Shown here: positions 1-64,000 of the stretch, piece after piece
How the letters are laid out: the number at the start of each line of letters is the position of its first letter
Position numbering within the stretch: the first letter of the stretch is position 1
Source of the DNA: Escherichia coli
GTDB lineage: Bacteria; Pseudomonadota; Gammaproteobacteria; Enterobacterales; Enterobacteriaceae
Length of the DNA stretch: 64,000 nt
Strand: one strand, 5' to 3'
NCBI RefSeq assembly: GCF_051903065.1
Contig: NZ_CP178438.1
The notes under the pieces: generated by a model
What the model was told of the DNA's origin: nothing
The model's database searches: none
Seen by the model: the letters and a program-made list of their open reading frames with translations, nothing else
Program-made: the position numbers and the translations under genes

Positions 1-742
1 ACTGCGCTTTCACGTTGGCGTACTCGGACGGGTCCAGACGCTCTTTTTGCACGCGGGTCATGTACAGGATGTCAACTTCCGCCATCACTTCTTCAATAGA
101 GCTGTGCAGACTCCATGCGATCCCTTTTTCATCAAGCATATCCAGAATGTATTGCGGCATTGCCAGCGCGTCCGGCGCGATGAAGTAAAAACGGTTGCCG
201 TCGAACTTCGCTAACGCCTGAGTCAGGGAGTGAACGGTGCGGCCATATTTCAGGTCACCAACCATTGCGACGTGGAGATTGTCCAGACGCCCCTGGGTTT
301 CCTGAATGGTGAATAAGTCCAGCAAGGTTTGCGTCGGATGTTGGTTGGAGCCATCACCGGCATTCAGTACCGGTACATTGCCGGAAAACTCGGTGGCCAG
401 GCGCGCCGCACCTTCCTGCGGATGACGCATCACTATCGCATCGACGTAAGTGCTGATAACCGAAATGGTATCGGCCAGCGTTTCGCCCTTTTTACCCAGT
501 GATGTATTGGCGCTGTCGGAGAAGCCCACCACGCTGGCACCCAGGCGGTGCATGGAAGTTTCGAAAGAGAGGCGGGTACGGGTAGAGGCTTCGAAGAAAC
601 AGCTGGCAATGACTTTGTGCTTCAACAGCTCTGGTTGCGGGTTTGCTTTCAGTTTCGCCGCTGTCGCCAGCACCAGATTAAGGTCATCGCGACTAAGGTC
701 GTTTATGGAAATGATATGTTTCTGATATAGCGGATTAGCCAT
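1..742 (-). CDS. pyrB: Aspartate carbamoyltransferase catalytic subunit; start codon at 740-742, C-terminus lies beyond window start
   Basis: Reverse-complement translation from 742 reads [61 protein letters not shown]..., matching PyrB as recalled; followed upstream by pyrL leader. Confidence 0.93.
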
Positions 743-745
743 CTT

Positions 746-880
746 TTATCTCCTGACGCCTGGGCAAAAAAAAGCCCCTCGATTGAGGGGCTGGGAATGG
801 GTGATCAACGGGAAGAAAAACGGCAGGCCAGCGTCTTTTTTCAGACGCGGTAAGACAAAATGTCGAACACACTGAACCAT
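746..880 (-). CDS. pyrL: pyrBI operon leader peptide (44 aa)
   Basis: Last 44 aa of ORF 746..946: MVQCVRHFVLPRLKKDAGLPFFFPLITHSQPLNRGAFFCPGVRR; ATG at 878-880 (complement). Confidence 0.9.
   Translation of the reverse strand: MVQCVRHFVLPRLKKDAGLPFFFPLITHSQPLNRGAFFCPGVRR
766..791 (-). terminator. pyrBI attenuator: GC hairpin plus U-run inside the 3' end of pyrL
   Basis: Minus strand reads GCCCCTCAATCGAGGGGC followed by 8 T; lies between leader start and pyrB start. Confidence 0.75.
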
Positions 881-1160
881 ACATCCTCCCGGCAAATTGT
901 CCGGCATTATACTCATCGTCAGAAGCGGTGCAAGCATTTGATGCAATATTTTGTCAGCGCAAACGGTTTATTTGAATTATAAGTCAAAATATATGCATTT
1001 TTATTTACTGTGATTCTGGAGGGGAACTGTCGTTCGGTATCAATAATTGCAGACATTTCCTGCTTTTTTCTTTTTCACTTTCACGCAATCAGATATGCAT
1101 TTTATTCCATTCATCCGACTTATAGGGCGGAGTGTGAAAACGAACGGCTAACACTATTGC

Positions 1161-1556
1161 TTACAGCTCAGGGATGCGCGCTATCACTTTAATTTCAAAA
1201 TCAAAGCCTGCCAGCCATGTAACGCCCACCGCCGTCCAGGTTGGATAAGGTGGCGCGCTAAATATTTCATTTTTCACCGTCATGATGTCTTCAAATTGTT
1301 TTTCTGGATCGGTATGAAAGCTCGTAACATCAATGATATCGTCAAAAGTGCATCCCGCAGCTGCCAGGGTCGCATGCAAATTATCAAATGCCAGTCTGAC
1401 TTGTTGCTGAAAATCGGGTTCTGGTGTTCCGTCCTCTCGACTTCCTACTTGCCCGGAAACAAACAGCAAATCGCCGGAACGAATAGCCGCAGAATAACGA
1501 TGTTCTGCATACAGTGAATGTCGGCCAGCAGGGAAAACAGCGGTTCTTTCTACCAT
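1161..1556 (-). CDS. yjgH: RidA/YjgF-family protein
   Basis: 131-aa ORF MVERTAVFPAGRHSLYAEHRYSAAIRSGDLLFVSGQVG..., matches YjgH as recalled; conserved position next to pyrBI. Confidence 0.88.
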   Translation of the reverse strand: MVERTAVFPAGRHSLYAEHRYSAAIRSGDLLFVSGQVGSREDGTPEPDFQQQVRLAFDNLHATLAAAGCTFDDIIDVTSFHTDPEKQFEDIMTVKNEIFSAPPYPTWTAVGVTWLAGFDFEIKVIARIPEL

Positions 1557-1686
1557 TTGGTTATCCTCAAGATTTACGACATGAACAGAAGATTTATATT
1601 TACCAGGAGCCGCTTTTAGCGGACGACGTGAGTAAACAAAACCCAGACATCATGGGAAATGGCTGGGCTTAATTGAGCGTAGTCGG

Positions 1687-2400
1687 TTATGCGCCAAACG
1701 CGCCATCAATGGTATGCATCGCGCCGGTAACAAAACTGGCTTCTGGCCCTGCTAACCATGCGACCATACCAGCGACCTCTTCCGGTTGCCCATGTCTTTT
1801 GATAGCCATAAAACTATGCAACATATCGCGCATTGGCCCGTTGGCGGGATTAGCGTCGGTATCAATTGGCCCTGGCTGGACGACGTTGATGGTGATCCCA
1901 CGCGGTCCAAAATCACGGGCCAGCCCGCGCGCCATGCCTTGTAGGGCAGATTTACTGGCGGCATAAGCAGCCATGCCTGCAACAGGCATACGATCGCCAT
2001 TCACGGAGCCGATGATTAAGATGCGCCCGCCTTCGGGCATCTGCCGGGCGGCTTCAACAGAGGCATGGTAAGGAGCATGAATATTGATTTTGAAAAGGCG
2101 ATCAATATCGTCGGCATTTAATTCCAGGGCATCGCCAAAGACGCCAATACCTGCATTTACCACCAGGATATCCAATGCGCCGCTCTTACGAACGACATCA
2201 ATGACAGCGTCTCTGTCAGCACTATCTGTGAATACTGCTGTCGCTCCAGTCTCTTGTGCCAGGTGTTCAGCGGCATCTTTCGACCCCGCATAGGTGAATC
2301 GTACATTGGCCCCATCGGTGACGAAACGACGTACGATAGCGGCACCGATACCACGACTGCCACCGAGGATGAGAACTGTCTTACCTGTAAAAGCGCCCAT
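1687..2400 (-). CDS. bdcA: Short-chain dehydrogenase/reductase, c-di-GMP-binding biofilm dispersal mediator
   Basis: SDR motifs GKTVLILGGSRGIGAAI and YAASKSAL; probable start MGAFTGK at 2398-2400 rather than the longer ORF start at 2478. Confidence 0.88.
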   Translation of the reverse strand: MGAFTGKTVLILGGSRGIGAAIVRRFVTDGANVRFTYAGSKDAAEHLAQETGATAVFTDSADRDAVIDVVRKSGALDILVVNAGIGVFGDALELNADDIDRLFKINIHAPYHASVEAARQMPEGGRILIIGSVNGDRMPVAGMAAYAASKSALQGMARGLARDFGPRGITINVVQPGPIDTDANPANGPMRDMLHSFMAIKRHGQPEEVAGMVAWLAGPEASFVTGAMHTIDGAFGA

Positions 2401-2470
2401 AAGGACTCCTTGATTTATTATGTAACATGCATTACAAAACTGTTTTAACTTTCTGTCAATAAGTTTTGTA

Positions 2471-3064
2471 ATGGTCACTAAAAAACAATCTCGCGTTCCA
2501 GGTCGTCCCAGACGTTTCGCTCCTGAGCAGGCAGTCTCTGCGGCAAAAGTGCTTTTTCACCAAAAAGGTTTCGATGCTGTCAGTGTTGCTGAAGTTACTG
2601 ATTATCTTGGTATTAACCCCCCGAGCCTCTACGCGGCTTTTGGCAATAAGGCTGGGTTATTTAGCCGTGTACTCAATGAATATGTCGGTACGGAAGCTAT
2701 TCCGCTTGCCGATATTCTTCGTGATGATCGTCCGGTAGGGGAGTGCCTGGCTGAGGTATTAAAAGAAGCGGCGCGCAGATATAGCCAAAACGGCGGCTGC
2801 GCTGGCTGTATGGTTCTTGAAGGCATTCATAGTCATGATCCACAAGCGCGTGATATTGCCGTTCAATATTATCACGCCGCAGAAACGGCCATTTATGACT
2901 ATATCGCCAGGCGGCATCCACAAAGCGCACAATGTGTGACTGATTTTATGAGTACCGTGATGTCAGGGCTTTCTGCGAAGGCACGAGAGGGGCACTCCCT
3001 CGAACAACTCTGTGCAACAGCTGCACTGGCGGGGGGAGCGATAAAAACTATTCTCAAGGAGTGA
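2471..3064 (+). CDS. bdcR: TetR-family transcriptional regulator, divergent from bdcA
   Basis: 197-aa ORF with N-terminal TetR HTH (FHQKGFDAVSVAEVTDYLGINPPSLYAAFGNK). Confidence 0.88.
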   Translation: MVTKKQSRVPGRPRRFAPEQAVSAAKVLFHQKGFDAVSVAEVTDYLGINPPSLYAAFGNKAGLFSRVLNEYVGTEAIPLADILRDDRPVGECLAEVLKEAARRYSQNGGCAGCMVLEGIHSHDPQARDIAVQYYHAAETAIYDYIARRHPQSAQCVTDFMSTVMSGLSAKAREGHSLEQLCATAALAGGAIKTILKE

Positions 3065-3196
3065 TGCGGGCCTTGACCCGAAAGGCGGGAACGCGCCTGC
3101 CGATAAGTTGTGATAAGACAATAATTCACGCGTTAAGGCTAGCGGAATTGATCATCTTTTCGTATAACGATAGAAATGAAACGTTGTTTTAATTAA

Positions 3197-3661
<465 letters not shown>

Positions 3662-3782
3662 TGACTTTTCGCCGTAAATAACTCCAGGTTTACGGCGAGT
3701 TTGTGAAAAGAGCGTTTTTTGATATTTTTTTGTGAGTAAAATTTGTAATGCTTAGACGTTCTTATTAACTCAAGGAGTTCGT

Positions 3783-3811
3783 CATGAGCAAAATATCAGA
3801 TTTGAATTATT
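3783..3811 (+). pseudogene. 5' stub (MSKISDLNY...) of a gene cut off by IS1; position corresponds to yjgL of K-12
   Basis: AAGGAG RBS at 3772-3777, ATG at 3783, reading frame runs straight into the IS1 terminal repeat at 3812. Confidence 0.45.
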
Positions 3812-3826
3812 GGTAATGACTCCAAC

Positions 3827-4330
3827 TTATTGATAGTGTTTTATGTTCAGATAATGCCCGATGACTTTGTCATGCAGCTCCACCGATTTTGAGAACGACA
3901 GCGACTTCCGTCCCAGCCGTGCCAGGTGCTGCCTCAGATTCAGGTTATGCCGCTCAATTCGCTGCGTATATCGCTTGCTGATTACGTGCAGCTTTCCCTT
4001 CAGGCGGGATTCATACAGCGGCCAGCCATCCGTCATCCATATCACCACGTCAAAGGGTGACAGCAGGCTCATAAGACGCCCCAGCGTCGCCATAGTGCGT
4101 TCACCGAATACGTGCGCAACAACCGTCTTCCGGAGCCTGTCATACGCGTAAAACAGCCAGCGCTGGCGCGATTTAGCCCCGACATAGCCCCACTGTTCGT
4201 CCATTTCCGCGCAGACGATGACGTCACTGCCCGGCTGTATGCGCGAGGTTACCGACTGCGGCCTGAGTTTTTTAAGTGACGTAAAATCGTGTTGAGGCCA
4301 ACGCCCATAATGCGGGCTGTTGCCCGGCAT
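3827..4330 (-). CDS. insB: IS1 transposase InsB
   Basis: 167-aa [29 protein letters not shown]... Confidence 0.9.
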
Positions 4331-4524
4331 CCAACGCCATTCATGGCCATATCAATGATTTTCTGGTGCGTACCGGGTTGAGAAGCGGTGTAAGTGAACT
4401 GCAGTTGCCATGTTTTACGGCAGTGAGAGCAGAGATAGCGCTGATGTCCGGCGGTGCTTTTGCCGTTACGCACCACCCCGTCAGTAGCTGAACAGGAGGG
4501 ACAGCTGATAGAAACAGAAGCCAC
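4249..4524 (-). CDS. insA: IS1 InsA
   Basis: 91-aa [43 protein letters not shown]... Confidence 0.9.
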
Positions 4525-4646
4525 TGGAGCACCTCAAAAACACCATCATACACTAAATCAGTAAGTTGGCAGCATCACCCACTGCATAAATTAATGTGAT
4601 GCCGGGATGTTTTTTGTGTTTCCCGGCATCTTTATAGCGATATCAA

Positions 4647-5651
4647 TTATTTACTGAGCGTCGCGACCATCACCGCTTTGATGGTATGCATGCGGTTTTC
4701 CGCCTGATCAAATACAATGCTGGCGGCAGATTCGAAGACCTCATCAGTCACTTCCATTCCGCCATGTAGGCCAAACTCTTCCGCCATTTTCTTGCCAAGC
4801 GTCGTCTGGTCGTCATGAAAAGCGGGCAGGCAGTGGAGGAATTTGACCTCAGGGTTACCAGTCAACTGCATCATCTTGCTGTTCACCTGATAATCACGCA
4901 GCAATGCAATGCGTTCAGCCCATTTCTCTTTTGCTTCACCCATCGACACCCATACATCGGTATAGATAAAGTCAGCACCTTCAACTCCTTTGGCTACATC
5001 TTCCGTCAGCGTAATATCCCCGCCATTTTGCTGTGCCAGGGCGCGGCATTCCGTAACCAGCGCAGCTTCCGGCCAGCATGCCTGTGGCGCGACCAGACGC
5101 AAATCCAGACCGGTAAGCGCCGCAGCTTCGAGCATCGAATTGCCCATGTTGTTACGTGCGTCACCTGCATAGACCAGCGTCATTTCGTTGAATGCTTTAC
5201 CGGGTAAATGCTCCTGCATGGTGAGGAGATCCGCCAGCAACTGCGTGGGGTGAAACTCATTGGTCAGGCCGTTCCATACCGGCACGCCAGCGTATTCCGC
5301 CAGTGTTTCGACAATCTCCTGACCATAGCCGCGATACTGAATACCGTCATACATGCGACCCAGCACGCGGGCAGTGTCTTTAATCGACTCTTTATGACCA
5401 ATCTGACTGCCGCTTGGGCCGAGATAAGTAACGCGAGCACCCTGGTCATATGCGGCAACTTCGAAAGAGCATCGGGTACGGGTCGAGTCTTTTTCGAAGA
5501 TGAGCGCGATGTTTTTACCAGTGAGTTTGGCTTCTTCTTTGCCGCTTTTCTTATTGGCTTTCAGCTTCGCGGCTAACTGCAGCAGGCTGTTGAGTTCAGC
5601 TGGCGTGAAATCGAGTAATTTCAGGAAATGCTTATGATAAAACCCGGACAT
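4647..5651 (-). CDS. argI: Ornithine carbamoyltransferase
   Basis: 334-aa ORF with STRTR carbamoyl-phosphate motif and HCLP motif; full-length match to ArgI as recalled; next to pyrBI as in K-12. Confidence 0.95.
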
Positions 5652-5677
5652 AGATCCCTCCTGTGGCTAACGCCTCA

Positions 5678-5718
5678 ATGAATTAAAATTCAATTTATAT
5701 GGATGATTATTCATTTGC
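5678..5718 (-). promoter_or_regulatory. Tandem ARG boxes (ArgR operator) in argI promoter
   Basis: atgAATTAAAATTCAattt followed by atggATGATTATTCATttg, two 18-bp palindromic TGAAT...ATTCA motifs just upstream of argI start. Confidence 0.65.
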
Positions 5719-5812
5719 AAGTCTAAAGCATAAATCTTTGTCACAAAGGTGGAGGCAATGTCAGTGGTGTGTGACAATAAGAGTATCGGCAGGACATTAA
5801 GAGGAATGAGCC

Positions 5813-6229
5813 ATGGCAAACCCGGAACAACTGGAAGAACAGCGTGAAGAAACACGTTTGATTATTGAAGAATTACTGGAAGATGGCAGCGATCCGGACG
5901 CGCTGTACACCATCGAACACCATCTTTCCGCAGACGATCTGGAAACCCTGGAAAAAGCAGCAGTTGAAGCGTTTAAACTCGGTTACGAAGTGACCGATCC
6001 AGAAGAGCTGGAAGTTGAAGATGGTGATATCGTGATTTGCTGCGACATCCTCAGCGAGTGCGCGTTGAATGCCGATCTGATCGATGCCCAGGTTGAACAA
6101 CTGATGACGCTGGCGGAGAAATTTGATGTTGAGTACGACGGTTGGGGCACTTACTTTGAAGATCCCAACGGCGAAGACGGCGACGATGAAGATTTTGTCG
6201 ATGAAGACGATGACGGGGTTCGCCACTAA
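5813..6229 (+). CDS. rraB: Regulator of ribonuclease activity B (acidic protein)
   Basis: 138-aa [41 protein letters not shown]..., acidic C-terminus. Confidence 0.9.
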
Positions 6230-6242
6230 TTAATTGATTAAA

Positions 6243-6277
6243 ATGCCCGATAGCACACACTAGCGGGCATTTTTTTA
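6243..6277 (+). terminator. Rho-independent terminator between convergent rraB and yjgM
   Basis: ATGCCCG...CGGGCAT hairpin followed by 7 T. Confidence 0.6.
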
Positions 6278-6778
6278 GAGTTCGCGCAACATCCGCACTT
6301 CACAATCAACATGGCCCGTGCAGCCAAGTGCATAGTCGATATGTTGAAAACCTAAATGTTCATACAAACCAATCGCTTCTTTCAAAAAAGCGGTCGTTTC
6401 CAGATAGCAGCGTTTGAAGCCCATTTCTCTTGCCTGCTCCATCGCCTTTAAGGCCAGTTTTTTTGCCAGCCCTTTGCCGCGAATAGCCGGAAGAAAATAC
6501 ATCTTTTGCAGTTCGCAAATGTCCGATTCACTACCTGCTAATGGCGCAATCCCACCGCCGCCGACCACTTCACCCTCGTACTCAACCACCCAATATGCAT
6601 GACCAGGCTGACTATACACTTGATACAGCTCGTCAAGATTCGGATCGGCGACGGTGTAGCCTTTATCAGCGGTAAGACCGTATTCGGCGGATACCTGACG
6701 AATGACGCGGGCGATAGCAGGATTATCCTGCAGCGTCAGGCGACGCATTACAGGTGATTGCGGCGCAATGTTATTCAT
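6275..6778 (-). CDS. yjgM: GNAT-family N-acetyltransferase
   Basis: 167-aa ORF with acetyl-CoA-binding motif [23 protein letters not shown]. Confidence 0.85.
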
Positions 6779-6970
6779 AGTTTAACCCAATAAAAATAAA
6801 GTAATTATACATTTGTTTAATACCACTCTCTTCTTACGTGCGCAAGCGTCTTATAAAGCAATAAAGTTTTTGCCAGTCTATTACTGATAAGAGTATTGTA
6901 ACGTGGCAGAACATTTTACTGTCTGTATCTATAAATTATATCAATGGATTTTTTAATTCAGGGAATTTTT

Positions 6971-8167
6971 ATGGCTCAAGTTATTAATGAAATGGATGTT
7001 CCGTCCCATTCGTTTGTTTTTCATGGTACAGGTGAGAGATATTTTCTTATTTGTGTGGTGAATGTGTTGTTAACGATTATAACGCTAGGTATCTATTTAC
7101 CATGGGCATTAATGAAATGTAAGCGTTATCTCTATGCTAATATGGAAGTTAACGGACAACGATTTTCTTATGGGATTACCGGTGGGAATGTTTTTGTTAG
7201 TTGTCTTGTTTTTGTTTTTTTCTATTTCGCAATCTTAATGACAGTGTCAGCAGATATGCCGCTTATTGGCTGTGTTTTGACTTTGTCACTGTTGGTTTTG
7301 CTTATATTTATGGCAGCAAAAGGACTGCGTTATCAGGCCTTGATGACTAGTCTCAACGGCGTAAGATTTAGTTTTAATTGCTCTATGAAAGGGTTCTGGT
7401 GGGTAACCTTTTTCTTGCCGATTTTAATGGCCATTGGGATGGGGACTGTTTTCTTTATCTCGACAAAGATGCTACATGCCAATAGTTCAAGTAGTGTTAT
7501 TATATCTGTGGTTCTGATGGCAATAGTTGGTATTGTTTCCATTGGTATTTTTAATGGTACTTTATATAGCCTGGTAATGAGTTTTCTCTGGAGCAATACC
7601 AGTTTCGGTATACATCGTTTCAAGGTGAAATTAGATACTGCGTATTGTATAAAATATGCCATCCTCGCATTTTTAGCTTTATTACCTTTTCTCGCTGTTG
7701 CTGGTTATATTATCTTCGATCAAATATTAAATGCGTATGATAGTTCTGTGTATTCAAATGATGATATTGAGAATTTACAGCAATTTATGGCAATGCAACG
7801 TAAAATGATAATCGCGCAGTTAATCTATTATTTTGGGATTGCTGTTAGCACCAGTTATTTAACGGTGTCGTTGCGAAATCATTTTATGAGCAACTTGTCA
7901 CTGAATGATGGGCGTATTCGTTTTCGCTCAACTTTAACATACCACGGTATGCTTTATCGCATGTGTGCGTTGGTGGTGATATCCGGGATTACGGGCGGTC
8001 TGGCTTATCCACTGCTGAAAATATGGATGGTTGACTGGCAGGCAAAAAATACGTATTTGCTGGGCGATTTGGATGACCTTCCTTTAATCAATAAAGAAGA
8101 ACAACCAGATAAAGGCTTCTTAGCCAGTATTTCACGGGGAATTATGCCTTCTTTACCATTTCTGTAA
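6971..8167 (+). CDS. yjgN: Inner-membrane DUF898 protein
   Basis: Multi-pass hydrophobic ORF; likely start MAQVINEMDV at 6971 (track ORF begins 6944). Confidence 0.8.
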   Translation: MAQVINEMDVPSHSFVFHGTGERYFLICVVNVLLTIITLGIYLPWALMKCKRYLYANMEVNGQRFSYGITGGNVFVSCLVFVFFYFAILMTVSADMPLIGCVLTLSLLVLLIFMAAKGLRYQALMTSLNGVRFSFNCSMKGFWWVTFFLPILMAIGMGTVFFISTKMLHANSSSSVIISVVLMAIVGIVSIGIFNGTLYSLVMSFLWSNTSFGIHRFKVKLDTAYCIKYAILAFLALLPFLAVAGYIIFDQILNAYDSSVYSNDDIENLQQFMAMQRKMIIAQLIYYFGIAVSTSYLTVSLRNHFMSNLSLNDGRIRFRSTLTYHGMLYRMCALVVISGITGGLAYPLLKIWMVDWQAKNTYLLGDLDDLPLINKEEQPDKGFLASISRGIMPSLPFL

Positions 8168-8222
8168 GAGATAAAAAAGGCCGGAGCATGCTCCGGCCTT
8201 CGTTTTCATCACTGTGTTTTGA

Positions 8223-11078
8223 TTACAGCGCGGCGATAACAGCCTGCTGTTCAATCAGCTTCGCTTTCGCTTCCGCATAGCCTTCAAGCTTCTCACGCTC
8301 TTTCGCGATGACCGCTTCCGGTGCGCGGGCGACAAAGCCTTCATTCGCCAGCTTGTTCTCGATACGGCTGATTTCGCCTTCGATCTTCGCCACTTCTTTC
8401 GCCAGACGCGCCAGCTCATCTTCTTTGTTGATGAGGCCAGCCATCGGGATCAGCAGTTCTGCGCCGTCGATGATCTTCGTAACGGAAACCGGACCTTTGT
8501 CATCGGCAGGCAGCACGGTGATGCTTTCCAGACGCGCCAGGGTTTGCAGGAAGCCACGGTTTTCATTTACGCGACGTTCTGCATCCGCGCTGCAACCACG
8601 CAGCAGCAGCTCCAGCGGTTTGCCCGGCGCGATATTCATTTCTGCACGGATGTTACGTACCGCAACGATCGCCTGTTTCAGCCACTCGGTGTCGGCCAGC
8701 GCCGCTTCATCAACCTGAGATGCATCATACTGCGGGAACGGCTGCAGCATGATGGTGTCGGCAGTGATACCGCAAAGTACTTTCACACGCTGCCAGATGG
8801 TTTCGGTGATGAACGGAATGATCGGATGCGCGAGGCGCAGCAGACCTTCCAGTACAGTCACCAGCGTATGGCGAGTACCACGCAGTTCGGCTTCGGTGCC
8901 ACCGTTCATTACCGGCTTAGTCAGCTCCAGATACCAGTCACAGAACTGGTTCCAGGTGAACTCATACAGAATGCCTGCAGCGATATCGAAGCGGAAGCTG
9001 TCCAGCGCTTCGCGGTACGCTTTGATGGTCTGGTTGAACTCTGCCAGAATCCAGCGGTCCGCCAGCGACAGCGTCATTTCACCACCGTTGAAGCCGCAAT
9101 CCTGACCTTCCGTGTTCATCAGCACAAAGCGGCTGGCGTTCCACAGCTTGTTACAGAAGTTACGGTAGCCTTCCAGACGCTTCATATCCCAGTTGATGTC
9201 ACGACCGGTAGACGCCAGTGCCGCCAGGGTGAAGCGCAGGGCATCGGTGCCGTGCGGCTCAATACCGTTCGGGAACTGCTTCTCGGTGCGCTTACGGATT
9301 TTGTCCGCCAGCTGCGGCTGCATCATATTGCCGGTACGTTTCTCCAGCAGTTCCGGCAGCGAAATACCGTCAACCATATCCAGCGGGTCAATAACGTTAC
9401 CCTTGGATTTGGACATCTTCTGACCTTCGTCATCACGAATCAGACCAGTCATGTAAACGGTGTGGAACGGCACCTGCGGTTTGCCATTTTCATCTTTGAT
9501 GAAGTGCATGGTCATCATGATCATGCGGGCAATCCAGAAGAAGATGATGTCGAAGCCGGATACCATCACGCTGGTTGGGTGGAACTGACGCAGGGCGTCG
9601 GTGTTTTCCGGCCAGCCAAGGGTAGAGAAGGTCCACAGCGCAGAAGAGAACCAGGTGTCGAGAACGTCTTCGTCCTGACGTAGAGCAACGTCGGCACCGA
9701 GGTTATTTTCTTTACGCACTTCATCTTCGTTGCGGCCAACATAAACGTTACCCGCTTCGTCGTACCATGCCGGGATACGGTGACCCCACCACAGCTGACG
9801 AGAGATACACCAGTCCTGAATATCGCGCATCCAGGAGAAGTACATGTTTTCGTACTGCTTCGGTACGAACTGAATGTCGCCGTTCTCAACCGCTTCAACC
9901 GCCGGTTTCGCCAGTACATCGGCACGCACGTACCACTGGTCGGTCAGCATTGGTTCGATAACTACGCCGCCACGGTCGCCGTAAGGAACGGTCAGGTCGT
10001 GCGGTTTAATTTCTTCCAGCAGGCCGAGTGCGTCAACCGCAGCAACGACCGCTTTACGTGCAGCAAAACGCTCGAGTTTCTGGAACTCTGCCGGGATTTC
10101 GCTGGAATAAACGTCAGATTCGTTACCTTTGGTATCGAACACCTGGGCGCTTTCACGGATATCGCCGTCAAAGGTCAGGATGTTGATCATCGGCAGCGCG
10201 TGACGTTTACCCACTTCATAGTCGTTAAAGTCGTGCGCCGGAGTGATTTTCACGCAGCCGGTGCCTTTTTCCATGTCGGCGTGTTCGTCGCCAACGATCG
10301 GAATACGACGGTTAACCAGCGGCAGAATGACATATTTGCCAATCAGATCTTTGTAACGCGGATCTTCCGGGTTAACGGCTACGCCAGTATCGCCCAGCAG
10401 GGTTTCCGGACGGGTAGTCGCGACCACCAGATAATCTTTACCGTCTGCGGTTTTCGCACCGTCAGCCAGCGGATAGCGGATGTGCCACATCGAACCTTTC
10501 GATTCGCGGTTTTCGACTTCCAGGTCAGAGATAGCGGTGCGCAGTTTCGGGTCCCAGTTTACCAGGCGTTTGCCACGGTAAATCAGGTCTTCTTTATATA
10601 GACGAACGAAAACTTCTTTCACCGCATTGGACAGGCCTTCGTCCATCGTGAAGCGTTCACGCTCCCAGTCGACGGAGTTGCCGAGACGGCGCATCTGACG
10701 GGTAATCGTGCCGCCGGATTCCGCTTTCCATTCCCAGATTTTGTCGATGAAAGCTTCGCGGCCGTAGTCGTGACGGGTTTTACCTTCTTCTGCGGCAATC
10801 TTGCGCTCAACGACCATCTGGGTAGCGATCCCGGCGTGGTCAGTACCGACCTGCCACAGGGTGTTTTTGCCCTGCATGCGCTGATAGCGGATCATGGTAT
10901 CCATGATGGTTTGCTGGAAGGCGTGACCCATATGCAAACTGCCGGTGACGTTCGGCGGCGGGATCATGATGCAGAAACTCTCCTGGCTTTCATCGCCATT
11001 AGGCTTAAAGTAGCCCTGCTTTTCCCAGTGCTCGTAAAGCGGCTGTTCGATATCTTGTGGGTTATATGTCTTTTCCAT
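8223..11078 (-). CDS. valS: Valine--tRNA ligase
   Basis: 951-aa ORF with class I HMGH ([15 protein letters not shown]) and KMSKS motifs. Confidence 0.97.
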
Positions 11079-11521
11079 TATTTCCAGGTTGCCGTATTCA
11101 GGTTGAAACCAGCCACGCGGTAGGCTTTATAGCGTTCGCGCGCCAGTTGTTTCAGAGAATCTTCATAAGGAACGAAGTCTACCACTTCTGTGAAAGCGGT
11201 GGCAAAATCTGCAAAGCTTGTTCGCAGACTAATCAATATATCGCGCGGGCTGCTGCTGCGTTTTTGCGGCCAGGCGATCTCCACCGGCGCACCGCCGCGC
11301 GGTCCTTCTCCCGCTAAATTATGCGGAACAAAGCTTTCTGCCGGACGCGCCCACAGGGCTTCATCCAGCCGGTAAGCCTGCTTTTCATCTTCACAGGCGA
11401 TGAGCACGCGCTTACCGCTGCGCCAACGTTCTGCGGCAATTTCACACACCAGTTGCTCAACGGCGCTTAAGCCATCGACGGTGGTGTCATTGTCCAGAAG
11501 GTAGAACGTCGCGTTTTTCAT
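11078..11521 (-). CDS. holC: DNA polymerase III chi subunit
   Basis: 147-aa [49 protein letters not shown]...; stop overlaps valS start. Confidence 0.93.
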
Positions 11522-11539
11522 AAATGGGGCTTCTTGTGG

Positions 11540-13391
<1,852 letters not shown>

Positions 13392-13654
13392 CTACGCTCC
13401 TGAATCTTAAAGACAACGGCGGTGGCTACAGATAGAATTGCAAGCTTTCGTAACTCATGTCCGCTGTTGCGATGACTTCGTGTTAATCTTAACGTTATTA
13501 CGGCATTGGCACGTCAGAACAAAATCTGAGAGGTGAATCCGTTGAGTATAATTATCTTAGCGACGATTTCGACGACTCAAGAGAATAAATGACGTTTAAG
13601 CCATGAAACAAGCTAAAATCCTGCAAAAGACGAGTTTTTACGGGCGTATTTAAA

Positions 13655-14755
13655 GTGATAATCATAAGATATCTGGTGCGGGAGACGCTCAAAAGCCAGC
13701 TGGCGATACTCTTCATCTTGCTTTTGATCTTCTTCTGTCAAAAGTTAGTGAGGATCCTCGGCGCAGCGGTTGACGGCGATATTCCGGCGAATCTGGTGCT
13801 CTCCCTTCTCGGGTTGGGCGTGCCGGAAATGGCGCAGCTTATCCTGCCATTAAGCCTGTTCCTCGGGCTGCTGATGACGCTGGGCAAACTGTATACCGAA
13901 AGTGAAATTACGGTAATGCATGCCTGCGGCCTGAGCAAAGCGGTTCTGGTGAAAGCGGCAATGATCCTTGCGGTATTCACGGCAATCGTCGCGGCGGTTA
14001 ACGTGATGTGGGCGGGACCGTGGTCATCGCGTCATCAGGATGAAGTGTTAGCAGAAGCGAAAGCGAACCCTGGCATGGCGGCGCTGGCGCAAGGGCAATT
14101 CCAGCAAGCGACTAATGGCAGCTCGGTGCTGTTCATCGAAAGCGTTGACGGCAGCGATTTCAAAGATGTGTTCCTCGCACAAATTCGACCAAAAGGTAAT
14201 GCACGTCCTTCTGTGGTGGTGGCCGATTCCGGACATTTAACCCAGCTGCGCGACGGCTCCCAGGTCGTCACTCTCAACCAGGGAACGCGCTTCGAAGGCA
14301 CTGCACTGTTACGTGATTTCCGCATTACGGATTTCCAGGATTATCAGGCGATCATTGGTCACCAGGCGGTGGCGCTCGACCCGAACGATACCGACCAGAT
14401 GGACATGCGCACATTGTGGAACACTGACACCGATCGTGCTCGCGCAGAACTGAACTGGCGTATCACGTTGGTATTCACCGTGTTTATGATGGCACTTATG
14501 GTCGTACCGCTGAGCGTGGTTAACCCACGTCAGGGACGCGTACTGTCGATGCTGCCAGCCATGCTGCTGTATCTACTTTTCTTCCTGATCCAGACCTCCC
14601 TGAAATCGAACGGCGGTAAAGGTAAGCTGGACCCGACGCTGTGGATGTGGACCGTTAACCTGATTTATCTGGCTTTGGCGATTGTTCTCAACCTTTGGGA
14701 CACCGTGCCGGTCCGCCGCCTGCGCGCCAGTTTTTCGCGTAAAGGAGCGGTGTGA
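13655..14755 (+). CDS. lptF: LPS export ABC permease LptF
   Basis: 366-aa ORF, GTG start, MIIIRYLVRETLKSQLAILFILLLIFF... Confidence 0.93.
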   Translation: MIIIRYLVRETLKSQLAILFILLLIFFCQKLVRILGAAVDGDIPANLVLSLLGLGVPEMAQLILPLSLFLGLLMTLGKLYTESEITVMHACGLSKAVLVKAAMILAVFTAIVAAVNVMWAGPWSSRHQDEVLAEAKANPGMAALAQGQFQQATNGSSVLFIESVDGSDFKDVFLAQIRPKGNARPSVVVADSGHLTQLRDGSQVVTLNQGTRFEGTALLRDFRITDFQDYQAIIGHQAVALDPNDTDQMDMRTLWNTDTDRARAELNWRITLVFTVFMMALMVVPLSVVNPRQGRVLSMLPAMLLYLLFFLIQTSLKSNGGKGKLDPTLWMWTVNLIYLALAIVLNLWDTVPVRRLRASFSRKGAV

Positions 14756-15837
14756 TGCAACCTTTTGGCGTACTTGACCGCTATATCGGTAAAACTATTT
14801 TCACCACCATCATGATGACGCTGTTCATGCTGGTGTCGCTGTCAGGCATTATCAAATTTGTCGATCAGTTGAAAAAAGCCGGGCAGGGGAGTTACGACGC
14901 GTTAGGCGCAGGAATGTATACCTTGCTGAGCGTGCCGAAAGATGTGCAAATATTCTTCCCGATGGCGGCTCTGCTTGGGGCGTTGCTTGGTCTTGGGATG
15001 CTGGCGCAGCGCAGCGAACTGGTGGTGATGCAGGCTTCTGGTTTCACCCGTATGCAGGTTGCGCTGTCGGTGATGAAAACCGCCATTCCGCTGGTCTTAC
15101 TGACGATGGCGATTGGTGAATGGGTCGCGCCGCAGGGCGAGCAGATGGCGCGTAACTACCGTGCGCAGGCGATGTACGGCGGCTCGTTGCTCTCTACCCA
15201 GCAAGGTTTATGGGCGAAAGATGGCAACAACTTCGTCTACATTGAGCGGGTTAAAGGTGACGAAGAGTTAGGTGGCATCAGTATTTATGCCTTTAACGAG
15301 AATCGTCGTCTGCAATCCGTACGCTATGCCGCTACTGCGAAGTTTGACCCGGAACATAAAGTCTGGCGTCTGTCGCAGGTTGATGAATCTGATCTGACCA
15401 ATCCGAAACAGATTACCGGTTCGCAGACGGTGAGCGGCACCTGGAAAACCAACCTCACGCCTGACAAACTGGGCGTGGTGGCGCTGGACCCGGATGCACT
15501 CTCTATCAGCGGTTTGCACAACTATGTGAAGTATCTGAAGTCGAGCGGTCAGGATGCCGGACGTTATCAGCTCAACATGTGGAGCAAAATCTTCCAGCCG
15601 CTATCTGTGGCGGTGATGATGCTGATGGCGCTGTCGTTCATCTTTGGCCCACTGCGTAGCGTACCGATGGGCGTGCGTGTGGTCACCGGTATTAGCTTCG
15701 GTTTTGTCTTCTACGTACTGGACCAGATCTTCGGTCCGCTGACGTTGGTTTATGGTATCCCGCCGATCATCGGCGCACTGTTGCCAAGCGCCAGCTTCTT
15801 CTTAATCAGCCTGTGGCTGTTAATGAGAAAATCGTAA
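14755..15837 (+). CDS. lptG: LPS export ABC permease LptG
   Basis: ATG at 14755 overlaps lptF stop codon; MQPFGVLDRYIGKTIFTTIMMTL... Confidence 0.93.
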   Translation: MQPFGVLDRYIGKTIFTTIMMTLFMLVSLSGIIKFVDQLKKAGQGSYDALGAGMYTLLSVPKDVQIFFPMAALLGALLGLGMLAQRSELVVMQASGFTRMQVALSVMKTAIPLVLLTMAIGEWVAPQGEQMARNYRAQAMYGGSLLSTQQGLWAKDGNNFVYIERVKGDEELGGISIYAFNENRRLQSVRYAATAKFDPEHKVWRLSQVDESDLTNPKQITGSQTVSGTWKTNLTPDKLGVVALDPDALSISGLHNYVKYLKSSGQDAGRYQLNMWSKIFQPLSVAVMMLMALSFIFGPLRSVPMGVRVVTGISFGFVFYVLDQIFGPLTLVYGIPPIIGALLPSASFFLISLWLLMRKS

Positions 15838-15851
15838 CCGAATGAACGAAT

Positions 15852-15880
15852 AAAGGGAGCGAAAGCTCCCTTTATTATTG
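15852..15880 (+). terminator. Rho-independent terminator after lptG
   Basis: AAAGGGAGCGAAAGCTCCCTTT hairpin followed by T-rich run. Confidence 0.6.
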
Positions 15881-15939
15881 TTAGCAAAGTGTGCTTCGTT
15901 CATTCCTGAAAAATTATGAAAATCCAATATATTGCAGTG

Positions 15940-15990
15940 GTGTAGGCATGATAAGACGCGCCAGCGTCGCATCAGGCAAAGACAAATCGC
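15940..15990. repeat. Single REP element
   Basis: GGCATGATAAGACGCGCCAGCGTCGCATCAGGC matches the REP unit seen at 11540-11880. Confidence 0.5.
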
Positions 15991-15997
15991 ACCTGGC

Positions 15998-17500
15998 TTA
16001 CCTTTTTCTCCCCCCCAGCAAACTCCCCAACATTCCACGCACAATCTGATTCGTCACCTGGCGGGCGGCGCTTTTGGCCATTGTTCGCACCACACCATCT
16101 TTCTTCCCGCCGCGTGGTCCGGTAGTGCCAAACAAAATATCCTTCAATCCACCAAGAATGCCGTCATCCACCGCCACCTCTTTCCCTTTCACGGCAGGAT
16201 TATTTTGCTGCTCGGTGCTTGCCTGTACGCCTTTTTGCAACATCTCATAGGCGGATTCCCGGTCCACGTCATCCTCGTACTTGCCATACACCGGAGAGTG
16301 ATTAATCAAGCCATTACGCTCATCTTCCGTCACCGGTCCCATCCGCGAACAAGGCGCAATCACCATCGCCCGTTCCACCACAGAAGGACTTCCTTTTGCA
16401 TCGAGAAACGAGATTAACGCCTCGCCGGTCCCCAGTTCCTGGATTGCCTTTTCGGTATCAAATGCAGGGTTGGGGCGCATGGTTTGCGCCGCAGCTTTTA
16501 CCGCTTTCTGATCTTTGGGCGTAAAAGCCCGCAAAGCGTGCTGAACGCGATTACCGAGCTGGCCGAGCACATTATCCGGAATATCAGACGGGTTTTGCGA
16601 AACGAACCAGACGCCCACGCCTTTTGAGCGAATAAGCCTTATCACCTGCTCAATCTTATCCAGCAGTACCTGCGGGGCATCGTTAAACAGCAGATGTGCT
16701 TCGTCGAAGAAAAACACCAGTTTTGGTTTCTCCAGATCGCCCGCTTCCGGCAATTGTTCATATAACTCTGAAAGCATCCACAGCAGGCTGGCGGCGTACA
16801 GTTTTGGCATCTGATAAAGCTTCTCGGCGCTGAGGATATTGATAACGCCTTTACCGTTGGCATCGGTGCGCATCCAGTCTTTGATATCCAGCATCGGCTC
16901 ACCAAAGAAGTGTGCTGCGCCTTGCTGTTCCAGCGACAACAGCCCGCGCTGGATGGCACCAACCGATGCGCTACTGATATTTCCGTACTGATTCTGGAAA
17001 GATTTGGCGTTATCGCCGATGTACTGGGTAATCGCCCGCAAATCTTTAAAGTCGAGCAGTAACAGCCCCTGATCGTCAGCAATGCGGAAGATGATATTCA
17101 GCACGCCAGATTGCACATCGTTGAGATTCAACAGCCGCGCCAGCAACAGCGGCCCCAGGTCTGAAACCGTCGCCCGCACCGGATGGCCTTTCTCGCCAAA
17201 GATATCCCACACCACCACCGGATTGGCATGCGGTTGCCAGTCATTGACGCCGATATTTTTAAGCCTTGCGAGCAGTTTTTCCGATGCCGTTCCTGCCTGC
17301 GCGATGCCGGTCAGATCGCCTTTCACATCGGCCATAAACACCGGAACACCGATTTCCGATAGAGACTCCGCCAGTTTTTGCAGCGTGACAGTTTTACCCG
17401 TCCCCGTTGCGCCAGTAATCAGCCCGTGACGGTTAGCCATTCCCGGCAGTAAAAATAGTTCTGTGTCCGGCGTGCGGGCAATTAACAGGGGTTCGCTCAT
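15998..17500 (-). CDS. yjgR: DUF853 (HerA/FtsK-like) P-loop ATPase
   Basis: Walker A GATGTGKT; start [12 protein letters not shown] at 17498-17500 with GAGGAAA RBS (track ORF extends to 17548). Confidence 0.88.
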
Positions 17501-17629
17501 GAGATTTCCTCCAGTTTCCTGCCTGGAGTATAGGCAACGGCTGCGCACTCTTCACCGCTAAATTCAGCAGATTGCGAGACGCCTTCCAAAGAGATTTAAG
17601 TGCCGGGCGACAGGCACCCGGCAAAGGGA

Positions 17630-18649
17630 TCAGAAGTCGGCTTTCAGGACCACTCGGTAGCGCGCTTTACCATCGCGCACATGCTTGATGGCGTCGTTAA
17701 TTTTCGACATCGGGAACAGTTCGGTAGTCGGCGCAACCTTGCTGCGGGCGGCAAAGCGCATCAGCTTACGCAACTCATAAGGCGTGCCGGTAGCAGAACC
17801 AGAGACGCTGCGGTCGCCCGCAATTAACGTAAAGGCCGGAACAGACAGCGGCGTGAGGACCGCACCGACCGTATGGAAATTACCGCCATAGGTCAGCGCC
17901 TCAAAATAGGGCTGCCAGTCGAGGCTGACGTTGACGGTGTTGATAATGAGATCAAACTGCCCCGCCAGTGCTTTCAGTGCCTGTGGATCGCGGCTATTCA
18001 CCACTTTATCGGCACCCATCGCCAGCACTTCCTGCTCTTTCGCCGGATTAGAACTAAAGGCCGTCACCTCGCATCCCATTGCGTGCAGAAGTTTTATAGC
18101 GATATGCCCCAGCCCGCCAATACCAATTACCCCAACGCGGCTGGTAGCAGTGATATGGTGCATCAACAGTGGTTTAAAGACCGTGATACCGCCGCACAAC
18201 AGCGGCCCGGCGGACTCGATATCAATATTTTCTGGCAGTGGAATCACCCATTGCCAGTCCGCACGCAACTTCTCGGCAAAGCCACCGCGATTCATAATCG
18301 TCGGCACCGCACCTTGCTCGCAGTTGATCTGATTACCGCTAATACAGGCGTCGCAGTGACCACAGCTACGCGCCGTCCAGCCAATCCCGACACGCTGACC
18401 GACCTGCAAACCTTTATCCTGCGCGGCGCTCCCGAGTGCCACCACGCGACCAATCACCTCATGCCCGGCAACCAGCGGATATTGTGAAAATCCCCATTCG
18501 TTATCGATCATCGACAGATCGGAATGGCAGATCCCGCAGTAATCCACCTGCACTTCAACATCTTGTGGCTTCAGTTCACCGGGATCGTACTCATAAACTT
18601 CCAGTTCGCCGCCTGCTTCTTTTGCGGCATAGCTTTTTATCATCGACAT
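17630..18649 (-). CDS. ahr: NADPH-dependent zinc alcohol/aldehyde reductase
   Basis: MDR zinc motif GHEVIGRV and cofactor motif GIGGLGH; start [14 protein letters not shown] at 18649. Confidence 0.9.
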
Positions 18650-18844
18650 TTTTTGGTCCTTCTCTGGTGTTGTCTGGGAAGTGTAGAGCATGGCAGGGCG
18701 GGGTGCCTGGAGTGTGACAAAGGTTACACATCGCTGTATGCAATGCTGAAAATTTCAGCACTTAGCAAAGTGGGTGCAAGCTGGCGCTTGCATGGTGGCG
18801 TGCGACAGGTATAATCCACAACGTTTTCCGCATACCTCTTCAGT

Positions 18845-18929
18845 GCCGAAGTGGCGAAATCGGTAGACGCAGTTGATTCAAAATCAACCGTAGAAATACG
18901 TGCCGGTTCGAGTCCGGCCTTCGGCACCA
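18845..18929 (+). tRNA. leuX: tRNA-Leu(CAA)
   Basis: GCCGAAGTGGCGAAATCGGTAGACGCAGTTGATTCAAAATCAACC...GGTTCGAGTCCGGCCTTCGGCACCA, 85 nt with long variable arm and encoded CCA. Confidence 0.97.
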
Positions 18930-18942
18930 AAAGTATGTAAAT

Positions 18943-18967
18943 AGACCTCAACTGAGGTCTTTTTTTA
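18943..18967 (+). terminator. Rho-independent terminator after leuX
   Basis: AGACCTCAACTGAGGTCT hairpin followed by 7 T. Confidence 0.65.
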
Positions 18968-19115
18968 TGCCTGAAATCCAGTGTTTATCTACCTTTCCCG
19001 CTATATTAACTCTCTCAAGGTCAACCGATATCAACGTACATCTACCAACATATGTTGGTACAGATGATGGTATTTCCGGTTCGATAATGCTTGTACCAAC
19101 AGGGAGGGAATACGC

Positions 19116-20381
19116 ATGGCATTAACAGATATCAAAGTCAGAGCAGCCAAGCCAACGGATAAGCAATATAAGCTGACTGATGGTGGCGGTATGCATCTGC
19201 TTGTCCATCCAAATGGTTCTAAGTACTGGCGTTTGCAGTACCGTTATGAGGGAAAGCAAAAAATGCTGGCACTTGGGGTTTATCCTGAAATCACACTAGC
19301 GGATGCCAGAGTACGTCGTGACGAGGCGCGTAAGCTGCTTGCGAATGGCGTCGATCCGGGAGACAAAAAGAAAAATGATAAGGTTGAACAGAGTAAAGCA
19401 CGAACCTTTAAAGAAGTCGCGATTGAGTGGCATGGCACCAATAAAAAGTGGTCTGAAGATCACGCCCATCGTGTGCTAAAAAGTCTGGAAGATAATCTTT
19501 TTGCAGCGCTTGGTGAACGTAATATCGCTGAGTTAAAAACTCGAGATTTATTAGCACCCATTAAGGCCGTAGAAATGTCTGGACGTCTTGAAGTGGCCGC
19601 TCGTCTTCAGCAGCGCACTACAGCCATCATGCGCTATGCAGTGCAAAGTGGGTTAATTGATTATAACCCGGCACAAGAGATGGCTGGGGCGGTTGCTTCC
19701 TGTAATCGACAACATCGTCCCGCGCTTGAATTAAAGCGCATCCCTGAGTTGCTTACAAAAATAGATAGCTATACTGGTAGGCCGCTAACCCGATGGGCGA
19801 CAGAACTCTCTTTGCTGATCTTTATTCGGTCCAGTGAGCTGCGTTTTGCTCGTTGGTCAGAGATCGATTTCGAAGCGTCTATATGGACTATCCCACCGGA
19901 GCGGGAGCCTATTCCTGGAGTGAAACATTCCCATAGAGGCTCAAAAATGCGTACAACGCATCTAGTGCCTCTTTCAACGCAAGCTCTTGCAATTTTAAAG
20001 CAGATAAAACAGTTTTGTGGGGCCCATGACTTGATATTTATTGGTGATCACGATTCGCACAAACCCATGAGTGAGAATACGGTAAATAGTGCGTTACGGG
20101 TCATGGGGTATGATACAAAAGTAGAGGTTTGTGGTCATGGCTTTCGAACAATGGCCTGTAGTTCATTGGTCGAATCAGGTTTGTGGTCTCGTGATGCTGT
20201 TGAACGTCAGATGAGCCACATGGAGCGAAATTCAGTGAGGGCCGCGTATATCCATAAAGCAGAGCATCTGGAAGAACGCCGCTTGATGCTACAATGGTGG
20301 GCCGATTTTCTGGATGCAAACAGAGAAAAATTTATCAGTCCATTTGAATATGCAAAGATTAATAATCCATTAAAACAGTAA
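19116..20381 (+). CDS. int: P4-type tyrosine integrase
   Basis: 421-aa ORF next to tRNA; C-terminal catalytic region HGFRTMACSSL...RAAYIH. Confidence 0.9.
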   Translation: MALTDIKVRAAKPTDKQYKLTDGGGMHLLVHPNGSKYWRLQYRYEGKQKMLALGVYPEITLADARVRRDEARKLLANGVDPGDKKKNDKVEQSKARTFKEVAIEWHGTNKKWSEDHAHRVLKSLEDNLFAALGERNIAELKTRDLLAPIKAVEMSGRLEVAARLQQRTTAIMRYAVQSGLIDYNPAQEMAGAVASCNRQHRPALELKRIPELLTKIDSYTGRPLTRWATELSLLIFIRSSELRFARWSEIDFEASIWTIPPEREPIPGVKHSHRGSKMRTTHLVPLSTQALAILKQIKQFCGAHDLIFIGDHDSHKPMSENTVNSALRVMGYDTKVEVCGHGFRTMACSSLVESGLWSRDAVERQMSHMERNSVRAAYIHKAEHLEERRLMLQWWADFLDANREKFISPFEYAKINNPLKQ

Positions 20382-20704
20382 TCATCCCGGGCAAATGCCC
20401 GGGAACTTACTCCATGAATATTTTCTTTGTTAAAAAGGCAAAACGATATTAACTGATGTATTAAATGTTTACCGGATTGCTCCCTGCAGGTGGATTATCA
20501 GAATCCGCAGTTATTCGTTATTTATATATATTCAATAAAAAGAAACATCATAAAAAATCCCGCACCCACAGGGTGATGCGGGATAACTGACGTAAGGAAT
20601 GTTACCGGGATTTGGTGGTCCCTTGTGCTGATATGAATACAGGTTCTATTCTATACAGAATCCTTTTCAGTACAAGAGACTGTATTACAGTTTGCCATAT
20701 ATGA

Positions 20705-22204
20705 TTACCTGTGGTCCGGAAGAATAAGTGGCTGCGGTTTCAGACTGTCTGCCGGCACATTTTTCTCTCCGTTAAAAACCATAACGGGTTCATTATCTTC
20801 GTCTGTCAGCGGATTGAATGGCGGTATATTTTCGGTACGAATACCGGTCAGCCACTGAAAAATGCCTGCGAAATTACGGGCACTGATTTTCCTGCTGACG
20901 GACTGATGAGACGTGATGTCACTGGCGGTAATAATCAGGGGAACGCTGTAGCCCCCCTGCACATGACCATCATGATGAACAGGATTAGCACTGTCGCTGA
21001 CCGACAGCCCATGGTCAGAAAAGTAAAGCATTGCAAAGTGACGGGAATGCCGGCGAAGGATACCATCAAGCTGACCGAGAAAGTTATCCAGTTTACTGAT
21101 GCTGGCGAGGTAACAGGCAATCTTTCGGGGATACTGCTCCAGGTAATAATTCGGCCAGGAGTTAAGTCGGTCACACGGATTCGGATGAGAGCCAATCATG
21201 TGCAGGAAAATCACCTTCGGCGAGGATTTATCCGCCAGCGCACGTTCTGTTTCCTGTAACAACAACATGTCATCCGTTTTACGGGAAGCGAAGCTGCCTT
21301 TCTTGAGGAAAACGGTATGCTCCGCATCAGAAGCAATAACAGAGATGCGTGTGTCATGCTCTCCCAGTTTTCCCTGATTGGATATCCACCATGTGCTGTA
21401 TCCTGCTTTTGCTGCCAGCGCCACCACGTTGTTGCCGGAGTCAGGGTTCTGCTCATAGTCATAAATCAGTGTCCGGCTCAGGGAAGGTACGGTACTGGCT
21501 GCTGTCGATGTATAGCCGTCAATAAATAAACCGGGAGCAGTATTCAGCCACGGCGTGGTTGGCACGGGATAGCCATATACCGACATATAATCCCTGCGCA
21601 CACTCTCACCAGTAACGATAACAATCGTGTCATACAACGGCACACCCGGCAGGATTTTCCAGTTATCAGCCCCGTGCTGACTCAGTTGTTTATAACGCTG
21701 CATTTCACGCAATGTGTCAGTTGTCCCCACAACAGTTCCTTTAACCATCCGCAACGGCCAGCTGTTTACAGAGCATAATACGAATAGCAGCAGTGCCAGC
21801 CAGTTACGGTGACCGCGGTGGTGTGTCCGCCAGAAAATCACCATGAATACCAGAATCGCGGCACTGACCAGAAAATGATAAACAGGAATCATCCCGGTAA
21901 ACTCTGCAGCCTCATCAGCCGTGGTCTGCAGCAACGCGACAATAAAACTGTTGTTGATTTTACCGTACGTCATACCCGCAGGCGCATACAGTGCACAACA
22001 GAACAGAAATAACAGCGCTGTAATGGATGTGAGGGTATTTCTGTGTGCAAGGAGAAGAAGGAGAAACAGAAGCAGCACATTTCCTGTGGCATTCTTCTCA
22101 GTGTATCCGCATGCAATTGTGGTTATTGCAGAAACAACAAAAAAGAATAAAAACAATAAAATCCGGGGTGTGTTTCCCGGACAAAACAGTTTTCTGATAT
22201 TCAT
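20705..22204 (-). CDS. Membrane-anchored sulfatase-family protein (phosphoethanolamine-transferase-like)
   Basis: N-terminal multi-TM segment then soluble domain with metal-binding-type motifs (TGESVRRD, HMIGSHPNP); family call from memory of architecture only. Confidence 0.55.
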   Translation of the reverse strand: MNIRKLFCPGNTPRILLFLFFFVVSAITTIACGYTEKNATGNVLLLFLLLLLAHRNTLTSITALLFLFCCALYAPAGMTYGKINNSFIVALLQTTADEAAEFTGMIPVYHFLVSAAILVFMVIFWRTHHRGHRNWLALLLFVLCSVNSWPLRMVKGTVVGTTDTLREMQRYKQLSQHGADNWKILPGVPLYDTIVIVTGESVRRDYMSVYGYPVPTTPWLNTAPGLFIDGYTSTAASTVPSLSRTLIYDYEQNPDSGNNVVALAAKAGYSTWWISNQGKLGEHDTRISVIASDAEHTVFLKKGSFASRKTDDMLLLQETERALADKSSPKVIFLHMIGSHPNPCDRLNSWPNYYLEQYPRKIACYLASISKLDNFLGQLDGILRRHSRHFAMLYFSDHGLSVSDSANPVHHDGHVQGGYSVPLIITASDITSHQSVSRKISARNFAGIFQWLTGIRTENIPPFNPLTDEDNEPVMVFNGEKNVPADSLKPQPLILPDHR

Positions 22205-22363
22205 CGGAGTATATCGACAACATTATGATGAAGAGAACAGGATAATAAAAATCAGAAATTATCTGTAAAACAGATAACAGACAACCCTGCAGTATAATTA
22301 CTGCAGGGTGTTTCCTTTTAATTACAGAAGATAAGTAATTATTATCTTTCAGGAGCAGTTTCG

Positions 22364-23104
22364 TCAGAAGTTATAAGTCACACCAAGCATGATGTCATGA
22401 CTTTTAACATCAACCTCTGATTTATATTTATCGCCCCACTCATCCTTGTAACTCACACTGCTGTCACCTGCATCAATATAGCGATAGCTGAGGTCAAGAG
22501 CGATATCCGGGGTTACGTCATAACGGACACCAGCCCCAAGGCTCCATGCAAAGTTGTCAGCAGAGTCTGAGTGTGACAACGACTCACGCCCACTGTACCC
22601 GTACCCATAATCCCAGGTACTGATACCAGTTGTTTTCTGATGAATTCTGGCGTAACCAATCCCTGCGGATACCCATGGTGTGAATGCACTGTCGTTCCGG
22701 AAGTCATAGTACGTATTCAGCATCAGAGTGTTGACTGACACTTCATTCTTCAGGTCATCACGCCAGTAACCACCTGACCAGCTGTCTTTATCTACGTTAT
22801 ACTTCGAATCAGCTTTTCCACGCGCGTAAAACTCCAGTTCTGTACGAACCGGAATACTGAACTGCGGATAAAAATCATAACCGGCCGCAATACCGCCACT
22901 GAATACCGTATCATGGTCATCGCCGCCTTTATACTTTGACGTTTCTTCCTCATCTCCTGACAGGAAACGCTGGTCTGAAAGTGACACCACAGAGGCACCG
23001 GCTTTACCGGTCAGATAAAAACCGCTTTTACCTTCCTCAGCACCTGCATTTGCTGCAAATACACAGGCTGCGGCCACCACTGAAACAGCAAAAACCTTTT
23101 TCAT
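22364..23104 (-). CDS. Small outer-membrane beta-barrel protein
   Basis: Signal peptide MKKVFAVSVVAAACVFAANA, alternating amphipathic strands, C-terminal GVTYNF with terminal Phe. Confidence 0.65.
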   Translation of the reverse strand: MKKVFAVSVVAAACVFAANAGAEEGKSGFYLTGKAGASVVSLSDQRFLSGDEEETSKYKGGDDHDTVFSGGIAAGYDFYPQFSIPVRTELEFYARGKADSKYNVDKDSWSGGYWRDDLKNEVSVNTLMLNTYYDFRNDSAFTPWVSAGIGYARIHQKTTGISTWDYGYGYSGRESLSHSDSADNFAWSLGAGVRYDVTPDIALDLSYRYIDAGDSSVSYKDEWGDKYKSEVDVKSHDIMLGVTYNF

Positions 23105-23455
23105 TTCAATTATCTCCGTTATTGCTCCGTTGCTGCAAGCAGTACTCAGTGCATTTTAAAACCCGCCATGCGATAGTCTCAATTGAATAAAATCGATCTA
23201 ATCGATAGATGATATCGATCGTCATTAACCAGAAATTTTTATCGTATTCAGTCAGCACAGATACAACAAATGCATGCCATGCAGACAGTCATACCCGGCA
23301 ACAACAGCAGATGGTTGCTGAGCAAGCAGGGAGTGAGGCTGAATCCCGGGGAAGAAAAAACCTGTAAAATTTGTTTATTCTGCCAGGAGATAAAAGTGAC
23401 GTGTGTTCATGTAACACACCAGGGACGAAAGATGCATGGACTGACAGTTTGGGGG

Positions 23456-24511
23456 GGCTTTGTTGAATAAATCGAACTTTTGCTGAGTTGAAGGATCAGA
23501 TCACGCATCCTCCCGACAACACAGACCATTCCGTGGCAAAGCAAAAGTTCAGAATCACCAACTGGTCCACCTACAACAAAGCTCTCATCAACCGTGGCTC
23601 CCTCACTTTCTGGCTGGATGATGAAGCGATTCAGGCCTGGTATGAGTCGGCAACGCCTTCATCACGAGGAAGGCCCCAGCGCTATTCTGATCTCGCCATC
23701 ACCACCGTTCTGGTGATTAAACGCGTATTCCGGCTGACCCTGCGGGCTGCGCAGGGTTTTATTGATTCCATTTTTGCCCTGATGAACGTTCCGTTGCGCT
23801 GCCCGGATTACACCAGTGTCAGTAAGCGGGCAAAGTCGGTTAATGTCAGTTTCAAAACGTCCACCCGGGGTGAAATCGCACACCTGGTGATTGATTCCAC
23901 CGGGCTGAAGGTCTTTGGTGAAGGCGAATGGAAAGTCAGAAAGCACGGCAAAGAGCGCCGTCGTATCTGGCGAAAGTTGCATCTTGCTGTTGACAGCAAC
24001 ACACATGAAGTTGTCTGTGCAGACCTGTCGCTGAATAACGTCACGGACTCAGAAGCCTTCCCGGGCCTTATCCGGCAGACTCACAGAAAAATCAGGGCAG
24101 CCGCGGCAGACGGGGCTTACGATACCCGGCTCTGTCACGATGAACTGCGCCGCAAAAAAATCAGCGCGCTTATTCCTCCCCGAAAAGGAGCAGGTTACTG
24201 GCCCGGTGAGTACGCAGACCGCAACCGTGCCGTTGCTAATCAGCGGCTGAGCGGAAGCAATGCACGGTGGAAATGGACAACGGAATATAACCGTCGCTCG
24301 ATAGCGGAAACGGCAATGTACAGAATGAAGCAGTTGTTGGGAGATTCACTGACGCTGCGTGACTACGATGGTCAGGTAGCGGAAGCTATGGCCATGGTGC
24401 GTGCGTTGAACAGGATGACAAAGGCTGGGATGCCAGAAAGCGTGCGTATTGCCTGAAAATCCAGCCAGCTACAGGGTCGTTCGCACGAAATCTTATTTAT
24501 TCAACAAAGCC
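23456..24511 (+). mobile_element. IS903-like element (IS5 family)
   Basis: Terminal inverted repeats GGCTTTGTTGAATAAATC (23456) and GATTTATTCAACAAAGCC-like (to 24511); no matching flanking duplication. Confidence 0.88.
23533..24456 (+). CDS. IS903-family transposase
   Basis: VAKQKFRITNWSTYNKALINRGSLTFWLDDEAIQAWY... matches IS903/IS102 transposase as recalled; probable GTG start at 23533. Confidence 0.88.
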   Translation: MAKQKFRITNWSTYNKALINRGSLTFWLDDEAIQAWYESATPSSRGRPQRYSDLAITTVLVIKRVFRLTLRAAQGFIDSIFALMNVPLRCPDYTSVSKRAKSVNVSFKTSTRGEIAHLVIDSTGLKVFGEGEWKVRKHGKERRRIWRKLHLAVDSNTHEVVCADLSLNNVTDSEAFPGLIRQTHRKIRAAAADGAYDTRLCHDELRRKKISALIPPRKGAGYWPGEYADRNRAVANQRLSGSNARWKWTTEYNRRSIAETAMYRMKQLLGDSLTLRDYDGQVAEAMAMVRALNRMTKAGMPESVRIA

Positions 24512-25624
24512 CATACCCCTCTGAAAATCAGTCATCAACTCACCAACACATCTTCTGAAATCTGTATTAAACTTATTGCTTAAATAGATGATATAACACA
24601 TCTTCCATTGCACGGAATCAGCGAAAACTGTCATTCTGGCAATCTTAACAAGATCATTTATCGGTTAATTTTATCAGTAAACAATGGAATATCACACTGA
24701 TAAAATGAACATTCAGGGTAAGATGATAAAATTCACATAAAAAATGCTGAAGATTATTTATTTCATGCAGATAAACGATAAAATACAAGAGAGTATATTT
24801 TTCAGTGTAAGAGTCAATCGTTCATCTCCACTGACGATCACGGTCAGCACATAAACAAAGTGAGTCCTCCTGCTTAGTCATTGCGTATCAGAAACTAAAA
24901 AACAAAAGATTCTGTAAACAACGTGACATTTTTTATGACATTTCCCGAATACAGATATATCAACAAACAGTAGTCAGCGTTGAATTAATAAGTTTTACAG
25001 GGCTATACGTATCTTATAAAACCACTCAACGACCATCATCACCTGACTATTTAGCGGGAGTATCATCTGTATAAATTCCTAAATAATAACACCTGTTATT
25101 AAAATAAGAATGCTGTCAGCAGTAAATTATTAACATAACACCTGTCCACTCTATCTGTTCTTCTAACTCAACCGGCATCGAAAATATTGCCTGATTAGTG
25201 CATCATAGCCTTCTTTTTTCTTTCCCGACCATCAAAACAAATACAACATTTACAACCACACAATAAAACAAAACTAAAACAAAACTAAAACATAAGATTA
25301 ACAACACCAATCAACAGGAAAACACTGAATATTGAGGTGCCCTGTAACCTGGAGAGCGCATACGGCGCATGTGATCAACACAGCCCATTCTTTTCTGTCA
25401 TCCCCCAAATGCAGAACAAACAAGCATAACCTAATGAATATAAAATAAAATATTATTTTTCACCATCATAAAAACATCAATGTATCTTTATATAAAAACA
25501 CTGATAACATGACATAAACATTTAAAAACATAAACAAATCACAACAAAAACATTTGATAATCACTTAGTGACAAAATAAAATTGAGACGATTTTGTTATA
25601 AGAGAGGCGCCATGGAGTGAGATA

Positions 25625-26644
25625 ATGAATAACGAACAGATGCTTATCAAATGCAAAGATCCCCGTAAATGTCGGTTTTATGCTGAATATCTGAATCACA
25701 AATACCCCAATGAATTCCCTCAGTTTGCGCCTGACAACCCACAAAACTGTATCAGAAATGTTAATGCGTTTTTAAAAGAAAAGTATTGTAATACTTCAAA
25801 CAATTCTTTTGGTGTTTTTGGTTCGACTGCAGAAGAAGCTCTCAGCAAAGAAATTAATGAACTTGAAATTATTGCAGGGCAGGCAATACTGCCTGAAGAG
25901 AGTTTTCTCTGGTTGAAAACTGACGAACTTGCGACTTTCTTTACCTGGACTACTATTTATCTGTCGAAGGAAGACCATACAAATTTCCCGGAAATAAACC
26001 ATAATTCATCAGGGATAAAAAACGGAATTGAAGTCAGAAAAAGACGAACAGTTACCGATGAAACGTTAAATACTTACAAAAAAAGTAACCTTCCGGATAA
26101 TCCATCATCCCATAACGAACGAATAAAAGTAATCATTTTATATTTTGATTCCTGTCATTCTTTAATTAATAAAAATGCAAAAAGCATATACCTCGAGGAA
26201 CTCAGGCAGACGTGGCTTAAAAATAAAAGCGCTTGTCAAAAGTTTAAGTGGCTCCTTCCTGACGATGATGAAATGTGTCAGTGGTTCTGGACAAGACTGA
26301 AACAAAAACAGGATGAAACACATCCGGTACATAACCCGGTGACCCGGTGGTTCATACCATCTTCAACGAAAGAATATTATCTTGCCTCTCTCGTCGCCTT
26401 TGCTTTATGGAAAGAGGCACCTGATACCATTGAACTGTTCAGAACACGCATAAATCATGCCTGGCATCAAAAAAAACAAAAAGACAAATATCGGAATGAT
26501 GGTAAAAAGGCTATTAATATACATATAAGAAGCAATGCGAAAGAAATGCTTGATGAACTCAGAACTGTTTACGGTCTGAGAACAGGAGAGTTTTTTGAAA
26601 TGCTGATTACAGAAAAATATCTTGAACACAAGCGAAGGAAGTAA
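25625..26644 (+). CDS. Hypothetical protein, AT-rich, lysine-rich C-terminus
   Basis: 339-aa ORF preceded by GAGAGG RBS-like sequence; no recognisable motif. Confidence 0.5.
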   Translation: MNNEQMLIKCKDPRKCRFYAEYLNHKYPNEFPQFAPDNPQNCIRNVNAFLKEKYCNTSNNSFGVFGSTAEEALSKEINELEIIAGQAILPEESFLWLKTDELATFFTWTTIYLSKEDHTNFPEINHNSSGIKNGIEVRKRRTVTDETLNTYKKSNLPDNPSSHNERIKVIILYFDSCHSLINKNAKSIYLEELRQTWLKNKSACQKFKWLLPDDDEMCQWFWTRLKQKQDETHPVHNPVTRWFIPSSTKEYYLASLVAFALWKEAPDTIELFRTRINHAWHQKKQKDKYRNDGKKAINIHIRSNAKEMLDELRTVYGLRTGEFFEMLITEKYLEHKRRK

Positions 26645-26753
26645 TTCATTACCTGTTACATTCTAAATAATCTCAGACAGATATTATCTCCGTGAATCCC
26701 CCGCCACCTTTCCGGTGCGCGGGGTTTTGTCTTTTTTCACCGGGAATACATGT

Positions 26754-27581
26754 ATGAATCCGTCTGATGCCATTGAGGCAATTGAAAAACCGCTCTCCTC
26801 CCTGCCTTACTCACTTTCCCGTCACATCCTGGAACATCTGCGCAAACTCACCAGCCACGAACCCGTGATTGGCATTATGGGGAAAAGCGGGGCCGGTAAA
26901 TCCTCACTCTGTAATGCACTGTTTCAGGGGGAGGTCACCCCGGTCAGTGATGTTCACGCCGGCACCCGGGAAGTGCAGCGCTTCCGTCTGAGTGGCCATG
27001 GTCACAGCATGGTTATCACTGACCTGCCCGGGGTGGGCGAGAGCCGTGACAGGGATGCAGAGTATGAAGCCCTGTACCGTAACATTCTGCCTGAACTTGA
27101 CCTGGTACTGTGGCTGATTAAAGCCGATGACCGTGCCTTGTCTGTGGATGAGTATTTCTGGCGACACATTCTGCACCGGGGACATCAGCAGGTGCTGTTT
27201 GTGGTGACGCAGGCCGATAAAACGGAGCCCTGCCATGAATGGGATATGGCCGGTATTCAGCCTTCTCCCGCACAGGCACAGAACATTCGCGAAAAAACGG
27301 AGGCGGTATTCCGTCTGTTCCGGCCCGTACATCCGGTTGTGGCCGTATCGGCTCGCACCGGCTGGGAACTGGATACGCTGGTCAGTGCGCTCATGACAGC
27401 GCTTCCCGACCATGCCGCCAGTCCCCTGATGACCCGCCTGCAGGACGAGCTGCGCACGGAATCTGTCCGCGCTCAGGCCCGTGAACAGTTTACCGGTGCG
27501 GTGGACCGGATATTTGACACGGCGGAGAGCGTCTGTATTGCCTCTGTTGCCCGCGCGGTATGGAACTGGATTTTCTTCTGA
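26754..27581 (+). CDS. YeeP/YkfA/YfjP-family GTPase
   Basis: P-loop GIMGKSGAGKSSL, DLPG switch motif, TQADK; likely start MNPSDAIEAIE at 26754. Confidence 0.8.
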   Translation: MNPSDAIEAIEKPLSSLPYSLSRHILEHLRKLTSHEPVIGIMGKSGAGKSSLCNALFQGEVTPVSDVHAGTREVQRFRLSGHGHSMVITDLPGVGESRDRDAEYEALYRNILPELDLVLWLIKADDRALSVDEYFWRHILHRGHQQVLFVVTQADKTEPCHEWDMAGIQPSPAQAQNIREKTEAVFRLFRPVHPVVAVSARTGWELDTLVSALMTALPDHAASPLMTRLQDELRTESVRAQAREQFTGAVDRIFDTAESVCIASVARAVWNWIFF

Positions 27582-27780
27582 ACCCGGTGGTGATGCACCA
27601 GACTCTTGTTACAGATTTTTAACTCCATGAAAACACAATGCAAACGCAGCCATACCCGGGTTGTCCCCTTGTGTTGTGTTTTCCAGATTAATAGAATGCA
27701 TCGATCGTTATAAACGATCGTTTGTGGTAAATGACCTCCTCCGTGGTTGTCATGAAAATGCGTCTCAGGAAGGTTAAATA

Positions 27781-30165
27781 ATGCACGAAAAGAACATCGC
27801 CCTGCTTTGTGATGAAGCCGACCGACTTTTGCAACTGAACATTAATCTGCTCCGGCAAATGGTTGATGAACCGGATGTGTTATCTGACAGTAAGAACGAA
27901 AACAGACTGCTTTTCGATAAACAGAAAGCACTGAAAAGAATTGAGGAGCTGGAGGGCGAACAAATCAAAACCGCCCGCAGGGAGATGGTGCTGGCTGTTG
28001 TCGGCACGATGAAAGCAGGTAAATCAACTACCATCAACGCCATTGTGGGGCAGGAAATTCTGCCTAACCGTAACCGCCCCATGACCTCTGTACCGACGCT
28101 CATCCGCCACGTTCCCGGAAAAACTGAGCCGGTCCTCCATCTGGAACATATTCAGCCCGTCCGCAATTTATTAAGCACACTGCAACAAAAACTCGACACC
28201 CCGGCAGGACAGCAAGTCGCACAGACCCTGCAGCAAACCGGGGATACCTGCGAACTGCTGGATATTCTGGCAAATGATGGCTGGCTCAAAAATGAATACC
28301 ACGGGGAGGAGGAAATCTTTACCGGACTGGCATCGTTAAACGATCTGGTTCGCCTTGCTGCGGCAATGGGGAGTGAGTTTCCTTTTGATGAATACGCAGA
28401 AGTGCAGAAACTGCCGGTGATCGACGTGGAATTCAGCCATCTGGTGGGGATGGATGCATGCCAGGGAACACTCACACTGCTGGATACCCCCGGCCCTAAT
28501 GAGGCCGGACAACCGCAGATGGAAGTGATGATGCGGGATCAACTGCAGAAAGCCTCTGCGGTGCTGGCGGTGATGGATTACACCCAGATGAACTCAAAAG
28601 CGGATGAAGACGTCCGTAAAGAGCTTAATGCCATTGCTGACGTATCAGCCGGCCGCCTGTTTGTGCTGGTCAATAAATTTGATGAGAAAGACCGCAATGG
28701 CGATGGGGCAGATGCCGTACGCCAGAAAGTTCCGGCAATGCTGAACAGTGATGTGCTGCCCGCCTCCCGCGTTTATCCAGGCTCATCACGTCAGGCGTAC
28801 CTGGCTAACCGTGCGCTTCATGAGTTACGGAAAAACGGAACCCTTCCTGTTGATGAAGCCTGGGTCGATGATTTTGTCAGGGAAGCCTTCGGTCGCATGA
28901 AAAAAGAATACGTCTGTAAAGACAGTGAAATGGCAACCGAAGGGGCGACAGACCTGTGGGAAGGTTCACTTATCGATCAACTGATAACGGAAGTCATACA
29001 GAGCTCCCATTCCAGAGCGGCGGCACTGGCGGTTGATTCTGCCGCCGCAAAACTGATGCAGAATGCGGAAAATGTCAGCGAATATCTGTCATTACGCCAT
29101 CAGGGGCTACAGCAAAGCATTCAGTCACTGCAGGCGCATATCTCCAGCCTGCTGGCGGATATCCGGGAAATCGCGGACTGTCAGGAGCAGGTGACCGCAG
29201 ATGTCAGAATGGCTATGGAGGAGATCGATACTAAAACCCGGGAATTACTGACGGGGGTCTGCACCTCACTGGAAGAGGAGCTGAATGACTATTTCAGAAG
29301 CGGTAAACGCAAAGAACAGCAAATGCTGGAGGAAGAAAATTCAGCGCAGCCCCGGGAGAGAAACGCATTCGCTTTCTTTCACGATATTTTCGGAACCGGA
29401 AATCAGCATGACAGGATGCGGGACTTTGATCCGGACAGCCCCGAAATAAAATTCAGTGATCGCAGGGAAGCCCTTGAACTGATGACGCAAATCGAATCGA
29501 CCGTGACCAGCCTGCACCGTGAGGCTGAAGCACAGTTCCGTCCTGAACTGGAAAAAATCGTCAGGGGTATTGAAACAGGTTTTCGTGGTACGGCCCTGTA
29601 CGCCACAGAAAATATTGCCGGACGCATCAATGCCCGTCTGGAGGATGAAGGTTTCACTGTAAAAATCAGTTTTCCGGCAGTCAGCCAGTTACAGACCCGG
29701 CTCGCAGTAAAAACAAATCTGAGCGCGCTTATGGAGGAAAGAACGGAGACCGTCACTCGTCGCTGTCGACAGGATGGTGTCTGGGGTACGCTTTGTCGAT
29801 GGGCAAACACCAGTGACTGGGGCTGGAAAGAGTACAGTGTGGATGTGAGCCGCAGCGTGATCAATATCAACAAGGTCAGAGAGGAAGTGATGTCACTGAC
29901 CCGGGCATATTTCGGGGAGCTGCAGGCATCCATTGAGCAGGATATTAACCAGCCCGTCCGCCAGGAAATCGATGCCTTTTTCTGCGCATTCAGGGAGAAA
30001 GTTGAACAACTGCGTAACACGCTGATTCAGAGCTCTGAAGATCGTAAACGCGATCAGCAGGCGCAGGAACGGCTTACCGGGCGACTTCAGGCATTAAATG
30101 AAAGGGTTCCTGAGCTCATTACTGACAGTAAGGCGCTGAGGGAAGAGCTGGAGACAATGCTGTGA
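27781..30165 (+). CDS. Dynamin-like GTPase, CrfC/YjdA paralog
   Basis: 794 aa; G1 motif VVGTMKAGKSTTINAIVG, LDTPGPNE, VLVNKFDEKD; long coiled-coil C-terminal half; RBS AGGAAGG upstream. Confidence 0.85.
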   Translation: MHEKNIALLCDEADRLLQLNINLLRQMVDEPDVLSDSKNENRLLFDKQKALKRIEELEGEQIKTARREMVLAVVGTMKAGKSTTINAIVGQEILPNRNRPMTSVPTLIRHVPGKTEPVLHLEHIQPVRNLLSTLQQKLDTPAGQQVAQTLQQTGDTCELLDILANDGWLKNEYHGEEEIFTGLASLNDLVRLAAAMGSEFPFDEYAEVQKLPVIDVEFSHLVGMDACQGTLTLLDTPGPNEAGQPQMEVMMRDQLQKASAVLAVMDYTQMNSKADEDVRKELNAIADVSAGRLFVLVNKFDEKDRNGDGADAVRQKVPAMLNSDVLPASRVYPGSSRQAYLANRALHELRKNGTLPVDEAWVDDFVREAFGRMKKEYVCKDSEMATEGATDLWEGSLIDQLITEVIQSSHSRAAALAVDSAAAKLMQNAENVSEYLSLRHQGLQQSIQSLQAHISSLLADIREIADCQEQVTADVRMAMEEIDTKTRELLTGVCTSLEEELNDYFRSGKRKEQQMLEEENSAQPRERNAFAFFHDIFGTGNQHDRMRDFDPDSPEIKFSDRREALELMTQIESTVTSLHREAEAQFRPELEKIVRGIETGFRGTALYATENIAGRINARLEDEGFTVKISFPAVSQLQTRLAVKTNLSALMEERTETVTRRCRQDGVWGTLCRWANTSDWGWKEYSVDVSRSVININKVREEVMSLTRAYFGELQASIEQDINQPVRQEIDAFFCAFREKVEQLRNTLIQSSEDRKRDQQAQERLTGRLQALNERVPELITDSKALREELETML

Positions 30166-31067
30166 CTTCACCATTTATTCAACAAATTGCTGATAACCGG
30201 GTATGTCAGGTACTCACCTGTCTTCCTGAAAAATTTGTGGTTGATTTCGCAAACGGAATCGATGTTGCACAGGAGCATATCCGCACGGCCGGAGAGCGCA
30301 CGTTCTTCCGGCGTTTAAAAGAGGGGATGACCGGCGAAGGCGCTGCACGGCAGAATGCCATCAATGCTTCGCTTGCACAGGGCGTTGAGGCGTCCCTGCG
30401 CTGGCTGACGGAGCTGACAACGTCACTTGCCACCACAAACTACGCGATTACCCGGGTAAACGACAGGGTCAGTTCACTGGTCAGTGATACTGCCAGGCTG
30501 GCGCATTATTCGGCTGACACGCGGGAGCAGTTACTCACCCTGGCCGATCAGGTTCACCAGAAACTGAATCATCTTGAAGAAAAACTCCACCGTGTTGACC
30601 AGGTTCAGCGGGCGCAGTTACATCTTGAGCAGATATTCTCATGGTGGAGCGCCGGGCGATATGCGTCATTTTCCCCTGCCGGACGTTGTTATGTGGCACT
30701 TGAAGAGCTTCGCTGGGGCGCGTTTGGTGATGTGATACGCCAGGGCGAAACAGGCCAGGTTAACCAGCTACTGGATATTCTCAGACATAAAGCATTAACG
30801 CAGATGGCACAGGAGAGTGGCGGTAGTGCAACCGTGCGTCTGAACACTCTGGACTGGCTTGGTGGTCAGGGCCGGGAGCAGGCAGATAACGAGTGGCATG
30901 ACGCGATTAACTGGCTGGGGGACTGGTGCAGTGAAGAGCAGCATCCGGTGATCTGGTCAACCACGCAGGCTGCAGAACACTTACCGGTTCGCATGCCTCG
31001 CCTCTGCTCTGCAGAACGCCTCTCTGAAAGTATGGTCGATGAAATATTTCAGAAGGGGGCAGCATGA
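30162..31067 (+). CDS. YjcZ-like protein (partner of the dynamin-like GTPase)
   Basis: GTG start overlapping upstream stop; N-terminus resembles K-12 YjcZ as recalled (LPEKFVVDFANGIDV.QEHIRTAGERTFFRRLK). Confidence 0.7.
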   Translation: MTSPFIQQIADNRVCQVLTCLPEKFVVDFANGIDVAQEHIRTAGERTFFRRLKEGMTGEGAARQNAINASLAQGVEASLRWLTELTTSLATTNYAITRVNDRVSSLVSDTARLAHYSADTREQLLTLADQVHQKLNHLEEKLHRVDQVQRAQLHLEQIFSWWSAGRYASFSPAGRCYVALEELRWGAFGDVIRQGETGQVNQLLDILRHKALTQMAQESGGSATVRLNTLDWLGGQGREQADNEWHDAINWLGDWCSEEQHPVIWSTTQAAEHLPVRMPRLCSAERLSESMVDEIFQKGAA

Positions 31068-32134
31068 GTACAGAAATGAAAACGGGGCTGGTGCTGTCCG
31101 GCGGCGGGGCGGTGGGCGCTTATCAGGCAGGTGTGGTTAAGGCACTGGCAGAGTGTGGCACACAGATCAGCATGGTTTCAGGGGCCAGCATTGGCGCATT
31201 CAATGGTGCCATTATCGCGGCCTCTCCCGATCTGTCAGAAGCAGCCGCACGCCTGGAGGCGCTCTGGAAGCATCTGGGGAATAATCAGGTGCTGTCGGTA
31301 AACCGATCGGTTTACTTTTCATTGCTGAAAAAAATGGTTCAGGCCATGAACCTCTGCCAGATCCCCGGACGTGCAGGAGCACTGCTTACGACACTTCTTC
31401 GCCATATATCGATAATCAACGGCTTCGACAATCCGATGGCTCAGCCGCTGTTGTCAGATGAGCCTCTGACAGCGCTGTTGGATCATTATCTTGATACTGA
31501 TGCTCTGGCAGACGGGCTACCGCTGTATGTGTCGCTGTACCCCACAGAAGGGGGCATGCAGGATATTATTGACTGCATTCGTGCTGAACTGGGTGCCGGA
31601 ACCACGAAAAACGCCGTTTTTCAGCATATCCAGAGCCTGCCCCGCGGACAGCAGAAAGAGGCTCTGCTTGCGTCAGCCGCGCTGCCCCTGCTGTTCCGTC
31701 CCCGTGAGGTTCAGGGGACAATGTTCGGTGATGGTGGTATGGGAGGATGGCGAAATATGCAGGGAAATACCCCTGTGACGCCTCTGGTCGATGCCGGATG
31801 CAATATGGTGATTGTGACGCATCTGAGTGACGGTTCTTTATGGGATCGCCAGGCTTTTCCGGACACCACAATCCTTGAGATCCGTCCCCGGAAAAGGCTG
31901 AAATATGCAGGTGATGGTGGCAACAGCGGCGGTCTGCTCAGTTTCACGTTGGCACATACCGACGCCTGGCGTCAGCAGGGCTATGAAGACACGATGCTGA
32001 CGATGGAGCATATCCGGAAACCGCTGGCAGCACGTCAGGTACTGTCCCGGTCAGAAACGGTGTTGCAGAAAAGTCTGGAGATAACGGAAGAGGCAGATTT
32101 GGCACTGAGAAACGCGATGGCCCGGATTAAATAA
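31064..32134 (+). CDS. Patatin-like phospholipase
   Basis: ATGA start/stop overlap with upstream gene; Gly-rich loop LSGGGAVGAYQAG, nucleophile elbow GASIG (GxSxG), DGG motif in FGDGGMGG. Confidence 0.85.
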   Translation: MSTEMKTGLVLSGGGAVGAYQAGVVKALAECGTQISMVSGASIGAFNGAIIAASPDLSEAAARLEALWKHLGNNQVLSVNRSVYFSLLKKMVQAMNLCQIPGRAGALLTTLLRHISIINGFDNPMAQPLLSDEPLTALLDHYLDTDALADGLPLYVSLYPTEGGMQDIIDCIRAELGAGTTKNAVFQHIQSLPRGQQKEALLASAALPLLFRPREVQGTMFGDGGMGGWRNMQGNTPVTPLVDAGCNMVIVTHLSDGSLWDRQAFPDTTILEIRPRKRLKYAGDGGNSGGLLSFTLAHTDAWRQQGYEDTMLTMEHIRKPLAARQVLSRSETVLQKSLEITEEADLALRNAMARIK

Positions 32135-32464
32135 AGACGCCCCAAAGAAACGCCACCGCCTGTGGTGGTGTTTTTCCTGTCTGGTGTTATTGAAAATATT
32201 TTCAGACATATATTACCTGAGAGAAAGTTTTACCCCTCATCTGTCAATTCACTCACTGGAAATTTAATTATGAAATTACCTGTAAAGTTATTAATGAGCC
32301 TTATATCTCTGGTAAGCGTTATTGCACGTGCCGGGGAATATAAAAATTACAGCCGGGATGAAATAAAATACTGGCGATATACATCATACAAGGGGTGGAA
32401 ACTTCCGGAAGGTTTCACTGATGAGAAATTTTCCAGCGCCATTTACAACGGAAGAATATTTACA

Positions 32465-32953
32465 ATGAAACGTTTACATACCCTTATGTTATTTCTGGCG
32501 GTTCTGTTCACGGGCTTTAACTTTAACGCAGAAGCGGCTACCGTAAAACAAGCTCTTAGTTGTAACCCAGAAGCCTGGGCTGAACAACCTGGAGCGTGTC
32601 CATCAACGTACGAGTTGTACGAAGGTGACGCTACCTACAAAGCCGCTATCGACAAAGCATTAAAACCGGTCGGACTGAGCGGCATGTTCGGTAAAGGCGG
32701 CTATATGGATGGCCCTGGTGGAGGTATCACGCCAGTAAACATTAACGGTACAGTCTGGTTCCAGGGCGACGGTTGCAAAGCCAATACCTGCGGCTGGGAC
32801 TTTATCGTAACACTCTATAACCCAAAAACCCATGAAGTTGTTGGCTACCGTTACTTTGGTTTAGATGACCCGGCCTACCTGGTTTGGTTCGGTGAAATTG
32901 GCGTGCATGAATTCGCGTATCTGGTGAAAAACTACGTAGCTGCGGTTAACTAA
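32465..32953 (+). CDS. Secreted protein, possibly Ivy-like (lysozyme-inhibitor fold); alternative upstream in-frame start at 32270
   Basis: Signal peptide MKRLHTLMLFLAVLFTGFNFNAEA; GDGCKANTCGWDF loop resembling the Ivy CKPHDCG loop; second signal-peptide-like segment in frame upstream. Confidence 0.4.
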   Translation: MKRLHTLMLFLAVLFTGFNFNAEAATVKQALSCNPEAWAEQPGACPSTYELYEGDATYKAAIDKALKPVGLSGMFGKGGYMDGPGGGITPVNINGTVWFQGDGCKANTCGWDFIVTLYNPKTHEVVGYRYFGLDDPAYLVWFGEIGVHEFAYLVKNYVAAVN

Positions 32954-32968
32954 TTTAAGGAGTCTATC

Positions 32969-33181
32969 ATGAAAACTTTTATCAAAACTTTACTCGTTGC
33001 TGTAACTATTCTGTTCTCTGTCTTCGCTACTGCGAAACAAGTAAAACTGCCAAATAACATCAAATACGTTAATACTACAGAAGCGTTTTCCTGTACCGAA
33101 ATTGACGGTATGAATTGCCAGACAAAGAATCAGTTCAACTATAAAGATAACAGCTATGTGGTGATGCTGCCAACTTACTGA
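32969..33181 (+). pseudogene. Small secreted-protein gene truncated by IS1 (last 6 codons and stop lie in the IS1 terminal repeat)
   Basis: Signal peptide MKTFIKTLLVAVTILFSVFATA; frame runs into GGTGATGCTGCCAACTTACTGA of IS1. Confidence 0.5.
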
Positions 33182-33214
33182 TTTAGTGTATGATGGTGTT
33201 TTTGAGGTGCTCCA

Positions 33215-33490
33215 GTGGCTTCTGTTTCTATCAGCTGTCCCTCCTGTTCAGCTACTGAAGGCGTGGTGCGTAACGGTAAAAGCACTGCCGGACATCAGCG
33301 CTATCTCTGCTCTCACTGCCGTAAAACATGGCAACTGCAGTTCACTTACACCGCTTCTCAACCCGGTACGCACCAGAAAATCATTGATATGGCCATGAAT
33401 GGCGTTGGATGCCGGGCAACTGCCCGCATTATGGGCGTTGGCCTCAACACGGTTTTACGTCACTTAAAAAACTCAGGCCGCAGTCGGTAA
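33215..33490 (+). CDS. insA: IS1 InsA
   Basis: 91-aa [21 protein letters not shown]... Confidence 0.9.
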
Positions 33491-33912
33491 CCTCGCGCAT
33501 ACAGCTGGGCAGTGACGTCATCGTCTGCGCGGAAATGGACGAACAGTGGGGATACGTCGGGGCTAAATCGCGCCAGCGCTGGCTGTTTTACGCGTATGAC
33601 AGGCTCCGGAAGACGGTTGTTGCGCACGTATTCGGTGAACGCACTATGGCGACGCTGGGGCGTCTTATGAGCCTGCTGTCACCCTTTGACGTGGTGATAT
33701 GGATGACGGATGGCTGGCCGCTGTATGAATCCCGCCTGAAGGGAAAGCTGCACGTAATCAGCAAGCGATATACGCAGCGAATTGAGCGGCATAACCTGAA
33801 TCTGAGGCAGCACCTGGCACGGCTGGGACGGAAGTCGCTGTCGTTCTCAAAATCGGTGGAGCTGCATGACAAAGTCATCGGGCATTATCTGAACATAAAA
33901 CACTATCAATAA
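33409..33912 (+). CDS. insB: IS1 transposase InsB
   Basis: 167-aa [24 protein letters not shown]... Confidence 0.9.
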
Positions 33913-34216
33913 GTTGGAGTCATTACCCACTTTTTGAAAGCAACCAGATGATAGGGTAAAGATAAGTGCTGTGTTCGGCGGTAAATTCTCAGTACCACCC
34001 ATTGAAAATCGAACGGGGAAACGGGAAATTTGGAGCAAAGTGCTGGTATGCAAGGGATGTGTGGATCTCTGTGACGGGAAAACTACGGGGATATTGCGGG
34101 AAAGGGACGGGGGAAAGGTTCTATGTTGATGCTGATCAGATCTTTTCTAGTTTGCACTTGCTCATACCGTGAACAGCGTTAGTGTGGTGAGCATCATTTG
34201 CCAAAAGGGTTAGACA

Positions 34217-35440
34217 ATGAATGCCATACAGCAGCATGCTGCAGCGCTTCTGGATAGTGTTGCACGATGGAATGAAGTGACGACTCTGGCTAAATTACGC
34301 TATCAGGCCGAGCTGGCACCTGATTTCAGCCTCATGGACTGGCTGAAGAATGACGAACTGGCCCTTTCACGCTATCTACGATTTTTGCTTTCTCCTGATG
34401 AAACTCATGGTCAGTCATCACTGTTTCTAAAGGGATTTCTCTCCCTCATTGAAAAGAGTGGGCACGATAGCCCTATAACCACCGGAGGTAGCCATCATAA
34501 AGTCAGGGTTGATTATGAAGTCACTATTGAAAACAGAAGAAAGATAGACCTGTTGATGACATCTTCAGAGGGTTTTATTGCTATCGAAAATAAGCCATGG
34601 GCAGCAGATCAGGAAAATCAGTTACGGGATTATGCATTATGGCTGAACAAATGTGAAAGACCATGGAAGTTAATTTATTTATGCAATCAGGATCCGGGAG
34701 AGTGGACTCTTCCTGGCAATACTCCGGAAGCACTGAAGCAACATATCCTAACGATATCCTGGCATGAAGTCGTCAAATGGCTGAACGAATGTTTATTGCA
34801 TGTTCGGGCAGGTGCGGTCAAAATATTTGTTGAATCATTGATTAAATATATCAACCAGTCAATTAATGGTGAGTTCATAATGGATAATAGTCGTGAGTTG
34901 TCAGAAATCATCCGCAAGGATAGCTACTCTATAGAATCGGCATTTATGATTTTTAACCAGATGAATGAGGTTCGCAACGATTTATTCAAAGAGTTTATTT
35001 CTGATTTAAATGCCAGTTTCATTAATCATCCTTATTCTATTGAAACCTCGGATGGGGACCTATCGAAACGTGGGGCTAATTTTTATATCCCATTAAGCCC
35101 GGATGGTAATTACTCTTTGTGCTGGGAGTTTGAATATTCAGGTTATTATGGTTTATTTTTTGGCATTTCGGGAGTGAGTCTGGTTGAAGGTCAATCTGCA
35201 AAAATAGCTGCTGCCATGTCAGAGATATTTCCACACACGCAGGGTAAATCCAGCGAATACTGGTCATGGTGGAGCAGGGGTTTAGATCTGCAAGGGAAAA
35301 ATCGCATTCCTAGAGACTGGGGTAATGATGGAGCGGTTTGGGCGAAGCTCCGTGAGCGTGATGCAGACAGCATTTTTGCAGCCACCCGTGAAGCGATTCT
35401 GGCCGTTCATGAAAAGCTGGATATGGACTTATTGCGTTAA
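34217..35440 (+). CDS. Hypothetical protein with PD-(D/E)xK nuclease-like motif
   Basis: 407 aa; KIDLLMTSSEGFIAIENKPW fits the D-x(n)-E-x-K restriction-endonuclease-fold pattern around residues 110-126; no other recognisable domain. Confidence 0.5.
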   Translation: MNAIQQHAAALLDSVARWNEVTTLAKLRYQAELAPDFSLMDWLKNDELALSRYLRFLLSPDETHGQSSLFLKGFLSLIEKSGHDSPITTGGSHHKVRVDYEVTIENRRKIDLLMTSSEGFIAIENKPWAADQENQLRDYALWLNKCERPWKLIYLCNQDPGEWTLPGNTPEALKQHILTISWHEVVKWLNECLLHVRAGAVKIFVESLIKYINQSINGEFIMDNSRELSEIIRKDSYSIESAFMIFNQMNEVRNDLFKEFISDLNASFINHPYSIETSDGDLSKRGANFYIPLSPDGNYSLCWEFEYSGYYGLFFGISGVSLVEGQSAKIAAAMSEIFPHTQGKSSEYWSWWSRGLDLQGKNRIPRDWGNDGAVWAKLRERDADSIFAATREAILAVHEKLDMDLLR

Positions 35441-35484
35441 TTATTTGATCGTTTTCAGAAAATGCCTGAAGTGAGAGAGGGGAC

Positions 35485-36021
35485 ATGGATAATATCGAAG
35501 ACAGCGTTCCGCTTGGTATACAGCAGTTGATTGATGCTGAGAACGACGGGAAGATTTGGCTAAACAGTATTCCGGTCGTGAACGAGCTGTTGGATGATTT
35601 GCAGCGCGTGGCGTGGCATGTGCGAATTCAACAGGCAAAACATGAGATAACGGCGCACAAAAGCGCGTATTTGGTGAATGCCAAAATCAGCGAACTGGTG
35701 CAGATCTTCGAGGGGCGGAATCCGGCTTATGCTGTCCTGCCGTGGAATACCGATCCCCACCAGATGAAAGCATATATTACGAAACAGGACGACTACTGGG
35801 GAGACGATGCCGACGTTACCCATGATGATGCCTTGCCGCGATTACTCGATTGCTGTGCCGCTGCGGCAACTTTTGGCGTTGAGTCGCTATTGCCAGACTG
35901 CCCTGAGATATTCCGCAGTAGCAAAGAACAAGTTCTCGCTGACCTGTCTGAGCAGCGCTATCTGGCTGGCGCATTACTGATGGGGGTGCCAGTAGATATA
36001 TTTATCCAGATGGTGGGCTAA
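35485..36021 (+). CDS. Hypothetical protein (178 aa), 45 bp downstream of the PD-(D/E)xK gene
   Basis: ORF with GAGAGAGG RBS-like sequence upstream; no recognised motif. Confidence 0.45.
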   Translation: MDNIEDSVPLGIQQLIDAENDGKIWLNSIPVVNELLDDLQRVAWHVRIQQAKHEITAHKSAYLVNAKISELVQIFEGRNPAYAVLPWNTDPHQMKAYITKQDDYWGDDADVTHDDALPRLLDCCAAAATFGVESLLPDCPEIFRSSKEQVLADLSEQRYLAGALLMGVPVDIFIQMVG

Positions 36022-36454
36022 ATAAACCCTAAGACCGCTACACTTTTGCCAATCCAAGTTTACTTCCGGTTTCCATGAAGTGGTGAACCTTTTTCAACAG
36101 CAGCACATTGAACGACATTGGTGATTGCGAGTTATCGTGTCATGAAAAGCTTGCCATAGTCTGCTCAGTAATTGAATAACTGTAATCCTGTGGCTTTTGG
36201 CTATATCAGTTGGAGTAAGCTGGTTGAAGGAGCGCTCATAACCGATTTTATTGAGAACCGTGAACAAGGCCGGGAATCCTTTCCGGGATTGTGAGGGGTT
36301 GAGCAAGCCTACGGGCGCGGTAGTGTTTTTTACACCAGCCCGGAACAGTTTGGAAACCAGAGCTTCGTTTAGGGTTGTGTCTATTGTTGGTGGGTAAGAT
36401 CATTTTTTGTGTTTAGTCAGCCAGCATCATATGAATTTAACCGAGTGAGCAGCA

Positions 36455-37300
36455 ATGGGGATTTTCAATAGAATCAAAAAGGCTCTTGGTTTGGAAGTGC
36501 GAAAGGGGTTTCGACGCTGGTCCACTTCTGAGCTTGAAGAGAAGAAGGCTTATCTAGAAAACAAGTCCGCAGAAGAGTTCACTGCAAAAGATCACCATCT
36601 GTCGGCAGAATGGGTCATTCAACGTTATTTACCAGTAGGTGAAGAGCCTACACCCGAACAATGGTCAGAGGTCTCTGGTGACATTCAGCAGAAAATTGAC
36701 ATCAATTTAAATAAGGCTGCTGCGGGTGAACTCCTTAAAACTGAGTATATGCAACCCGCTCGCTATACCCTCACCAAGGACGACTTCCTAAGTGATATAG
36801 TGCCCGCTTTCTCAAGGTTTGATTGGCTACCAAATCCTCATTCAAAGGATTGGCAAGGCCGCGAAATCTGGGAATCGCTCTATGAATTTACTCAGCCGTA
36901 TTCTTTTAAGCATGGTGAAGCAAAAGATGCTCTGATGAGTATCTGTGACACCTACCAGGCTATGCACCTAGTAATGGATCTAGCGCGGACATACTCTCAA
37001 ATTTGCCAAGCGCAGCTTGATGGCTCGACGAGGATTAAGGTGGTTTGTTCTGGCAAGCATTGTGATGACTGCATGACTCTTGTTGGCACGAAACTGGGCG
37101 TTGATGAACTGCTAGCTACATTTAAGAATGGAGTTCCAAAATTTCCTCATCCTTTGCATTATGAAGATGAAGTTCGTTGGTGCCCGGCACCATTTCTATC
37201 GCCGGAGAGCCCACTTAAGGATGACGATGATCCAGAGTTTCATGCCTTTTTAGTTGATCTGTTTGATGGACCAGAGAAGCACAAAGACAAATCAAATTGA
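36455..37300 (+). CDS. Hypothetical protein (281 aa) with Cys cluster CSGKHCDDC
   Basis: ORF with acidic C-terminus; possible metal-binding Cys cluster; no recognised family. Confidence 0.45.
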   Translation: MGIFNRIKKALGLEVRKGFRRWSTSELEEKKAYLENKSAEEFTAKDHHLSAEWVIQRYLPVGEEPTPEQWSEVSGDIQQKIDINLNKAAAGELLKTEYMQPARYTLTKDDFLSDIVPAFSRFDWLPNPHSKDWQGREIWESLYEFTQPYSFKHGEAKDALMSICDTYQAMHLVMDLARTYSQICQAQLDGSTRIKVVCSGKHCDDCMTLVGTKLGVDELLATFKNGVPKFPHPLHYEDEVRWCPAPFLSPESPLKDDDDPEFHAFLVDLFDGPEKHKDKSN

Positions 37301-37389
37301 AATCTACGTCAGGAATAGAGCCAATAGAAATGTTGAAGGGGAGGCCAGATCAAATGCAATTATGCCCTTATCTGGGTAGTGACTCCAAC

Positions 37390-37893
37390 TTATTGATAGT
37401 GTTTTATGTTCAGATAATGCCCGATGACTTTGTCATGCAGCTCCACCGATTTTGAGAACGACAGCGACTTCCGTCCCAGCCGTGCCAGGTGCTGCCTCAG
37501 ATTCAGGTTATGCCGCTCAATTCGCTGCGTATATCGCTTGCTGATTACGTGCAGCTTTCCCTTCAGGCGGGATTCATACAGCGGCCAGCCATCCGTCATC
37601 CATATCACCACGTCAAAGGGTGACAGCAGGCTCATAAGACGCCCCAGCGTCGCCATAGTGCGTTCACCGAATACGTGCGCAACAACCGTCTTCCGGAGCC
37701 TGTCATACGCGTAAAACAGCCAGCGCTGGCGCGATTTAGCCCCGACATAGCCCCACTGTTCGTCCATTTCCGCGCAGACGATGACGTCACTGCCCGGCTG
37801 TATGCGCGAGGTTACCGACTGCGGCCTGAGTTTTTTAAGTGACGTAAAATCGTGTTGAGGCCAACGCCCATAATGCGGGCTGTTGCCCGGCAT
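37390..37893 (-). CDS. insB: IS1 transposase InsB
   Basis: 167-aa ORF identical to copy A InsB. Confidence 0.9.
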
Positions 37894-38087
37894 CCAACGC
37901 CATTCATGGCCATATCAATGATTTTCTGGTGCGTACCGGGTTGAGAAGCGGTGTAAGTGAACTGCAGTTGCCATGTTTTACGGCAGTGAGAGCAGAGATA
38001 GCGCTGATGTCCGGCAGTGCTTTTACCGTTACGCACCACGCCTTCAGTAGCTGAACAGGAGGGACAGCTGATAGAAACAGAAGCCAC
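37812..38087 (-). CDS. insA: IS1 InsA
   Basis: 91-aa [21 protein letters not shown]...NTILRHLK. Confidence 0.9.
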
Positions 38088-38257
38088 TGGAGCACCTCAA
38101 AAACACCATCATACACTAAATCAGTAAGTTGGCACCATTACCAGAAATAGTGACCAATAACTATTTATGTAAATTACATTAAAAACAAAAAAAATACTGC
38201 GCTCTTTATTTTTTACTTATTATCTGATAAAGTATCCCTCGTAGATTTATATAGGGG

Positions 38258-39580
38258 ATGATTATGCGCAAGTATTATTATTTTTTTATATATTCCGTAA
38301 TATCTTTTAATTCCATAGCAGCAGATCCACAAGTGAAACAAGATGATGGGGTGGGTAGTGATTCTTTTTTTATTACAAGTTCTTCTAACACACCAACCAA
38401 GAAAGAAAATGTACAGGGGACTAATTCTGTTGCTATTGGCAATAATGTTCAGATTAAGAAGGGAGATGGTTCAGATCTCAAAAATATGAGTGACGGTTCA
38501 GTAGCTATTGGAAATGGTGCCTCAACTATGTATGAAGGAACTACTGCTGTGGGTAAAGGGGCAAAAGCAACTGGCTGGCGCTCAACAGCAATTGGAGTGG
38601 GTGCGACCACAAATGCTGAATCAGCTACAGCCATGGGTAATGGTGCAAATGCCAATAACTGGGGGGCTAGCGCATACGGGACTATCGCAAAAGCAACGGG
38701 TACAAACTCAACAGCAATAGGTAATGCAGCTCAAAGTTCAGGAGAACTTTCTACAGCATTAGGTGTTTCATCACAAAGTACTGGGCATTATTCAGCAGCG
38801 CTAGGTACTTTATCTAAGGCTGAAGGATATGGTTCTGTTGCTACCGGCCTTCATGCTAATGCAAAATCTCAATATGGTATTGCACTCGGTTCATATTCAG
38901 TCGCTGATCGTGCCGCACTTGATGATACAATGTTGGGAGCTATTTCTGTAGGCGGTACAGCTAATGACACTCTAGGGTACAGGACACGTCAAATTATTAA
39001 CCTTGCAGCAGGGACAGAAGATAATGATGCCGTGAATGTATCACAACTTAAGAAAGAGGCAGGAGAAAGAGTTGCGGGCGATGCAGCTACCTTAACAGCA
39101 GCTAAGAATTACAGCGATGCTGGTAATAAACAAACGCTGAAAACAGCTAATGAATATAGCGACGCTGGCGATGCGAAAACATTACAGACAGCAAAGAATT
39201 ATAGTGACACCGGAGACGAGAGAACACTGAACAGTGCTAATAATTATACCAATACTGCCGTTAAGAAAAGCAATGCCAATACGCTTTATCAGGCAAATCA
39301 GTATACTAATCAGAAGTTCTCTGAATTGCGTAAAGTAGTTGATGAAAATCGTAAACGTTCGGATGCCGGCATTGCCGGAGCTATGGCTATGACGGCGATT
39401 GCACCTGTCCCCTATAAAGATTATTCATTCGGTATGGCTGCAGGTGGCTATCGCGATCAAGGTGCAATTGCGGCAGGGATTAATATCAAAACAAGTGAAA
39501 GCTCGTTAATGAAAGTAAATGCATCTTGGGACAGCCAGAATGGTGGTGGTATTGCGGCTGGTTTTAATGTCGGATGGTAA
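38258..39580 (+). CDS. YadA-like trimeric autotransporter adhesin
   Basis: Signal peptide; head repeats (NSVAIGNN, SVAIGNGA, STAIGVGA, STAIGNAA); neck-like NAVNVSQLK; stalk repeats AKNYSDAG/ANEYSDAG; C-terminal anchor ending GFNVGW. Confidence 0.8.
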   Translation: MIMRKYYYFFIYSVISFNSIAADPQVKQDDGVGSDSFFITSSSNTPTKKENVQGTNSVAIGNNVQIKKGDGSDLKNMSDGSVAIGNGASTMYEGTTAVGKGAKATGWRSTAIGVGATTNAESATAMGNGANANNWGASAYGTIAKATGTNSTAIGNAAQSSGELSTALGVSSQSTGHYSAALGTLSKAEGYGSVATGLHANAKSQYGIALGSYSVADRAALDDTMLGAISVGGTANDTLGYRTRQIINLAAGTEDNDAVNVSQLKKEAGERVAGDAATLTAAKNYSDAGNKQTLKTANEYSDAGDAKTLQTAKNYSDTGDERTLNSANNYTNTAVKKSNANTLYQANQYTNQKFSELRKVVDENRKRSDAGIAGAMAMTAIAPVPYKDYSFGMAAGGYRDQGAIAAGINIKTSESSLMKVNASWDSQNGGGIAAGFNVGW

Positions 39581-39659
39581 AAGATTGCAAGTGGACAATC
39601 GTAAATAATGCTTCAAAAAACGAGATAGTTCAGTAACTAGTCATTTAAATTTCTACCAT

Positions 39660-39689
39660 AACCCCCTCAAATCATTGAGGGGGTTTTTG
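39660..39689 (+). terminator. Rho-independent terminator after adhesin gene
   Basis: CCCCCTCAAATCATTGAGGGGG hairpin followed by TTTTT. Confidence 0.6.
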
Positions 39690-39782
39690 TATATGTTGCA
39701 GAGAGTTTTATCGTAAGACTGAAGCGCCACGGTTTTAACAGCCCCCTCTGAGTCATTAAAAATGGATTAAAGAGAAGTGTCC

Positions 39783-39881
39783 ATGAGCGGTAAGCGTTAT
39801 CCCGAAGAGTTTAAAATTGCAGCGGTAAAAATGTTGCTTACATCTATCTGGCATCAGGAAAATCTGTGCCCAAACGGGTAA
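39783..39881 (+). pseudogene. IS3-family orfA N-terminal fragment
   Basis: MSGKRYPEEFKIAAVKML... typical IS3-family OrfA start, terminates after 32 codons. Confidence 0.4.
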
Positions 39882-40009
39882 TCCGCACACAATCGCCTCA
39901 ACAACTGGACAGGCTCTGAGGCCAATATAATAGTCAGGTTCCGATTGTGCAGGTGCAACCTGTCACCATTTCTCAGTACGCTGCAACTTTTGCTGGCAGG
40001 GGATTAATT

Positions 40010-41026
40010 TCACACTACCTGATATTCGGTCTCATTTCCCAGCATCGACCAGATTATTCGCGCGTTTTTGTTAGCGACCGCCACGGTCGTTTTATTAAAT
40101 CCGCGCCGTTCCTTTAACTGGTTAACCCACTGATTAATATGACTATCATTGTTATTCGTGGCATCCCTGACGACAGCTCGGGCACCATGAATAAAAAGTG
40201 TTCTCAGATGCTTGTCGCCTTTTTTCGTCATATTCATCAGCACCTGCCTGTAGCCACTCGAATGCTGGCGTGGAACCAGACCCAGCCATGCAGCAAAGTG
40301 GCGGCCATTCTTAAATTCAGTTCCTTTGCCAATAGCAGCAACAACGGCCGTGGCCGTTTTAGGGCTAATACCTTTAACTTGGGCGATACGCTGACAGGCT
40401 TCTAATTGCCTGAATACTGTTTCAATTTCCTTATCAAAAAAATGGATCCGACGCTTGAGATCGTTAAAGAGATCATAGAGTTCGGCAATCGTCCTGCGCA
40501 TTCTAACGCTAAGACCATTTTCAGCATCTTCAAGGATAAGCGGTACAGCACGACTAACTCTTGAGACTACCGCGCCAATTGGTTATTCCCCGATCAAGCA
40601 GCAGTCCCCGGATTTGACAGACTGTCGCAGTACGATGATTGACAATACGCTGTCTTGCACGGTGCAGAGCCTGAATATCCTGCTGTTCAGGGCTTTTCGG
40701 TGGAACAAACTGCATCGTAGGTTGCATCAGACCCACAGCAATCGCCTACGCATCGTTACCATCATTTTTTGCCCTCGGACAAAAGGTTTTACATATTGGG
40801 GGCTGATGACTTTTACGTTATGACCCAGTTTCTCAAACTCACGCTGCCAGTAAAATGCCCCGGTGGACGCTTCGCTCCCAATCAGACATGCAGGAATATT
40901 TGCCAGCGTCTGGAGCAATTCTTTTCGGCCAGTGCGTTTCGTAAAAACCGGTTTACCGGCCTAGTTTAACCAGCAGATCTGAAAAACATTTTTAGCCAGA
41001 TCAATACCCAGAAATACGATCTTCAT
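40010..41026 (-). pseudogene. IS110-family transposase pseudogene (one in-frame stop, two frameshifts)
   Basis: Minus strand from 41026: MKIVFLGIDLAKNVFQICWLN then TAG; continues in ORFs 40727..40918, 40554..40736 and 40010..40501 in shifted frames. Confidence 0.75.
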
Positions 41027-41223
41027 GGTGATTCTCCTGGTGAACACATTTCGTATAGTTAACCTTAGAGGGAGGAGGTAGTCCATCCCATTAACTGGAA
41101 GTCCAGATATGACGGCATAGAAAAAATCAAGGTTCTTAAGGACAGAACCACCGTCTCAAACAGATGTTTGCTGACCTGAGTCTGGAAAACCGGGGGCTGA
41201 AAGACATTATCAAAAAAGCTTTA

Positions 41224-44780
<3,557 letters not shown>

Positions 44781-44961
44781 TGACCACTACACCTTTCTCT
44801 GCCAGCCACTCATTCAGTTCATGTTCCAGAGACAGATTGATAATATCGTAATCGGACCTTGCCATTCCCGTTTCCTTAGCACATGTTTTCAGGCATGGGG
44901 ATAAAGTATAAAGAATGTCGTACTGCCGCTGCCAGAGCAATATTCCCCCCTGCTGGTTGTA

Positions 44962-45621
44962 TCAGAGATGGTATGCCGGTATTTTGTGGGTTGTTCCCGT
45001 CAGGTTATCGTGCACCTCCACGGTCGTGGTCACCACCGGCATTCCGGCCTTTCTCAGCCTCAGGACATCAGCCGCAATACGCTGACTGCCAAACCAGAAC
45101 AGGCCGTCCAGTGCAGTCACCAGTAAACCTGCCTCCAGCGCATACTTCAGCCGTTCACGGGGCGCTTTCACTTCCCTGGCAACCTGCTGATATGGCGATG
45201 ATGTGCTTTCATTCCCAACCACGCGACGAATACGGTGAGACAGATGATACCGGTATATATCCGGCACACCAGAAAGACTGGCCTTCAGGCTGTACACGCA
45301 GCCAAACCGTTTATCGTTGAACACCACATTTTTCTGGCTGATGCCCCATTCTTCACGCAGCGCGGCAATCAGTTGTGGTGTCCGGGTAAGCAGCAAGCGA
45401 AAAGGCAGCTCAAAACTGGTGACGTAATCCACATTCAACAATGCAATACGCAGTCGTTCTTCTGGCCCGGCCTCTGTCTGCCGACACTCCTCCAGAACAT
45501 CCTGCCACTGCCGGCGAAGACGGGGCGATTCGTTCCGTTCTGTAAAACAGTATTTATCTGCCAGATAATCAATTCGTGTACGCATACTGAAAAGAATTCC
45601 GTATAAAGATTCAGCAGACAA
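44962..45621 (-). CDS. Hypothetical protein (219 aa), downstream of alpA-like gene
   Basis: ORF only; may be the 3' half of a split gene with 45674..46237. Confidence 0.4.
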   Translation of the reverse strand: MSAESLYGILFSMRTRIDYLADKYCFTERNESPRLRRQWQDVLEECRQTEAGPEERLRIALLNVDYVTSFELPFRLLLTRTPQLIAALREEWGISQKNVVFNDKRFGCVYSLKASLSGVPDIYRYHLSHRIRRVVGNESTSSPYQQVAREVKAPRERLKYALEAGLLVTALDGLFWFGSQRIAADVLRLRKAGMPVVTTTVEVHDNLTGTTHKIPAYHL

Positions 45622-45673
45622 AACTTTATCAGTCTGTAAAAATTAACGGAAGAGTCGATATTTCTCCCGGTCA

Positions 45674-46237
45674 TCACCGGATGATTGTTGCAATAACCAG
45701 TGGCCTCAGAGACTGAACAGCCGTTTTTAACGCAACGTATTGCTCTGATGTATCAGGCCGGGTAACCCGAAAACACCTTTCCACCCGACATTGTCCGCCC
45801 GTATCCATCCCCCGCCAGGTCTGCTGCAGTAAATCCACCACTTGCGAACATTCTTCATCAACTGTCACACTGGCTCGCGGATGGCAGAAAAGCTCCTGGC
45901 TGAACAGCAACAGGCATCGTATTGTTGCTCCTCCATGTTGTTCCCGCAACCAGCGTAATACCACCGGCGAGGATGGACTGGCCGTGTGATTACGCTCAGT
46001 AATACGTTCGTGCACCTGTCGGTAAAAGGAAGTACAGAATGCATGAATCTGTTGCCCGTTGATATTTCCTTCTGCCGAATGGAGTGTGAAGTAAAATGCC
46101 AGCAAATGCGGCCAGTGGTCCACCGCCTGCTGAATAAAACGCCGGATGTCTCCCGGCTCTGAAATTAATGCTTCGGTTATTTGCACGAAATGTTCCTTTT
46201 CAAACCCTGTTGAATTTTGTTCAGCCGGTGCAGACAC
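45674..46237 (-). CDS. Hypothetical protein (187 aa), downstream of alpA-like gene
   Basis: ORF only; no recognised motif. Confidence 0.4.
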   Translation of the reverse strand: MSAPAEQNSTGFEKEHFVQITEALISEPGDIRRFIQQAVDHWPHLLAFYFTLHSAEGNINGQQIHAFCTSFYRQVHERITERNHTASPSSPVVLRWLREQHGGATIRCLLLFSQELFCHPRASVTVDEECSQVVDLLQQTWRGMDTGGQCRVERCFRVTRPDTSEQYVALKTAVQSLRPLVIATIIR

Positions 46238-46428
46238 ACGGGAAGGTGCGCATCAACACCGGTGTAATGCCAGTTATAAACAATGTGAATGGAATGACGA
46301 ATCAGTCAGGAAAGAGCTACAATCTGCTGGCTGACCGGAGAGGGTCAGCAGGAAGATGAACGGTAATGTCGCCAGCACCAGGGACAGGGCTGATTTCCGC
46401 AATACCAGCGCCGACATTGCAACACGTT

Positions 46429-46665
46429 TCATGCTGCTGCTCCTCGTGATTCCTCAATTCGCTGCTGCATCCACTGCTCCACTTCACTTTTGTACCAGCG
46501 GCTGCTGCGCCCCAGCTTGATGGGTTTAGGAAAATGCCCTTCACTGATCAACTTGTAAAACCATTTGTCAGTCATACCGGTGAAGCTGGTGATGTAGTTC
46601 ATGTCGATCAGGGGATCGTCGGCACGCAGCAATACACTGTCGTGGCCTGTTATTGAGGTCAACAT
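46429..46665 (-). CDS. AlpA-family phage/island transcriptional regulator
   Basis: Small HTH protein ...ITSFTGMTDKWFYKLISEGHFPKPIKLGRSSRWYKSEVEQWM, typical AlpA-type sequence; exact start uncertain. Confidence 0.7.
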   Translation of the reverse strand: MLTSITGHDSVLLRADDPLIDMNYITSFTGMTDKWFYKLISEGHFPKPIKLGRSSRWYKSEVEQWMQQRIEESRGAAA

Positions 46666-46733
46666 AGTAAGGATATCCTCTGTGCGATTTATAAAGGTTG
46701 GGCAAATGCGGGTGAATCTGCTGAACTGAGCTT

Positions 46734-47306
46734 TCAGAACTGGCCTGCTACGGGATACCAGGGGTTACCGGCGAGGCAACGGGCTTCCGGATCGCACACA
46801 CCACGACGATCGCGGGCGAAATCACTGAACGCCCAGATCAAATCTTTGAGGATGTCTTCGCAGTCCGGTGAACGACTGTCCAGCACCACATCCCGGGTTA
46901 TCTGTTTCTGGTACGGTGCCGCTTCCCCCGGTGACGCGAAGCCCAGTACGTTGCTCCAGGCATCCAGAATCAGCCGGTCCAGTTCGGGGCCGTCGAAATA
47001 CTCCTGTCTGACGCACAGCACCACGTGGTATTCCGGCTTTTCCGGATGACGGGTCAGGAGCCAGCAAAGGTCGCGTCCGGGTTTCGCATTCATCAGCGCA
47101 CTGACGGTTTCGATAAAATCCATACCAAACCAGGTCTGTCTGCTGTTGAAGGCGTTGTCATGTTCCCACGGCAGACGAAGCAGGATCCGCCGTATCCGTG
47201 AGCCGGACTGCTCACGCAGCGCACGCTCAAGGACGCCGATGACTTTGTTCTGATAAGATGGCCAGAAGGGTGCCAGGCTATAGTCGAAATAAGGGATAGC
47301 ATTCAT
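46734..47306 (-). CDS. YagK/YfjJ-family (inovirus Gp2-like) protein, paralog 1
   Basis: Start MNAIPYFDYSLAPFW at 47306; shares motifs with the other two paralogs (EYHVVLCV / FHAHAVFW / HYHVILLL). Confidence 0.55.
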   Translation of the reverse strand: MNAIPYFDYSLAPFWPSYQNKVIGVLERALREQSGSRIRRILLRLPWEHDNAFNSRQTWFGMDFIETVSALMNAKPGRDLCWLLTRHPEKPEYHVVLCVRQEYFDGPELDRLILDAWSNVLGFASPGEAAPYQKQITRDVVLDSRSPDCEDILKDLIWAFSDFARDRRGVCDPEARCLAGNPWYPVAGQF

Positions 47307-47553
47307 AAGATATGCTCCATTATGCGCAACCCACAACGCGCCCTGCCCGTGAATGAGCTGACGTGTTATGGCTTGCGGATGAGATTGATGGAATAAGTGA
47401 AGAACTGAAGCAGAACGGGAAGATAAGGGACAGAACACCGGATGCAGGTTCAGGGTGAATGATCTCCGTTGACTTCAGTTCACATCATTAATCATCGAGG
47501 TAAGTTTTTACCGACTAAGTGTTTCCGGGCCAGGAAACTCATGATTCAAACTT

Positions 47554-48120
47554 TCAGAAGTGAGGCTTACGAGGACGCCCTGCTGCAGGACGTTCAGGAA
47601 CTTCATTGCAGCCGTAGGCACACAGCCCGTCTTTTTGCTCTTCTTTCGCCAGATAATGCAGGGCACCGCGAATATTATTGATGCTTTCAGGATCGTTGTG
47701 GCGCACAGGAATGTTGATGTTGTATGTATAATGCGGCTGATATGTACAGCGGTGTGCCGAACCGCTGTTATGCGTAATAGACCGCCAGCATTCCGTAATC
47801 CGCTCCGCAAAGGGATATATTTTTTTAACCCTCTGACGATCGATCCAGAAAACCGCATGCGCATGAAAACCATGATCAACCGTCCATTCAATCACCCAGA
47901 AGAAGCCAACGATATTTTCAAATTGTTCTACCTGCTCCAGCAGCATACGCAACTGCAATTCAAGCCAGCGATGATCAGGTTGTAAGAAATCAGGCGTATC
48001 TTTCCTGTAGAAGAAATCCATGCGTAAGGCCCGCAGGCAGGAATAGCGTGCCATCATTTGATTGATGTGATTGTCAAGTAAAGCGGTAAAAAACCAGTTT
48101 GGTGTATAAGATTTAGGCAT
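47554..48120 (-). CDS. YagK/YfjJ-family protein, paralog 2
   Basis: 188-aa ORF with FHAHAVFWIDRQ His-hydrophobic-His motif. Confidence 0.55.
   Translation of the reverse strand: MPKSYTPNWFFTALLDNHINQMMARYSCLRALRMDFFYRKDTPDFLQPDHRWLELQLRMLLEQVEQFENIVGFFWVIEWTVDHGFHAHAVFWIDRQRVKKIYPFAERITECWRSITHNSGSAHRCTYQPHYTYNINIPVRHNDPESINNIRGALHYLAKEEQKDGLCAYGCNEVPERPAAGRPRKPHF

Positions 48121-64000: not shown

Follow-up and report, generated by a model that had tools for sequence, protein, structure and literature searches.

IS1-associated deletion is a kind of event known since the 1970s, and IS1-promoted deletions are said to have been described in classical work by Reif and Saedler in 1975 and by Turlan and Chandler in 1995. 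The IS1 copy described here lies in a 64,000-nucleotide stretch of Escherichia coli DNA (hereafter the window). It resembles the classical IS1-promoted adjacent deletions of gal and Tn9 in that the IS1 is intact, DNA is lost from an IS1 terminus, there is no target-site duplication (TSD) and the flanks are colinear. Unlike those deletions, the event in the window was read from sequence rather than watched, and recombination yields the same product. A further parallel is found in the IS150 'IS-del' mutations of the long-term evolution experiment (PMC11708052), which likewise have an IS at the deletion boundary and no TSD. However, a different IS family is involved and a time series proved the order of events there, whereas the window event is known from one allele. 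For all 14 IS-plus-deletion events in that experiment, the history could be followed back to an insertion and a subsequent adjacent deletion. Missing TSDs are ascribed to either adjacent deletion or inter-IS recombination, and a one-step insertion of an IS into a DNA break has been proposed for some IS5 and IS481 events (PMC11708052).

The gene concerned, yjgL, is also known from Shigella flexneri, where its orthologue icaR (gem3) is activated by MxiE/IpgC via a MxiE box in the promoter and encodes a protein exported by the type III apparatus; in E. coli strains that lack pINV, yjgL/icaR is silent, and neutral evolution is thought likely (PMC9241512, PMC9769918). IS-truncated icaR/yjgL has been reported from Shigella and from E. 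coli W, UMN026 and E2348/69 (Silue et al. 2022, PMC9241512), the main text of which makes no mention of IS1. The window resembles these cases in that the same gene is broken by an insertion sequence. However, the published cases are C-terminal truncations with a large N-terminal part, which for truncated IcaR of Shigella is still expressed and secreted (PMC9241512), whereas the window keeps only 9 codons and is a null allele, with YjgL/IcaR wholly lost.

In K-12 MG1655 the gene order is tabA, yjgL (1,815 bp, 604 aa), argI. An initial sequence-only reading of the window, made without database searches, took a large ORF, yjgL, to occupy this position in K-12 and proposed that IS1 stands in place of nearly the whole gene without a TSD. 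Alignment to K-12 bears out both points. The window flanks of the IS1 occur in K-12 in the same order and orientation but 1,777 bp apart (yjgL nt 28 versus nt 1806), with nt 29-1805 absent from the window. The flanks are not contiguous in the reference, as the simple insertion named in the same reading as a possible refutation would require. Both breakpoints are inside yjgL, and the deletion endpoints coincide with the IS1 termini to the nucleotide. The synteny bdcA-bdcR-tabA-(yjgL)-argI-rraB is otherwise kept. When four yjgL alleles were compared with the 64-kb window they matched only at the 28-nt stub, with no relocated interior in the window; an inverted or translocated yjgL interior can therefore be rejected for the window.

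On the left, tabA (yjgK; 3209-3661, plus strand) is intact; it aligns to K-12 tabA and is annotated as such in the near-identical genome 23CRST027. Next comes the whole tabA-yjgL intergenic region, including the yjgL promoter and 5′ UTR (3662-3783, plus strand, from alignment to K-12), and window 3209-3811 as a whole is 97.8% identical to K-12 without gaps. The strong RBS that had been picked out (AAGGAG) is present at 3772-3777, whilst the yjgL ATG is at 3784-3786 and not, as first read, at 3783. The yjgL/icaR 5′ stub (3784-3811, plus strand) consists of 28 nt, i.e. 9 codons and one nucleotide, and is the start of K-12 yjgL (nt 1-28), sharing 27/28 nt with K-12 and 28/28 with the I3 and JSMCR1 alleles. 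A frame of only 9-10 codons before the IS1 at 3812 had been counted correctly: the IS1 end completes the tenth codon and supplies a TAA, and on translation the open frame ends at 3816 (MSKISDLNYW, then stop). A consensus for the MxiE box (GTATCGTTTTTTTANAG, allowing up to 3 mismatches) had no match within the window. The whole tabA-yjgL spacer is retained, and our claim for the MxiE-box region is limited to that.

On the right, the last 10 nt of yjgL including its TAA stop (CACTGCATAA; 4580-4589, plus strand) are left, an exact match to K-12 yjgL nt 1806-1815 (10/10). The distance of 67 bp from IS1 to the argI stop at 4647 (4580-4646) had been measured correctly, with the refinement that its first 10 nt belong to yjgL. 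The remainder of the spacer retains a hairpin with a 10-bp GC-rich stem (4598-4630), an inverted repeat present at the same place in K-12. Its RNA fold of -19.3 kcal/mol (z = -3.2) is presumably that of a bidirectional terminator. A simple terminator scan did not call this hairpin, and a promoter and terminator scan of 3600-4700 was uninformative. The downstream neighbour, the ornithine carbamoyltransferase gene argI (4647-5651, minus strand; labelled argF by PGAP), is an intact ORF that aligns to K-12 argI.

The element itself is a complete IS1 of 768 bp (3812-4579, minus strand) whose transposase genes are antiparallel to yjgL. An inverted-repeat search placed its insB-side end (GGTAATGACTCC...) at 3812-3834 and its insA-side end (...GGCAGCATCACC) at 4557-4579; these 23-nt arms are imperfect, being 78% complementary, and lie 722 nt apart. 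Both the length of about 768 bp and the imperfect ends of about 23 bp (GGTGATGCTGCC... / GGTAATGACTCC...) expected of IS1 are found. An ORF for insA (91 aa, 4249-4524, minus strand) carries the Pfam domains Zn_ribbon_InsA (E=1.3e-21) and HTH_Tnp_IS1 (E=4.7e-31), and the insB' frame (167 aa, 3827-4330, minus strand) carries DDE_Tnp_IS1 (E=2.3e-78), all three being far over the cut-off. An A6C frameshift motif is located at 4267-4273 (plus-strand GTTTTTT), with insB' reached by a -1 frameshift from insA. The 768 bp are 100% identical to an IS1 copy in strain YZ22MPE54 that PGAP annotates as an IS1A transposase with programmed frameshift, an identity which suggests that the copy in the window is very probably active. 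Since the two copies are identical, the surviving IS1 also bears no visible mosaic signal. One C of the element, at window 4079, is absent in 23CRST027 and is the sole difference between that genome and the first 18,928 bp of the window. The IS1 transposase of 23CRST027 is annotated as frameshifted owing to this missing base, which is a genuine inactivating mutation or else an assembly error in a homopolymer.

A TSD is the mark of an insertion event and not of the element, and its lack at this IS1 shows a secondary rearrangement. The true 9-bp flanks, TGAATTATT on the left and CACTGCATA on the right, share no repeat of 4 nt or longer, and the 8-9-bp duplication of a simple IS1 insertion is absent from 3812-4579. 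The flanks had been given as gaattattg and cactgcata; they do differ, but the left 9-mer takes in the first G of IS1. As a control, the same script was applied to IS1 copies in the yjgL of other genomes, 12 of which proved to have 8-9-bp duplications. Therefore, the absence of a TSD here is meaningful and no artefact of the method.

The size of the loss depends on the ancestral allele. Within yjgL an 18-bp unit, which encodes (L-N-N-x-Q-E/K)n, is repeated in tandem about 12 times (L005 5993-6216, corresponding to K-12 yjgL nt 556-779). The copy number of this unit differs by lineage, and intact yjgL alleles therefore vary in length by up to about 130 bp. Because of this array the loss can only be given as a range: the missing segment in the closest flanking haplotypes is 1.6-1.76 kb, and the window lineage would have lost about 1.6-1.8 kb of yjgL. 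The gene has a GC content of 32%, lower than the 50-52% of the genes beside it. For K-12 YjgL, Pfam gave no significant domain and NCBIfam nothing; the only match is a sub-threshold one to the SopA central domain in Pfam (24.6 bits versus a cut-off of 27), in agreement with the publication. Frameshifts or internal stops in yjgL were seen in many of the genomes fetched, both IS1-free and IS1-bearing, which fits relaxed selection in E. coli.

Twenty five genomes were fetched at this locus and every IS1 junction was mapped onto K-12 yjgL coordinates. There are 21 distinct IS1 junction positions in yjgL, in both orientations, 12 with an 8-9-bp TSD and 9 without. The 12 TSD-bearing simple insertions are all in the orientation of the window and are spread along the gene, at nt 34-42 (YZ22MPE54), about 345-353 (2013C_3678), about 388-395 (SWYHX138), about 507-514 (23AR0303), about 527-533 (TUM13881), about 1185-1191 (RIVM_C037794), 1286-1294 (O104:H4), approximately in the 3′ third (FDAARGOS_1291, Ecol_276 and JSMCR1), 1753-1762 (AVS0247) and 1801-1809 (I3). 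The TSD-less copies are those of the window lineage, EC0026B, KFu014, 2017.18.04CC and ET734 and, in the opposite orientation, WWCOL-236, ECNB21-M121, E04 and QML220614. Seven of these (KFu014, 2017.18.04CC, WWCOL-236, EC0026B, E04, ECNB21-M121 and QML220614) are parallel deletions, in which a TSD-less IS1 replaces from about 0.8 to about 1.9 kb between tabA and argI. They differ from the window in their breakpoints and occur in both orientations; three begin in the tabA-yjgL spacer and one takes tabA. Only the window lineage, among the yjgL deletions compared, keeps the start and the stop codon with the interior gone.

Two of the other loci are of interest in their own right. In QML220614 (L024 2611-3378; TUM17668 and PK8276 show the same span) tabA codon 17 is linked to yjgL nt 1397 through a TSD-less IS1 in the opposite orientation, and IS1-associated deletions here can therefore remove the biofilm gene tabA too. 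ET734 (L007 3554-5015) carries two IS1-family copies back to back with an overlap of about 11 bp, starting from yjgL nt 11; beyond them, a P4-type integrase and a phage portal gene stand in place of yjgL and argI. Here IS1 is associated with a larger rearrangement of the site.

A strict orientation bias of IS1 in yjgL had been suspected from same-strand-only searches. This was ruled out with a composite query containing a flipped IS1, which gave 56 genomes oriented as in the window and at least 27 with the opposite orientation. With an estimated 10.6 or so chromosomal IS1 ends per genome, about 23 genomes would be expected to have IS1 in the roughly 2-kb tabA-argI interval were insertion uniform, whereas at least 83/5,426 genomes (about 1.5-1.8%) do. 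This is an excess of about 4-fold by a rough calculation, uncorrected for clonal sampling and phylogeny. IS1 favours AT-rich targets, and AT-richness together with dispensability can explain such an excess. It is doubtful, in our view, that yjgL/icaR is more than a passive target, be it through selection for losing a silent type III secretion substrate gene in commensals or through chromatin targeting of H-NS/IHF-bound, bent, 32%-GC DNA.

Both junctions of the window, identical over 140-bp junction queries, are present in 2 of 5,426 complete E. coli genomes, 23CRST027 and 23CRST031, both from human faeces in Ecuador. The tabA-argI flanks are 100% identical only in these two, and the core of the window matches 23CRST027 at 18,927 of the first 18,928 positions. 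The exact IS1 junctions, common only to the window, 23CRST027 and 23CRST031, are therefore a lineage marker. The next-best flanking haplotypes are 99.3-99.4% identical, and nearly all have a yjgL-sized insert of 1.6-1.8 kb. Isolates of the same lineage, proposed by the sequence-only reading as the place to look for the intact gene, were examined, and only ones already carrying the deletion were found: none of the 5,426 complete genomes is a close relative with an intact yjgL, all of the 100%-flank matches being already deleted. Nor did any of the 5,426 have only one of the two IS1 junctions. Searches of metagenome contigs with exact patterns for either intermediate junction (assuming an 8-9-bp TSD and the window or K-12 allele) returned zero matches, which is weak negative evidence.

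Just past the leuX tRNA-Leu gene (18844-18928) the window stops matching 23CRST027. The remainder (18929-64000) is an island of at least 45 kb, of which 19,000-64,000 is 99.9-100% identical to the leuX island of GDSC2BY4G. It contains an integrase, a phosphoethanolamine transferase, a YadA-like protein, dynamin-family and patatin-like proteins, a group II intron, IS110 and IS3. The leuX site of 23CRST027 is occupied by another island (type I R-M, McrBC), beyond which lie the nan and fim genes. Given a 23CRST027-like core with a different leuX island, the window represents either a third strain of the 23CRST027 lineage or a recombinant carrying that core segment. GDSC2BY4G was considered as a relative and rejected, as its core is about 1.2-1.7% divergent across aligned blocks and only the leuX island is shared; its yjgL has no IS1 but is frameshifted (L020 18195-19822). 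Two more complete IS1 copies are found in the leuX island of the window (33160-33927 and 37375-38142), inverted and about 3.4 kb apart. Their identity to the yjgL copy is 98.8-99.1%, both lack a TSD and their flanks do not pair as a simple inversion, probably reflecting further IS1-mediated rearrangement in the island. A segment of about 1.06 kb in the island (23452-24512) shares about 88% identity with the IS903B copies of 23CRST027 and is therefore a diverged IS903/IS5-family element. Within the core, the holC-pepA spacer (11574-11871) contains tandem repeat units of about 100 bp, seen as BLAST self-offset matches, which are probably a known intergenic repeat.

Endpoints at both IS1 termini, a complete element and colinear flanks together argue that yjgL was lost via the IS1 ends or IS1 homology. 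An IS1-mediated adjacent deletion, as the sequence-only reading proposed, is the likeliest pathway and on balance a probable one, but it is not proven, the same product being expected from recombination of two same-orientation IS1 copies. IS1 would first have transposed into the AT-rich, dispensable yjgL near one end; from there its transposase would have driven a replicative transposition within the same molecule, to a site near the opposite end of the gene. Everything between the element and that second site (K-12 yjgL nt 29-1805, 1,777 bp) would have been lost, leaving one intact IS1 and no TSD. We infer both this two-step order and the role of the transposase. An intact IS1 at the boundary, an endpoint at its terminus, the missing TSD and the colinear flanks are all as an adjacent deletion would leave them, and a contiguous loss of yjgL that begins precisely at an IS1 terminus is the hallmark of an IS-mediated deletion. 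Moreover, the lack of a TSD here contrasts with the 8-9-bp TSDs at the 12 simple insertions in yjgL, and all 9 of the 9 TSD-less copies in yjgL have either a contiguous loss from an IS1 end or a rearrangement. Against this stands the identical product of recombination, together with the failure to find a single-IS1 ancestor at either junction, be it in the 5,426 complete genomes or in the metagenome contigs. Two same-orientation insertions near the 5′ and 3′ ends of yjgL, followed by a RecA-dependent recombination removing the interior and one IS1 copy, would leave exactly what is seen (one intact IS1, no TSD, colinear flanks), and inter-IS recombination is a recognised source of missing TSDs (PMC11708052). 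The gene is a recurrent IS1 target, as the 21 junction positions in the 25 fetched genomes attest, and 23CRST027 has at least 36 IS1-matching places; in so IS1-rich a lineage double insertions are therefore not far-fetched. Both junction neighbourhoods are IS1 targets elsewhere, as other lineages carry single insertions in the orientation of the window at a distance of 5-6 bp from either junction (nt 34-42 in YZ22MPE54, nt 1801-1809 in I3), although adjacent deletion and recombination alike require the targeting of both neighbourhoods. Recombination needs three events, two of them insertions into a 1.8-kb gene, whereas adjacent deletion needs two. None of the fetched genomes shows a pair of separated IS1 copies on either side of yjgL DNA, the sole double copy (ET734) being back to back, and the searches of complete genomes and metagenome contigs that gave no single-IS1 ancestor yielded no intermediate for recombination either. 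We therefore regard recombination as a possible but distinctly less likely route than adjacent deletion.

The absence of any intermediate would also be accounted for if IS1 had inserted in one step into the broken ends of an unrelated deletion, with no prior IS1 at the site and no TSD, a mechanism put forward to explain TSD-less IS copies found in the middle of deletions (PMC11708052). However, this mechanism is still a hypothesis, for IS1 in particular, and every traceable case in the same study was a two-step adjacent deletion. With only three sampled genomes of the lineage, missing intermediates are to be expected anyway, and we consider the one-step route very improbable. That the locus is a simple IS1 insertion, a mis-assembly across the repeated IS1, or a lineage that never had yjgL has in its favour only that IS1 is a repeat, with three copies in the window. 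These readings can be set aside as refuted. Flanks 1,777 bp apart in K-12 with recognisable yjgL ends speak against both a simple insertion and a lineage never in possession of the gene, which is further contradicted by the yjgL-sized insert in nearly all of the next-closest haplotypes. Identical junctions in two independently assembled complete genomes make an assembly artefact unlikely.

In the window the yjgL promoter would now drive only a 10-codon frame entering IS1 antisense to insAB, and no effect of the deletion on tabA or argI is expected. The allele thus matters little, its gene being of obscure function and silent without Shigella MxiE/IpgC and its neighbours untouched. It is an ordinary IS1-associated null deletion of a decaying, silent gene whose truncation by IS is already published, although it makes a clean textbook case of a TSD-less IS1 marking a deletion. 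Loss of yjgL of this kind has many separate occurrences at the same gene, and the frequency of independent IS1 strikes and erosion there is an extension of only mild interest. Taken together, this repeated IS1 erosion of yjgL/icaR bears on whether the ancient type III secretion substrate genes icaR and icaT are undergoing neutral decay outside Shigella.

Follow-up and report, generated by a model that had tools for sequence, protein, structure and literature searches.

Gene organization of the yjgR–ahr locus

The DNA analyzed here, referred to as the window, is a 64,000-nucleotide stretch of an Escherichia coli genome (RefSeq assembly GCF_051903065.1, contig NZ_CP178438.1). The region of interest is the intergenic spacer that separates yjgR from ahr, both encoded on the minus strand. 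The yjgR start codon occupies positions 17498–17500 (CAT on the plus strand; the ATG reads 17500–17498) and the ahr stop codon occupies positions 17630–17632 (TCA on the plus strand), in agreement with the list of open reading frames. The spacer between them, 17501–17629, is 129 bp long, matching the ~130 bp given in an earlier note made from the sequence, and the single hairpin described there, TGCCGGGCGACAGGCACCCGGCA, was located at 17601–17623. The features of the locus are:

15998–17500, minus strand: yjgR, a HerA-like P-loop ATPase of 500 amino acids; left flank of the site
17501–17539, minus strand: 39-bp yjgR-proximal part of the spacer, common to idn-less and idn+ alleles
17540–17629, minus strand: 90-bp part private to the idn-less allele, comprising the yjgR upstream region (~17540–17597) and the ahr-distal hairpin
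17601–17623, minus strand: hairpin that begins 7 nt past the ahr stop codon, with a GC-rich stem of 8–9 bp and a 5-nt loop
17630–18649, minus strand: ahr (yjgB), an NADPH-dependent aldehyde reductase of 339 amino acids; right flank of the site
18845–18929, plus strand: leuX, tRNA-Leu(CAA), identified by ARAGORN, 195 bp beyond ahr; a genomic-island integration site
19116–20381: P4-type integrase open reading frame of 421 amino acids, after leuX

The name yjgR follows the annotation of the RefSeq genomes that match the region. The YjgR protein gives weak matches to NCBIfam families of the HerA/CedD/VirB4 type and shares 98% amino acid identity with K-12 YjgR. Ahr scores 553 bits against the NCBIfam equivalog NF047908 (cutoff 470), and the RefSeq annotation concurs. 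The genes lptF and lptG lie upstream in the window. The holC–pepA spacer, at window positions 11574–11871, contains a 98-bp tandem repeat (3.1 copies, 91% matches) with REP-like units; in strains E29 and 98201 this spacer is only ~133 bp long. The island that follows leuX carries an intact gene for a 499-amino acid phosphoethanolamine transferase (20705–22204, minus strand); in K-12 the corresponding gene is a pseudogene disrupted by an IS element. The genome closest to the window, 23CRST027, agrees with it at 99.5% as far as position 19084 and no further, and has beyond leuX a type I restriction-modification system, unlike the window's island.

Comparison with the K-12 locus

The genes in the K-12-lineage genome O16:H48 PG20180063 follow the order lptG, yjgR, idnR, idnT, idnO, idnD, idnK, ahr, leuX. 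This confirms the arrangement idnR-idnT-idnO-idnD-idnK between yjgR and ahr that the earlier note had given, and so the note's refuting condition, a different gene order in K-12, does not apply. Within the cluster, the K-12 annotation comprises idn genes only, with no integrase or transposase. The proteins of the K-12 locus that were matched by tblastn in the 64-kb window are LptG, YjgR and Ahr only; IdnR, IdnT, IdnO, IdnD and IdnK are absent from it (E ≤ 1e-20, coverage of at least 50%). The claim that this strain lacks idn at the yjgR–ahr site thus stands, and the absence extends to the full 64 kb searched. The direct search covered the window, and the population counts given below would make a copy elsewhere in the strain's genome very unlikely. 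The strain is predicted to be without L-idonate catabolism and is expected to retain gluconate use via GntI. This phenotypic expectation (no use of L-idonate, use of gluconate through GntI) is drawn from published pathway knowledge.

The junction is not the clean presence/absence junction that had been proposed. The 39 bp at 17501–17539 are the sole part of the spacer matched in idn+ genomes, and K-12 has 5,087 bp in place of window positions 17540–17629. The alignment with K-12 resumes at 17630, which places the homology break precisely at the ahr stop codon; the K-12 idnK stop codon is only 3 bp from that of ahr. Because 90 private bp stand where K-12 has 5,087 bp, the difference between the empty and the idn+ alleles is, as judged from the alignment, a replacement (90 bp for 5.1 kb) and not a clean insertion or deletion.

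The 129-bp spacer was searched by blastn-short against idn clusters from three sources: E. coli, Salmonella and four species of Citrobacter. No idn remnants were found in it, the matches being the common 39 bp and chance 10–14-mers with E values of at least 0.66. The idn cluster of K-12 is not bracketed by repeats, direct or inverted, and no repeat family has copies at both boundaries; the comparison with K-12 that the earlier note had suggested thus yielded neither scars nor repeats at the junction. A match of 11 out of 12 nucleotides, CCGGCAAAGRGA, was observed between the K-12 idnR-side spacer and the last 12 nt of the empty spacer, and 14 of 2,000 shuffled sequences matched as well. It could mean an insertion at the ahr stop codon together with a separate deletion of ~77 bp, rather than one replacement. 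A second microhomology candidate, CAAAGAGA, is present at 17586–17593. Given this rival and the poor conservation of the CCGGCAAAGRGA motif in Citrobacter idn+ alleles, breakpoint microhomology was dropped as a clue to the origin of the junction.

Contents of the spacer

Read in the sense of ahr, the hairpin has the form GCCGGGUG-CCUGU-CGCCCGGC, followed by a weak T-rich tail. The U-tract in this tail, ACUUAAAUCUCUUUGG, is interrupted, and the terminator scan takes the hairpin only with a shifted stem of 7 pairs. The hairpin is the one terminator-like site that the scan detected (on the minus strand; 1 found as against 0.7 expected). Its folding energy is −16.7 to −17.3 kcal/mol (z = −1.4), and 15 of 200 shuffled sequences fold equally well. 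By folding energy alone the hairpin is no better than chance, and its support is its conservation. The position is kept in eight Escherichia and Citrobacter sequences, in which 91% of the cells are paired, compared with 38–53% when the partners are slid, and compensatory changes occur in 3 of the 9 pairs. As a GC-rich stem-loop located directly after a stop codon, which is the arrangement of an intrinsic terminator, the hairpin is probably, on weak support, the intrinsic terminator of ahr.

The yjgR-proximal segment, 17501–17539, holds the Shine–Dalgarno sequence GGAGG, the inverted repeat CTCCAG..CTGGAG of the 5′ UTR, and the motif TTGCCTATACT. This motif is conserved over most of the Enterobacteriaceae loci compared and is likely the −10 element of the yjgR promoter. 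A consensus scan returned no canonical sigma-70 promoter for yjgR, and the promoter assignment of TATACT is by conservation only. In the transcript, the inverted repeat (17503–17531, minus strand) reads CUCCAG-N8-CUGGAG, with its 3′ arm overlapping the GGAGG ribosome-binding site. The repeat is kept in Escherichia and, at 5 bp, in Citrobacter, and it may modulate translation.

Over 57 nt of the 90-bp segment, conservation between E. coli and C. werkmanii is ~81%, as counted on the alignment. This level equals that of the coding flanks and suggests constraint, as would fit a spacer that holds something more, namely an unannotated small RNA or a small protein specific to idn-less strains. Such an element is nonetheless very unlikely: the covariance models of Rfam 15 give no match at E ≤ 1 in 17350–17800, the sole open reading frame in the spacer is a 63-amino acid TTG frame that overlaps the yjgR start, and the yjgR regulatory region, which is conserved also in genera with a different neighboring gene, accounts adequately for the conservation. 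The spacer is better read as ordinary intergenic DNA, in which a hairpin that would terminate ahr is followed by the putative ancestral upstream and promoter region of yjgR and its 5′ UTR.

Frequency of the alleles in E. coli

The idn-less spacer (criterion, at least 80% of the 129 bp) is present in 3,211 of 5,426 complete E. coli genomes (59%), and yjgR and ahr are contiguous across a 2.2-kb query in 3,212 of the 5,426. The full K-12 idn cluster (at least 80%) occurs in 2,039 of the 5,426 (38%). The absence of idn is the majority state in E. coli, and K-12 is therefore the less common type. The search with the idn cluster gave 5,042 places in 5,026 genomes, and the idn-less genomes matched just the 39-bp flank; on these grounds, idn is essentially never sited elsewhere in E. 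coli. A third allele, in the 80–90% identity band, was seen in ~146 complete genomes and combines the idn-less spacer with a truncated ahr. It keeps the first 79 bp of the empty spacer and has lost most of ahr, of which a pseudogene fragment of ~236 bp is left (for example, loci L003, 9001–9333, and L004, 10002–10334, both equivalent to window 17580 to ~18640).

Genomes with the empty spacer include O157:H7, O145, O111:H8 and O45:H2 strains, Nissle 1917 and ATCC 8739. Nissle 1917 is reported to be without idnK-idnDOTR and K-12 and CFT073 to have the cluster (PMC7924626). Among ST131 strains, JJ1886 and S250 are without idnK and SE15 has it (PMC5369007). The idn genes occur in 83% of pks+ genomes versus ~31% of pks− genomes (PMC8545132), and L-idonate GO terms differ among STEC (PMC4216125). 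The idn cluster is thus an accessory locus already described in published work (Nissle 1917, ST131, the pks pangenome), and its absence is already known.

The same slot in other Enterobacteriaceae

A scan with Ahr of one genome per species (GTDB representatives) yielded 80 loci, the arrangements of which were typed by tblastn. Across the family, no fewer than three different contents are found in the ahr–yjgR slot:

ahr immediately next to yjgR (empty): E. albertii; C. werkmanii, C. portucalensis, C. sedlakii and other Citrobacter
ahr, idnK, idnD, idnO, idnT, idnR, yjgR (idn+): C. amalonaticus, C. braakii, C. youngae, C. gillenii and others
decayed idn with idnK alone intact: Salmonella enterica subsp. 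arizonae (locus L043, 11020–13890)
another gene, for dihydroxyacetone kinase, in the slot: Enterobacter, Lelliottia, Leclercia, Kluyvera, Yokenella, Trabulsiella and others

The kinase is an ATP-dependent dihydroxyacetone (glycerone) kinase of 548 amino acids that matches TIGR02361 at 576 bits; an example is found in Enterobacter cloacae (locus L032, 11113–12759), with equivalents in loci L026–L081. Damaged loci were also observed. In Escherichia sp. MOD1-EC7003 (locus L048, 6650–11090), which represents a divergent lineage of the genus, only a fragment of idnT is left and yjgR is almost entirely gone. The annotated idnO of E. coli 2013C-4974 (locus L091, 5527–7345) has an internal stop, and its idnD and ahr have frameshifts, all of which could be sequencing errors.

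The empty spacer aligns end to end with those of E. albertii and six idn-less Citrobacter species. Its yjgR-proximal portion, TTGGAA..CGCAA..GAATTTA..GTTGCCTATACT, aligns with the yjgR-upstream region of the kinase-bearing genera, and homologous yjgR–dak intergenic regions are present in Enterobacter, Lelliottia, Kluyvera, Yokenella and Trabulsiella. All idn+ alleles have, at the aligned position, the 3′ sequence of idnR and a different spacer of ~40 bp. These idnR–yjgR spacers of E. coli, Citrobacter and Salmonella arizonae are mutually homologous and have a common breakpoint.

Origin of the two alleles

The GC content of the idn genes is 47.3%, compared with 54–56% in yjgR, ahr and lptFG. 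Because the empty spacer has homology in outgroups, the idn+ alleles have a common breakpoint and the GC content of idn is low, the empty allele looks ancestral in type and the idn+ allele derived, a direction drawn from ~60 bp of non-coding outgroup homology and from base composition. Since the idn+ spacers of three genera are homologous and break at one point, the comparison indicates that the idn+ allele arose once. The window's spacer is, on the same alignments, an intact empty site of ancestral type and not a deletion scar, which excludes deletion of idn in place as the origin of its junction.

That an ancestor of this strain had a K-12-like cluster that was cleanly excised to leave the 129-bp spacer is accordingly an extremely improbable account, even though idn clusters do decay (Salmonella arizonae, MOD1-EC7003, E. 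coli 2013C-4974) and close relatives can be opposite in idn state, as are Nissle and CFT073. The junction is not derivable from an idn+ allele by removing DNA, as 17540–17629 has no counterpart in idn+ alleles and a deletion cannot make 90 bp that those alleles lack. These 90 bp have homologs in the spacers of E. albertii and Citrobacter and, for part of their length, in those of Enterobacter-type genera, and no idn remnant is left beside them. Moreover, one spacer is common to all 3,211 idn-less genomes, which independent deletions would not recreate. The alternatives offered by the earlier note, that the strain never acquired the pathway or cleanly lost it, are thereby narrowed: loss by deletion in place falls, and inheritance of the empty allele, or its regain by recombination, remains.

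The overall explanation that we favor, and consider very probable, is that E. coli as a species has long been polymorphic for the presence or absence of the GntII/idn locus, and that the window carries the empty-site allele in intact form. A lower-GC cassette of ~5.1 kb would have replaced 90 bp, from the ahr stop codon to 7 nt upstream of the yjgR TATACT motif, in one event that would be no younger than the ancestor shared by Escherichia, Citrobacter and Salmonella. Both alleles would have persisted since, with homologous recombination via the conserved flanks yjgR and ahr moving them between lineages. The window strain would then be without idn through an empty allele that it inherited or received by recombination, with no deletion of idn in place.

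Diversity and movement of the alleles

The idn genes of E. coli and Citrobacter are 77–84% identical in nucleotide sequence and 47–59% identical at third codon positions, and the flanks are 81–87% and 53–69% identical, respectively. A recent import of idn from Citrobacter was rejected on the basis of this 77–84% identity, a divergence like that of the flanks. The idn genes of MOD1-EC7003 are 96.4–97.9% identical to those of K-12, in line with the 97.0–97.2% identity of lptFG, so that idn is old in Escherichia. Within E. coli, among the matches listed for the 2,039 idn+ genomes (a spread sample), the lowest full-length idn match to K-12 is 99.0%.

Pairwise differences were computed for 12–16 E. 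coli genomes taken at even steps down identity rankings, a sample that is neither random nor phylogenetically controlled. The mean and maximum nucleotide differences in this sample are 5.0% and 7.3% for yjgR, 3.7% and 5.5% for ahr, 1.6% and 2.5% for lptG, and 0.63% and 0.96% for the idn cluster. Both core genes that flank the site, yjgR and ahr, vary unusually strongly within E. coli and are mosaic; in some strains, the polymorphic sites of a haplotype block at nucleotides 183–216 of yjgR agree almost throughout with those of E. albertii. Recombination and polymorphism are high in the yjgR–ahr region, for which the nearby leuX island site gives a context.

The tables of polymorphic sites contain no fixed differences between idn+ and idn-less genomes beside the junction, and the 5′ haplotypes of yjgR are common to both. 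The existence of two non-recombining allele lineages was rejected, as flank differences within and between the two states are similar and haplotypes cross the states. Homologous recombination via yjgR and ahr would repeatedly swap the alleles between backgrounds, and the opposite states of Nissle and CFT073 agree with such swapping.

This raises the possibility that the window strain descends from an idn+ lineage to which an idn-less E. coli donor later passed the empty allele by homologous recombination in yjgR and ahr. The flank haplotypes are mosaic and common to both idn states right up to the junction, idn state is patchy among close relatives, the window's yjgR–ahr haplotype is rare (2 of 5,426 genomes at 99% identity or higher), which fits a recombinant history, and leuX, an island integration site, is situated 195 bp beyond ahr. 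However, no idn+ ancestor was identified for the window strain, and the empty allele is that of the majority (59%), for which plain vertical inheritance is at least as likely; the idn diversity of at most 1% suggests in turn that it was the idn+ allele that spread more recently. We regard such an allelic replacement as possible, if on the unlikely side; were it true, the strain would have undergone a recent functional loss despite the ancestral type of its sequence.

Escherichia and Citrobacter have both alleles, with identical breakpoints, and Salmonella arizonae has the idn+ form as well. From one genus to another, each allele differs to about the same degree as the core genes at its flanks. 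A more speculative extension of the favored explanation, which we put forward as rather doubtful, is that idn presence/absence is a long-lived trans-species polymorphism, its alleles having coexisted or been exchanged only anciently since before the genera split, possibly under niche-dependent balancing selection. The low diversity of the idn cassette within E. coli, at most 1%, would then look like a recent horizontal sweep across E. coli backgrounds.

For the strain itself these results have little import, as its idn-less configuration is a common one at a sugar-acid locus already known to be accessory. The correction that they bring is that K-12 is the minority and apparently derived type, and that the locus is not to be scored as a strain-specific loss. 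What is added here to the published record is the replacement of 90 bp by 5.1 kb, an empty allele that is no deletion product, and the occurrence of both alleles in Citrobacter with identical breakpoints and polymorphic flanks. With two well-defined alleles, breakpoints that coincide in three genera and very diverse flanks, the yjgR–ahr site is of modest value for population genetics and could serve to study the gain and loss of accessory operons by a core backbone through homologous recombination.

Comparison with known systems

The K-12 counterpart is the GntII locus (subsidiary gluconate/L-idonate), idnK-idnDOTR, which occupies the same slot as in the window, between yjgR and ahr and followed by leuX. 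The window has none of its five genes and, instead of 5,087 bp, a 90-bp spacer of ancestral type.

The junctions of E. albertii and the idn-less Citrobacter (C. werkmanii, C. portucalensis, C. sedlakii and Citrobacter sp. R56) have a homologous spacer of 129–150 bp and share with the window the hairpin straight after the ahr stop codon and the motifs upstream of yjgR. These spacers have diverged from that of the window about as far as the flanking genes, and their hairpin stems differ by compensatory changes. The ahr–dak–yjgR loci of Enterobacter, Lelliottia, Kluyvera, Yokenella and others have the window's flanks and the yjgR-proximal part of its upstream region, whereas their slot is filled by the kinase gene.

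Published E. coli strains that share the idn-less state of the window are Nissle 1917, the ST131 strains JJ1886 (H30) and S250 (H22), and the O157:H7 genomes. The window's spacer is 98.5% identical to that of Nissle 1917 and equally to those of O157:H7. The window differs from these strains in its rare yjgR–ahr haplotype, with only two of the 5,426 complete genomes matching positions 16500–18700 at 99% identity or higher, and in the island beyond leuX.

Follow-up and report, generated by a model that had tools for sequence, protein, structure and literature searches.

A Probable 45.2-kb Integrative Island With an Intact P4-Type Integrase at the leuX tRNA Gene of Escherichia coli

The leuX Gene and the Adjacent Integrase Gene

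The 64,000-nt stretch of Escherichia coli DNA analyzed here (the window) contains a single tRNA gene, identified by ARAGORN as tRNA-Leu(CAA) at positions 18845-18929 of the plus strand and also matched by the Rfam tRNA model (59 bits). This gene is leuX, the name under which the homologous K-12 region, 97.5% identical, is annotated. leuX is a classic island hotspot of E. coli, and phage P4 itself integrates there. The original prediction, made from the window sequence, held that leuX is the insertion point of a large mosaic island and that its 3' end is the attachment core. The identity of the tRNA gene, the core found in its 3' end and the empty-site junctions described below all bear out leuX as the target gene. 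The attL core is the 25-bp sequence GTTCGAGTCCGGCCTTCGGCACCAA (18906-18930, plus strand), which comprises the leuX 3' end plus one nucleotide. Its assignment is upheld by a perfect repeat in strain H1 and by the annotated attP core of P4, which is identical to the last 20 nt of leuX.

Directly 3' of leuX, a terminator scan detects a terminator-like hairpin, AGACCTCAACTGAGGTCT followed by T7 (18943-18967, plus strand). In a three-way alignment, the sequence departs from the empty-site flank right after CCAA, and this island-borne hairpin would replace the native downstream sequence of leuX. In COL60J and SMS-3-5, the 52-bp leader past the core also follows the core copy that precedes a second island. 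No consensus sigma-70 match was detected by a promoter scan of the spacer between leuX and the integrase gene.

The integrase gene, int (19116-20381, plus strand), starts 187 nt past the CCA end of leuX, as originally predicted, and reads away from the tRNA gene on the same strand. Its 421 codons are uninterrupted by a stop or a frameshift and the protein is identical to RefSeq WP_001218930.1. Pfam models delineate an N-terminal arm-DNA-binding domain (Arm-DNA-bind_3, residues 3-87), a central core-binding domain (Phage_int_M, 98-192) and a C-terminal catalytic domain (Phage_integrase, 207-383). The protein shares 244 of 410 residues with P4 Int (60%, E ~1e-162), with which it has the same domain set and att core, and the catalytic residues R238, K277, H341, R344, H368, and Y378 are invariant in the alignment. 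Domain architecture, catalytic residues, similarity to P4 Int, the tRNA core beside int and the arm repeats (see below) together establish a tyrosine integrase of the P4 type, as had been proposed. The K-12 copy, intB, is a pseudogene carrying a TAG at codon 19; the present gene is its intact allele.

Boundaries of the Island

Within the window, the leuX 3' end is unique. The 23-mer TTCGAGTCCGGCCTTCGGCACCA occurs once, with 3 mismatches allowed; a search with a 14-mer core and 2 mismatches gave nothing above chance level, and a core variant with a 1-bp deletion is absent. These searches agree with the original prediction, which saw no second copy and placed the distal boundary beyond position 64,000. 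The boundary would lie only about 100 bp further. In H1, the closest match among complete genomes, which is collinear with positions 16325-64000 at 99.83% identity, a perfect second copy of the 25-bp core is found 45,193 bp downstream of the first. Five relatives (H1, SMS-3-5, W5-6, C1, and COL60J) are identical from the last 20 nt of the window on to the core repeat, which starts 99 nt past the last window base in all five, and their sequences diverge directly after it. The final island DNA within the window (63628-64000, plus strand) has this identical continuation. With the right end taken from these relatives, the attR core would be located at about 64099-64123, so that the island would end approximately 100-123 bp beyond the window and measure 45,193 bp.

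Among 5,426 complete E. coli genomes, on which all empty-site and distribution counts are based, 222, including E. coli C, join leuX directly to the post-repeat sequence. Both boundaries are therefore exact. The empty-site junction occurs in one piece, which shows that some strains carry the island and that its absence from others is precise, and a base-level alignment of the three sites gives attB as the left side of attL, the core and the right side of attR. The same genomes support the claim that all DNA downstream of leuX in the window is accessory, as leuX is joined in them to sequence beyond the window end. In some strains at least, the post-attR sequence, from the AbiJ gene onward, also belongs to the accessory DNA, and PAI-S88-leuX is listed for one of the "empty-site" genomes (PMC7545054). 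Hence, an empty site means a site without the present island, not a pristine chromosome.

Relative to H1, divergence is 2.2% in the flanking core DNA but 0.055% within the island, and the change occurs at leuX. This sharp drop could also be produced by homologous recombination affecting the flank. By analogy with PAI II536, the presence/absence polymorphism with exact ends would fit integration and excision at leuX driven by the integrase.

Candidate Arm-Type Sites

The Int-proximal arm (P', 19043-19101, no strand assigned) contains candidate arm-type Int-binding sites, recognized by a repeat search, by P4 geometry and by co-variation. These are two repeats in tandem with a 12-bp period, TGTTGGTAC (19053-19061) and TGATGGTAT (19065-19073), an inverted repeat, GTACCAACA (19093-19101), and an extra inverted repeat, TACCAACA (19043-19050). 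Past the window end, the far-side arm probably carries two tandem copies of TGTTGGTAT, at about 64026 and 64038, a pair observed only in the relatives. In 65.8 kb, the exact sequence TGTTGGTA occurs five times, always beside one of the two cores and with P4-like spacing, and the candidate repeats match the geometry of the annotated arm repeats of P4. Moreover, in 25 related leaders or elements, the sequence of the tandem-plus-inverted repeats co-varies with the integrase clade. Such co-variation suggests that arm-site specificity differs between clades, with TGTTGGTA used here versus TGCGGGTA and TTGGGGGCA elsewhere. It also defines, by comparison, the arm-type sites of several integrase clades with a common leuX core.

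Interior of the Island

The GC content varies from 0.35 to 0.55 in the island, versus 0.51-0.55 in the upstream core DNA (8-19 kb of the window), which indicates a mosaic composition. The mobile elements are an IS5, two IS1 copies, an IS110, an IS3 with a group II intron, and IS256 fragments. This varied IS content, and an exact cargo combination found in only one of the 5,426 genomes, agree with the predicted large mosaic island.

Except where other evidence is given, the genes named in this section follow the annotation of H1. The first cargo (20705-23104, minus strand) consists of a gene for a phosphoethanolamine-transferase-family protein (20705-22204), which is intact here but a pseudogene in K-12 (yjgX, 91.6% homology), and of a gene for a 246-aa outer-membrane beta-barrel protein (22364-23104, also from NCBIfam). 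NCBIfam matches in this cargo are to CptA/EptA, below the family cut-offs, and to an Adr-like adhesin family. An IS5-family transposase gene (23488-24456, plus strand), missing in most relatives of the int-proximal region, separates it from a second cargo (25625-32953, plus strand) coding for a hypothetical protein, a GTPase, a 794-aa dynamin-family protein, an RdcB-family protein, a patatin-like phospholipase, and another hypothetical protein. This second module is absent in COL60J, and NCTC9699 has a 100% identical copy at a different locus. The next segment (33159-38143), delimited by BLAST against itself and relatives, has an IS1 copy at either end, the two in inverted orientation to each other (33159-33929 and 37373-38143), and the segment as a whole is inverted in COL60J. 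It holds two hypothetical genes and a gene for a PDDEXK-like protein (34217-35440), assigned to the PADLOC candidate family PDC-S26 (E = 7e-34). When ten cargo proteins were submitted to PADLOC, this protein was matched and the GTPase gave a weak LeoBC match only; there was no match for the dynamin, the RdcB-like protein, the patatin, or the restriction endonuclease. A YadA-like trimeric autotransporter adhesin gene follows (38258-39580, plus strand; NCBIfam YadA_autotrans, below cut-off), and then IS debris (40010-44783) composed of a pseudogene of the IS110 family and an IS3-family element that a group II intron interrupts. The intron spans about 42035-44295 (Rfam Intron_gpII at 44218-44304) with its ltrA ORF at 42691-44214 (annotated start 42706); COL60J has the same IS3 without the intron.

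Beyond the alpA module, the middle of the backbone (49155-56710, minus strand) comprises an H-NS-family gene (49931-50371), a restriction endonuclease gene (52128-53006), an inovirus-Gp2/YfjJ-like gene (53334-54065), a hypothetical gene (55580-56710), and the IS256 fragments. Its order and orientation are kept in PI12 and COL60J. The distal backbone (56895-63627, plus strand) is of the CP4 type and is 100% identical in many genomes. It encodes a GTPase, an HTH regulator, a hypothetical protein, DUF905, DUF932, antirestriction, JAB/RadC, and DUF987 proteins, a YeeU-family antitoxin (62090-62458), a CbtA-family toxin (62548-62925), and DUF5983 and DUF957 proteins. The interior is a mosaic of IS-bounded cargo and a backbone of about 19 kb (44.9-63.6 kb) that is widely shared. 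Among the 57 PGAP features of the collinear H1 island, there is no relaxase, oriT, type IV secretion or coupling protein gene.

The alpA Module

The alpA module (44962-48120, minus strand) is made of an ECs1377-family gene (NCBIfam ECs1377_fam), a UCP030791-family gene, a small ORF, an AlpA/Vis-type HTH gene, a hypothetical gene, and a gene for a YagK/YfjJ-domain protein. The alpA-like ORF, correctly reported on the strand opposite the integrase, is a genuine gene (46429-46665, minus strand; Pfam Phage_AlpA, E = 2.6e-10). Its product is 36% identical to P4 Vis and is a candidate excisionase. The alpA block is detected in 2,953 of the 5,426 genomes.

The original prediction took the position of alpA, on the opposite strand and far from int, as a sign of nested insertions or of an inversion. 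This part of it is not supported. The alpA/YfjJ module lies on one strand and the GTPase-to-CbtA module on the other, and their orientation, both internally and relative to the integrase, is unchanged in PI12, where the block sits in a thrW-type island with a different integrase, and in COL60J, where it sits in a leuX island. Because the layout is common to both, the orientation of alpA is ancestral to the shared backbone and requires no local event; a local inversion of the alpA block is ruled out by this comparison. Neither an internal att core nor a second integrase fragment (tblastn, E ≤ 10) is present in the island. The 26-kb distance between int and alpA is due to the IS-bounded cargo, 8.6 kb of which is lacking in COL60J.

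Interpretation and Alternative Explanations

It is very probable that the locus is a 45.2-kb integrative, non-conjugative island of the P4-integrase/CP4/KpLE2 class, site-specifically inserted in the leuX 3' end. In the proposed mechanism, the catalytic and core-binding domains of Int would bind the core at the 3' terminus of the tRNA gene, while its N-terminal arm domain would bind the TGTTGGTA repeats flanking the attachment site of the island. Recombination between the attP of the island and leuX (attB) would then insert the element. leuX would be rebuilt with the copy of the tRNA 3' end brought by the island, followed by the island-borne terminator-like hairpin, and insertion would leave the 25-bp direct repeat at the distal end, about 100 bp past the window.

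Whether the island is still mobile bears on the main alternative, a fixed, immobile relic like KpLE2 of K-12, whose distribution would reflect vertical descent and homologous recombination of flanking DNA. The K-12 allele is a pseudogene with no attR within 47 kb, the second islands of W5-6 and COL60J have no terminal attR, the interior is heavily IS-ridden, and the whole island is found in only one other complete genome. However, the integrase is intact and has its full set of catalytic residues, alpA is intact, both H1 core copies are perfect, all arm repeats are conserved, and the island is nearly identical in two strains whose adjacent core DNA is clearly diverged. Fixation as a relic thus retains some plausibility but is rather unlikely, and Int and AlpA may still be able to excise the island.

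The distant alpA on the opposite strand would be accounted for if at least two integrative elements, nested or in tandem, had later fused into one island, or if the island contained an inverted segment. P4-family tandem arrays do arise at the leuX site, some backbone types are duplicated (two GTPase paralogues with 39% identity, two YfjJ/Gp2-type genes), and the segment between the IS1 copies shows a genuine inversion polymorphism. Yet the window has no internal core, full or deleted by 1 bp, and no integrase fragment, and PI12 and COL60J share the orientation of the alpA block relative to the CbtA block and the integrase, so that a composite origin appears quite improbable. The least probable proposal, by far, is that of a P4-like satellite prophage hijacking P2-type helpers, in place of an island with a P4-type integrase. 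The attB site is that of P4, the integrase and the Vis homologue are related to those of P4, the geometry of the arm sites is P4-like, and W5-6 has a true P4-like leader and integrase in tandem behind the same island. However, only Int and Vis are matched by tblastn out of 13 P4 proteins, the alpha primase, sid, delta, psu, epsilon, the cI region and gop/beta/cII are missing, and no nucleotide similarity to P4 is detected. The 45-kb island is also four times as large as P4, and IS elements and genes of the CP4-type backbone fill its interior. With Int and Vis alone in common with P4, the satellite reading is effectively refuted.

Several islands can follow one another at leuX. Core copies belonging to a working tRNA gene read ...CTTCGGCACCA in all five cases, whereas those at junctions before a further integrase lack one G in 10 of 11 cases, a deletion that would break the acceptor stem. 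In the second islands of W5-6 and COL60J, neither a terminal core nor the chromosomal flank was found within 37-46 kb. Tentatively, and against the odds, leuX could serve as a landing pad on which several P4-family elements, with att cores of two alleles, settle in a set order. Possibly, elements with the deleted core are tolerated only where an IntB-type island stands ahead of them and preserves leuX; another possibility is that the IntB-type island mends the tRNA gene after a previously arrived element has damaged it. If the landing pad exists, selection for a functional tRNA would act on how the elements are ordered in the array, and each integrase clade would read its own arm-site "code" next to a common core.

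Given that the leuX hotspot and the integrase allele are known, the meaning of the island as an integrative element is mostly limited to correct annotation, for which exact coordinates are now provided. Nevertheless, the intact int, alpA, cores and arm repeats make it a better candidate than KpLE2 for testing whether an IntB-type island is excised. It also supplies uncharacterised cargo candidates, namely the dynamin/RdcB/patatin module, the PDC-S26-like PDDEXK protein as a candidate defence gene, and the intact yjgX-type phosphoethanolamine transferase.

Comparison With Known Systems

Phage P4 has the identical 20-bp att core in leuX, and its Int and Vis are 60% and 36% identical to those encoded here. 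In both elements, two tandem arm repeats stand on one side, and two tandem and one inverted on the int side, but the repeat is TGTTGGTA in the island and TTGGGGGCA in P4. The replication, capsid-size, helper-control, and cos functions of P4 are lacking in the island.

A large island at leuX, a P4-like integrase and flanking direct repeats are also features of PAI II536 of uropathogenic E. coli 536, whose integrase was experimentally shown to excise the island and reintegrate it specifically at leuX through a circular intermediate (PMC3202238). At 102 kb, PAI II536 encodes haemolysin, P pili, and Hek along with further virulence factors (PMC7545054), none of which the present island has.

Many leuX islands are fixed and degenerate, KpLE2 of K-12 among them. 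KpLE2, also annotated as cryptic prophage PR-Y, occupies the same leuX site with the same spacing between leuX and int, 97.5% DNA identity in the integrase gene region and yjgX (phosphoethanolamine-transferase family) as first cargo gene, also on the opposite strand. It differs in the TAG at codon 19 of intB, in a yjgX pseudogene split by an IS2, in an attR that is undetected, and in its cargo (fec, sgc, xylonate genes, and others). The present island has an intact int and an intact yjgX homologue, and its bounding repeats are perfect in the closest relative.

The CP4-57, CP4-44, and CP4-6 elements of K-12 likewise combine a P4-type or related integrase at a tRNA or tmRNA gene with an AlpA-type regulator and, on the basis of the H1 annotation and of family knowledge, the same distal backbone of GTPase, DUF932, antirestriction, RadC, DUF987, YeeU-type antitoxin, and CbtA-type toxin genes. 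The thrW/CP4-6-type island of PI12 carries the same block as the present island. In CP4-57, alpA adjoins intA on the same strand, whereas here it is 26 kb from int on the opposite strand, and the attachment gene differs from those of the CP4 elements. The island is an ordinary member of the KpLE2/PAI-leuX/CP4 class, a kind that is already well documented.

The leuX tRNA Gene and Its Integrase

A single tRNA gene, encoding tRNA-Leu(CAA), is present in the 64-kb window (18845-18929, plus strand; ARAGORN, with Rfam in agreement). The yjgR-ahr-tRNA-integrase region is 97.5% identical to the K-12 leuX locus, whose tRNA is the annotated leuX. An integrase ORF of 421 codons (19116-20381) lies on the same strand and begins 187 nt past the CCA end. 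Its product, identical to RefSeq WP_001218930.1, contains the three domains of arm-binding phage integrases (Pfam Arm-DNA-bind_3, Phage_int_M and Phage_integrase). Among its homologues in phage records, the best characterised is Int of the satellite phage P4; the two proteins agree at 244 of 410 residues, and R238, K277, H341, R344, H368, and Y378 are invariant in their alignment. The same gene is intB in K-12, where it has a TAG stop at codon 19. Thus, the window carries an intact allele of a reference-strain pseudogene. The original prediction had described the tRNA, the integrase ORF, the 187-nt spacing and the lack of a second copy of the tRNA end in the window, and ARAGORN, ORF and core searches agree with it in every particular. 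Moreover, its assignment of the integrase to the P4 type is borne out by the identity with P4 Int and by the domain set, and the ORF is free of the frameshift that it had considered.

Attachment Core and Far Boundary

The 23-nt 3′ end of leuX has no second copy in the window when three mismatches are allowed, and a 14-mer of this end gave only a chance-level match across the window. A perfect second copy, in the same orientation, is found just past the corresponding stop point in E. coli GDSC2BY4G, the closest relative, which is collinear with window positions 16325-64000 at 99.83% identity. In this strain, the direct repeat measures 25 bp (GTTCGAGTCCGGCCTTCGGCACCAA). SMS-3-5, W5-6, C1, and COL60J are identical from the last 20 bases of the window to a core copy at +99, and to the right of ...CACCA these four genomes part from one another at once. 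From these relatives, the attR core would be located at 64099-64123, giving a repeat-to-repeat distance of 45,193 bp. The distal boundary, which had been placed beyond 64,000, is therefore indeed there, by about 100 bp, as seen in relatives rather than in the window's own genome. The last 20 nt of leuX match the annotated 20-bp attP core of P4 (GAGTCCGGCCTTCGGCACCA) exactly; therefore, the island uses P4's own chromosomal site.

Arm-Type Repeats and the int Leader

The window plus its extension (65.8 kb) contains five copies of the 8-mer TGTTGGTA, and all five adjoin the two cores. In the stretch separating the attL core from the first codon of int are three of them, at 19043 (minus), 19053 (plus), and 19094 (minus), accompanied by a tandem partner with one mismatch at 19065. 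The remaining pair, a tandem repeat with a 12-bp period, precedes the attR core by about 50 bp. The annotated arm repeats of P4 have the same layout: two in tandem 54 bp from the core and, on the int side, two in tandem plus one inverted at 113-160 bp. In the leaders of 25 related integrases (33-94% identity), two tandem repeats and one inverted copy are found just upstream of int in all 25 cases, with a repeat sequence that varies by integrase clade: TGTTGGTA for the window integrase and its closest relatives, TGCGGGTA for a second, int2-type clade, TGAGTATA for a third clade, TG(C/A)TGGTAA for Asn-tRNA elements and TTGGGGGCA for P4. That the repeat sequence co-varies with the integrase clade is good comparative evidence for Int binding these repeats as its arm-type sites.

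A short box, GGTTCGAT(AAT), is located at 19078-19088, with the tandem arm repeats on one side and the inverted one on the other. Most of the P4-family int leaders examined retain it fully or almost fully, although their arm repeats differ. Its sequence is similar to the beginning of the tRNA core (GGTTCGAG) and includes a possible -10 hexamer, GATAAT; a simple promoter scan of the leuX-int spacer found no consensus promoter.

Cargo and Backbone

Gene names were taken from the GDSC2BY4G annotation through the collinear alignment and from profile searches. After int comes a gene for a 499-aa protein of the PEtN-transferase family (20705-22204, minus), the intact counterpart of the K-12 pseudogene yjgX; the protein scores far below the NCBIfam cut-offs for the CptA, EptA, EptB, and MCR families. 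The GDSC2BY4G annotation then gives an outer-membrane protein gene followed by IS5. Four genes at 26715-32134 encode a GTPase, a 794-aa dynamin-family protein, an RdcB-family protein and a patatin-like phospholipase. This module travels as a unit: NCTC9699 carries it at another locus with 100% identity, and COL60J lacks it. It may be a defence system; PADLOC gives a weak LeoBC match, to the GTPase only. Further on (33159-38143), two inverted IS1 copies bound 3.4 kb with two hypothetical genes and a PDDEXK gene, whose product matches the PADLOC candidate PDC-S26. A YadA-like adhesin gene follows, and then IS110 and IS3 debris, the IS3-family element being split by a group II intron (42035-44295; ltrA ORF 42691-44214, annotated start 42706; Rfam Intron_gpII match at 44218-44304). 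The same IS3 is found without the intron in COL60J. The exact 20-kb cargo combination has one match among 5,426 genomes, GDSC2BY4G, and its modules are found separately elsewhere.

Some side observations can be added. E. coli C has a similar IS3-plus-intron arrangement near leuX, and an isrC sRNA match (Rfam, 41332-41454) lies inside the island's IS3-family element. In the upstream core region, outside the island, there is an IS1 copy at 3812-4579, and two naRNA4 (REP-type) matches and one Ysr276 antisense-RNA match (Rfam, 11629-11802 and 12636-12830) are located near the pepA/holC-side genes.

The remaining ~19 kb form the backbone. Its minus-strand part contains ECs1377-family, UCP030791-family, AlpA-type HTH, YfjJ-type, H-NS, restriction endonuclease, Gp2-type and hypothetical genes, and its plus-strand part GTPase, HTH, DUF905, DUF932, antirestriction, RadC/JAB, DUF987, YeeU antitoxin, CbtA toxin, DUF5983, and DUF957 genes. 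The minus-strand ORF at 46429-46665 encodes an AlpA/Vis homologue, which matches Pfam Phage_AlpA with E = 2.6e-10 and is 36% identical to P4 Vis.

Rearrangement and Probable Acquisition

The distance between alpA and int and their opposite strands had been read as a sign of nested insertion or inversion. The comparisons do not support this reading. A thrW/CP4-6-type island in strain PI12 has the same long block, with the alpA and CbtA parts on opposite strands, in the same orientation relative to its integrase, a different one of 393 aa; the leuX island of COL60J has this opposite-strand block as well, and no second core or integrase fragment was found within the window. The distance arises because cargo intervenes, 8.6 kb of which is missing from COL60J. 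IS-mediated rearrangements are real, but they affect other parts of the island. The IS1-bounded segment is inverted in COL60J. Moreover, when the window is compared with GDSC2BY4G, the polymorphic sites of one IS1 copy have traded places with those of the other, as in a mirror (their positions add up to 71302), and the intervening segment is collinear. This suggests that recombination, or flipping, has taken place repeatedly between the IS1 copies.

Site-specific recombination of the P4 type, the classical route, most likely put the island into leuX. To represent the empty site, the 500 bp that end at leuX CCA-A were joined to the 600 bp following the far repeat in GDSC2BY4G. This predicted junction is uninterrupted, with 100% coverage, in 222 of 5,426 complete E. 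coli genomes, among them E. coli C, S88 and ATCC 11775, the type strain (identity ~98.7-98.8% among the matches listed). At base level, the attB of E. coli C consists of the attL left flank, the 25-bp core and the attR right flank. A published survey counts the S88 DNA after attR, from an AbiJ-domain gene onward, as an integrase-less leuX island (PMC7545054); therefore, "empty" here means empty of this island only. Between the window and GDSC2BY4G, 2.2% of positions differ in the core DNA that precedes leuX (2.6 kb; yjgR, ahr; last difference at 18769), versus 0.055% in the 45-kb island, where the differences comprise an 11-bp indel, 11 sites mirrored between the two IS1 copies and three SNPs. 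From 16325-18769 to 18906-64000, divergence thus switches within ~140 bp of the att core. This change of history at leuX fits a recent lateral acquisition of the island, though homologous recombination replacing the flank would produce an identical pattern.

In GDSC2BY4G (47726-49409, outside the window), the AbiJ gene is closely followed by a copy of ISKpn26, which adjoins a truncated fimH; the fim operon and neighbouring genes are therefore deleted in that strain.

Tandem Arrays and Core Alleles

The far repeat is where further P4-family elements enter, and four relatives have tandem arrays as a result. In COL60J, the integrase of the added element is 76% identical and has arm repeats of its own (TGCGGGTA); in SMS-3-5, the integrase is interrupted; W5-6 has a P4-like leader and integrase, with Hachimoji-type (HamA) defence genes behind them; and C1 has a fourth leader type. 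The core alleles of these arrays are one loose end worth noting. Cores were compared with window positions 18906-18930 at 39213-39236 of COL60J (L005), at ~6603 of SMS-3-5, W5-6, and C1 (L037, L038, and L039) and in IMG/VR L008, L009, L011, L018, L028, and L032. The leuX-derived cores within a working tRNA read ...CTTCGGCACCA in five of five cases, and one G is missing from 10 of 11 junction cores ahead of another integrase, whose left and right flanks are of many kinds. The core is complete in the terminal attR of GDSC2BY4G and in the P4 attP. As a tRNA end, the G-deleted core would break the acceptor stem.

Comparison With Known Elements

The comparisons establish the parts, boundaries and homology of the island, and its identification is highly probable. 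A P4-like satellite phage was rejected: among 13 P4 proteins sought in the island, homologues of Int and Vis only were found, and at the DNA level the island shows no similarity to P4. A conjugative element was also rejected, the annotation of the collinear GDSC2BY4G island showing neither relaxase nor type IV secretion gene. Together, Int and the AlpA/Vis-type directionality factor could reverse the integration, an activity that we infer. The element may or may not still be able to excise, with about equal likelihood. PAI II536 is the precedent: its P4-like integrase carries out excision and reintegration at leuX specifically (PMC3202238). The leuX gene is among the island sites most frequently used in E. 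coli (PMC7545054, PMC11537424), and it is followed by this integrase type in 2,070 of 5,426 genomes (~38%). KpLE2, with a P4 integrase, is found at leuX in K-12, B and Crooks (PMC3032704). The island is thus a known kind of element, correctly described, and the same island is already annotated in RefSeq, in GDSC2BY4G.

Follow-up and report, generated by a model that had tools for sequence, protein, structure and literature searches.

The two genes that follow the integrase of a genomic island in Escherichia coli raise a question about the cell envelope: do they form a resistance determinant, or do they encode functions of another kind, and do they act separately or together? The initial annotation of this DNA saw a membrane-anchored sulfatase-family protein with the architecture of phosphoethanolamine transferases that modify LPS or glucans, next to a small outer-membrane barrel of Ail/OmpX size, and held that both could alter surface properties, for example resistance to antimicrobial peptides or serum. 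The whole stretch analysed, here called the window, comprises 64,000 nucleotides of E. coli chromosome (contig NZ_CP178438.1) and carries an island inserted at the tRNA-Leu(CAA) gene leuX. The transferase and adhesin genes make up a conserved module, lying next to the integrase, that has been described before from tRNA-associated pathogenicity and fitness islands of E. coli. Very little in this arrangement is new, and the adhesins form a well-studied family. The reading preferred here, with a probability of roughly 0.85, is that the adhesin and a transferase paralogous to OpgE are two independently useful envelope genes. The elements concerned are the following.

18845–18929, plus strand: tRNA-Leu(CAA) gene leuX, where the island is integrated (ARAGORN; Rfam tRNA, 59.4 bits).
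19116–20381, plus strand: P4-type tyrosine integrase of 421 aa (domains Arm-DNA-bind_3, Phage_int_M and Phage_integrase; RefSeq annotation).
20705–22204, minus strand: YjgX-type phosphoethanolamine (pEtN) transferase of 499 aa (Pfam, NCBIfam, PDB match, BLAST, alignments, AF2/Foldseek and dN/dS).
22364–23104, minus strand: Hra1/Hek-type outer-membrane adhesin of 246 aa (Pfam OMP_b-brl, identities, UniRef names, AF2 and Foldseek).

The gene order ahr-leuX-int is shared with K-12. The transferase gene is convergent with the integrase gene and, together with the adhesin gene, is the first to follow it; both lie on the minus strand, start with ATG, are intact and occupy exactly the positions at which two open reading frames had been marked beside the integrase. 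In strain GDSC2BY4G the 3-kb segment is 100% identical, and RefSeq names its products 'phosphoethanolamine transferase' and 'outer membrane protein'. Among 5426 complete E. coli genomes, 3162 match some part of the segment and 1246 have one place that covers 80% or more of the 3-kb query; chance-ORF status is ruled out for both 20705–22204 and 22364–23104. An Rfam search for regulatory RNA in the intergenic regions returned the tRNA and one chance-level match, and nothing else.

The family of the larger protein is clear from its domains, its layout and its residues. A domain search, which the initial annotation had named among the checks on its proposal, recovered Sulfatase PF00884 (7e-37, 127.8 bits against a cut-off of 25) over residues 193–446, and EptA_B_N PF08019 at a marginal 23.2 bits against a cut-off of 22.3. 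Hydropathy places five hydrophobic segments in the first 155 residues (~15–33, 43–61, 58–76, 106–124 and 136–154), and the AF2 model (pLDDT 88.9) has its membrane-domain helices between residues 12 and 177, giving a five-helix inner-membrane anchor (~12–155) followed by a periplasmic catalytic domain of the alkaline-phosphatase/sulfatase fold (~190–499). The catalytic set consists of E200, T238, H340, D397, H398 and H411; across 45 homologues reaching down to 22% identity the first five never vary and conservation of H411 is at least 90%, and all six fall in conserved columns of an alignment with OpgE, YhbX, EptA, EptB and EptC. By sequence the protein matches EcEptC in the PDB at 1e-17; in Foldseek the model matches EcEptC (6a82) with E=4.5e-18 and a TM score of 0.73 normalised to the target, while the full-length model reaches 0.59–0.63, normalised to the query, with MCR-1 (9nww) and NmEptA (5fgn). 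The fold of the catalytic domain, the five-helix N-terminal domain, and the Thr nucleophile with metal-binding Glu, His and Asp-His are those of the pEtN transferase superfamily, so that the architecture seen at the outset holds. From sequence and model, the 499-aa product is a full-length, membrane-anchored member of this family. Experimental work on YjgX-type enzymes was not found in the searchable literature, where the function of yjgX and yhbX appears as annotation only, plus the use of the K-12 pseudogene as a negative control; it is for this reason that we infer both the transferase activity and its acceptor.

The nearest characterised relative is OpgE (YbiP), the K-12 pEtN transferase for osmoregulated periplasmic glucans (OPGs), whose function was demonstrated by mass spectrometry of OPGs (PMC3818809). 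It is the sole K-12 paralogue whose alignment spans the entire protein (30% identity over 513 aa, E=4e-74), membrane and catalytic domains alike, and it has the same catalytic residues. Since this nearest relative acts on glucans, the early wording 'LPS or glucans' was apt. However, 70% of the residues differ, and K-12 opgE is a separate chromosomal gene adjoining ompX; with 30% identity and an island location at leuX rather than beside ompX, the transferase was classed as a paralogue and orthology to OpgE was rejected. An identity of 30% is also too low for substrate specificity to be transferred. EptA, EptB, EptC (CptA) and MCR have the architecture, catalytic residues and fold in common with the island enzyme, but share only 22–25% identity with it, confined to the catalytic domain. 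A close relative on the small Shigella-type plasmids for O-antigen modification (opt) was considered and dropped, as the search of plasmids produced nothing of the kind beyond a 24%-identity match on one of 7.5 kb; large E. coli plasmids carry the nearest plasmid homologues, at 52% identity.

The smaller protein matches OMP_b-brl PF13505 at 3.2e-22. It begins with a signal peptide (~1–22; an AF2 helix at 3–22), continues with eight long beta-strands and ends in ...TYNF; the AF2 model (pLDDT 88.3) has the signal helix and then eight strands, and its best PDB matches in Foldseek are the eight-stranded barrels NspA, OmpA, Ail and OmpX, which bears out the small outer-membrane barrel of the initial annotation. 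Its assignment to the Ail/OmpX type did not survive. The Ail_Lom Pfam match is absent, BLASTP against K-12 OmpX gives a weak local alignment (30% over 53 aa, E=8e-5), and the protein has 246 residues against 171 in OmpX; the Foldseek matches to Ail (3qra, E=3.7e-7) and OmpX (1qj9, E=4e-6) rank under NspA and OmpA and speak for fold class only, and the Ail/Lom/OmpX family was accordingly discarded. With high identity along its entire length to a founding member, a signal peptide, an eight-stranded barrel and a C-terminal aromatic residue, the 246-aa barrel belongs by sequence to the Hra1/Hra2/Hek/Hes/Tia family of adhesin-invasins. Compared with Hra1 of enteroaggregative E. coli (EAEC) 042 it shows 89.8% identity over all 246 residues without a gap, the 25 substitutions being divided between the signal peptide (11) and the mature protein (14), where 210 of 224 residues are identical. 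The predicted barrel of eight strands is common to both. Hek (NMEC, UPEC) and Hes (LEE-negative STEC) are allelic relatives of Hra1. Tia of ETEC H10407 is of the same family and likewise island-borne, but at 64% identity is far more divergent in the surface-exposed segments. The exact sequence occurs on 806 contigs and is entered in UniRef as 'Heat resistant agglutinin 1'; its cluster also contains members called Hek or Tia. Identities within the family run from 65 to 90%, and its members vary in phenotype (PMC5539235). An adhesin phenotype is predicted for the allele in the window from alleles 86–90% identical to it.

Three pattern matches, all from a consensus scan, bear on how the two genes may be expressed.

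20557–20584, minus strand: terminator-like hairpin, a 10-bp stem followed by TTTTTATGAT (pattern match only).
22284–22309, no strand assigned: perfect hairpin with an 11-bp stem, ACCCTGCAGTA-ATTA-TACTGCAGGGT (also from sequence and alignment).
23153–23182, minus strand: putative promoter-like site TTGAGA-18-TAAAAT, with 10 of 12 matches.

The first is found ~120 bp past the stop codon of the transferase gene. The perfect hairpin is inside the 159-bp gap separating the two genes and is conserved in alignments with three other module alleles, from EAEC 042, Tia-linked and P0020-linked loci; it may partly terminate transcription coming from the adhesin gene. The promoter-like site precedes the adhesin ATG by ~50 bp and lies in sequence absent from EAEC 042, homology to which ends at 23122, 18 bp before the ATG, the regulatory region beyond being unrelated. 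For a conserved transferase promoter, the best consensus match (22269–22242) was rejected, as it is partly deleted in EAEC 042.

The order integrase-transferase-adhesin is found at leuX, at pheV and at a site beside dsbD-cutA, which we take to be pheU. In EAEC 042 the setting of Hra1 is the same as in the window (tRNA, P4-type integrase, pEtN transferase, adhesin), except that the island sits at pheV instead of leuX; the order is also seen at sites of the yqgA/pheV and dsbD-cutA types. Across module copies conservation of the transferase is 92–97%; for the adhesin the range is 58–90%. The order is also on the published map of the LAA island, where ORF4, a 'sulfatase', adjoins hes, ORF5 (PMC5539235); for strains 536, UTI89, RS218 and UM146, a review puts Hek at the head of the leuX island contents (PMC7545054); a GWAS reports 'putative opgE' genes beside integrases near pap (PMC8946752); and YjgX or YhbX was present in every pheU, pheV and selC insert examined in one study (PMC6174562). 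In the module so understood, the adhesin would be a Sec substrate that takes up its eight-stranded barrel form in the outer membrane, and by homology its long surface-exposed strands and loops would mediate haemagglutination, autoaggregation and adhesion to or invasion of host cells. The transferase is anchored in the inner membrane by its five helices with the catalytic domain in the periplasm, where Thr238, if the family mechanism applies, would accept pEtN from phosphatidylethanolamine and hand it to a periplasm-facing envelope glycan. Our best guess for the acceptor is a glycan of the glucan or core type, not lipid A.

Two other accounts of the transferase deserve consideration. In K-12 the same locus reads leuX-intB-yjgX, and the island gene is the intact form of the yjgX pseudogene there (b4575), which lacks the first ~92 codons, is frameshifted near codon 177 and is 92% identical over residues 177–499; IS2 lies between yjgX and intB, and an adhesin gene beside yjgX is absent. 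Truncated and frameshifted copies in K-12 and many other genomes, and the many database matches that span at most 79% of the gene, could suggest a decaying passenger devoid of current function in the window as well. That is scarcely credible for a reading frame that is complete and has kept every catalytic residue, with a copy intact over at least 80% of its length in ~27% of complete E. coli genomes (1450 out of 5426); among intact alleles dN/dS is 0.11–0.20 (dS 0.14–0.26), and judged by these ratios the transferase evolves under purifying selection. The frequency of intact copies also weighs against the enzyme placing pEtN on lipid A/LPS and so conferring resistance to polymyxin and cationic peptides, with the barrel providing Ail/OmpX-like serum resistance, for a polymyxin phenotype in so many genomes would probably have been noticed. 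Both ideas have some footing, as the enzyme shares its superfamily and catalytic residues with EptA and MCR-1 and the barrel its eight-stranded fold class with Ail and OmpX. Yet the NCBIfam models for EptA, EptB, CptA and MCR score 18–108 bits against cut-offs of 404–1250: CptA 107.6 against 404, two EptA models 57.1 against 561 and 39.4 against 660, EptB 47.8 against 493, and the MCR models 18–31 against 1075–1250. These scores are far below every cut-off, and identity as EptA, EptB, CptA or MCR was rejected; with 18–57 bits against 561–1250 for EptA and MCR, and an identity to EptA of 22% in the catalytic domain only, the suggested role in lipid A modification and polymyxin resistance found no support. 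Deletion of yjgX in K-12 left susceptibility to HNP-1 unchanged (PMC4808223), an observation of little weight given that the K-12 allele is a pseudogene. Nor was the serum-resistance role of the barrel, a Hra-family adhesin devoid of an Ail_Lom match, supported: the activities on record for these adhesins are haemagglutination, autoaggregation, adhesion and invasion, and serum resistance is not among them (PMC5539235). The resistance account is therefore unlikely as a whole, and the leuX island is better described as carrying a Hra1/Hek-type adhesin in intact form, beside a pEtN transferase not to be read as a colistin-resistance (EptA/MCR) gene.

A closer relationship between the two products, in which the transferase modifies the adhesin or the LPS in its immediate surroundings, a modification required by the adhesin for full function or immune evasion, is suggested by the way the genes stay together. 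Their adjacency persists while the adhesin diverges to 58–74% identity, and also in homologous pairs whose enzyme is 57–58% identical to that of the window, one in a Salmonella assembly with an adhesin of 51% identity, the other, with enzyme P0116, in two metagenome contexts where the barrel upstream has 248 aa. Moreover, Hra-family adhesins have members of two pEtN transferase subfamilies as neighbours: YjgX-type enzymes directly downstream, as in other Tia-named alleles directly upstream of a 96.6%-identical one, and YhbX-type enzymes nearby, as in H10407 itself, where leoCBA and such an enzyme come after tia, and close to barrel P0040 (61% identity). The enzyme of this second subfamily near tia and P0040 is 62% identical to K-12 YhbX. 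Protein-modifying pEtN transferases do exist, namely Campylobacter EptC and Neisseria PptA. On the other side, transferase homologues of at most 52% identity (IncI-type plasmids, Erwinia, Enterobacter lignolyticus) have no adjacent barrel gene, distant barrel homologues have no transferase neighbour, tight co-transcription is disfavoured because the conserved hairpin separates the two genes, and common descent of one island backbone accounts for the linkage equally well. HB101 is a K-12-type strain, presumably lacking an intact yjgX-type gene; in K-12 MG1655 yjgX is a pseudogene only. In HB101, hes or hra1 cloned alone nonetheless confers haemagglutination, autoaggregation and adhesion (PMC5539235). 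A dedicated partnership, with pEtN on the adhesin or on the surrounding LPS or glycan tuning adhesion, aggregation and antigenicity, is thus quite improbable; if true, it would add a new class of acceptor to the pEtN transferase family in E. coli and give a function to a gene intact in about a quarter of sequenced strains. The YjgX-type transferase is a conserved enzyme under purifying selection that travels with virulence islands.

One further element lies close to the module.

23455–24512, plus strand: IS5-family insertion sequence of 1058 bp (perfect 18-bp inverted repeats; IS5-family transposase domains).

IS5 proper was set aside for this element, as the IS5 terminal repeat is absent and different 18-bp inverted repeats are present; we take it to be IS903-like. 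It lies 350 bp upstream of the adhesin ATG and provides context from outside the module.

The window is E. coli chromosomal DNA; its leuX locus has lptFG, yjgR, ahr and tRNA-Leu(CAA) as neighbours, and the next genes past its integrase are two minus-strand open reading frames, both lying exactly where the initial annotation had placed them. Positions 20400-23400 are matched at 100% identity by E. coli strain GDSC2BY4G (NZ_CP136025.1). The features of this island end are the following, the expression signals being pattern matches only.

19116-20381, plus strand: P4-type tyrosine integrase, 421 aa, after tRNA-Leu(CAA)
20584-20557: good terminator-like hairpin, 3' of the transferase gene
20705-22204, minus strand: 499-aa ORF, RefSeq 'phosphoethanolamine transferase'
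22284-22309: perfect 11-bp-stem hairpin in the 159-bp intergenic gap, kept in three other alleles
22364-23104, minus strand: 246-aa ORF, RefSeq 'outer membrane protein'
23455-24512: IS5-family element, 1058 bp, perfect 18-bp inverted repeats, 350 bp upstream of the adhesin gene

The best-supported reading is that two independently useful envelope genes form a conserved integrase-proximal island end, one a Hra1/Hek-type adhesin and the other a YjgX-type phosphoethanolamine (pEtN) transferase that would act on a putative periplasm-facing glycan. Adhesin plus transferase is a module already known from the literature and from genome annotation.

The sulfatase/pEtN-transferase fold anticipated for the larger protein, whose absence would have refuted the initial annotation, was found. 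Sulfatase PF00884 covers residues 193-446 (7e-37, Pfam), the EptA_B_N match is marginal (23.2 bits against a cut-off of 22.3), and residues 1-155 hold five hydrophobic segments judged by hydropathy. Alignment with K-12 OpgE, YhbX, EptA, EptB and EptC shows that the metal-binding glutamate, threonine nucleophile, GSH histidine and DHG motif are kept; E200, T238, H340, D397 and H398 are invariant in 45 homologs, down to 22% identity, and H411 is nearly so. The closest fit of the AlphaFold2 model (pLDDT 88.9) includes the catalytic domain of E. coli EptC (E=4.5e-18; TM-score normalised to the target, 0.73), and cryo-EM MCR-1 and Neisseria EptA align with the model over its full length.

Among the five K-12 paralogs compared by BLASTP, OpgE alone aligns from end to end (30% identity across 513 positions, E=4e-74), the others (YhbX, EptC, EptB and EptA) in the catalytic domain only, at 22-33% identity. 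OpgE transfers phosphoethanolamine to osmoregulated periplasmic glucans (PMC3818809). All curated NCBIfam cut-offs stand far above the scores of the 499-aa protein: 107.6 against 404 for CptA, 39-57 against 561-660 for EptA, 47.8 against 493 for EptB and 18-31 against 1075-1250 for MCR. The equivalent place in K-12 (leuX, intB, IS2, then yjgX) is occupied by the pseudogene yjgX, which is 92% identical to the window enzyme over residues 177-499, is frameshifted near codon 177 and lacks about 92 N-terminal codons; it is the decayed ortholog. Taken together, the paralog alignments, the NCBIfam scores and the yjgX orthology identify the predicted product of the window gene as an intact YjgX-type enzyme, a paralog of OpgE. 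A dN/dS of 0.11-0.20 among intact alleles indicates that the protein is maintained by selection. A pseudogene reading for the window allele is ruled out by this ratio and by the retained catalytic residues. No experiments on the acceptor of a YjgX-type enzyme were found in the literature searched. The core genome of K-12 MG1655 offers a second example of a small barrel gene adjoining a pEtN transferase gene: ompX (L003 3451-3966, plus strand), encoding an eight-stranded barrel, and opgE (4015-5598, minus strand), whose product is the nearest paralog of the island enzyme to have been characterised, are convergent and 48 bp apart, an adjacency that may be coincidence.

The 246-aa protein matches OMP_b-brl (3.2e-22), more weakly OmpA_membrane and Opacity, and has no Ail_Lom match in Pfam. 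A database search returned hundreds of E. coli proteins, including a cluster named 'invasion outer membrane protein Tia' at 63% identity; an identical sequence on 806 contigs is called 'Heat resistant agglutinin 1' in UniRef, and fellow cluster members are called 'adhesin/virulence factor Hek'. Hra1 of EAEC 042 is 89.8% identical without gaps, 11 of the 25 differences falling inside the signal peptide, and Tia of ETEC H10407 is 64% identical. These values lie within the published Hra-family range, in which Hes, for instance, shares 90% identity with Hra1, 86% with Hek and 65% with both Tia and Hra2 (PMC5539235). In the AlphaFold2 model (pLDDT 88.3) a signal-peptide helix precedes eight long strands; among PDB structures the model is closest to barrels of eight strands (a Legionella Dot/Icm T4SS porin, 9nh2; NspA; OmpA), with Ail and OmpX ranking lower. 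The Hra1 and Tia identities and the barrel model therefore bear out the fold class of the small Ail/OmpX-size barrel proposed initially but not its family or function, so that the earlier interpretation of the pair was half right, holding for the enzyme family and failing for the adhesin. Hra-family activities comprise haemagglutination, autoaggregation, adhesion and invasion (PMC5539235), and heparan sulphate proteoglycan is a ligand of both Tia and Hek (PMC2553418).

The pair recurs as a module. EAEC 042 has pheV, integrase, pEtN transferase and hra1 in that order, oriented as in the window. Contigs with a Tia-named allele or a 74%-identity allele carry the barrel, then a 500-aa Sulfatase protein, then an integrase, and these modules adjoin yqgA (the pheV site) or dsbD-cutA, presumably the pheU site. 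Across 5426 complete E. coli genomes, the transferase gene has some match in 2973 and at least 80% of its length in 1450, an Hra-family gene occurs in 1812, and the two-gene query finds a place with at least 80% coverage in 1246. In the literature, ORF4 and ORF5 of the LAA island of LEE-negative STEC are a 1503-bp 'sulfatase' and hes (PMC5539235), Hek is listed first among the leuX island cargo of strains 536, UTI89, RS218 and UM146 (review, PMC7545054), 'putative opgE' genes adjoin integrases near the pap operon in a bloodstream-infection GWAS (PMC8946752), and YjgX or YhbX was present in every pheU, pheV and selC insert of one study (PMC6174562).

Between modules, transferase identity is 92-97% and that of the adjacent adhesin only 58-90%, with synonymous divergences of 0.14-0.26 and 0.36-1.9, respectively; the adhesin alleles are thus old divergent lineages recombined beside an enzyme gene that varies less. 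The pairing is kept in a Salmonella assembly (enzyme 57-58%, adhesin 51% identical to the window's) and for an enzyme homolog in the same 57-58% range (P0116), preceded in two metagenome contexts by a 248-aa barrel. It was not found for transferase homologs of at most 52% identity (IncI-type plasmids, Erwinia, Enterobacter lignolyticus), nor for distant barrel homologs. The plasmid homolog, about 52% identical, lies on large E. coli plasmids (L013 5001-6536; L014; L032-L034; matches H22-H26) and belongs to a cluster of 1955 member sequences; its context contigs, of IncI-type setting (DotM_C, exclusion protein, hok), keep the order HTH_39, DUF2569, transferase, hok, without a barrel gene. In H10407 (L028 1-6747) tia is followed by leoCBA and a YhbX-type pEtN transferase, 62% identical to K-12 YhbX and 28% to the window enzyme, and a gene 90% identical to it lies five genes downstream of a barrel homolog of 61% identity (P0040; L019 6001-12738). 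Transferases of two different subfamilies are thus found repeatedly in the vicinity of Hra-family genes.

Functional coupling of transferase and adhesin is suggested by the persistence of their linkage and by this second, YhbX-type subfamily near tia and P0040, although shared descent accounts for the linkage equally. We take HB101 to be a K-12-type laboratory strain without an intact yjgX-type gene. Against coupling, hes and hra1 are functional when cloned alone in HB101 (PMC5539235). A role of the pair in lipid A modification, polymyxin resistance or serum resistance is a weak reading, for the enzyme falls far under the EptA, EptB, CptA and MCR cut-offs and EptA aligns in the catalytic domain only.

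The intergenic hairpin has a poor sense-strand U-tract, so partial read-through is possible. The best promoter-like candidate for the transferase is not kept in EAEC 042; another candidate is located some 50 bp ahead of the adhesin ATG. Homology to EAEC 042 upstream of the adhesin ends at 23122. Just upstream of the adhesin gene, EAEC 042 (L027 6965-7172), H10407 (L028 6972-7156) and a Tia-linked contig (L015 5605-5771) carry an integrase 3'-end fragment of about 200 bp, absent from window positions 23105-24512; with the real integrase 3' end it forms a direct repeat flanking the two-gene module, an arrangement suggestive of past tandem accretion of islands.

Further into the island, a 339-aa ORF (25625-26644) within a stretch of 35% GC encodes a RefSeq hypothetical protein without a match in Pfam or NCBIfam. 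The cluster at 26743-32123, annotated as GTPase family, dynamin family (794 aa), RdcB family and patatin-like phospholipase, resembles K-12 rdcA-rdcB by annotation; the barrel-transferase pair of the Salmonella assembly, and that of one metagenome contig, likewise has a small GTPase gene on its upstream side. A YadA-like adhesin and a group II intron reverse transcriptase (ltrA) are found elsewhere (38253-39569, 42695-44203), with several IS fragments, and a CP4-type block at about 57600-63600 comprises DUF932, an antirestriction protein, a JAB-domain protein and a YeeU/CbtA toxin-antitoxin pair.

Follow-up and report, generated by a model that had tools for sequence, protein, structure and literature searches.

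In the Shewanella prophage CP4So, H-NS binds the promoter of alpA, as shown by EMSA, and represses the gene 19-fold (PMC5148205; reviewed in PMC12449154). Excision of E. coli CP4-57 is reportedly not under H-NS control (PMC5148205). The CP4So promoter region resembles the 1.1-kb tract described here in being AT-rich and non-coding, and in lying on a CP4-family island with a P4-type integrase at a GC content far below that of the host. Furthermore, intact relatives of the tract adjoin alpA, and the island on which it lies encodes its own H-NS paralog. The two regions differ in that H-NS binding was demonstrated for CP4So and is predicted for the tract, and in that the alpA side has been deleted in the window (the whole stretch of E. 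coli DNA that was analysed, 64,000 nucleotides). They also differ in that the AT-richness of the tract can be explained by a neutral mutational equilibrium, without selection for silencing.

Autoregulated operators of ribbon-helix-helix (RHH) proteins are a second point of comparison. These include the operators of CopG/RepB-type plasmid regulators, the antitoxins ParD, TacA and FitA, TraM, and MatP with its site matS. Like them, the tract carries a short perfect palindrome in or next to the promoter of an RHH-domain gene, and its palindrome changes together with the protein lineage. The 13-bp palindrome of the tract is also similar in format to matS. Classical RHH regulators are 45-100 aa long, whereas the regulator encoded here is about 320-340 aa and has a large, all-helical N-terminal part.

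The window surrounds the leuX tRNA gene (18845-18926) with an adjoining P4-type integrase (19116-20381), and the tract lies in an E. coli leuX island. The tract and its immediate neighbours are as follows:

23456-24511, plus strand: IS903/IS102-type (IS5-family) insertion sequence, which cuts the tract short on the left
24512-25624, no strand: the tract itself, AT-rich (33% GC) and free of ORFs; intergenic DNA upstream of the 339-aa ORF
24512-25479, no strand: distal part of the tract; evolves fast, contains indel hot spots and is apparently for the most part unconstrained spacer
25480-25624, plus strand: conserved proximal control region of the 339-aa ORF, with 17% variable columns
25625-26644, plus strand: 339-aa ORF of an uncharacterised regulator family, with a C-terminal RHH domain predicted from its modelled structure
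26715-27581, plus strand: the next gene, a YeeP/YkfA/YfjP-like GTPase (Pfam MMR_HSR1, E = 2.8e-15; RefSeq annotation)

The tract is probably the IS-truncated upstream region of an island operon encoding an RHH regulator and a GTPase, made up of a control region of ~150 bp and a mostly unconstrained spacer that would be coated by H-NS. It is a real feature, but a largely ordinary one. An earlier note, made from the letters alone, had described a 1.1-kb AT-rich stretch without any ORF of at least 60 aa upstream of a GTPase/dynamin module, and its picture of a long, non-coding tract of regulatory flavour on a horizontally acquired island holds. The tract does lie upstream of that module, but the gene it directly precedes is the 339-aa ORF and not the GTPase itself.

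The GC content of positions 24501-25500 is 0.33-0.34, compared with about 0.50-0.55 in the flanks. The longest ORFs within the tract are 44-45 aa, and a 59-aa minus-strand ORF at 25565-25744 merely overlaps the start of the downstream gene. In random sequences with the dinucleotide (first-order Markov) composition of the tract, the mean length of the longest ORF is 68 +/- 18 aa; an ORF of at least 60 aa is present in 63% of them, and 4.5% are as ORF-poor as the tract, so the absence of ORFs is only mildly unusual for this composition. Runs of at least four A/T are enriched (34 versus an expected 21.8 +/- 4.2), and no 10-11 bp phasing of these runs was detected in the tract.

The left edge of the tract is set by the end of the IS903/IS102-type element, and the native tract therefore starts at about position 24512. 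The element has perfect terminal inverted repeats GGCTTTGTTGAATAAAT at 23456-23472 and 24495-24511, which enclose a transposase gene (23488-24456) with DDE_Tnp_1 domains. No target-site duplication flanks it, as the nine bases on each side differ, and the element thus marks an IS-mediated deletion junction. Other genomes part from the window to the left of ~24510. A single other genome shares both the IS903 junction of the window and its dynamin/RdcB/patatin cargo. The right edge is the ATG of the 339-aa ORF at 25625.

Among 5426 complete E. coli genomes, 243 contain the full-length tract at 85-100% identity. It is unannotated in every one of them, is never plasmid-borne and is always accompanied by the 339-aa ORF, which is itself found at a coverage of at least 80% in 244 genomes. 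Plasmid and phage collections yielded no DNA homologs of the tract. Every other copy examined begins with an alpA-like HTH gene and a hypothetical gene of 190 aa, which are followed by the degraded remnant of an IS1, a spacer of ~73 bp, the tract, the ORF, the YeeP-like GTPase and, usually, Ag43. Ag43 adhesins, toxin-antitoxin pairs and GTPase/dynamin modules are frequent cargo of CP4-type islands. Across genomes, IS1, IS3 and IS903-type insertions are known in or at the tract, including an IS1 inside it in one genome. The unannotated 1.1-kb gap that the tract leaves in about 4.5% of complete E. coli genomes, O104:H4 outbreak strains among them, is accounted for mostly as neutral spacer rather than as a hidden gene or RNA. 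In E. coli O104:H4 2011C-3493, the region precedes O3K_RS04210.

The part of the tract next to the ORF contains the following elements:

25554-25582, plus strand: predicted sigma-70-like promoter TTGATA-17-TAAAAT, with 10/12 matches, 43 nt upstream of the ATG
25560-25572, no strand: palindromic operator-like site ATCACTTAGTGAC (consensus ATCACTnAGTGAT), 13 bp, in the promoter spacer
25614-25617, plus strand: Shine-Dalgarno GGAG, 7 nt before the ATG at 25625, as read from the sequence

Invariant runs occur at 25542-25571 (30 nt, permutation P = 0.0025) and at 25589-25608. Only the 110-150 bp closest to the ORF align with the corresponding DNA of Edwardsiella, Rahnella and Yersinia, at 63-69% identity. 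These proximal ~150 bp are the only clearly functional, constrained part of the tract. The earlier note had overlooked both the constrained proximal promoter and the palindrome, and it was promoter prediction, one of the checks it had proposed, that returned the site at 25554-25582 as the best in the tract. Both promoter hexamers are conserved within E. coli; neither the -10 nor the -35 is clearly so in Rahnella and Yersinia, which leaves the exact position of the predicted promoter uncertain. Promoter-like sites in the tract as a whole are no more numerous than in shuffled sequences.

The palindrome ATCACTnAGTGAT is invariant in the alignment of the four genera E. coli, Edwardsiella, Rahnella and Yersinia. 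Furthermore, it occurs once per locus in seven lineages, 63-78 nt upstream of the ATG. More distant members of the regulator family have related palindromes near their start codons, namely AAACTACATAGTAGTTT, AACTACTACGTAGTAGTT, TTACTACG-N9-CGTAGTGA and CCACGTAGTGG, the last two of which were read by eye. These palindromes share a TAGT(G/A) half-site core. Such differences between protein lineages would be expected of a site in co-evolution with the protein that binds it. As the C-terminus of the 339-aa ORF models as an RHH DNA-binding domain, autoregulation through the palindrome is likely, and the site is a putative operator of the 339-aa protein. ATCACTnAGTGAT is a precise candidate operator, and offers a concrete and cheap entry to the control of cargo in the common CP4-type islands.

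The Pfam similarity of the regulator is below threshold, and no significant structural match was found for its all-helical N-terminal part. Homologs at 48-58% identity are encoded in Edwardsiella, Rahnella, Yersinia and two unassigned contigs, one of them metagenomic. A profile search expanded the family to 491 representative clusters at 50% identity. When genome contigs were scanned with the family, a single locus was found, in E. coli-like DNA within a Collinsella metagenome-assembled genome; a scan of viral contigs gave no matches. In the relatives, the regulator gene is divergent from an alpA/yagK(yfjJ) module, with a gene-free gap between the two. The downstream gene, labelled 'hypothetical protein' or 'transcriptional regulator', can be recognised as encoding a predicted RHH protein of a large family whose genes consistently form divergent pairs with the alpA/yagK module. 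Nothing specific to the tract emerged from the literature on YfjJ/YagK or on yeeP together with H-NS.

The rate of evolution of the remaining, distal part was estimated from an alignment of the window with ten other copies, that is, 11 sequences from perhaps 6-7 lineages. Pairwise identity is 0.916 for the tract and 0.928 for codon position 3 of the ORF, and reaches 0.97-0.98 at codon positions 1 and 2. The proportion of variable columns is 22% at 24512-24900, 49% (including indels) at 24901-25330, 25% at 25331-25480 and 17% at 25481-25624, against 19% at codon position 3 of the ORF. With the minor allele crudely treated as the derived one, substitutions in the tract are balanced (85 S>W versus 79 W>S), which gives an equilibrium GC of ~0.31 where 0.33 is observed. 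At the third codon positions of adjacent genes, substitutions assigned in the same way are unbalanced, with 55 from G/C to A/T and 28 from A/T to G/C. From these rates and from the balance of substitutions, most of the tract behaves as unconstrained DNA at the AT-biased mutational equilibrium of the host. The distal part cannot be aligned between genera. Mutational equilibrium alone can therefore explain AT-rich spacers on islands, without the assumption of selection for H-NS binding.

H-NS-family binding to the tract is plausible from its composition and from the CP4So precedent. The tract has 33% GC in a genome of roughly 50% GC, a difference that makes coating by H-NS-family proteins very likely. 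An H-NS paralog is encoded on the island at 49931-50371 of the window, and sister islands encode Hha. Four matches to the H-NS motif TCGATAAATT, with up to two mismatches, lie within the tract, but the count across the window equals the expectation from shuffled sequences. As motif matches are not enriched beyond composition, occupancy of the tract by H-NS is something that composition and precedent suggest rather than the motif.

Taken together, these observations suggest how the locus may work. The operon would start with the 339-aa RHH regulator and continue into the YeeP-like GTPase, followed in the window by the dynamin/RdcB/patatin module. Positions 25480-25624 would act as its control region, with a sigma-70-like promoter whose spacer holds the 13-bp palindrome. 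The regulator would bind this palindrome at 25560-25572 as an RHH dimer and so regulate its own operon; conservation of the site and the modelled RHH fold were found directly, and binding and autoregulation are proposed on that basis. The remaining ~970 bp would be non-coding spacer under little or no constraint, with a base composition that has moved to the host's AT-rich mutational equilibrium. Such a spacer would gather indels and slippage events, including an 11-nt repeat, and tolerate IS insertions. Coating by H-NS-family proteins would help to keep the operon silent, as composition and the precedent of a related element suggest.

The ancestral position of the tract, as in other genera, would be a divergent AT-rich region of 0.5-1.7 kb between the alpA/yagK(yfjJ) module and the regulator gene. 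In E. coli the far side of this region would have been lost through the old IS1, and in the window through the IS903-type element. Since the alpA side is deleted in the window, the tract now serves only the regulator/GTPase operon.

The spacer may instead be a selectively maintained core element of a widespread and largely uncharacterised family of CP4-type integrative islands, in which an alpA/yagK(yfjJ) module diverges from the gene of a ~320-aa RHH regulator. It would serve either as an on/off switch or insulator between the two modules, at which H-NS-family proteins nucleate, or as a post-excision replication origin for the Gp2-like YagK/YfjJ protein. Its length and AT-richness would then be preserved rather than accidental, and the three AT-rich tracts of the window would be copies or remnants of one element. 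This is unlikely, but it has some observations in its favour. Eight non-E. coli lineages have a gene-free gap of 0.5-1.7 kb (1089, 1557, 1377, 565, 1683, 1128, 723 and 516 bp) in the same position, at 36-42% GC versus 46-50% for the loci, although their regulators are only 25-58% identical to that of the window. Bacterial genomes are generally expected to shed DNA that has no function in the course of time. The persistence of a spacer of at least 0.5 kb across genera does not fit well with a purely junk spacer, and it is this persistence that leaves a modest chance for a selected switch or origin. Within E. coli, too, the length of the tract is stable at 1056-1115 bp.

The origin variant draws on the proteins at these loci. 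YagK/YfjJ proteins match the REP_ORF2-G2P domain and so resemble the gene II initiator (Gp2) of filamentous phages, and the regulator weakly matches RepB-RCR_reg, a family named for the regulation of rolling-circle plasmid replication. The intact relatives of the tract share with the intergenic region of filamentous (Ff) phages and with rolling-circle double-strand origins a long non-coding region beside the genes for a Gp2-like protein and for a protein weakly similar to a regulator of rolling-circle replication. They differ in that no conserved nick-site hairpin or repeats and no cross-genus sequence conservation were found, and the Gp2-like gene is absent from the copy in the window. A search of the E. 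coli tract and four homologous intergenic regions yielded no iterons and no shared hairpins or repeats.

The other two AT-rich tracts of the window bear on the same question:

48121-49154, no strand: second AT-rich tract, 34% GC, directly 5' of a yagK/yfjJ-like gene at 47554-48120 (minus strand); right end cut by an IS fragment
54066-55579, no strand: third AT-rich tract, 38% GC, directly 5' of a yagK/yfjJ-like gene at 53334-54065 (minus strand)

The earlier note had pointed to similar tracts at 48121-49080 and 54120-55579, the latter with a duplicated segment around 54993-55042, and both are recovered here at the GC contents given; AAAATACGTGTATA occurs exactly twice in the third tract, at 54991 and 55027. 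Their longest ORFs measure 82 aa and 67 aa and are located at the margins of the tracts. Because both are directly 5' of yagK/yfjJ-like genes, they hold the same architectural position as the ancestral form of the first tract, and all three tracts of the window adjoin this position or derive from it. Parts of the second and third tracts recur, in most cases without annotation, in numbers of E. coli genomes that range from hundreds to about 1900. No DNA similarity was detected among the three.

Two features of the distal part likewise do not fit well with a purely junk spacer; they are listed here with an indel hot spot:

24664-24710, no strand: inverted repeat GTTAATTTTATCAGT / ACTGATAAAATGAAC, with TGATAAAAT present three times locally
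24853-24876, no strand: 24-nt block AAACAAAGTGAGTCCTCCTGCTTA, invariant among the 11 E. coli copies; the minus strand reads AGGAGG
25086-25145, no strand: indel hot spot, a 49-bp segment between direct repeats ATAACACCTGT

The 60-column window that starts at 24839 and holds the invariant block has just 4 variable columns (permutation P = 0.0005), and this block counts in favour of a selected spacer. The inverted repeat has an RNA fold z of only -1.8, and no compensatory changes were seen in it among the E. coli copies. At the hot spot, the 49-bp segment or a neighbouring one is deleted in some lineages.

Against selective maintenance, nothing outside the operator is conserved between genera, and the distal part evolves at or above the rate of third codon positions while sitting at compositional equilibrium. 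The ORF also remains intact in spite of IS insertions, including an IS3 in strain XYEH3934 that leaves only about 450 bp of the tract. Furthermore, all E. coli copies, that of the window included, have lost the yagK side, and yet the tract persists with its character unchanged. The initiator-like yagK gene is absent beside the tract.

It is improbable that the tract encodes a small RNA, or forms a long 5' leader with a regulatory structure or Rho-dependent attenuation, as the earlier note had in part suggested. On the plus strand, A and C are abundant and G is scarce (AT skew +0.18, GC skew -0.23), which is the composition of Rho-loading sites, and the invariant block at 24853-24876 holds CCUCCU on the plus strand. 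A sliding RNAalifold scan also picked out two windows with a consensus-fold z of about -3.2 under a crude column-shuffle control. Under dinucleotide shuffling, the z-scores of these two candidates were just -0.6 and -1.8, with no convincing covariation, and they were rejected. Conserved RNA structure was not found among the E. coli copies, a comparison whose power is limited by their low divergence and by the lack of an alignment beyond E. coli.

The covariance-model search that the earlier note had named as a check found no structured RNA. Rfam gave no match in the tract at the gathering threshold, and at E <= 10 gave only a chance match to the microRNA mir-137 (16.9 bits versus a cutoff of 56.7 bits); homologous intergenic regions of other genera had no Rfam match either. 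Neither a terminator-like site nor an RfaH-recruiting ops element was found in the tract, and its distal part is not conserved beyond E. coli. A long 5' leader is not indicated, because the conserved promoter-like site lies 43 nt from the ATG, and promoter and operator together lie only 43-65 nt from it.

It is very improbable that the tract is the remnant of one or more decayed genes, disrupted long ago by IS1 at the left edge. In its favour, an old, degraded IS1 adjoins every other E. coli copy of the tract, and the rate of change in the left third is that of third codon positions; a conserved minus-strand AGGAGG is followed by ATG/GTG and a 30-aa ORF, and gene callers occasionally predict proteins of 62-74 aa on the tract. 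Against it, none of the other genera examined has a gene in this position, and homology searches for the decayed genes that the earlier note had allowed for came back without a true match. Six-frame translations with stops masked as X had no match in Pfam or NCBIfam at E <= 1, and the best E of tblastn with 19 neighbouring island proteins against six variants of the tract was 0.17. When the most ORF-like frame, that of the minus strand with read-through, was compared with 5.8 billion proteins, the matches were all spurious E. coli gene calls on this same DNA, and none was a longer, intact homolog. None of the small ORFs is intact in all 11 copies, and the best candidates have gathered many amino-acid changes or stops; the 30-aa ORF beside the invariant block has many amino-acid changes and carries stop codons in 2/11 copies.

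The preferred account, of a short control region followed outwards by freely drifting spacer, also accommodates the tandem repeat that the earlier note had placed at about 25266-25289, and which TRF confirmed:

25264-25292, no strand: tandem repeat with unit TAAAACAAAAC; period 11, 2.6 copies, 100% matches

The repeat is an indel hot spot and lies where the tract is least conserved, ~260 nt upstream of the conserved promoter-like site and ~330 nt upstream of the ATG. It differs from the variable-number or phase-variable repeats of promoters in lying outside the conserved promoter and in having a single extra unit in a single lineage, and no link to expression is indicated. It resembles them in that the copy number of the 11-nt unit differs (2.6 versus 1.6) between near-identical strains. 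Among 27 loci, the window and locus L002 alone have the extra unit; all others, including the nearest relative that shares the IS junction, have 1.6 copies. The extra unit is a recent, lineage-specific slippage duplication.

The 339-aa protein encoded directly downstream of the first AT-rich, ORF-free tract (24512–25624) belongs to a large, uncharacterised family comprising 491 clusters at 50% identity. A ribbon-helix-helix (RHH) DNA-binding domain is predicted at the C-terminus of the family, and the N-terminal part is predicted to be large, helical and novel. In CP4-type integrative islands, the family gene is consistently divergent from an alpA/yagK(yfjJ) module. This pairing extends from the Enterobacterales as far as a marine metagenome contig from Tara, on which smpB adjoins the element. 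A protein 96% identical to the E. coli one is also encoded on the 7.2-kb contig JAIJJM010000108.1 (locus L021) of a 'Collinsella sp.' metagenome-assembled genome; almost certainly, this contig is E. coli DNA that has contaminated the Collinsella genome bin.

25625–26644, plus strand: 339-aa 'hypothetical protein / transcriptional regulator', with relatives at homologous loci L014, L016, L019 and L022–L027
27781–32134: dynamin-family protein (794 aa), RdcB-family protein and patatin-like phospholipase, a cargo module after the GTPase

Of the sister genomes inspected, a single one shares this cargo module with the window; the remaining inspected copies carry Ag43 or an IS element in its place.

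Within the first tract, 24 nt (24853–24876) are without variation across 11 diverged E. coli copies, and the surrounding DNA is fast-evolving. On the minus strand, this block presents AGGAGG 17 nt ahead of a GTG/ATG, and the 30-aa ORF opened by that codon is not conserved. Mid-way in the homologous intergenic region of Yersinia kristensenii (L019, 5447–5485) lies a perfect, GC-rich, 16-bp hairpin with a 7-nt loop, TTATTACCGCCCCCTT / AAGGGGGCGGTAATAA, which has no counterpart in E. coli. The hairpin looks like a bidirectional terminator, in which case some transcript would end within the Y. kristensenii spacer.

The third AT-rich tract (54066–55579) is far commoner than the first among complete E. 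coli genomes, being at least partly kept in 1879 of 5426, with identity down to 60–80%. It is mostly without annotation in the genomes that carry it. Within this tract the 14-nt sequence AAAATACGTGTATA occurs as two exact copies, at 54991 and 55027.

Small-RNA matches and an H-NS paralog lie elsewhere in the window.

11629–11802 and 12636–12830: two naRNA4 matches side by side, plus a full-length match to Ysr276 (180 bits)
41332–41454, plus strand: full-length isrC match (150 bits)
42691–44214: ltrA-like ORF of a group II intron, with an Rfam Intron_gpII match at 44218–44304
49931–50371, minus strand: island-encoded H-NS paralog (146 aa) with Histone_HNS C- and N-terminal domains

The naRNA4 and Ysr276 matches are upstream of the island, on the core chromosome. 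In K-12, isrC resides in the flu/Ag43 leader. The isrC match here looks like a relic of an Ag43 leader, because the region downstream is interrupted by IS fragments and the group II intron. The H-NS paralog gene is surrounded by IS fragments, near the second AT-rich tract (48121–49154).

What the first reader, a model, noticed from the sequence alone, without database searches (positions are those of the whole stretch)
25625..27581. YeeP-type GTPase module head where Ag43 would be expected is followed by the dynamin operon instead
In K-12 CP4-44 the YeeP-family GTPase gene is followed by flu (antigen 43) and then yeeR-yeeS-yeeT-cbeA-cbtA (established knowledge, from memory). Here the first YeeP-family GTPase (26754-27581) is instead followed 200 bp later by the dynamin/YjcZ/patatin operon, and is preceded by an AT-rich 339-aa ORF of unknown function. 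This suggests a conserved landing position where cargo is exchanged; the GTPase and the unknown ORF could be part of the same functional unit.
Basis: partly seen in the sequence, partly recalled or inferred. Interest (0 to 1): 0.5.

Follow-up and report, generated by a model that had tools for sequence, protein, structure and literature searches.

The report
Island GTPase head with agn43-type switch
The two genes are the ordinary, conserved "head" of a common E. coli genomic-island backbone, but the short gap after the GTPase carries a copy of the antigen-43 on/off (Dam/OxyR) switch that here sits in front of a dynamin-like/patatin operon, and in this strain that switch has lost 19 bases.

Summary
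There is a 339-aa AT-rich ORF (25625-26644), a YeeP-type GTPase (26754-27581) and, 199 bp later, a translationally coupled dynamin-like/RdcB-like/patatin operon (27781-32134).

GTPase directly followed by the dynamin operon occurs in 1976 of 5426 complete E. coli genomes. Ag43 is not replaced: in 635 genomes Ag43/Cah sits between the GTPase and the same operon. Across Enterobacterales the stretch after the GTPase is variable, so a cargo zone exists, but I found no dedicated insertion site.

The 339-aa ORF belongs to a widespread uncharacterised island-backbone family with a C-terminal ribbon-helix-helix. It often lies next to the GTPase (26 of 76 loci). A terminator-like hairpin seen in several genera separates them, and each gene also occurs without the other.

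The new point is the intergenic region. It holds the agn43-type promoter and operator: TAGAAT plus three GATC sites inside a 15-16/20 OxyR-consensus match. This ~60-bp core is conserved in front of four different cargo types in five species. The window allele, shared with three sequenced strains, has a 19-bp deletion that removes one GATC and lowers the OxyR match to 12/20. I predict phase-variable control of the operon in general and a crippled, probably always-on switch here. None of this is tested experimentally.

The parts
24460..25624 (.). 1.17-kb ORF-free, AT-rich (33% GC, A-rich on the + strand) region upstream of the 339-aa ORF. It contains a promoter-like site, TTGATA-17-TAAAAT, at 25554-25582.
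   Evidence: No ORF longer than 45 aa. Composition. Promoter scan 10/12. ORF-free gaps of 1.1-1.6 kb occupy the same position in Edwardsiella, Rahnella and Yersinia. Only about 110 bp next to the ORF is similar across genera. No Rfam match.
25625..26644 (+). 339-aa island-backbone protein: a helical N-terminal part with no close solved-structure match (about 290 aa) plus a C-terminal ribbon-helix-helix DNA-binding domain. RefSeq calls close relatives 'transcriptional regulator'.
26679..26737 (+). Intergenic element: palindrome AGATATTATCT (26679-26689), a GC-rich hairpin (26698-26724) and a U run (26725-26737), which together look like an intrinsic terminator between the two genes.
   Evidence: RNAfold -23.4 kcal/mol, z -2.7. 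Terminator scan hit. The motif AGAYAGATATTAY is present in 20 of 30 loci from several genera. A GC hairpin of differing sequence followed by a T run is seen in most of those printed, read by eye and not scored.
26754..27581 (+). YeeP/YfjP-family GTPase, 275 aa. This allele has a 15-aa in-frame deletion near the C-terminus.
27669..27697 (+). Promoter homologous to the agn43 (flu) promoter: -35 TTGTGT (27669-27674), 17-bp spacer, -10 TAGAAT (27692-27697).
   Evidence: Read from the sequence. TAATAGAAT is identical in 8 of the 9 aligned sequences; the E. tarda copy reads TAATAGATG. In K-12 the annotated 5' end of isrC, upstream of flu, falls 6 nt after the same TAGAAT, on the first GATC.
27698..27725 (+). 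Truncated agn43-type Dam/OxyR operator. Two GATC sites remain (27703-27706 and 27716-27719). A 19-bp deletion between direct repeats ATCGATCGTTA has removed GATC-I.
   Evidence: Alignments A2 and A5. The window, NCTC9699 and GDSC2BY4G have two GATC sites and an OxyR-consensus match of 12/20. Eight other alleles have three GATC sites (spacing 18 and 13) and 15-16/20. No 37-mer in the window reaches 16/20.
27781..32134 (+). Cargo operon: dynamin-like protein (27781-30165), RdcB/YjcZ-like protein (30162-31067) and patatin-like phospholipase (31064-32134), with overlapping stop and start codons.

Best explanation
Positions 25625-27581 are the head of the conserved rightward backbone of a CP4-44/CP4-57-type island integrated at tRNA-Leu.

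The first gene encodes a ribbon-helix-helix DNA-binding protein of an uncharacterised island-backbone family. I infer that it regulates transcription of the island. It is followed by a terminator-like hairpin that recurs in several genera.

The second gene encodes a small YeeP/YfjP-type GTPase. It has an Era/EngB-like G domain flanked by helices that superpose on dynamin-like and IRG proteins, and a hydrophobic C-terminal tip. Its role is unknown. It appears dispensable for the cargo, because many alleles linked to the same operon are broken.

Downstream lies a variable cargo zone. In Escherichia this zone begins with a ~60-bp regulatory cassette homologous to the agn43 promoter and operator: -10 TAGAAT, with the transcription start at about the first GATC, and three GATC sites inside an OxyR-type site. 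By analogy with agn43, OxyR bound to the unmethylated GATC sites would repress transcription and block Dam, and Dam-methylated GATC sites would exclude OxyR. The result would be heritable ON and OFF states for whatever gene follows: Ag43, the dynamin-like/RdcB-like/patatin operon, or both in tandem.

The window allele has lost 19 bp of the operator, including one GATC and half of the OxyR site, while the promoter is intact. I predict that the operon here is no longer properly phase-variable and is most likely constitutively ON.

Shown: gene identities, synteny, genome frequencies, conservation of the cassette, and the deletion. Inferred: OxyR/Dam control, the consequence of the deletion, and the roles of the RHH protein and the GTPase.
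For: Genes and island context.

Frequencies in 5426 complete E. coli genomes: GTPase-switch-dynamin 1976, GTPase-Ag43 3419, Ag43/Cah-dynamin 635.

Cassette: 41 of 55 core positions are identical between the K-12 flu and Nissle dynamin versions. The three GATC sites with 18-19/13 spacing and the adjacent promoter motif are conserved ahead of Ag43-type autotransporters (E. coli, E. tarda), the dynamin operon (E. coli, E. albertii), a 310-aa-family ORF (Citrobacter braakii, C. amalonaticus) and a 215-aa-family ORF (Enterobacter wuhouensis), while the flanks diverge. All 8 sampled full-length dynamin-type alleles keep three GATC sites and score 15-16/20 against the OxyR consensus. That compares with 14/20 for K-12 flu, and no 37-mer in the 64-kb window reaches 16.

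[quoted passage not shown] In PMC4872104 the agn43 region also drives a heterologous fusion.

One switch per locus: no promoter or terminator consensus lies between Ag43 and the dynamin gene in RM14721, and only one switch is present there.

Deletion allele: present in three independent complete genomes, so it is not an assembly error.

RHH protein and GTPase.
Against: There is no experimental evidence for this locus: no methylation state, OxyR binding, transcription start or expression data.

The GATC-I to GATC-II spacing is 18 bp in the dynamin-type switch and 19 bp in the agn43 alleles examined, which could change OxyR phasing.

The effect of losing GATC-I and about two helical turns of the operator is predicted only from a consensus score.

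Most cross-species loci (about 70 of 80) have no switch after the GTPase, so the cassette is not an intrinsic part of the GTPase module.

Ag43-type autotransporters in YfjP-type islands have no such switch.

The functions proposed for the RHH protein and the GTPase rest on fold and position only.

Subscription-journal literature could not be searched, so the switch ahead of the dynamin operon may already be described.
Confidence: 0.6

Rival explanations
1. The GATC cluster ahead of the dynamin operon is an inert scar. An ancestral GTPase-switch-Ag43-dynamin island lost Ag43 by deletion, which left the agn43 promoter region behind with no regulatory role. The operon would then be expressed from another promoter or by read-through.
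For: Both arrangements exist, and only one switch is present in either. The GTPase-side half of the intergenic region is homologous between the Ag43 and dynamin versions.
Against: The ~60-bp core is the best conserved part of the intergenic region across genera and cargo types, while its flanks diverge. All three GATC sites and a 15-16/20 OxyR match are kept in 8 of 8 sampled alleles, including E. albertii. The leader between the switch and the dynamin ATG is not derived from either end of the Ag43 gene region in RM14721. No other promoter consensus lies between the GTPase and the dynamin gene.
Confidence: 0.2
2. The YeeP-type GTPase and the downstream dynamin-like protein form a functional pair, as in bacterial dynamin pairs such as LeoA/LeoBC or Cj-DLP1/2. 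Under this reading the GTPase belongs to the dynamin system, not to the island backbone.
Against: 79 of 80 cross-species GTPase loci have no dynamin gene. GTPase alleles next to intact dynamin operons are frameshifted (23CRST032, EA7, GPT21-004) or lack 146 residues of the G domain (Nissle). A separate promoter and operator lies between the two genes. The top structural match is the generic EngB G domain.
Confidence: 0.08
3. The position after the GTPase is a dedicated integration hotspot served by a site-specific recombinase, in the manner of an integron, and cassettes are exchanged there. This is the strong form of the first reader's idea.
For: Cargo varies between the conserved GTPase and the conserved DUF932/antirestriction/RadC genes. 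Homology breaks fall at the gene boundaries.
Against: No repeat, att-like site or target duplication was evident at the junctions in the alignments made. Variable genes also lie after DUF932/YfjR in YfjP-type islands, so there is more than one variable zone. A small set of accessory genes recurs in different combinations, which fits ordinary homologous recombination between related islands. No recombinase gene is linked to the slot.
Confidence: 0.07

Closest known systems
agn43 (flu) Dam/OxyR phase-variation switch of E. coli K-12, in the yeeP'-isrC-flu intergenic region of CP4-44
   Same: Same location, immediately downstream of a YeeP-family GTPase gene. Same TAATAGAAT -10 region. Three GATC sites at nearly the same spacing in the common dynamin-type allele. 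41 of 55 core positions are identical. Comparable or better match to the OxyR consensus.
   Different: It drives a cytoplasmic/membrane dynamin-like, RdcB-like and patatin operon instead of an autotransporter adhesin. The leader is about 78 nt rather than the roughly 220 nt (first GATC to flu ATG) seen in K-12. GATC-I to GATC-II spacing is 18 bp rather than 19. The window allele lacks GATC-I and 19 bp of the operator. Dam/OxyR dependence is untested.
Salmonella Dam/OxyR phase-variable loci (gtr operons, opvAB/STM2209-2208)
   Same: Horizontally acquired loci in which GATC sites lie inside OxyR sites, giving bistable expression of non-adhesin cargo (PMC3350482, listed; otherwise established knowledge).
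   Different: Different promoter and operator architecture and no sequence homology was tested here. In opvAB OxyR acts as an activator with four GATC sites (from memory).
CP4-44, CP4-57 and CP4-6 cryptic elements and PAI backbones carrying YeeP/YfjP/YkfA, DUF932, KlcA-type antirestriction, RadC and CbtA/CbeA
   Same: Same gene families in the same order. YeeP/NgrB is described as part of this module on islands of STEC and UPEC 536 (PMC6174562).
   Different: K-12 has no homologue of the 339-aa gene next to its GTPases, and YfjH is unrelated. In the window the module downstream of the operon is broken by IS1.
RdcA/RdcB (YjdA/YjcZ; YjdA is also called CrfC), the GTPase system that activates diguanylate cyclase DgcE in E. 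coli K-12
   Same: The dynamin-like protein aligns over its full length with the CrfC/YjdA model (570 bits). The second gene is annotated as RdcB family. The gene order is the same (PMC6510439, listed).
   Different: The score is far below the 1146-bit equivalog cutoff, so it is a paralogue. It has an additional patatin phospholipase gene, is island-borne, and is preceded by a phase-variation-type operator.
LeoABC / Eleos dynamin-like defence or secretion system
   Same: Island-borne bacterial dynamin-like GTPases. The YeeP-type GTPase model resembles LeoA structurally.
   Different: PADLOC matches are weak (LeoBC E 3.6e-5 for the dynamin, with no stretch passing on its own), and the gene composition differs.

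Membership tests
agn43-type Dam/OxyR phase-variation switch | Sigma-70 promoter with the operator starting at or just after the transcription start | tested here: met
   -35 TTGTGT, 17-bp spacer, -10 TAGAAT at 27669-27697. TAATAGAAT is identical in 8 of 9 homologues (TAATAGATG in E. tarda). The annotated K-12 isrC 5' end lies 6 nt after the same TAGAAT. This rests on homology only; no transcription start was mapped at this locus.
agn43-type Dam/OxyR phase-variation switch | Three GATC sites with about 19 and 13 bp spacing inside the operator | tested here: not met
   The window allele has only two GATC sites (27703 and 27716, spacing 13) because of a 19-bp deletion. The common allele of the same locus has three, with spacing 18 and 13, in 8 of 8 sampled genomes.
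agn43-type Dam/OxyR phase-variation switch | OxyR-binding sequence that overlaps the GATC sites | tested here: not met
   Match to ATAGnTnnnAnCTAT-N7-ATAGnTnnnAnCTAT: window allele 12/20, which is background level (51 such sites in the window). Common allele 15-16/20. K-12 flu 14/20. This is a consensus score, not a binding assay.
agn43-type Dam/OxyR phase-variation switch | Heritable ON/OFF states with differential GATC methylation that depend on dam and oxyR | not testable with these tools
   Requires single-molecule methylation data and reporter genetics.
YeeP/YfjP/YkfA-family island GTPase | TRAFAC G domain with an intact P-loop, DxxG and (N/T)QxD motifs | tested here: met
YeeP/YfjP/YkfA-family island GTPase | Sequence relationship to the K-12 family members | tested here: met
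   96.9% DNA identity to the yeeP pseudogene. 47% protein identity to YfjP, E 3e-90.
YeeP/YfjP/YkfA-family island GTPase | Position upstream of the DUF932 / antirestriction / RadC / DUF987 / CbeA-CbtA array | tested here: met
   Met in the near-identical NCTC9699 island and in relatives and in most of the 80 cross-species loci. In the window itself the array is cut off by IS1 after 33.2 kb.
YeeP/YfjP/YkfA-family island GTPase | GTP binding and hydrolysis | not testable with these tools
   Biochemical assay needed. This allele also lacks 15 C-terminal-region residues.
Ribbon-helix-helix (CopG/RepB-RCR_reg-like) regulators | RHH fold and sequence signature | tested here: inconclusive
RdcA/RdcB (YjdA/YjcZ) system | Equivalog-level match to CrfC/YjdA | tested here: not met
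   570 bits against a curated cutoff of 1146. It is a paralogue with an added patatin gene.
Known anti-phage defence systems (PADLOC) | Significant match of the component proteins to the models of a defined system | tested here: not met
   Only weak, generic matches: LeoBC, phospholipase effector and NsnC, E 3e-5 to 5e-3.

The most novel reading that the evidence does not exclude
A ~60-bp agn43-type Dam/OxyR epigenetic switch may be a portable expression cassette that sits at the entrance of the cargo zone behind YeeP-family GTPase genes. It would impose heritable ON/OFF expression on whatever follows it. That includes a dynamin-like/RdcB-like/patatin (membrane-remodelling or c-di-GMP-linked) operon in about 36% of complete E. 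coli genomes, among them Nissle 1917, and unrelated small genes in Citrobacter and Enterobacter. Natural deletion alleles such as the one in this window would be locked variants. If so, the set of Dam/OxyR phase-variable loci in E. coli is larger than Ag43, and a third of strains would be bistable for an intracellular membrane-active system.
Probability: 0.5. Interest if true: 0.6.

Novelty: new member of a known kind. Interest (0 to 1): 0.42.

Why it matters
As originally stated, the finding is an ordinary piece of island mosaicism: the gene order is annotated in thousands of genomes.

What would matter is the regulatory cassette. Ag43 is the one textbook Dam/OxyR phase-variable locus of E. 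coli (from my own knowledge of the field). If the same switch governs a dynamin-like/RdcB-like/patatin operon in a third of strains, including probiotic and pathogenic ones, clonal populations would be split into cells with and without a membrane-active, possibly biofilm- or c-di-GMP-linked or phage-related system.

That gives a handle on the unknown function of the operon, by comparing ON and OFF subpopulations. It also provides natural 2-GATC deletion alleles as built-in controls.

The work further defines the 339-aa protein as a widespread, uncharacterised backbone gene of tRNA-integrated islands in Gammaproteobacteria.

Tried and rejected
- **K-12 YfjH as a homologue of the 339-aa ORF:** rejected. 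hhalign probability is 0.4%.
- **Nissle 366-aa ORF upstream of its GTPase, and the window's divergent 376-aa ORF at 55580-56710, as 339-aa-family members:** no hit.
- **NCBIfam, PADLOC, PHROGs and Pfam on the 339-aa ORF:** nothing significant.
- **PDB sequence search with the family profile:** only a weak RHH hit.
- **Dynamin operon as a known defence system:** not supported by PADLOC.
- **Rfam on 24400-27800 at E<=1:** no match.
- **Rfam isrC hit at 41332-41454:** I first suspected a displaced yeeP-flu intergenic remnant. It lies inside an IS3-family orfA and is unrelated.
- **RNAalifold on the 339-ORF/GTPase intergenic element:** no compensatory changes. The alignment was not structure-aware, so the terminator claim rests on per-sequence folds.
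- **Tracing a clean Ag43 insertion or deletion:** the leaders on the dynamin side differ between the two arrangements, so no junction could be reconstructed.
- **Literature searches:** dynamin + OxyR + GATC + phase variation returned no paper. Dynamin + patatin + E. coli + genomic island returned an island catalogue that mentions the genes only in passing. Antigen 43 + dynamin returned papers whose titles and abstracts are unrelated; I did not open them. The key agn43 paper of Wallecha et al. 2002 is not held, so statements on which GATC sites are essential remain from memory.
Full report
**What is there**

The window is E. coli DNA. Positions 24500-33000 match an island next to tRNA-Leu in strain GDSC2BY4G at 99.9%, and the same module in NCTC9699 at 100%. 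In the window the tRNA lies at 18845-18926 and the integrase gene at 19116-20381.

- a 339-aa ORF at 25625-26644, in a stretch of 35-42% GC;
- a GTPase gene whose RefSeq start is the ATG at 26754 (275 aa);
- after a 199-bp gap, three genes with overlapping stop and start codons. These encode a 794-aa dynamin-family protein, an RdcB/YjcZ-family protein and a patatin-like phospholipase with intact catalytic motifs.

The GTPase has an MMR_HSR1-type G domain. Its DNA is 96.9% identical to the K-12 yeeP pseudogene, and the protein is 47% identical to YfjP.

**Is the arrangement unusual?**

No. The 193-bp spacer between the GTPase and the dynamin gene has full-length homologues in 1983 of 5426 complete E. 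coli genomes. A junction probe spanning the GTPase 3' end, the spacer and the dynamin 5' end is covered at 80% or more in 1976 genomes. Sampled examples are Nissle 1917 and a tellurite-resistance island of strain 2011C_3361.

The GTPase-Ag43 junction is found in 3419 genomes. An Ag43/Cah-dynamin junction is found in 635 genomes. In RM14721 the order is 339-aa gene, GTPase, Ag43, dynamin, RdcB, patatin, DUF932, antirestriction, RadC, YeeT, CbeA, CbtA.

The dynamin operon therefore does not take the place of Ag43. Ag43 is an optional gene between the GTPase and the operon. Most genomes carry several such islands: the median is two matching places per genome.

**Is there a cargo position?**

I scanned one genome per species for GTPase relatives and obtained 80 loci from Escherichia, Citrobacter, Klebsiella, Enterobacter, Salmonella, Yersinia, Serratia, Photorhabdus, Hafnia and other genera. 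I labelled their ORFs by BLAST against reference genes.

The backbone of GTPase, DUF932, antirestriction, RadC, DUF987 and CbeA/CbtA recurs. What lies between these genes varies. The first gene after the GTPase is:
- DUF932/YfjQ in 36 loci;
- an unknown 233-aa family in 23;
- YfjR in 5;
- other genes in the rest;
- the dynamin gene only in E. albertii.

In YfjP-type islands the variable genes, including Ag43-type autotransporters, come after YfjQ-YfjR rather than after the GTPase.

The region is therefore a mosaic with more than one variable zone and a limited repertoire of accessory genes. I did not search for repeats, att-like sites or target duplications, and none was evident in the alignments. 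Between the window and RM14721, homology stops at the GTPase stop codon and resumes 4 bp before the dynamin ATG. It does not support a dedicated landing site.

**The 339-aa ORF**

It has no match in NCBIfam, PADLOC or PHROGs, and only a marginal Pfam hit to the ribbon-helix-helix family RepB-RCR_reg at its C-terminus. An exhaustive HMMER search found 305 cluster representatives, mostly 290-340 aa long. Of 77 aligned members, 29 match PF10723 at E<=0.1.

The genomic context is informative:
- In Edwardsiella tarda, Rahnella and Yersinia kristensenii, homologues at 48-58% identity lie about 100 bp upstream of a YeeP-type GTPase. They follow a 1.1-1.6-kb ORF-free AT-rich gap and divergent YagK/YfjJ and AlpA genes.
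- In the 80-locus survey, a family member is adjacent to the GTPase in 26 of 76 loci.
- More distant members occupy the same backbone position without any GTPase. One small element may consist of little more than an integrase, AlpA, a 250-aa ORF and this gene; its left boundary was not determined.

I conclude that it is an island-backbone DNA-binding protein, probably a regulator, and that it is more basal to the element than the GTPase.

Between it and the GTPase lies the palindrome AGATATTATCT, then a GC-rich hairpin and a U run (-23.4 kcal/mol, z -2.7). The motif recurs in 20 of 30 loci. Most of the sequences printed also show a GC hairpin of differing sequence followed by a T run, read by eye and not scored. 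RNAalifold gave no formal covariation support. The two genes are syntenic but are probably not a simple co-transcribed pair.

**The GTPase**

The window allele lacks 15 residues through an in-frame deletion between SV(A/V)R repeats. Elsewhere the gene is frequently broken even though the dynamin operon next to it is intact:
- K-12: pseudogene;
- RM14721: frameshift;
- Nissle: 146-residue deletion;
- 23CRST032, EA7 and GPT21-004: frameshifts.

This argues against an obligatory partnership with the dynamin-like protein. Its function remains unknown.

**The intergenic region, the most interesting result**

The spacer reads …TTGTGT-17 bp-TAGAAT-GCATC-GATC-GTTATAAAC-GATC-GTTTG…. Aligned with the yeeP-flu regions of K-12 and RM14721, it is homologous from the GTPase stop through the agn43 promoter and operator, and then diverges.

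The common dynamin-type allele (Nissle, 2011C_3361, E. albertii and five further sampled genomes) carries TTAATAGAAT followed by three GATC sites spaced 18 and 13 bp apart. In agn43 the spacing is 19 and 13 bp. Of the 55 core positions, 41 are identical to K-12 flu.

Scored against the OxyR consensus ATAGnTnnnAnCTAT-N7-ATAGnTnnnAnCTAT, the dynamin-type operator reaches 15-16 of 20 specified positions across the three GATC sites. K-12 flu reaches 14, and no 37-mer anywhere in the 64-kb window reaches 16.

In K-12 the annotated 5' end of isrC, which lies immediately upstream of flu, falls 6 nt after the same TAGAAT, on the first GATC. This is consistent with TAGAAT being the -10 element and the operator lying just downstream of the start.

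The same cassette follows the GTPase ahead of different genes in other species:
- an AIDA/Ag43-type autotransporter in E. tarda;
- a small ORF of the '310-aa' family in Citrobacter braakii and C. amalonaticus;
- a '215-aa'-family ORF in Enterobacter wuhouensis.

In a nine-sequence alignment only the ~60-bp core is conserved, and the flanks are not. Conversely, Ag43-type genes in YfjP-type islands have no such switch.

The agn43 mechanism is established. OxyR binds the unmethylated GATC sites, represses transcription and blocks Dam; methylation excludes OxyR; the states are heritable (PMC13337833). [quoted passage not shown] The region also works when fused to a foreign gene (PMC4872104).

I therefore infer that the dynamin-like operon is phase-variable in the many strains carrying the 3-GATC allele. 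I put the probability at roughly 0.6-0.65. I found no open-access paper that links this operon to OxyR/Dam control.

**The window allele**

Here, and in NCTC9699, GDSC2BY4G and 50EVA, 19 bp between two direct copies of ATCGATCGTTA are missing. This removes GATC-I and about two helical turns of the operator. The promoter is left intact, and the second GATC moves to the position of the first. The OxyR-consensus score falls to 12/20, which is background level (51 such sites in the window).

The most likely consequence is loss of OxyR repression, giving constitutive expression. An altered switching rate is the alternative. This is a prediction only.

**Comparison with what is known, and verdict**

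- The gene pair is a member of the known CP4-44/CP4-57-type island backbone. YeeP/NgrB is described as part of this module on STEC and UPEC islands (PMC6174562).
- The dynamin-like protein is a paralogue, not an equivalog, of CrfC/YjdA (RdcA): 570 bits against a cutoff of 1146.
- The operon is not a recognised defence system.
- The switch is a new candidate member of the Dam/OxyR phase-variation class.
- The window copy fails two defining features of that class, namely three GATC sites and an OxyR-consensus site. I therefore describe it as a degenerate derivative, not a functional member.

As written, the finding is ordinary. With the switch it becomes a moderately interesting and directly testable hypothesis.

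Noticed in passing
window 26679-26737: Between the 339-aa ORF and the GTPase lie the palindrome AGATATTATCT, a GC-rich hairpin and a U run. The motif AGAYAGATATTAY recurs in 20 of 30 loci from several genera, and most of those printed have their own GC hairpin followed by a T run. In many loci an outer TYTCAG/CTGAGR complementarity encloses the hairpin and appears to overlap the GTPase Shine-Dalgarno sequence.
   Followed up: partly
window 24460-25624: A 1.17-kb ORF-free, 33% GC, A-rich stretch lies upstream of the 339-aa ORF. ORF-free gaps of similar length (1.1-1.6 kb) occupy the same position in Edwardsiella, Rahnella and Yersinia islands. Only about 110 bp next to the ORF is similar across genera. 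There is no Rfam match, and the role of the stretch is unexplained.
   Followed up: partly
window 27540-27581 (deletion point near 27559): The GTPase allele has a 15-aa in-frame deletion between SV(A/V)R repeats in its C-terminal helices, compared with intact 290-aa alleles. Other E. coli alleles are frameshifted or carry large internal deletions, so the gene seems to be decaying in Escherichia.
   Followed up: yes
window 56895-60634: A second island module in the same window has a YeeP/YfjP-family GTPase (39% identical to the first). It is followed by an HTH regulator, a hypothetical gene, DUF905 and DUF932. It has no 3-GATC switch, and the gene upstream of it is a divergent 376-aa ORF, not a 339-aa-family gene.
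   Followed up: partly
window 41332-41454: There is a strong Rfam match to 'isrC' (150 bits). It lies inside the orfA of an IS3-family element, not in a yeeP-flu-type intergenic region, so this Rfam family appears to model IS-derived sequence.
   Followed up: yes
L021 5855; L047 15489; L084 7109: Further GATC triplets with agn43-like spacing occur in Yersinia similis (with TTGATAGAAT upstream), Lelliottia and an Enterobacter MAG. They are not adjacent to the GTPase and lie next to unannotated genes. They may be additional Dam-dependent switches on these islands.
   Followed up: no
L063, L072, L093, L097, L098 (about 12.6-16 kb in each locus): In YfjP-type islands of Kluyvera, Enterobacter, Buttiauxella, Citrobacter and Phytobacter, Ag43/AIDA-type autotransporter genes follow YfjR directly with no 3-GATC operator. 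The adhesin and the switch are therefore separable in both directions.
   Followed up: partly
window 33200-48200: Downstream of the operon the island is heavily rearranged. It holds IS1 copies flanking a PDDEXK-like gene (34217-35440), a YadA-like adhesin gene (38258-39580), IS110 and IS3 fragments, a group II intron with ltrA (42691-44304), and a second AlpA/YagK-YfjJ set further on.
   Followed up: no
L001 1-12669 (NCTC9699): In NCTC9699 the same 339-aa/GTPase/dynamin module lies downstream of a complete BREX type 1 system rather than next to tRNA-Leu. The module therefore travels between different island contexts.
   Followed up: no

Follow-up and report, generated by a model that had tools for sequence, protein, structure and literature searches.

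A mobile Escherichia coli gene cassette encoding a dynamin-like GTPase, a YjcZ-family protein, and a patatin-like phospholipase, with a possible role in abortive-infection defense

What might a dynamin-like GTPase, a YjcZ/RdcB-family protein, and a patatin-like phospholipase be doing in a single, tightly packed operon on a genomic island of Escherichia coli? The initial annotation of the window (the whole stretch of 64,000 nucleotides from contig NZ_CP178438.1 that was analyzed) proposed an undescribed, membrane-acting defense module. The novelty of the module holds in part: no model in PADLOC-DB v2 covers the triplet, which yields weak matches only, but RefSeq annotates the same three genes and names all of them, and the operon already figures in the literature. 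The sole paper to mention it, a transcriptome study (PMC12922286, 2026), calls this dynamin/RdcB/phospholipase operon a putative dynamin phage defense system and reports that its expression in Kapi1 lysogens of E. coli MP1 is among the most strongly increased.

Architecture of the locus

The cassette consists of three packed open reading frames (Table 1), and the reading frames, motifs, and overlaps of the initial annotation are all present in the sequence; together, they form an architecture far beyond chance. Both junctions are 4-nt overlaps (GTGA and then ATGA, the latter directly preceded by AAGGGGG), which bears out the proposed translational coupling. The position on a tRNA island is likewise confirmed by a tRNA-Leu(CAA) gene and an integrase gene, with the cassette 8.9 kb downstream. 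GC content is 52 to 55% in the cassette versus 35 to 45% in the flanking island DNA, and a PADLOC candidate, PDC-S26, is located 2 kb downstream of the cassette. The palindrome ahead of the dynamin gene, which may be an operator or, alternatively, the end of the transcript from the preceding GTPase gene, occurs once in the window (0.01 chance matches expected), and its offset is identical in three E. coli copies, one of them a 96%-identical allele.

Table 1. Features of the cassette and its surroundings (positions are those of the window)
Feature	Position	Strand	Details
tRNA-Leu(CAA)	18845–18929		
Integrase	19116–20381		
Palindrome	27702–27720	.	CGATCGTT-ATA-AACGATCG; perfect, 19 bp; 60 nt 5′ of dynamin ATG
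Dynamin-like GTPase, RdcA/CrfC paralogue	27781–30165	+	794 aa; ATG start
Junction 1	30162–30165	+	GTGA; dynamin stop/YjcZ start
YjcZ/RdcB-family partner protein	30162–31067	+	301 aa; GTG start; 4-nt overlap with dynamin stop
Junction 2	31064–31067	+	ATGA; YjcZ stop/patatin start
Patatin-like phospholipase, predicted cytoplasmic	31064–32134	+	356 aa; ATG overlaps YjcZ stop by 4 nt
Terminator-like hairpin	32154–32179	+	CACCGCCTGTGGTGGTG then T-run; 20 nt past last stop codon; operon end

The three proteins and their characterized relatives

Pfam upholds all three of the proposed domain assignments. The first protein matches Dynamin_N (8e-18), with a GTPase domain at approximately residues 65 to 320 followed by a long helical stalk; the dynamin motifs are GTMKAGKST (residues 75 to 83), DTPGP (235 to 239), and NKFD (298 to 301), and residues K81 (G1), T102 (G2), D235 (G3), and N298/D301 (G4) are at least 96% conserved among 50 sequences. 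The second protein matches YjcZ over its full length (1.8e-70), and the third matches Patatin (4.9e-25). Sequence analysis found no signal peptide or transmembrane segment in any of the three, all of which look soluble and cytoplasmic. One natural variant of the cassette is without any GTPase domain; therefore, GTP switching would not be required in every case.

The first two proteins share families and full-length homology with RdcA and RdcB of E. coli K-12 (34% identity over 743 aa and 30% identity, respectively), and the gene order and 4-nt overlap are identical. RdcA and RdcB regulate the diguanylate cyclase DgcE in response to GTP status, binding and activating this target enzyme, with the nucleotide-free form being active, and RdcA is reported to be soluble and to act on a protein target (PMC6510439). 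Both dynamin-like GTPases appear soluble and retain the G1 Lys and G2 Thr, and a GTPase and partner that bind and switch a target enzyme are the likely common logic. The cassette differs from the K-12 pair in having a third coupled gene for a patatin lipase, in being mobile and patchy whereas rdcAB is fixed at the yjdM–proP core locus, in being linked to no diguanylate cyclase, and in the score of its dynamin against the NCBIfam CrfC equivalog model (570 bits, under the cutoff of 1146). These nearest characterized homologues are non-defense regulators, a point against reading the cassette as a defense system.

The suggestion that the dynamin senses or remodels membranes fared less well. Neither the dynamin nor the YjcZ protein has a hydrophobic paddle or transmembrane segment recognizable by sequence analysis, so there is no sequence sign of such an activity in the dynamin, and its RdcA homologue is reported to be soluble. 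This bears on a protective membrane system, in which the dynamin would stabilize or reseal the membrane where phages have damaged it, as reported for Bacillus subtilis DynA, and the lipase would aid fusion or fission by remodeling lipids or providing lysolipids, so that lysis across the population is delayed. DynA, too, is a bacterial dynamin tied to the outcome of phage infection, and work cited in PMC12922286 connects bacterial dynamins with both membrane surveillance and a delay in lysis; the genomic association with defense systems would fit equally. However, DynA is a two-headed, membrane-binding housekeeping protein that acts alone, whereas the cassette dynamin, for which no membrane-binding segment is predicted, is encoded together with a YjcZ protein and a lipase. 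Given the missing paddle and transmembrane segment, the reportedly soluble, protein-targeting homologue, and the fact that the characterized structural relatives of the lipase are cytotoxic effectors, we regard such protection as improbable.

The lipase retains an intact Ser/Asp dyad: its motifs are GGGAVG (residues 13 to 18), GASIG (Ser42), and DGG (Asp223). G13–G15, G40-x-S42-x-G44, and D223-G-G do not vary among orthologues with as little as 46% identity, and their conservation across 50 sequences is at least 96%. Judged by this conservation of catalytic residues, both the GTPase and the lipase appear to be active enzymes under selection. An AF2 model of the lipase (pLDDT 77) displays a patatin core and, at the C terminus, a 60-residue helix (residues 296 to 355), and its structural neighbors are PlpD, VipD, CapE/CapV, and ExoU, with Foldseek matching the VipD-Rab5 complex (4kyi) at an E value of 2e-7. 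Solved structures among these neighbors show VipD with the GTPase Rab5 and CapE/CapV with bound cyclic nucleotides. Rab5 activates VipD, a patatin PLA1, and ubiquitin activates ExoU; all of these structural relatives are latent lipases needing an activator.

VipD of Legionella thus offers a patatin-fold precedent for a GTPase as allosteric activator, although it is a secreted effector that meets a host Ras-family GTPase in eukaryotic cells, whereas the cassette GTPase is dynamin-like and co-encoded. The similarity to VipD, ExoU, and PlpD could also indicate a secreted virulence factor, with the lipase delivered to host cells and the dynamin aiding secretion like LeoA, and some strains' carrier islands have been termed pathogenicity islands (PMC12922286). 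We find this scarcely credible: the lipase has no signal peptide, because its catalytic glycine loop begins at residue 12, and it lacks the passenger/translocator architecture of PlpD; no secretion-system genes are linked to the cassette; and its carriers include free-living cyanobacteria, methanotrophs, and sulfur bacteria.

Two known defense systems share features with the cassette, and both were rejected as identifications. Like CBASS with CapV or CapE, the cassette has a cytoplasmic patatin-like phospholipase effector that has a Ser-Asp dyad, would presumably stay inactive until triggered, and is structurally similar in its model to CapE and AbCapV, as well as a defense-island setting and, in many loci, WYL (CapW/BrxR-type) regulators. 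Unlike CBASS, it has no CD-NTase or other cyclic-nucleotide signaling gene, and its lipase would presumably be activated by a protein GTPase complex rather than by a nucleotide; PADLOC effector models for CBASS lipases match only the N-terminal 65 residues (2.9e-5), and the score against the NCBIfam CBASS_lipase model is 19.6 bits, under its cutoff of 200. Eleos (LeoA/LeoBC) shares a dynamin-superfamily GTPase and a defense-island location, and its P-loop is needed for defense, but it is built from two (or three) dynamin-like proteins in succession and includes neither YjcZ nor a lipase (Millman et al. 2022), as opposed to the one RdcA-type dynamin plus YjcZ and lipase here. The PADLOC LeoBC model matches marginally (3.6e-5, with no stretch that passes), and the PADLOC LeoA model has no match in the cassette.

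Distribution, mobility, and genomic neighborhood

Synteny profiling, which the initial annotation had called for, revealed that the triplet extends across several phyla. Among 80 patatin-anchored loci from species-representative genomes, the patatin gene is immediately preceded in 66 by a dynamin ORF and a YjcZ gene, with order and strand unchanged; the order is kept in Gamma- and Betaproteobacteria, Cyanobacteria, Desulfocapsa, Victivallales, and Neomarinimicrobiota, and a patatin gene also follows in all three of the extra YjcZ representatives sampled. The dynamin and yjcZ genes overlap by 4 nt or 1 nt in 31 of 56 loci (with gaps of at most 20 nt in 13 more), and yjcZ and patatin genes overlap or lie within 20 nt of each other in 55 of 56. 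The three proteins co-evolve and their genes are inherited together, as seen from the correlation between their pairwise distance matrices (r = 0.875 to 0.90). Within E. coli, 2,442 of 5,426 complete genomes (about 45%) carry the cassette, in up to five places per genome and at several different island sites, and one allele is common to about 25 plasmids of Klebsiella, Enterobacter, and E. coli, many of them conjugative. No copy was found among 50,697 phage records, which is neutral with regard to function. The locus is, then, a self-contained, horizontally mobile three-gene cassette. Its prevalence in E. coli could reflect hitchhiking on CP4-type islands, a point against the defense reading.

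The two-gene rdcAB, by comparison, occurs in only a few genera of enterobacteria and only at its one core locus, and in neighbor-joining trees it nests within the triplet clade. Since the triplet is widespread across several phyla and the pair is narrow and nested, the K-12 pair is probably a lipase-less offshoot of the triplet, reversing the direction first proposed, in which a crfC-yjcZ paralogue had gained a phospholipase.

Known defense systems adjoining the cassette include BREX, Zorya, Druantia, Juk, Dpd-like, and type I restriction-modification (R-M) systems. BrxL and PglZ are neighbors in Vibrio vulnificus, SIR2 and BrxR in Pseudomonas fluorescens, BrxF and BrxC in Pantoea, JukAB with a helicase and a restriction endonuclease in Erwinia, and JukA in a Pseudomonas locus; in Amphritea, the cassette is separated from the end of ZorABE by 58 nt on its upstream side and from the start of DruE by 185 nt on its downstream side; DndB and TGT accompany it in a metagenomic locus; and type I R-M and DUF262 genes lie near one E. 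coli copy. Defense neighbors were present in roughly 60% of about 17 loci inspected, a small sample with no background control. The only recurrent neighbor is a WYL/WCX regulator: at least 17 loci have one no more than 2.5 kb upstream, and in several it immediately adjoins the cassette; upstream regulators of the WYL/BrxR type occur in many loci, with no adjacent WYL gene at the E. coli copies. Against the defense reading, several loci are in no obvious defense island: nif genes adjoin the Tolypothrix copy; the Moraxellaceae loci are, by eye, surrounded by housekeeping genes; one E. coli copy adjoins iron-uptake genes; and the Pectobacterium copies sit at an island edge.

Such housekeeping surroundings, the full-length homology to DgcE regulators tied to GTP status, and the RefSeq name of the middle gene (diguanylate cyclase regulator family protein) would suit ordinary island cargo in which an RdcAB-like sensor of GTP levels controls a lipase serving either the turnover of membrane lipids or adaptation to stationary phase or stress. 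We nevertheless consider this role in signaling or physiology unlikely, in view of the patchy, mobile distribution that includes plasmids, the repeated BREX, Zorya, Druantia, Juk, Dpd-like, R-M, and WYL neighbors, the sub-cutoff CrfC score, and the scarcity of GGDEF proteins (2 of 300 neighbor proteins), which means that diguanylate cyclases do not recur next to the cassette. The occurrence on conjugative plasmids and on CP4-type islands that also hold CbtA/CbeA toxin-antitoxin genes, along with a tight gene coupling suggestive of fixed stoichiometry, raises the further prospect of an addiction or competition module, in which two partners restrain a lipase toxin that stabilizes the island or plasmid or excludes rival elements rather than phages. 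This is very unlikely in our estimation: the cassette far exceeds typical toxin-antitoxin systems in size and complexity, its conserved GTPase catalytic residues point to signal-dependent switching, and the WYL regulators and defense neighbors point to phage or DNA-damage cues.

A candidate infection-triggered lipase

Cross-phylum conservation, defense neighbors, and WYL/BrxR-type regulators lend the defense idea real comparative support, and we lean, if only slightly, toward an anti-phage (or anti-mobile-element) system of the abortive-infection type, with the GTPase and YjcZ protein as sensor and switch and the lipase as latent effector. Under this mechanism, the dynamin-like GTPase and the YjcZ protein would form a complex, with YjcZ acting as adaptor or co-regulator. 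The cue could be a drop in available GTP, by analogy with RdcA, or else a phage protein or assembly recognized by the dynamin stalk. Upon infection, the complex would release or allosterically activate the lipase, which would then hydrolyze inner-membrane phospholipids from the cytoplasmic side, and the cell may thereby be killed or arrested ahead of phage release.

Cassette layout and island setting

The three ORFs of the cassette, encoding a dynamin-like GTPase, a YjcZ-family protein, and a patatin-like phospholipase, lie exactly where the initial annotation placed them, all of the motifs quoted there are present in their translations, and its domain assignments agree with Pfam (Dynamin_N, 8e-18; YjcZ, PF13990, 1.8e-70; Patatin, PF01734, 4.9e-25). 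Translational coupling is likewise apparent at both junctions: at the first, ...ATG CTG TGA encloses the GTG start of the YjcZ gene (GTGA), and at the second, GCA GCA TGA encloses the ATG of the patatin gene (ATGA), with AAGGGGG just before it. A GC-rich hairpin with a T-run starts 20 nt past the last stop codon of the cassette, whose GC content is 52 to 55%, versus 35 to 45% for the surrounding island DNA. The proposed tRNA-island position also holds, in that a tRNA-Leu(CAA) and a tyrosine integrase precede the cassette; E. coli GDSC2BY4G has a leuX island with which the window shares ~99.9% identity, and this island is a mosaic in decay, rich in IS elements.

A simple scan detected no sigma-70 promoter between 27581 and 27781. 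Upstream of the dynamin gene lies a perfect 19-bp palindrome (CGATCGTT-ATA-AACGATCG) that occurs once in the window and whose offset is conserved among three E. coli copies; it may serve as an operator tied to the prophage-dependent up-regulation seen in E. coli MP1 or, alternatively, the terminator of the upstream gene. The cluster up-regulated in MP1 consists of five genes (PMC12922286), so the 339-aa ORF (for which neither PADLOC nor NCBIfam gave a match) and/or the YeeP-like GTPase gene may be co-regulated with the E. coli triplet. As a general component of the system, the YeeP-like GTPase was rejected: it belongs to the CP4-type island backbone, and other genera either lack it or have it at a different position.

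Several other island genes are listed below, and the island additionally contains many IS fragments (RefSeq annotation transferred from a near-identical genome). PDC-S26, to which the PDDEXK-like protein is assigned, is a PADLOC candidate single-gene defense family, making this protein a second candidate defense gene on the same island. An island-borne lipid A/LPS-modifying enzyme of the phosphoethanolamine transferase kind may bear on polymyxin susceptibility.

Features of the window and of compared loci (locus handles precede the colon; a, RefSeq annotation transferred from a near-identical genome)
Feature	Position	Strand	Details
tRNA-Leu(CAA)	18845-18929		cassette lies downstream
Tyrosine integrase	19116-20381		cassette lies downstream
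Phosphoethanolamine transferase gene	20705-22204	-	499 aa; just inside leuX island beside integrase
Outer-membrane protein gene	22364-23104	-	just inside leuX island beside integrase
339-aa ORF	25625-26644	+	low GC (about 35%); directly upstream of cassette region
YeeP/YfjP-like small GTPase	26715-27581	+	weak LeoBC match (2.9e-8)
Perfect palindrome	27702-27720		60 nt upstream of dynamin start
Dynamin-like GTPase ORF	27781-30165	+	794 aa
YjcZ-family ORF	30162-31067	+	301 aa; GTG start
YjcZ hairpin segment matching spike HR1	30390-30650		residues about 77-160
Patatin-like phospholipase ORF	31064-32134	+	356 aa
PDDEXK-like protein	34217-35440	+	2 kb downstream of cassette past an IS1; PDC-S26, 7e-34
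Group II intron reverse transcriptase/maturase (a)	about 42695-44203	+	
H-NS family protein (a)	49920-50360	-	
Stand-alone restriction endonuclease (a)	52117-52995	-	
K-12 rdcA-rdcB core locus	L009:5136-8239		
jukA loci	L012:11114-12894, L013:11132-11938, L016:11125-11862		jukA 40-58 nt past patatin stop; jukB too in Erwinia
Acinetobacter chengduensis, two successive dynamin ORFs	L039:4930-6525 and 6559-9042		531 and 827 aa; after WYL gene
Amphritea atlantica cassette region	L052:1549-16192		
Synergistaceae MAG, long dynamin ORF	L060:1290-6356		1688 aa
Metagenomic variant	L093:2129-3475		WYL, 448-aa protein, YjcZ, patatin

The three proteins

(i) The dynamin-like GTPase matches Dynamin_N over residues 71 to 299 and carries the G1 (G75-T83), G2 (T102), G3 (D235-G238), and G4 (N298-D301) motifs; in 50 sequences from several phyla, conservation reaches at least 96% at K81, T102, D235, N298, and D301 and at both residues of the lipase dyad. 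It is a full-length paralogue of K-12 RdcA (YjdA/CrfC; 34% identity over 743 residues), and its sole match among PDB sequences is the P-loop region of Nostoc BDLP. A rival reading takes the cassette as a protective, DynA-like membrane system; against it, the protein shows no membrane-binding paddle or hydrophobic segment of the kind present in BDLP and DynA (maximum Kyte-Doolittle value of 1.16 in a 19-residue window, a measure blind to amphipathic binding).

(ii) The YjcZ protein matches its Pfam model at full length (residues 26 to 296 against model positions 1 to 272 of 272) and is 30% identical to K-12 RdcB (YjcZ), with only seven positions at least 96% conserved in the same 50 sequences. 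Its AlphaFold model (pLDDT 82) consists of a long antiparallel helical hairpin (residues 59 to 163) and a confident, compact C-terminal domain. Profile searches align part of this hairpin with coronavirus spike HR1 in the PDB (E-values to 4e-11), matches that we read as heptad-repeat/coiled-coil composition and not as homology, and that could give rise to wrong automated annotation.

(iii) The patatin has the oxyanion loop, the GxSxG elbow (Ser42), and the DGG aspartate (Asp223), so that the catalytic dyad on which its initial assignment depended is present and conserved; no substitution occurs at G13-G15, G40-S42-G44, or D223-G225 in orthologues as distant as 46% identity. The residue after GGGA varies among orthologues (V/I/K/M/L), and the usual Arg or Lys is not the rule. 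The AlphaFold model (pLDDT 77) comprises a patatin core, a low-confidence stretch (residues 98 to 125), and one unbroken 60-residue C-terminal helix, and its structural neighbors include PlpD, VipD (also in the VipD-Rab5 complex), the CBASS effectors CapE and CapV, cPLA2, and ExoU. A rival reading, that of a secreted virulence factor, could appeal to VipD and ExoU among these neighbors, and has against it that none of the three proteins contains a transmembrane or signal-like segment.

Distribution, mobility, and genomic neighborhood

Cassettes covering at least 80% of the 4.6-kb query are present in 2,442 of 5,426 complete E. coli genomes, mostly at 95 to 99% identity and in up to five places per genome, where RefSeq names the products dynamin family protein, diguanylate cyclase regulator RdcB family protein, and patatin-like phospholipase family protein. 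E. coli copies reside in CP4-44/CP4-57-type islands at several chromosomal sites, flanked by a YeeP-like GTPase gene and a DUF932/antirestriction/YeeS/YeeT/CbeA/CbtA backbone. About 45 plasmids also carry the cassette, and one allele, whose YjcZ is 62.8% identical to the window copy, is common to about 25 plasmids of Klebsiella, Enterobacter, E. coli, and Citrobacter (many of them conjugative) and is unchanged among them. In the Klebsiella pneumoniae IncFII plasmid NZ_CP147596.1, the cassette is cargo flanked by IS1 and IS30, and its dynamin, annotated at 743 aa, may be 5′-truncated by the IS1. A search of 50,697 phage records returned no match.

Full-length relatives of the patatin occur in Pectobacterium, Yersinia, Erwinia, Vibrio, Pseudomonas, and others, and in the three non-E. 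coli contexts inspected, dynamin and YjcZ genes precede the patatin gene with overlapping junctions. Scanning one genome per species (100,044 species) yielded 391 patatin relatives. Profiling of the three-gene synteny, as the initial annotation had proposed, found the order kept across several phyla: among the best 80 of these 391 loci, a YjcZ gene lies directly upstream in 66 and a dynamin ORF in 66 (partial in two or three cases), with strand and order preserved and with representatives in Cyanobacteria, Desulfocapsa, Victivallales, and Neomarinimicrobiota. Junctions overlap or span no more than 20 nt in nearly all loci, and the three proteins have correlated pairwise distance matrices (r = 0.875 to 0.90). 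A Synergistaceae clade forms the main departure from this pattern; its patatins are shorter, stand alone, and lack most of the C-terminal helix, as matches to them end near residue 311; no conserved neighbor emerged as another partner for them. The YjcZ family itself is small (437 clusters at 50% identity and E ≤ 1e-10 in 1.84 billion representative proteins), and a patatin directly follows YjcZ in all three of the low-ranking members sampled.

Variants of the cassette chiefly affect the dynamin. In the metagenomic variant L093, the dynamin homologue (448 aa) has no GTPase domain or P-loop at all and keeps just the N-terminal 73 residues plus the stalk. This points either to a scaffolding stalk with the GTPase domain as a regulatory accessory or to decay of this copy. 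Acinetobacter chengduensis encodes two successive dynamins, and the long ORF of a Synergistaceae MAG (L060) scores about twice the usual bits, suggesting a fused double dynamin like the two-headed DynA or LeoBC.

Clustering 378 neighbor ORFs all-against-all disclosed no fourth conserved structural gene. The sole recurrent neighbor family, by HMM iteration and clustering, is a WYL regulator, situated within 2.5 kb upstream of the dynamin gene in at least 17 loci and directly abutting it in Gallionella (13 nt), Psychrobacter (43 nt), Acinetobacter (81 nt), P. matsuisoli (93 nt), and V. vulnificus (about 100 nt); smaller clusters comprise YeeP-like GTPases and JukA (three loci each). A Pfam scan of 300 proteins from 34 loci similarly placed WYL at or near the top (11 members, with WCX), along with integrases/transposases, ResIII/DEAD helicases, AAA_21, CHAT, Fic, and Uma2.

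A partial PADLOC census of these neighbors (4 of 20 concatenated neighbor packs) identified BrxF and BrxC 1.5 kb downstream in Pantoea; JukA and JukB from 40 nt past the patatin, with a DrmD-like helicase upstream and a REase, in Erwinia; JukA in Pseudomonas; SoFic in a proteobacterial MAG; and, in Amphritea, ZorA, ZorB, and ZorE ending 58 nt upstream and DruE from 185 nt downstream. Further loci contain BrxL and PglZ (V. vulnificus), SIR2 and BrxR (P. fluorescens), DndB and TGT (a metagenomic locus), or a type I R-M system and a DUF262 pair (E. coli 50EVA). In Amphritea atlantica, the Zorya genes on one side of the cassette form a complete type II system, the Druantia DruE helicase on the other side is 2163 aa long, and a type IIG R-M fragment lies where the contig ends; the jukA genes that closely follow the patatin in three loci may reflect plain adjacency or a functional link. 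Counter-examples are a Tolypothrix copy beside nif genes (where a DndA/SspA match was discarded as a NifS false positive within the nif cluster), one E. coli copy beside iron-uptake genes, copies on the margin of an island in Pectobacterium, and Moraxellaceae loci whose surroundings, judged by eye, are housekeeping genes. Overall, roughly 10 of the 17 loci inspected have known defense systems no farther than about 8 kb away, a small sample for which no background rate was computed, so that the adjacency is suggestive and not a statistic. An addiction module, another rival reading, would draw on the plasmid carriage described here and has this defense company to set against it. The cassette is real, conserved, and mobile, has conserved catalytic motifs, and accompanies defense systems.

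Relation to known systems and a putative gated lipase

By sequence comparison, the cassette belongs to no named system among those compared. PADLOC-DB v2, among the checks suggested at the outset, has no model of the triplet and gave only marginal matches (LeoBC, 3.6e-5; ZorA, 2e-3; NsnC, 5e-3; CBASS lipases, N terminus only). Membership in Eleos was rejected, with no stretch of the LeoBC match passing and no match to LeoA; Eleos consists of two or three consecutive dynamin-like proteins and lacks YjcZ and lipase, whereas the cassette combines one dynamin with YjcZ and a patatin. Assignment as a CBASS effector was also rejected (NCBIfam CBASS_lipase, 19.6 bits versus a cut-off of 200; PADLOC effectors match residues 9 to 73 only). 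CBASS requires a CD-NTase, and none was found in the operon or among the window neighbors scanned. Nor is the dynamin an RdcA/CrfC orthologue, scoring 570.2 bits on the NCBIfam CrfC equivalog NF007368 (cut-off, 1146). The RdcA/CrfC equivalog is also characterized by activation of the diguanylate cyclase DgcE through its MASE1 domain. The 4-nt overlap of K-12 rdcA-rdcB is identical to that of the cassette, but rdcAB is a two-gene pair at a core site between yjdM and proP, without a lipase in K-12, Enterobacter, and Kosakonia, whereas the window copy occupies the leuX island and includes the patatin as a third gene.

A transcriptome analysis of E. coli MP1 published in 2026 calls the operons putative dynamin phage defense systems, reports no functional test, and found no phospholipase-bacterial dynamin link in the literature (PMC12922286). 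We found no other paper tying YjcZ or a GTPase-patatin pair to defense, and no published phage-resistance test of the cassette; a second paper names its genes in passing. From these two mentions, the operon has already been noticed and annotated. The initial interpretation survives in its domains, coupling, island position, and want of a PADLOC-DB v2 model, but not in its suggestion of a wholly undescribed module nor, probably, in its evolutionary polarity.

For that polarity, the initial annotation had a crfC-yjcZ paralogue gaining a lipase, and the evidence points the opposite way. Only Escherichia, Citrobacter, Enterobacter, Kosakonia, and a few related genera have RdcB-type orthologues, and these occupy a single syntenic core locus that lacks a lipase (yjdN-yjdM / rdcA-rdcB / ... 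proP; in K-12 and in L090 and L091), whereas the triplet spans several phyla. Neighbor-joining trees make K-12 RdcA the sister of triplet dynamins from Budvicia and Serratia and place RdcB, with its long branch, within the proteobacterial triplet clade, whereas triplets of cyanobacteria and other phyla branch deeper. This nesting suggests that the DgcE regulators rdcAB descend from the mobile triplet via lipase loss, a lead and not proof because the trees are distance-based and midpoint-rooted.

To our knowledge, every characterized structural relative of the patatin is latent until an activator binds: VipD is activated by the GTPase Rab5, ExoU by ubiquitin, and CapV and CapE by cyclic nucleotides. 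RdcA is a soluble dynamin-like GTPase that dimerizes, binds RdcB, and docks on its target enzyme DgcE, thereby activating it; the nucleotide-free form is active and GTP is inhibitory, and its authors proposed that RdcA reads a fall in the GTP pool (PMC6510439). In the model best supported by this precedent and the latent lipase relatives, which would make the cassette a sensor NTPase with a latent lipase effector, the GTPase-YjcZ pair would act as a switch that holds the co-translated lipase off and, upon a cue, releases or activates it, whereupon the lipase would attack the inner membrane from its cytoplasmic side. The switch possibly reads the cellular GTP pool or a phage structure. A plausible assembly surface would be formed by the YjcZ hairpin, the stalk of the dynamin, and the lipase C-terminal helix, which is largely missing from the stand-alone patatins.

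The GTP precedent would also serve a rival reading as a GTP-sensing lipid-turnover module outside defense, which has the loci among housekeeping genes on its side and those among defense systems against it. We lean, if only slightly, toward defense by a gated lipase. We are more hesitant, and somewhat more doubtful than convinced, about the broader proposition that the cassette represents a class of bacterial immune system in which a dynamin-like GTPase and a YjcZ adaptor form a protein switch licensing a membrane-destroying patatin phospholipase.

If validated, the cassette would be a defense system that PADLOC-DB v2 misses, although nearly half of the sequenced E. coli, as well as Klebsiella and Enterobacter plasmids of clinical origin, carry it. 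It would also supply the first dynamin-family GTPase controlling an enzymatic effector in bacterial immunity, a bacterial counterpart of the patatin lipases activated by GTPases, and a function for the small, structurally uncharacterized YjcZ family. The E. coli biofilm regulators RdcA and RdcB would, if the immune reading is true, be the domesticated, lipase-less descendant of an immune module rewired onto DgcE. Validation would make RdcAB-DgcE a concrete case of an immune module domesticated into housekeeping signaling, and the mechanistic role of RdcB would therefore be testable by comparison.
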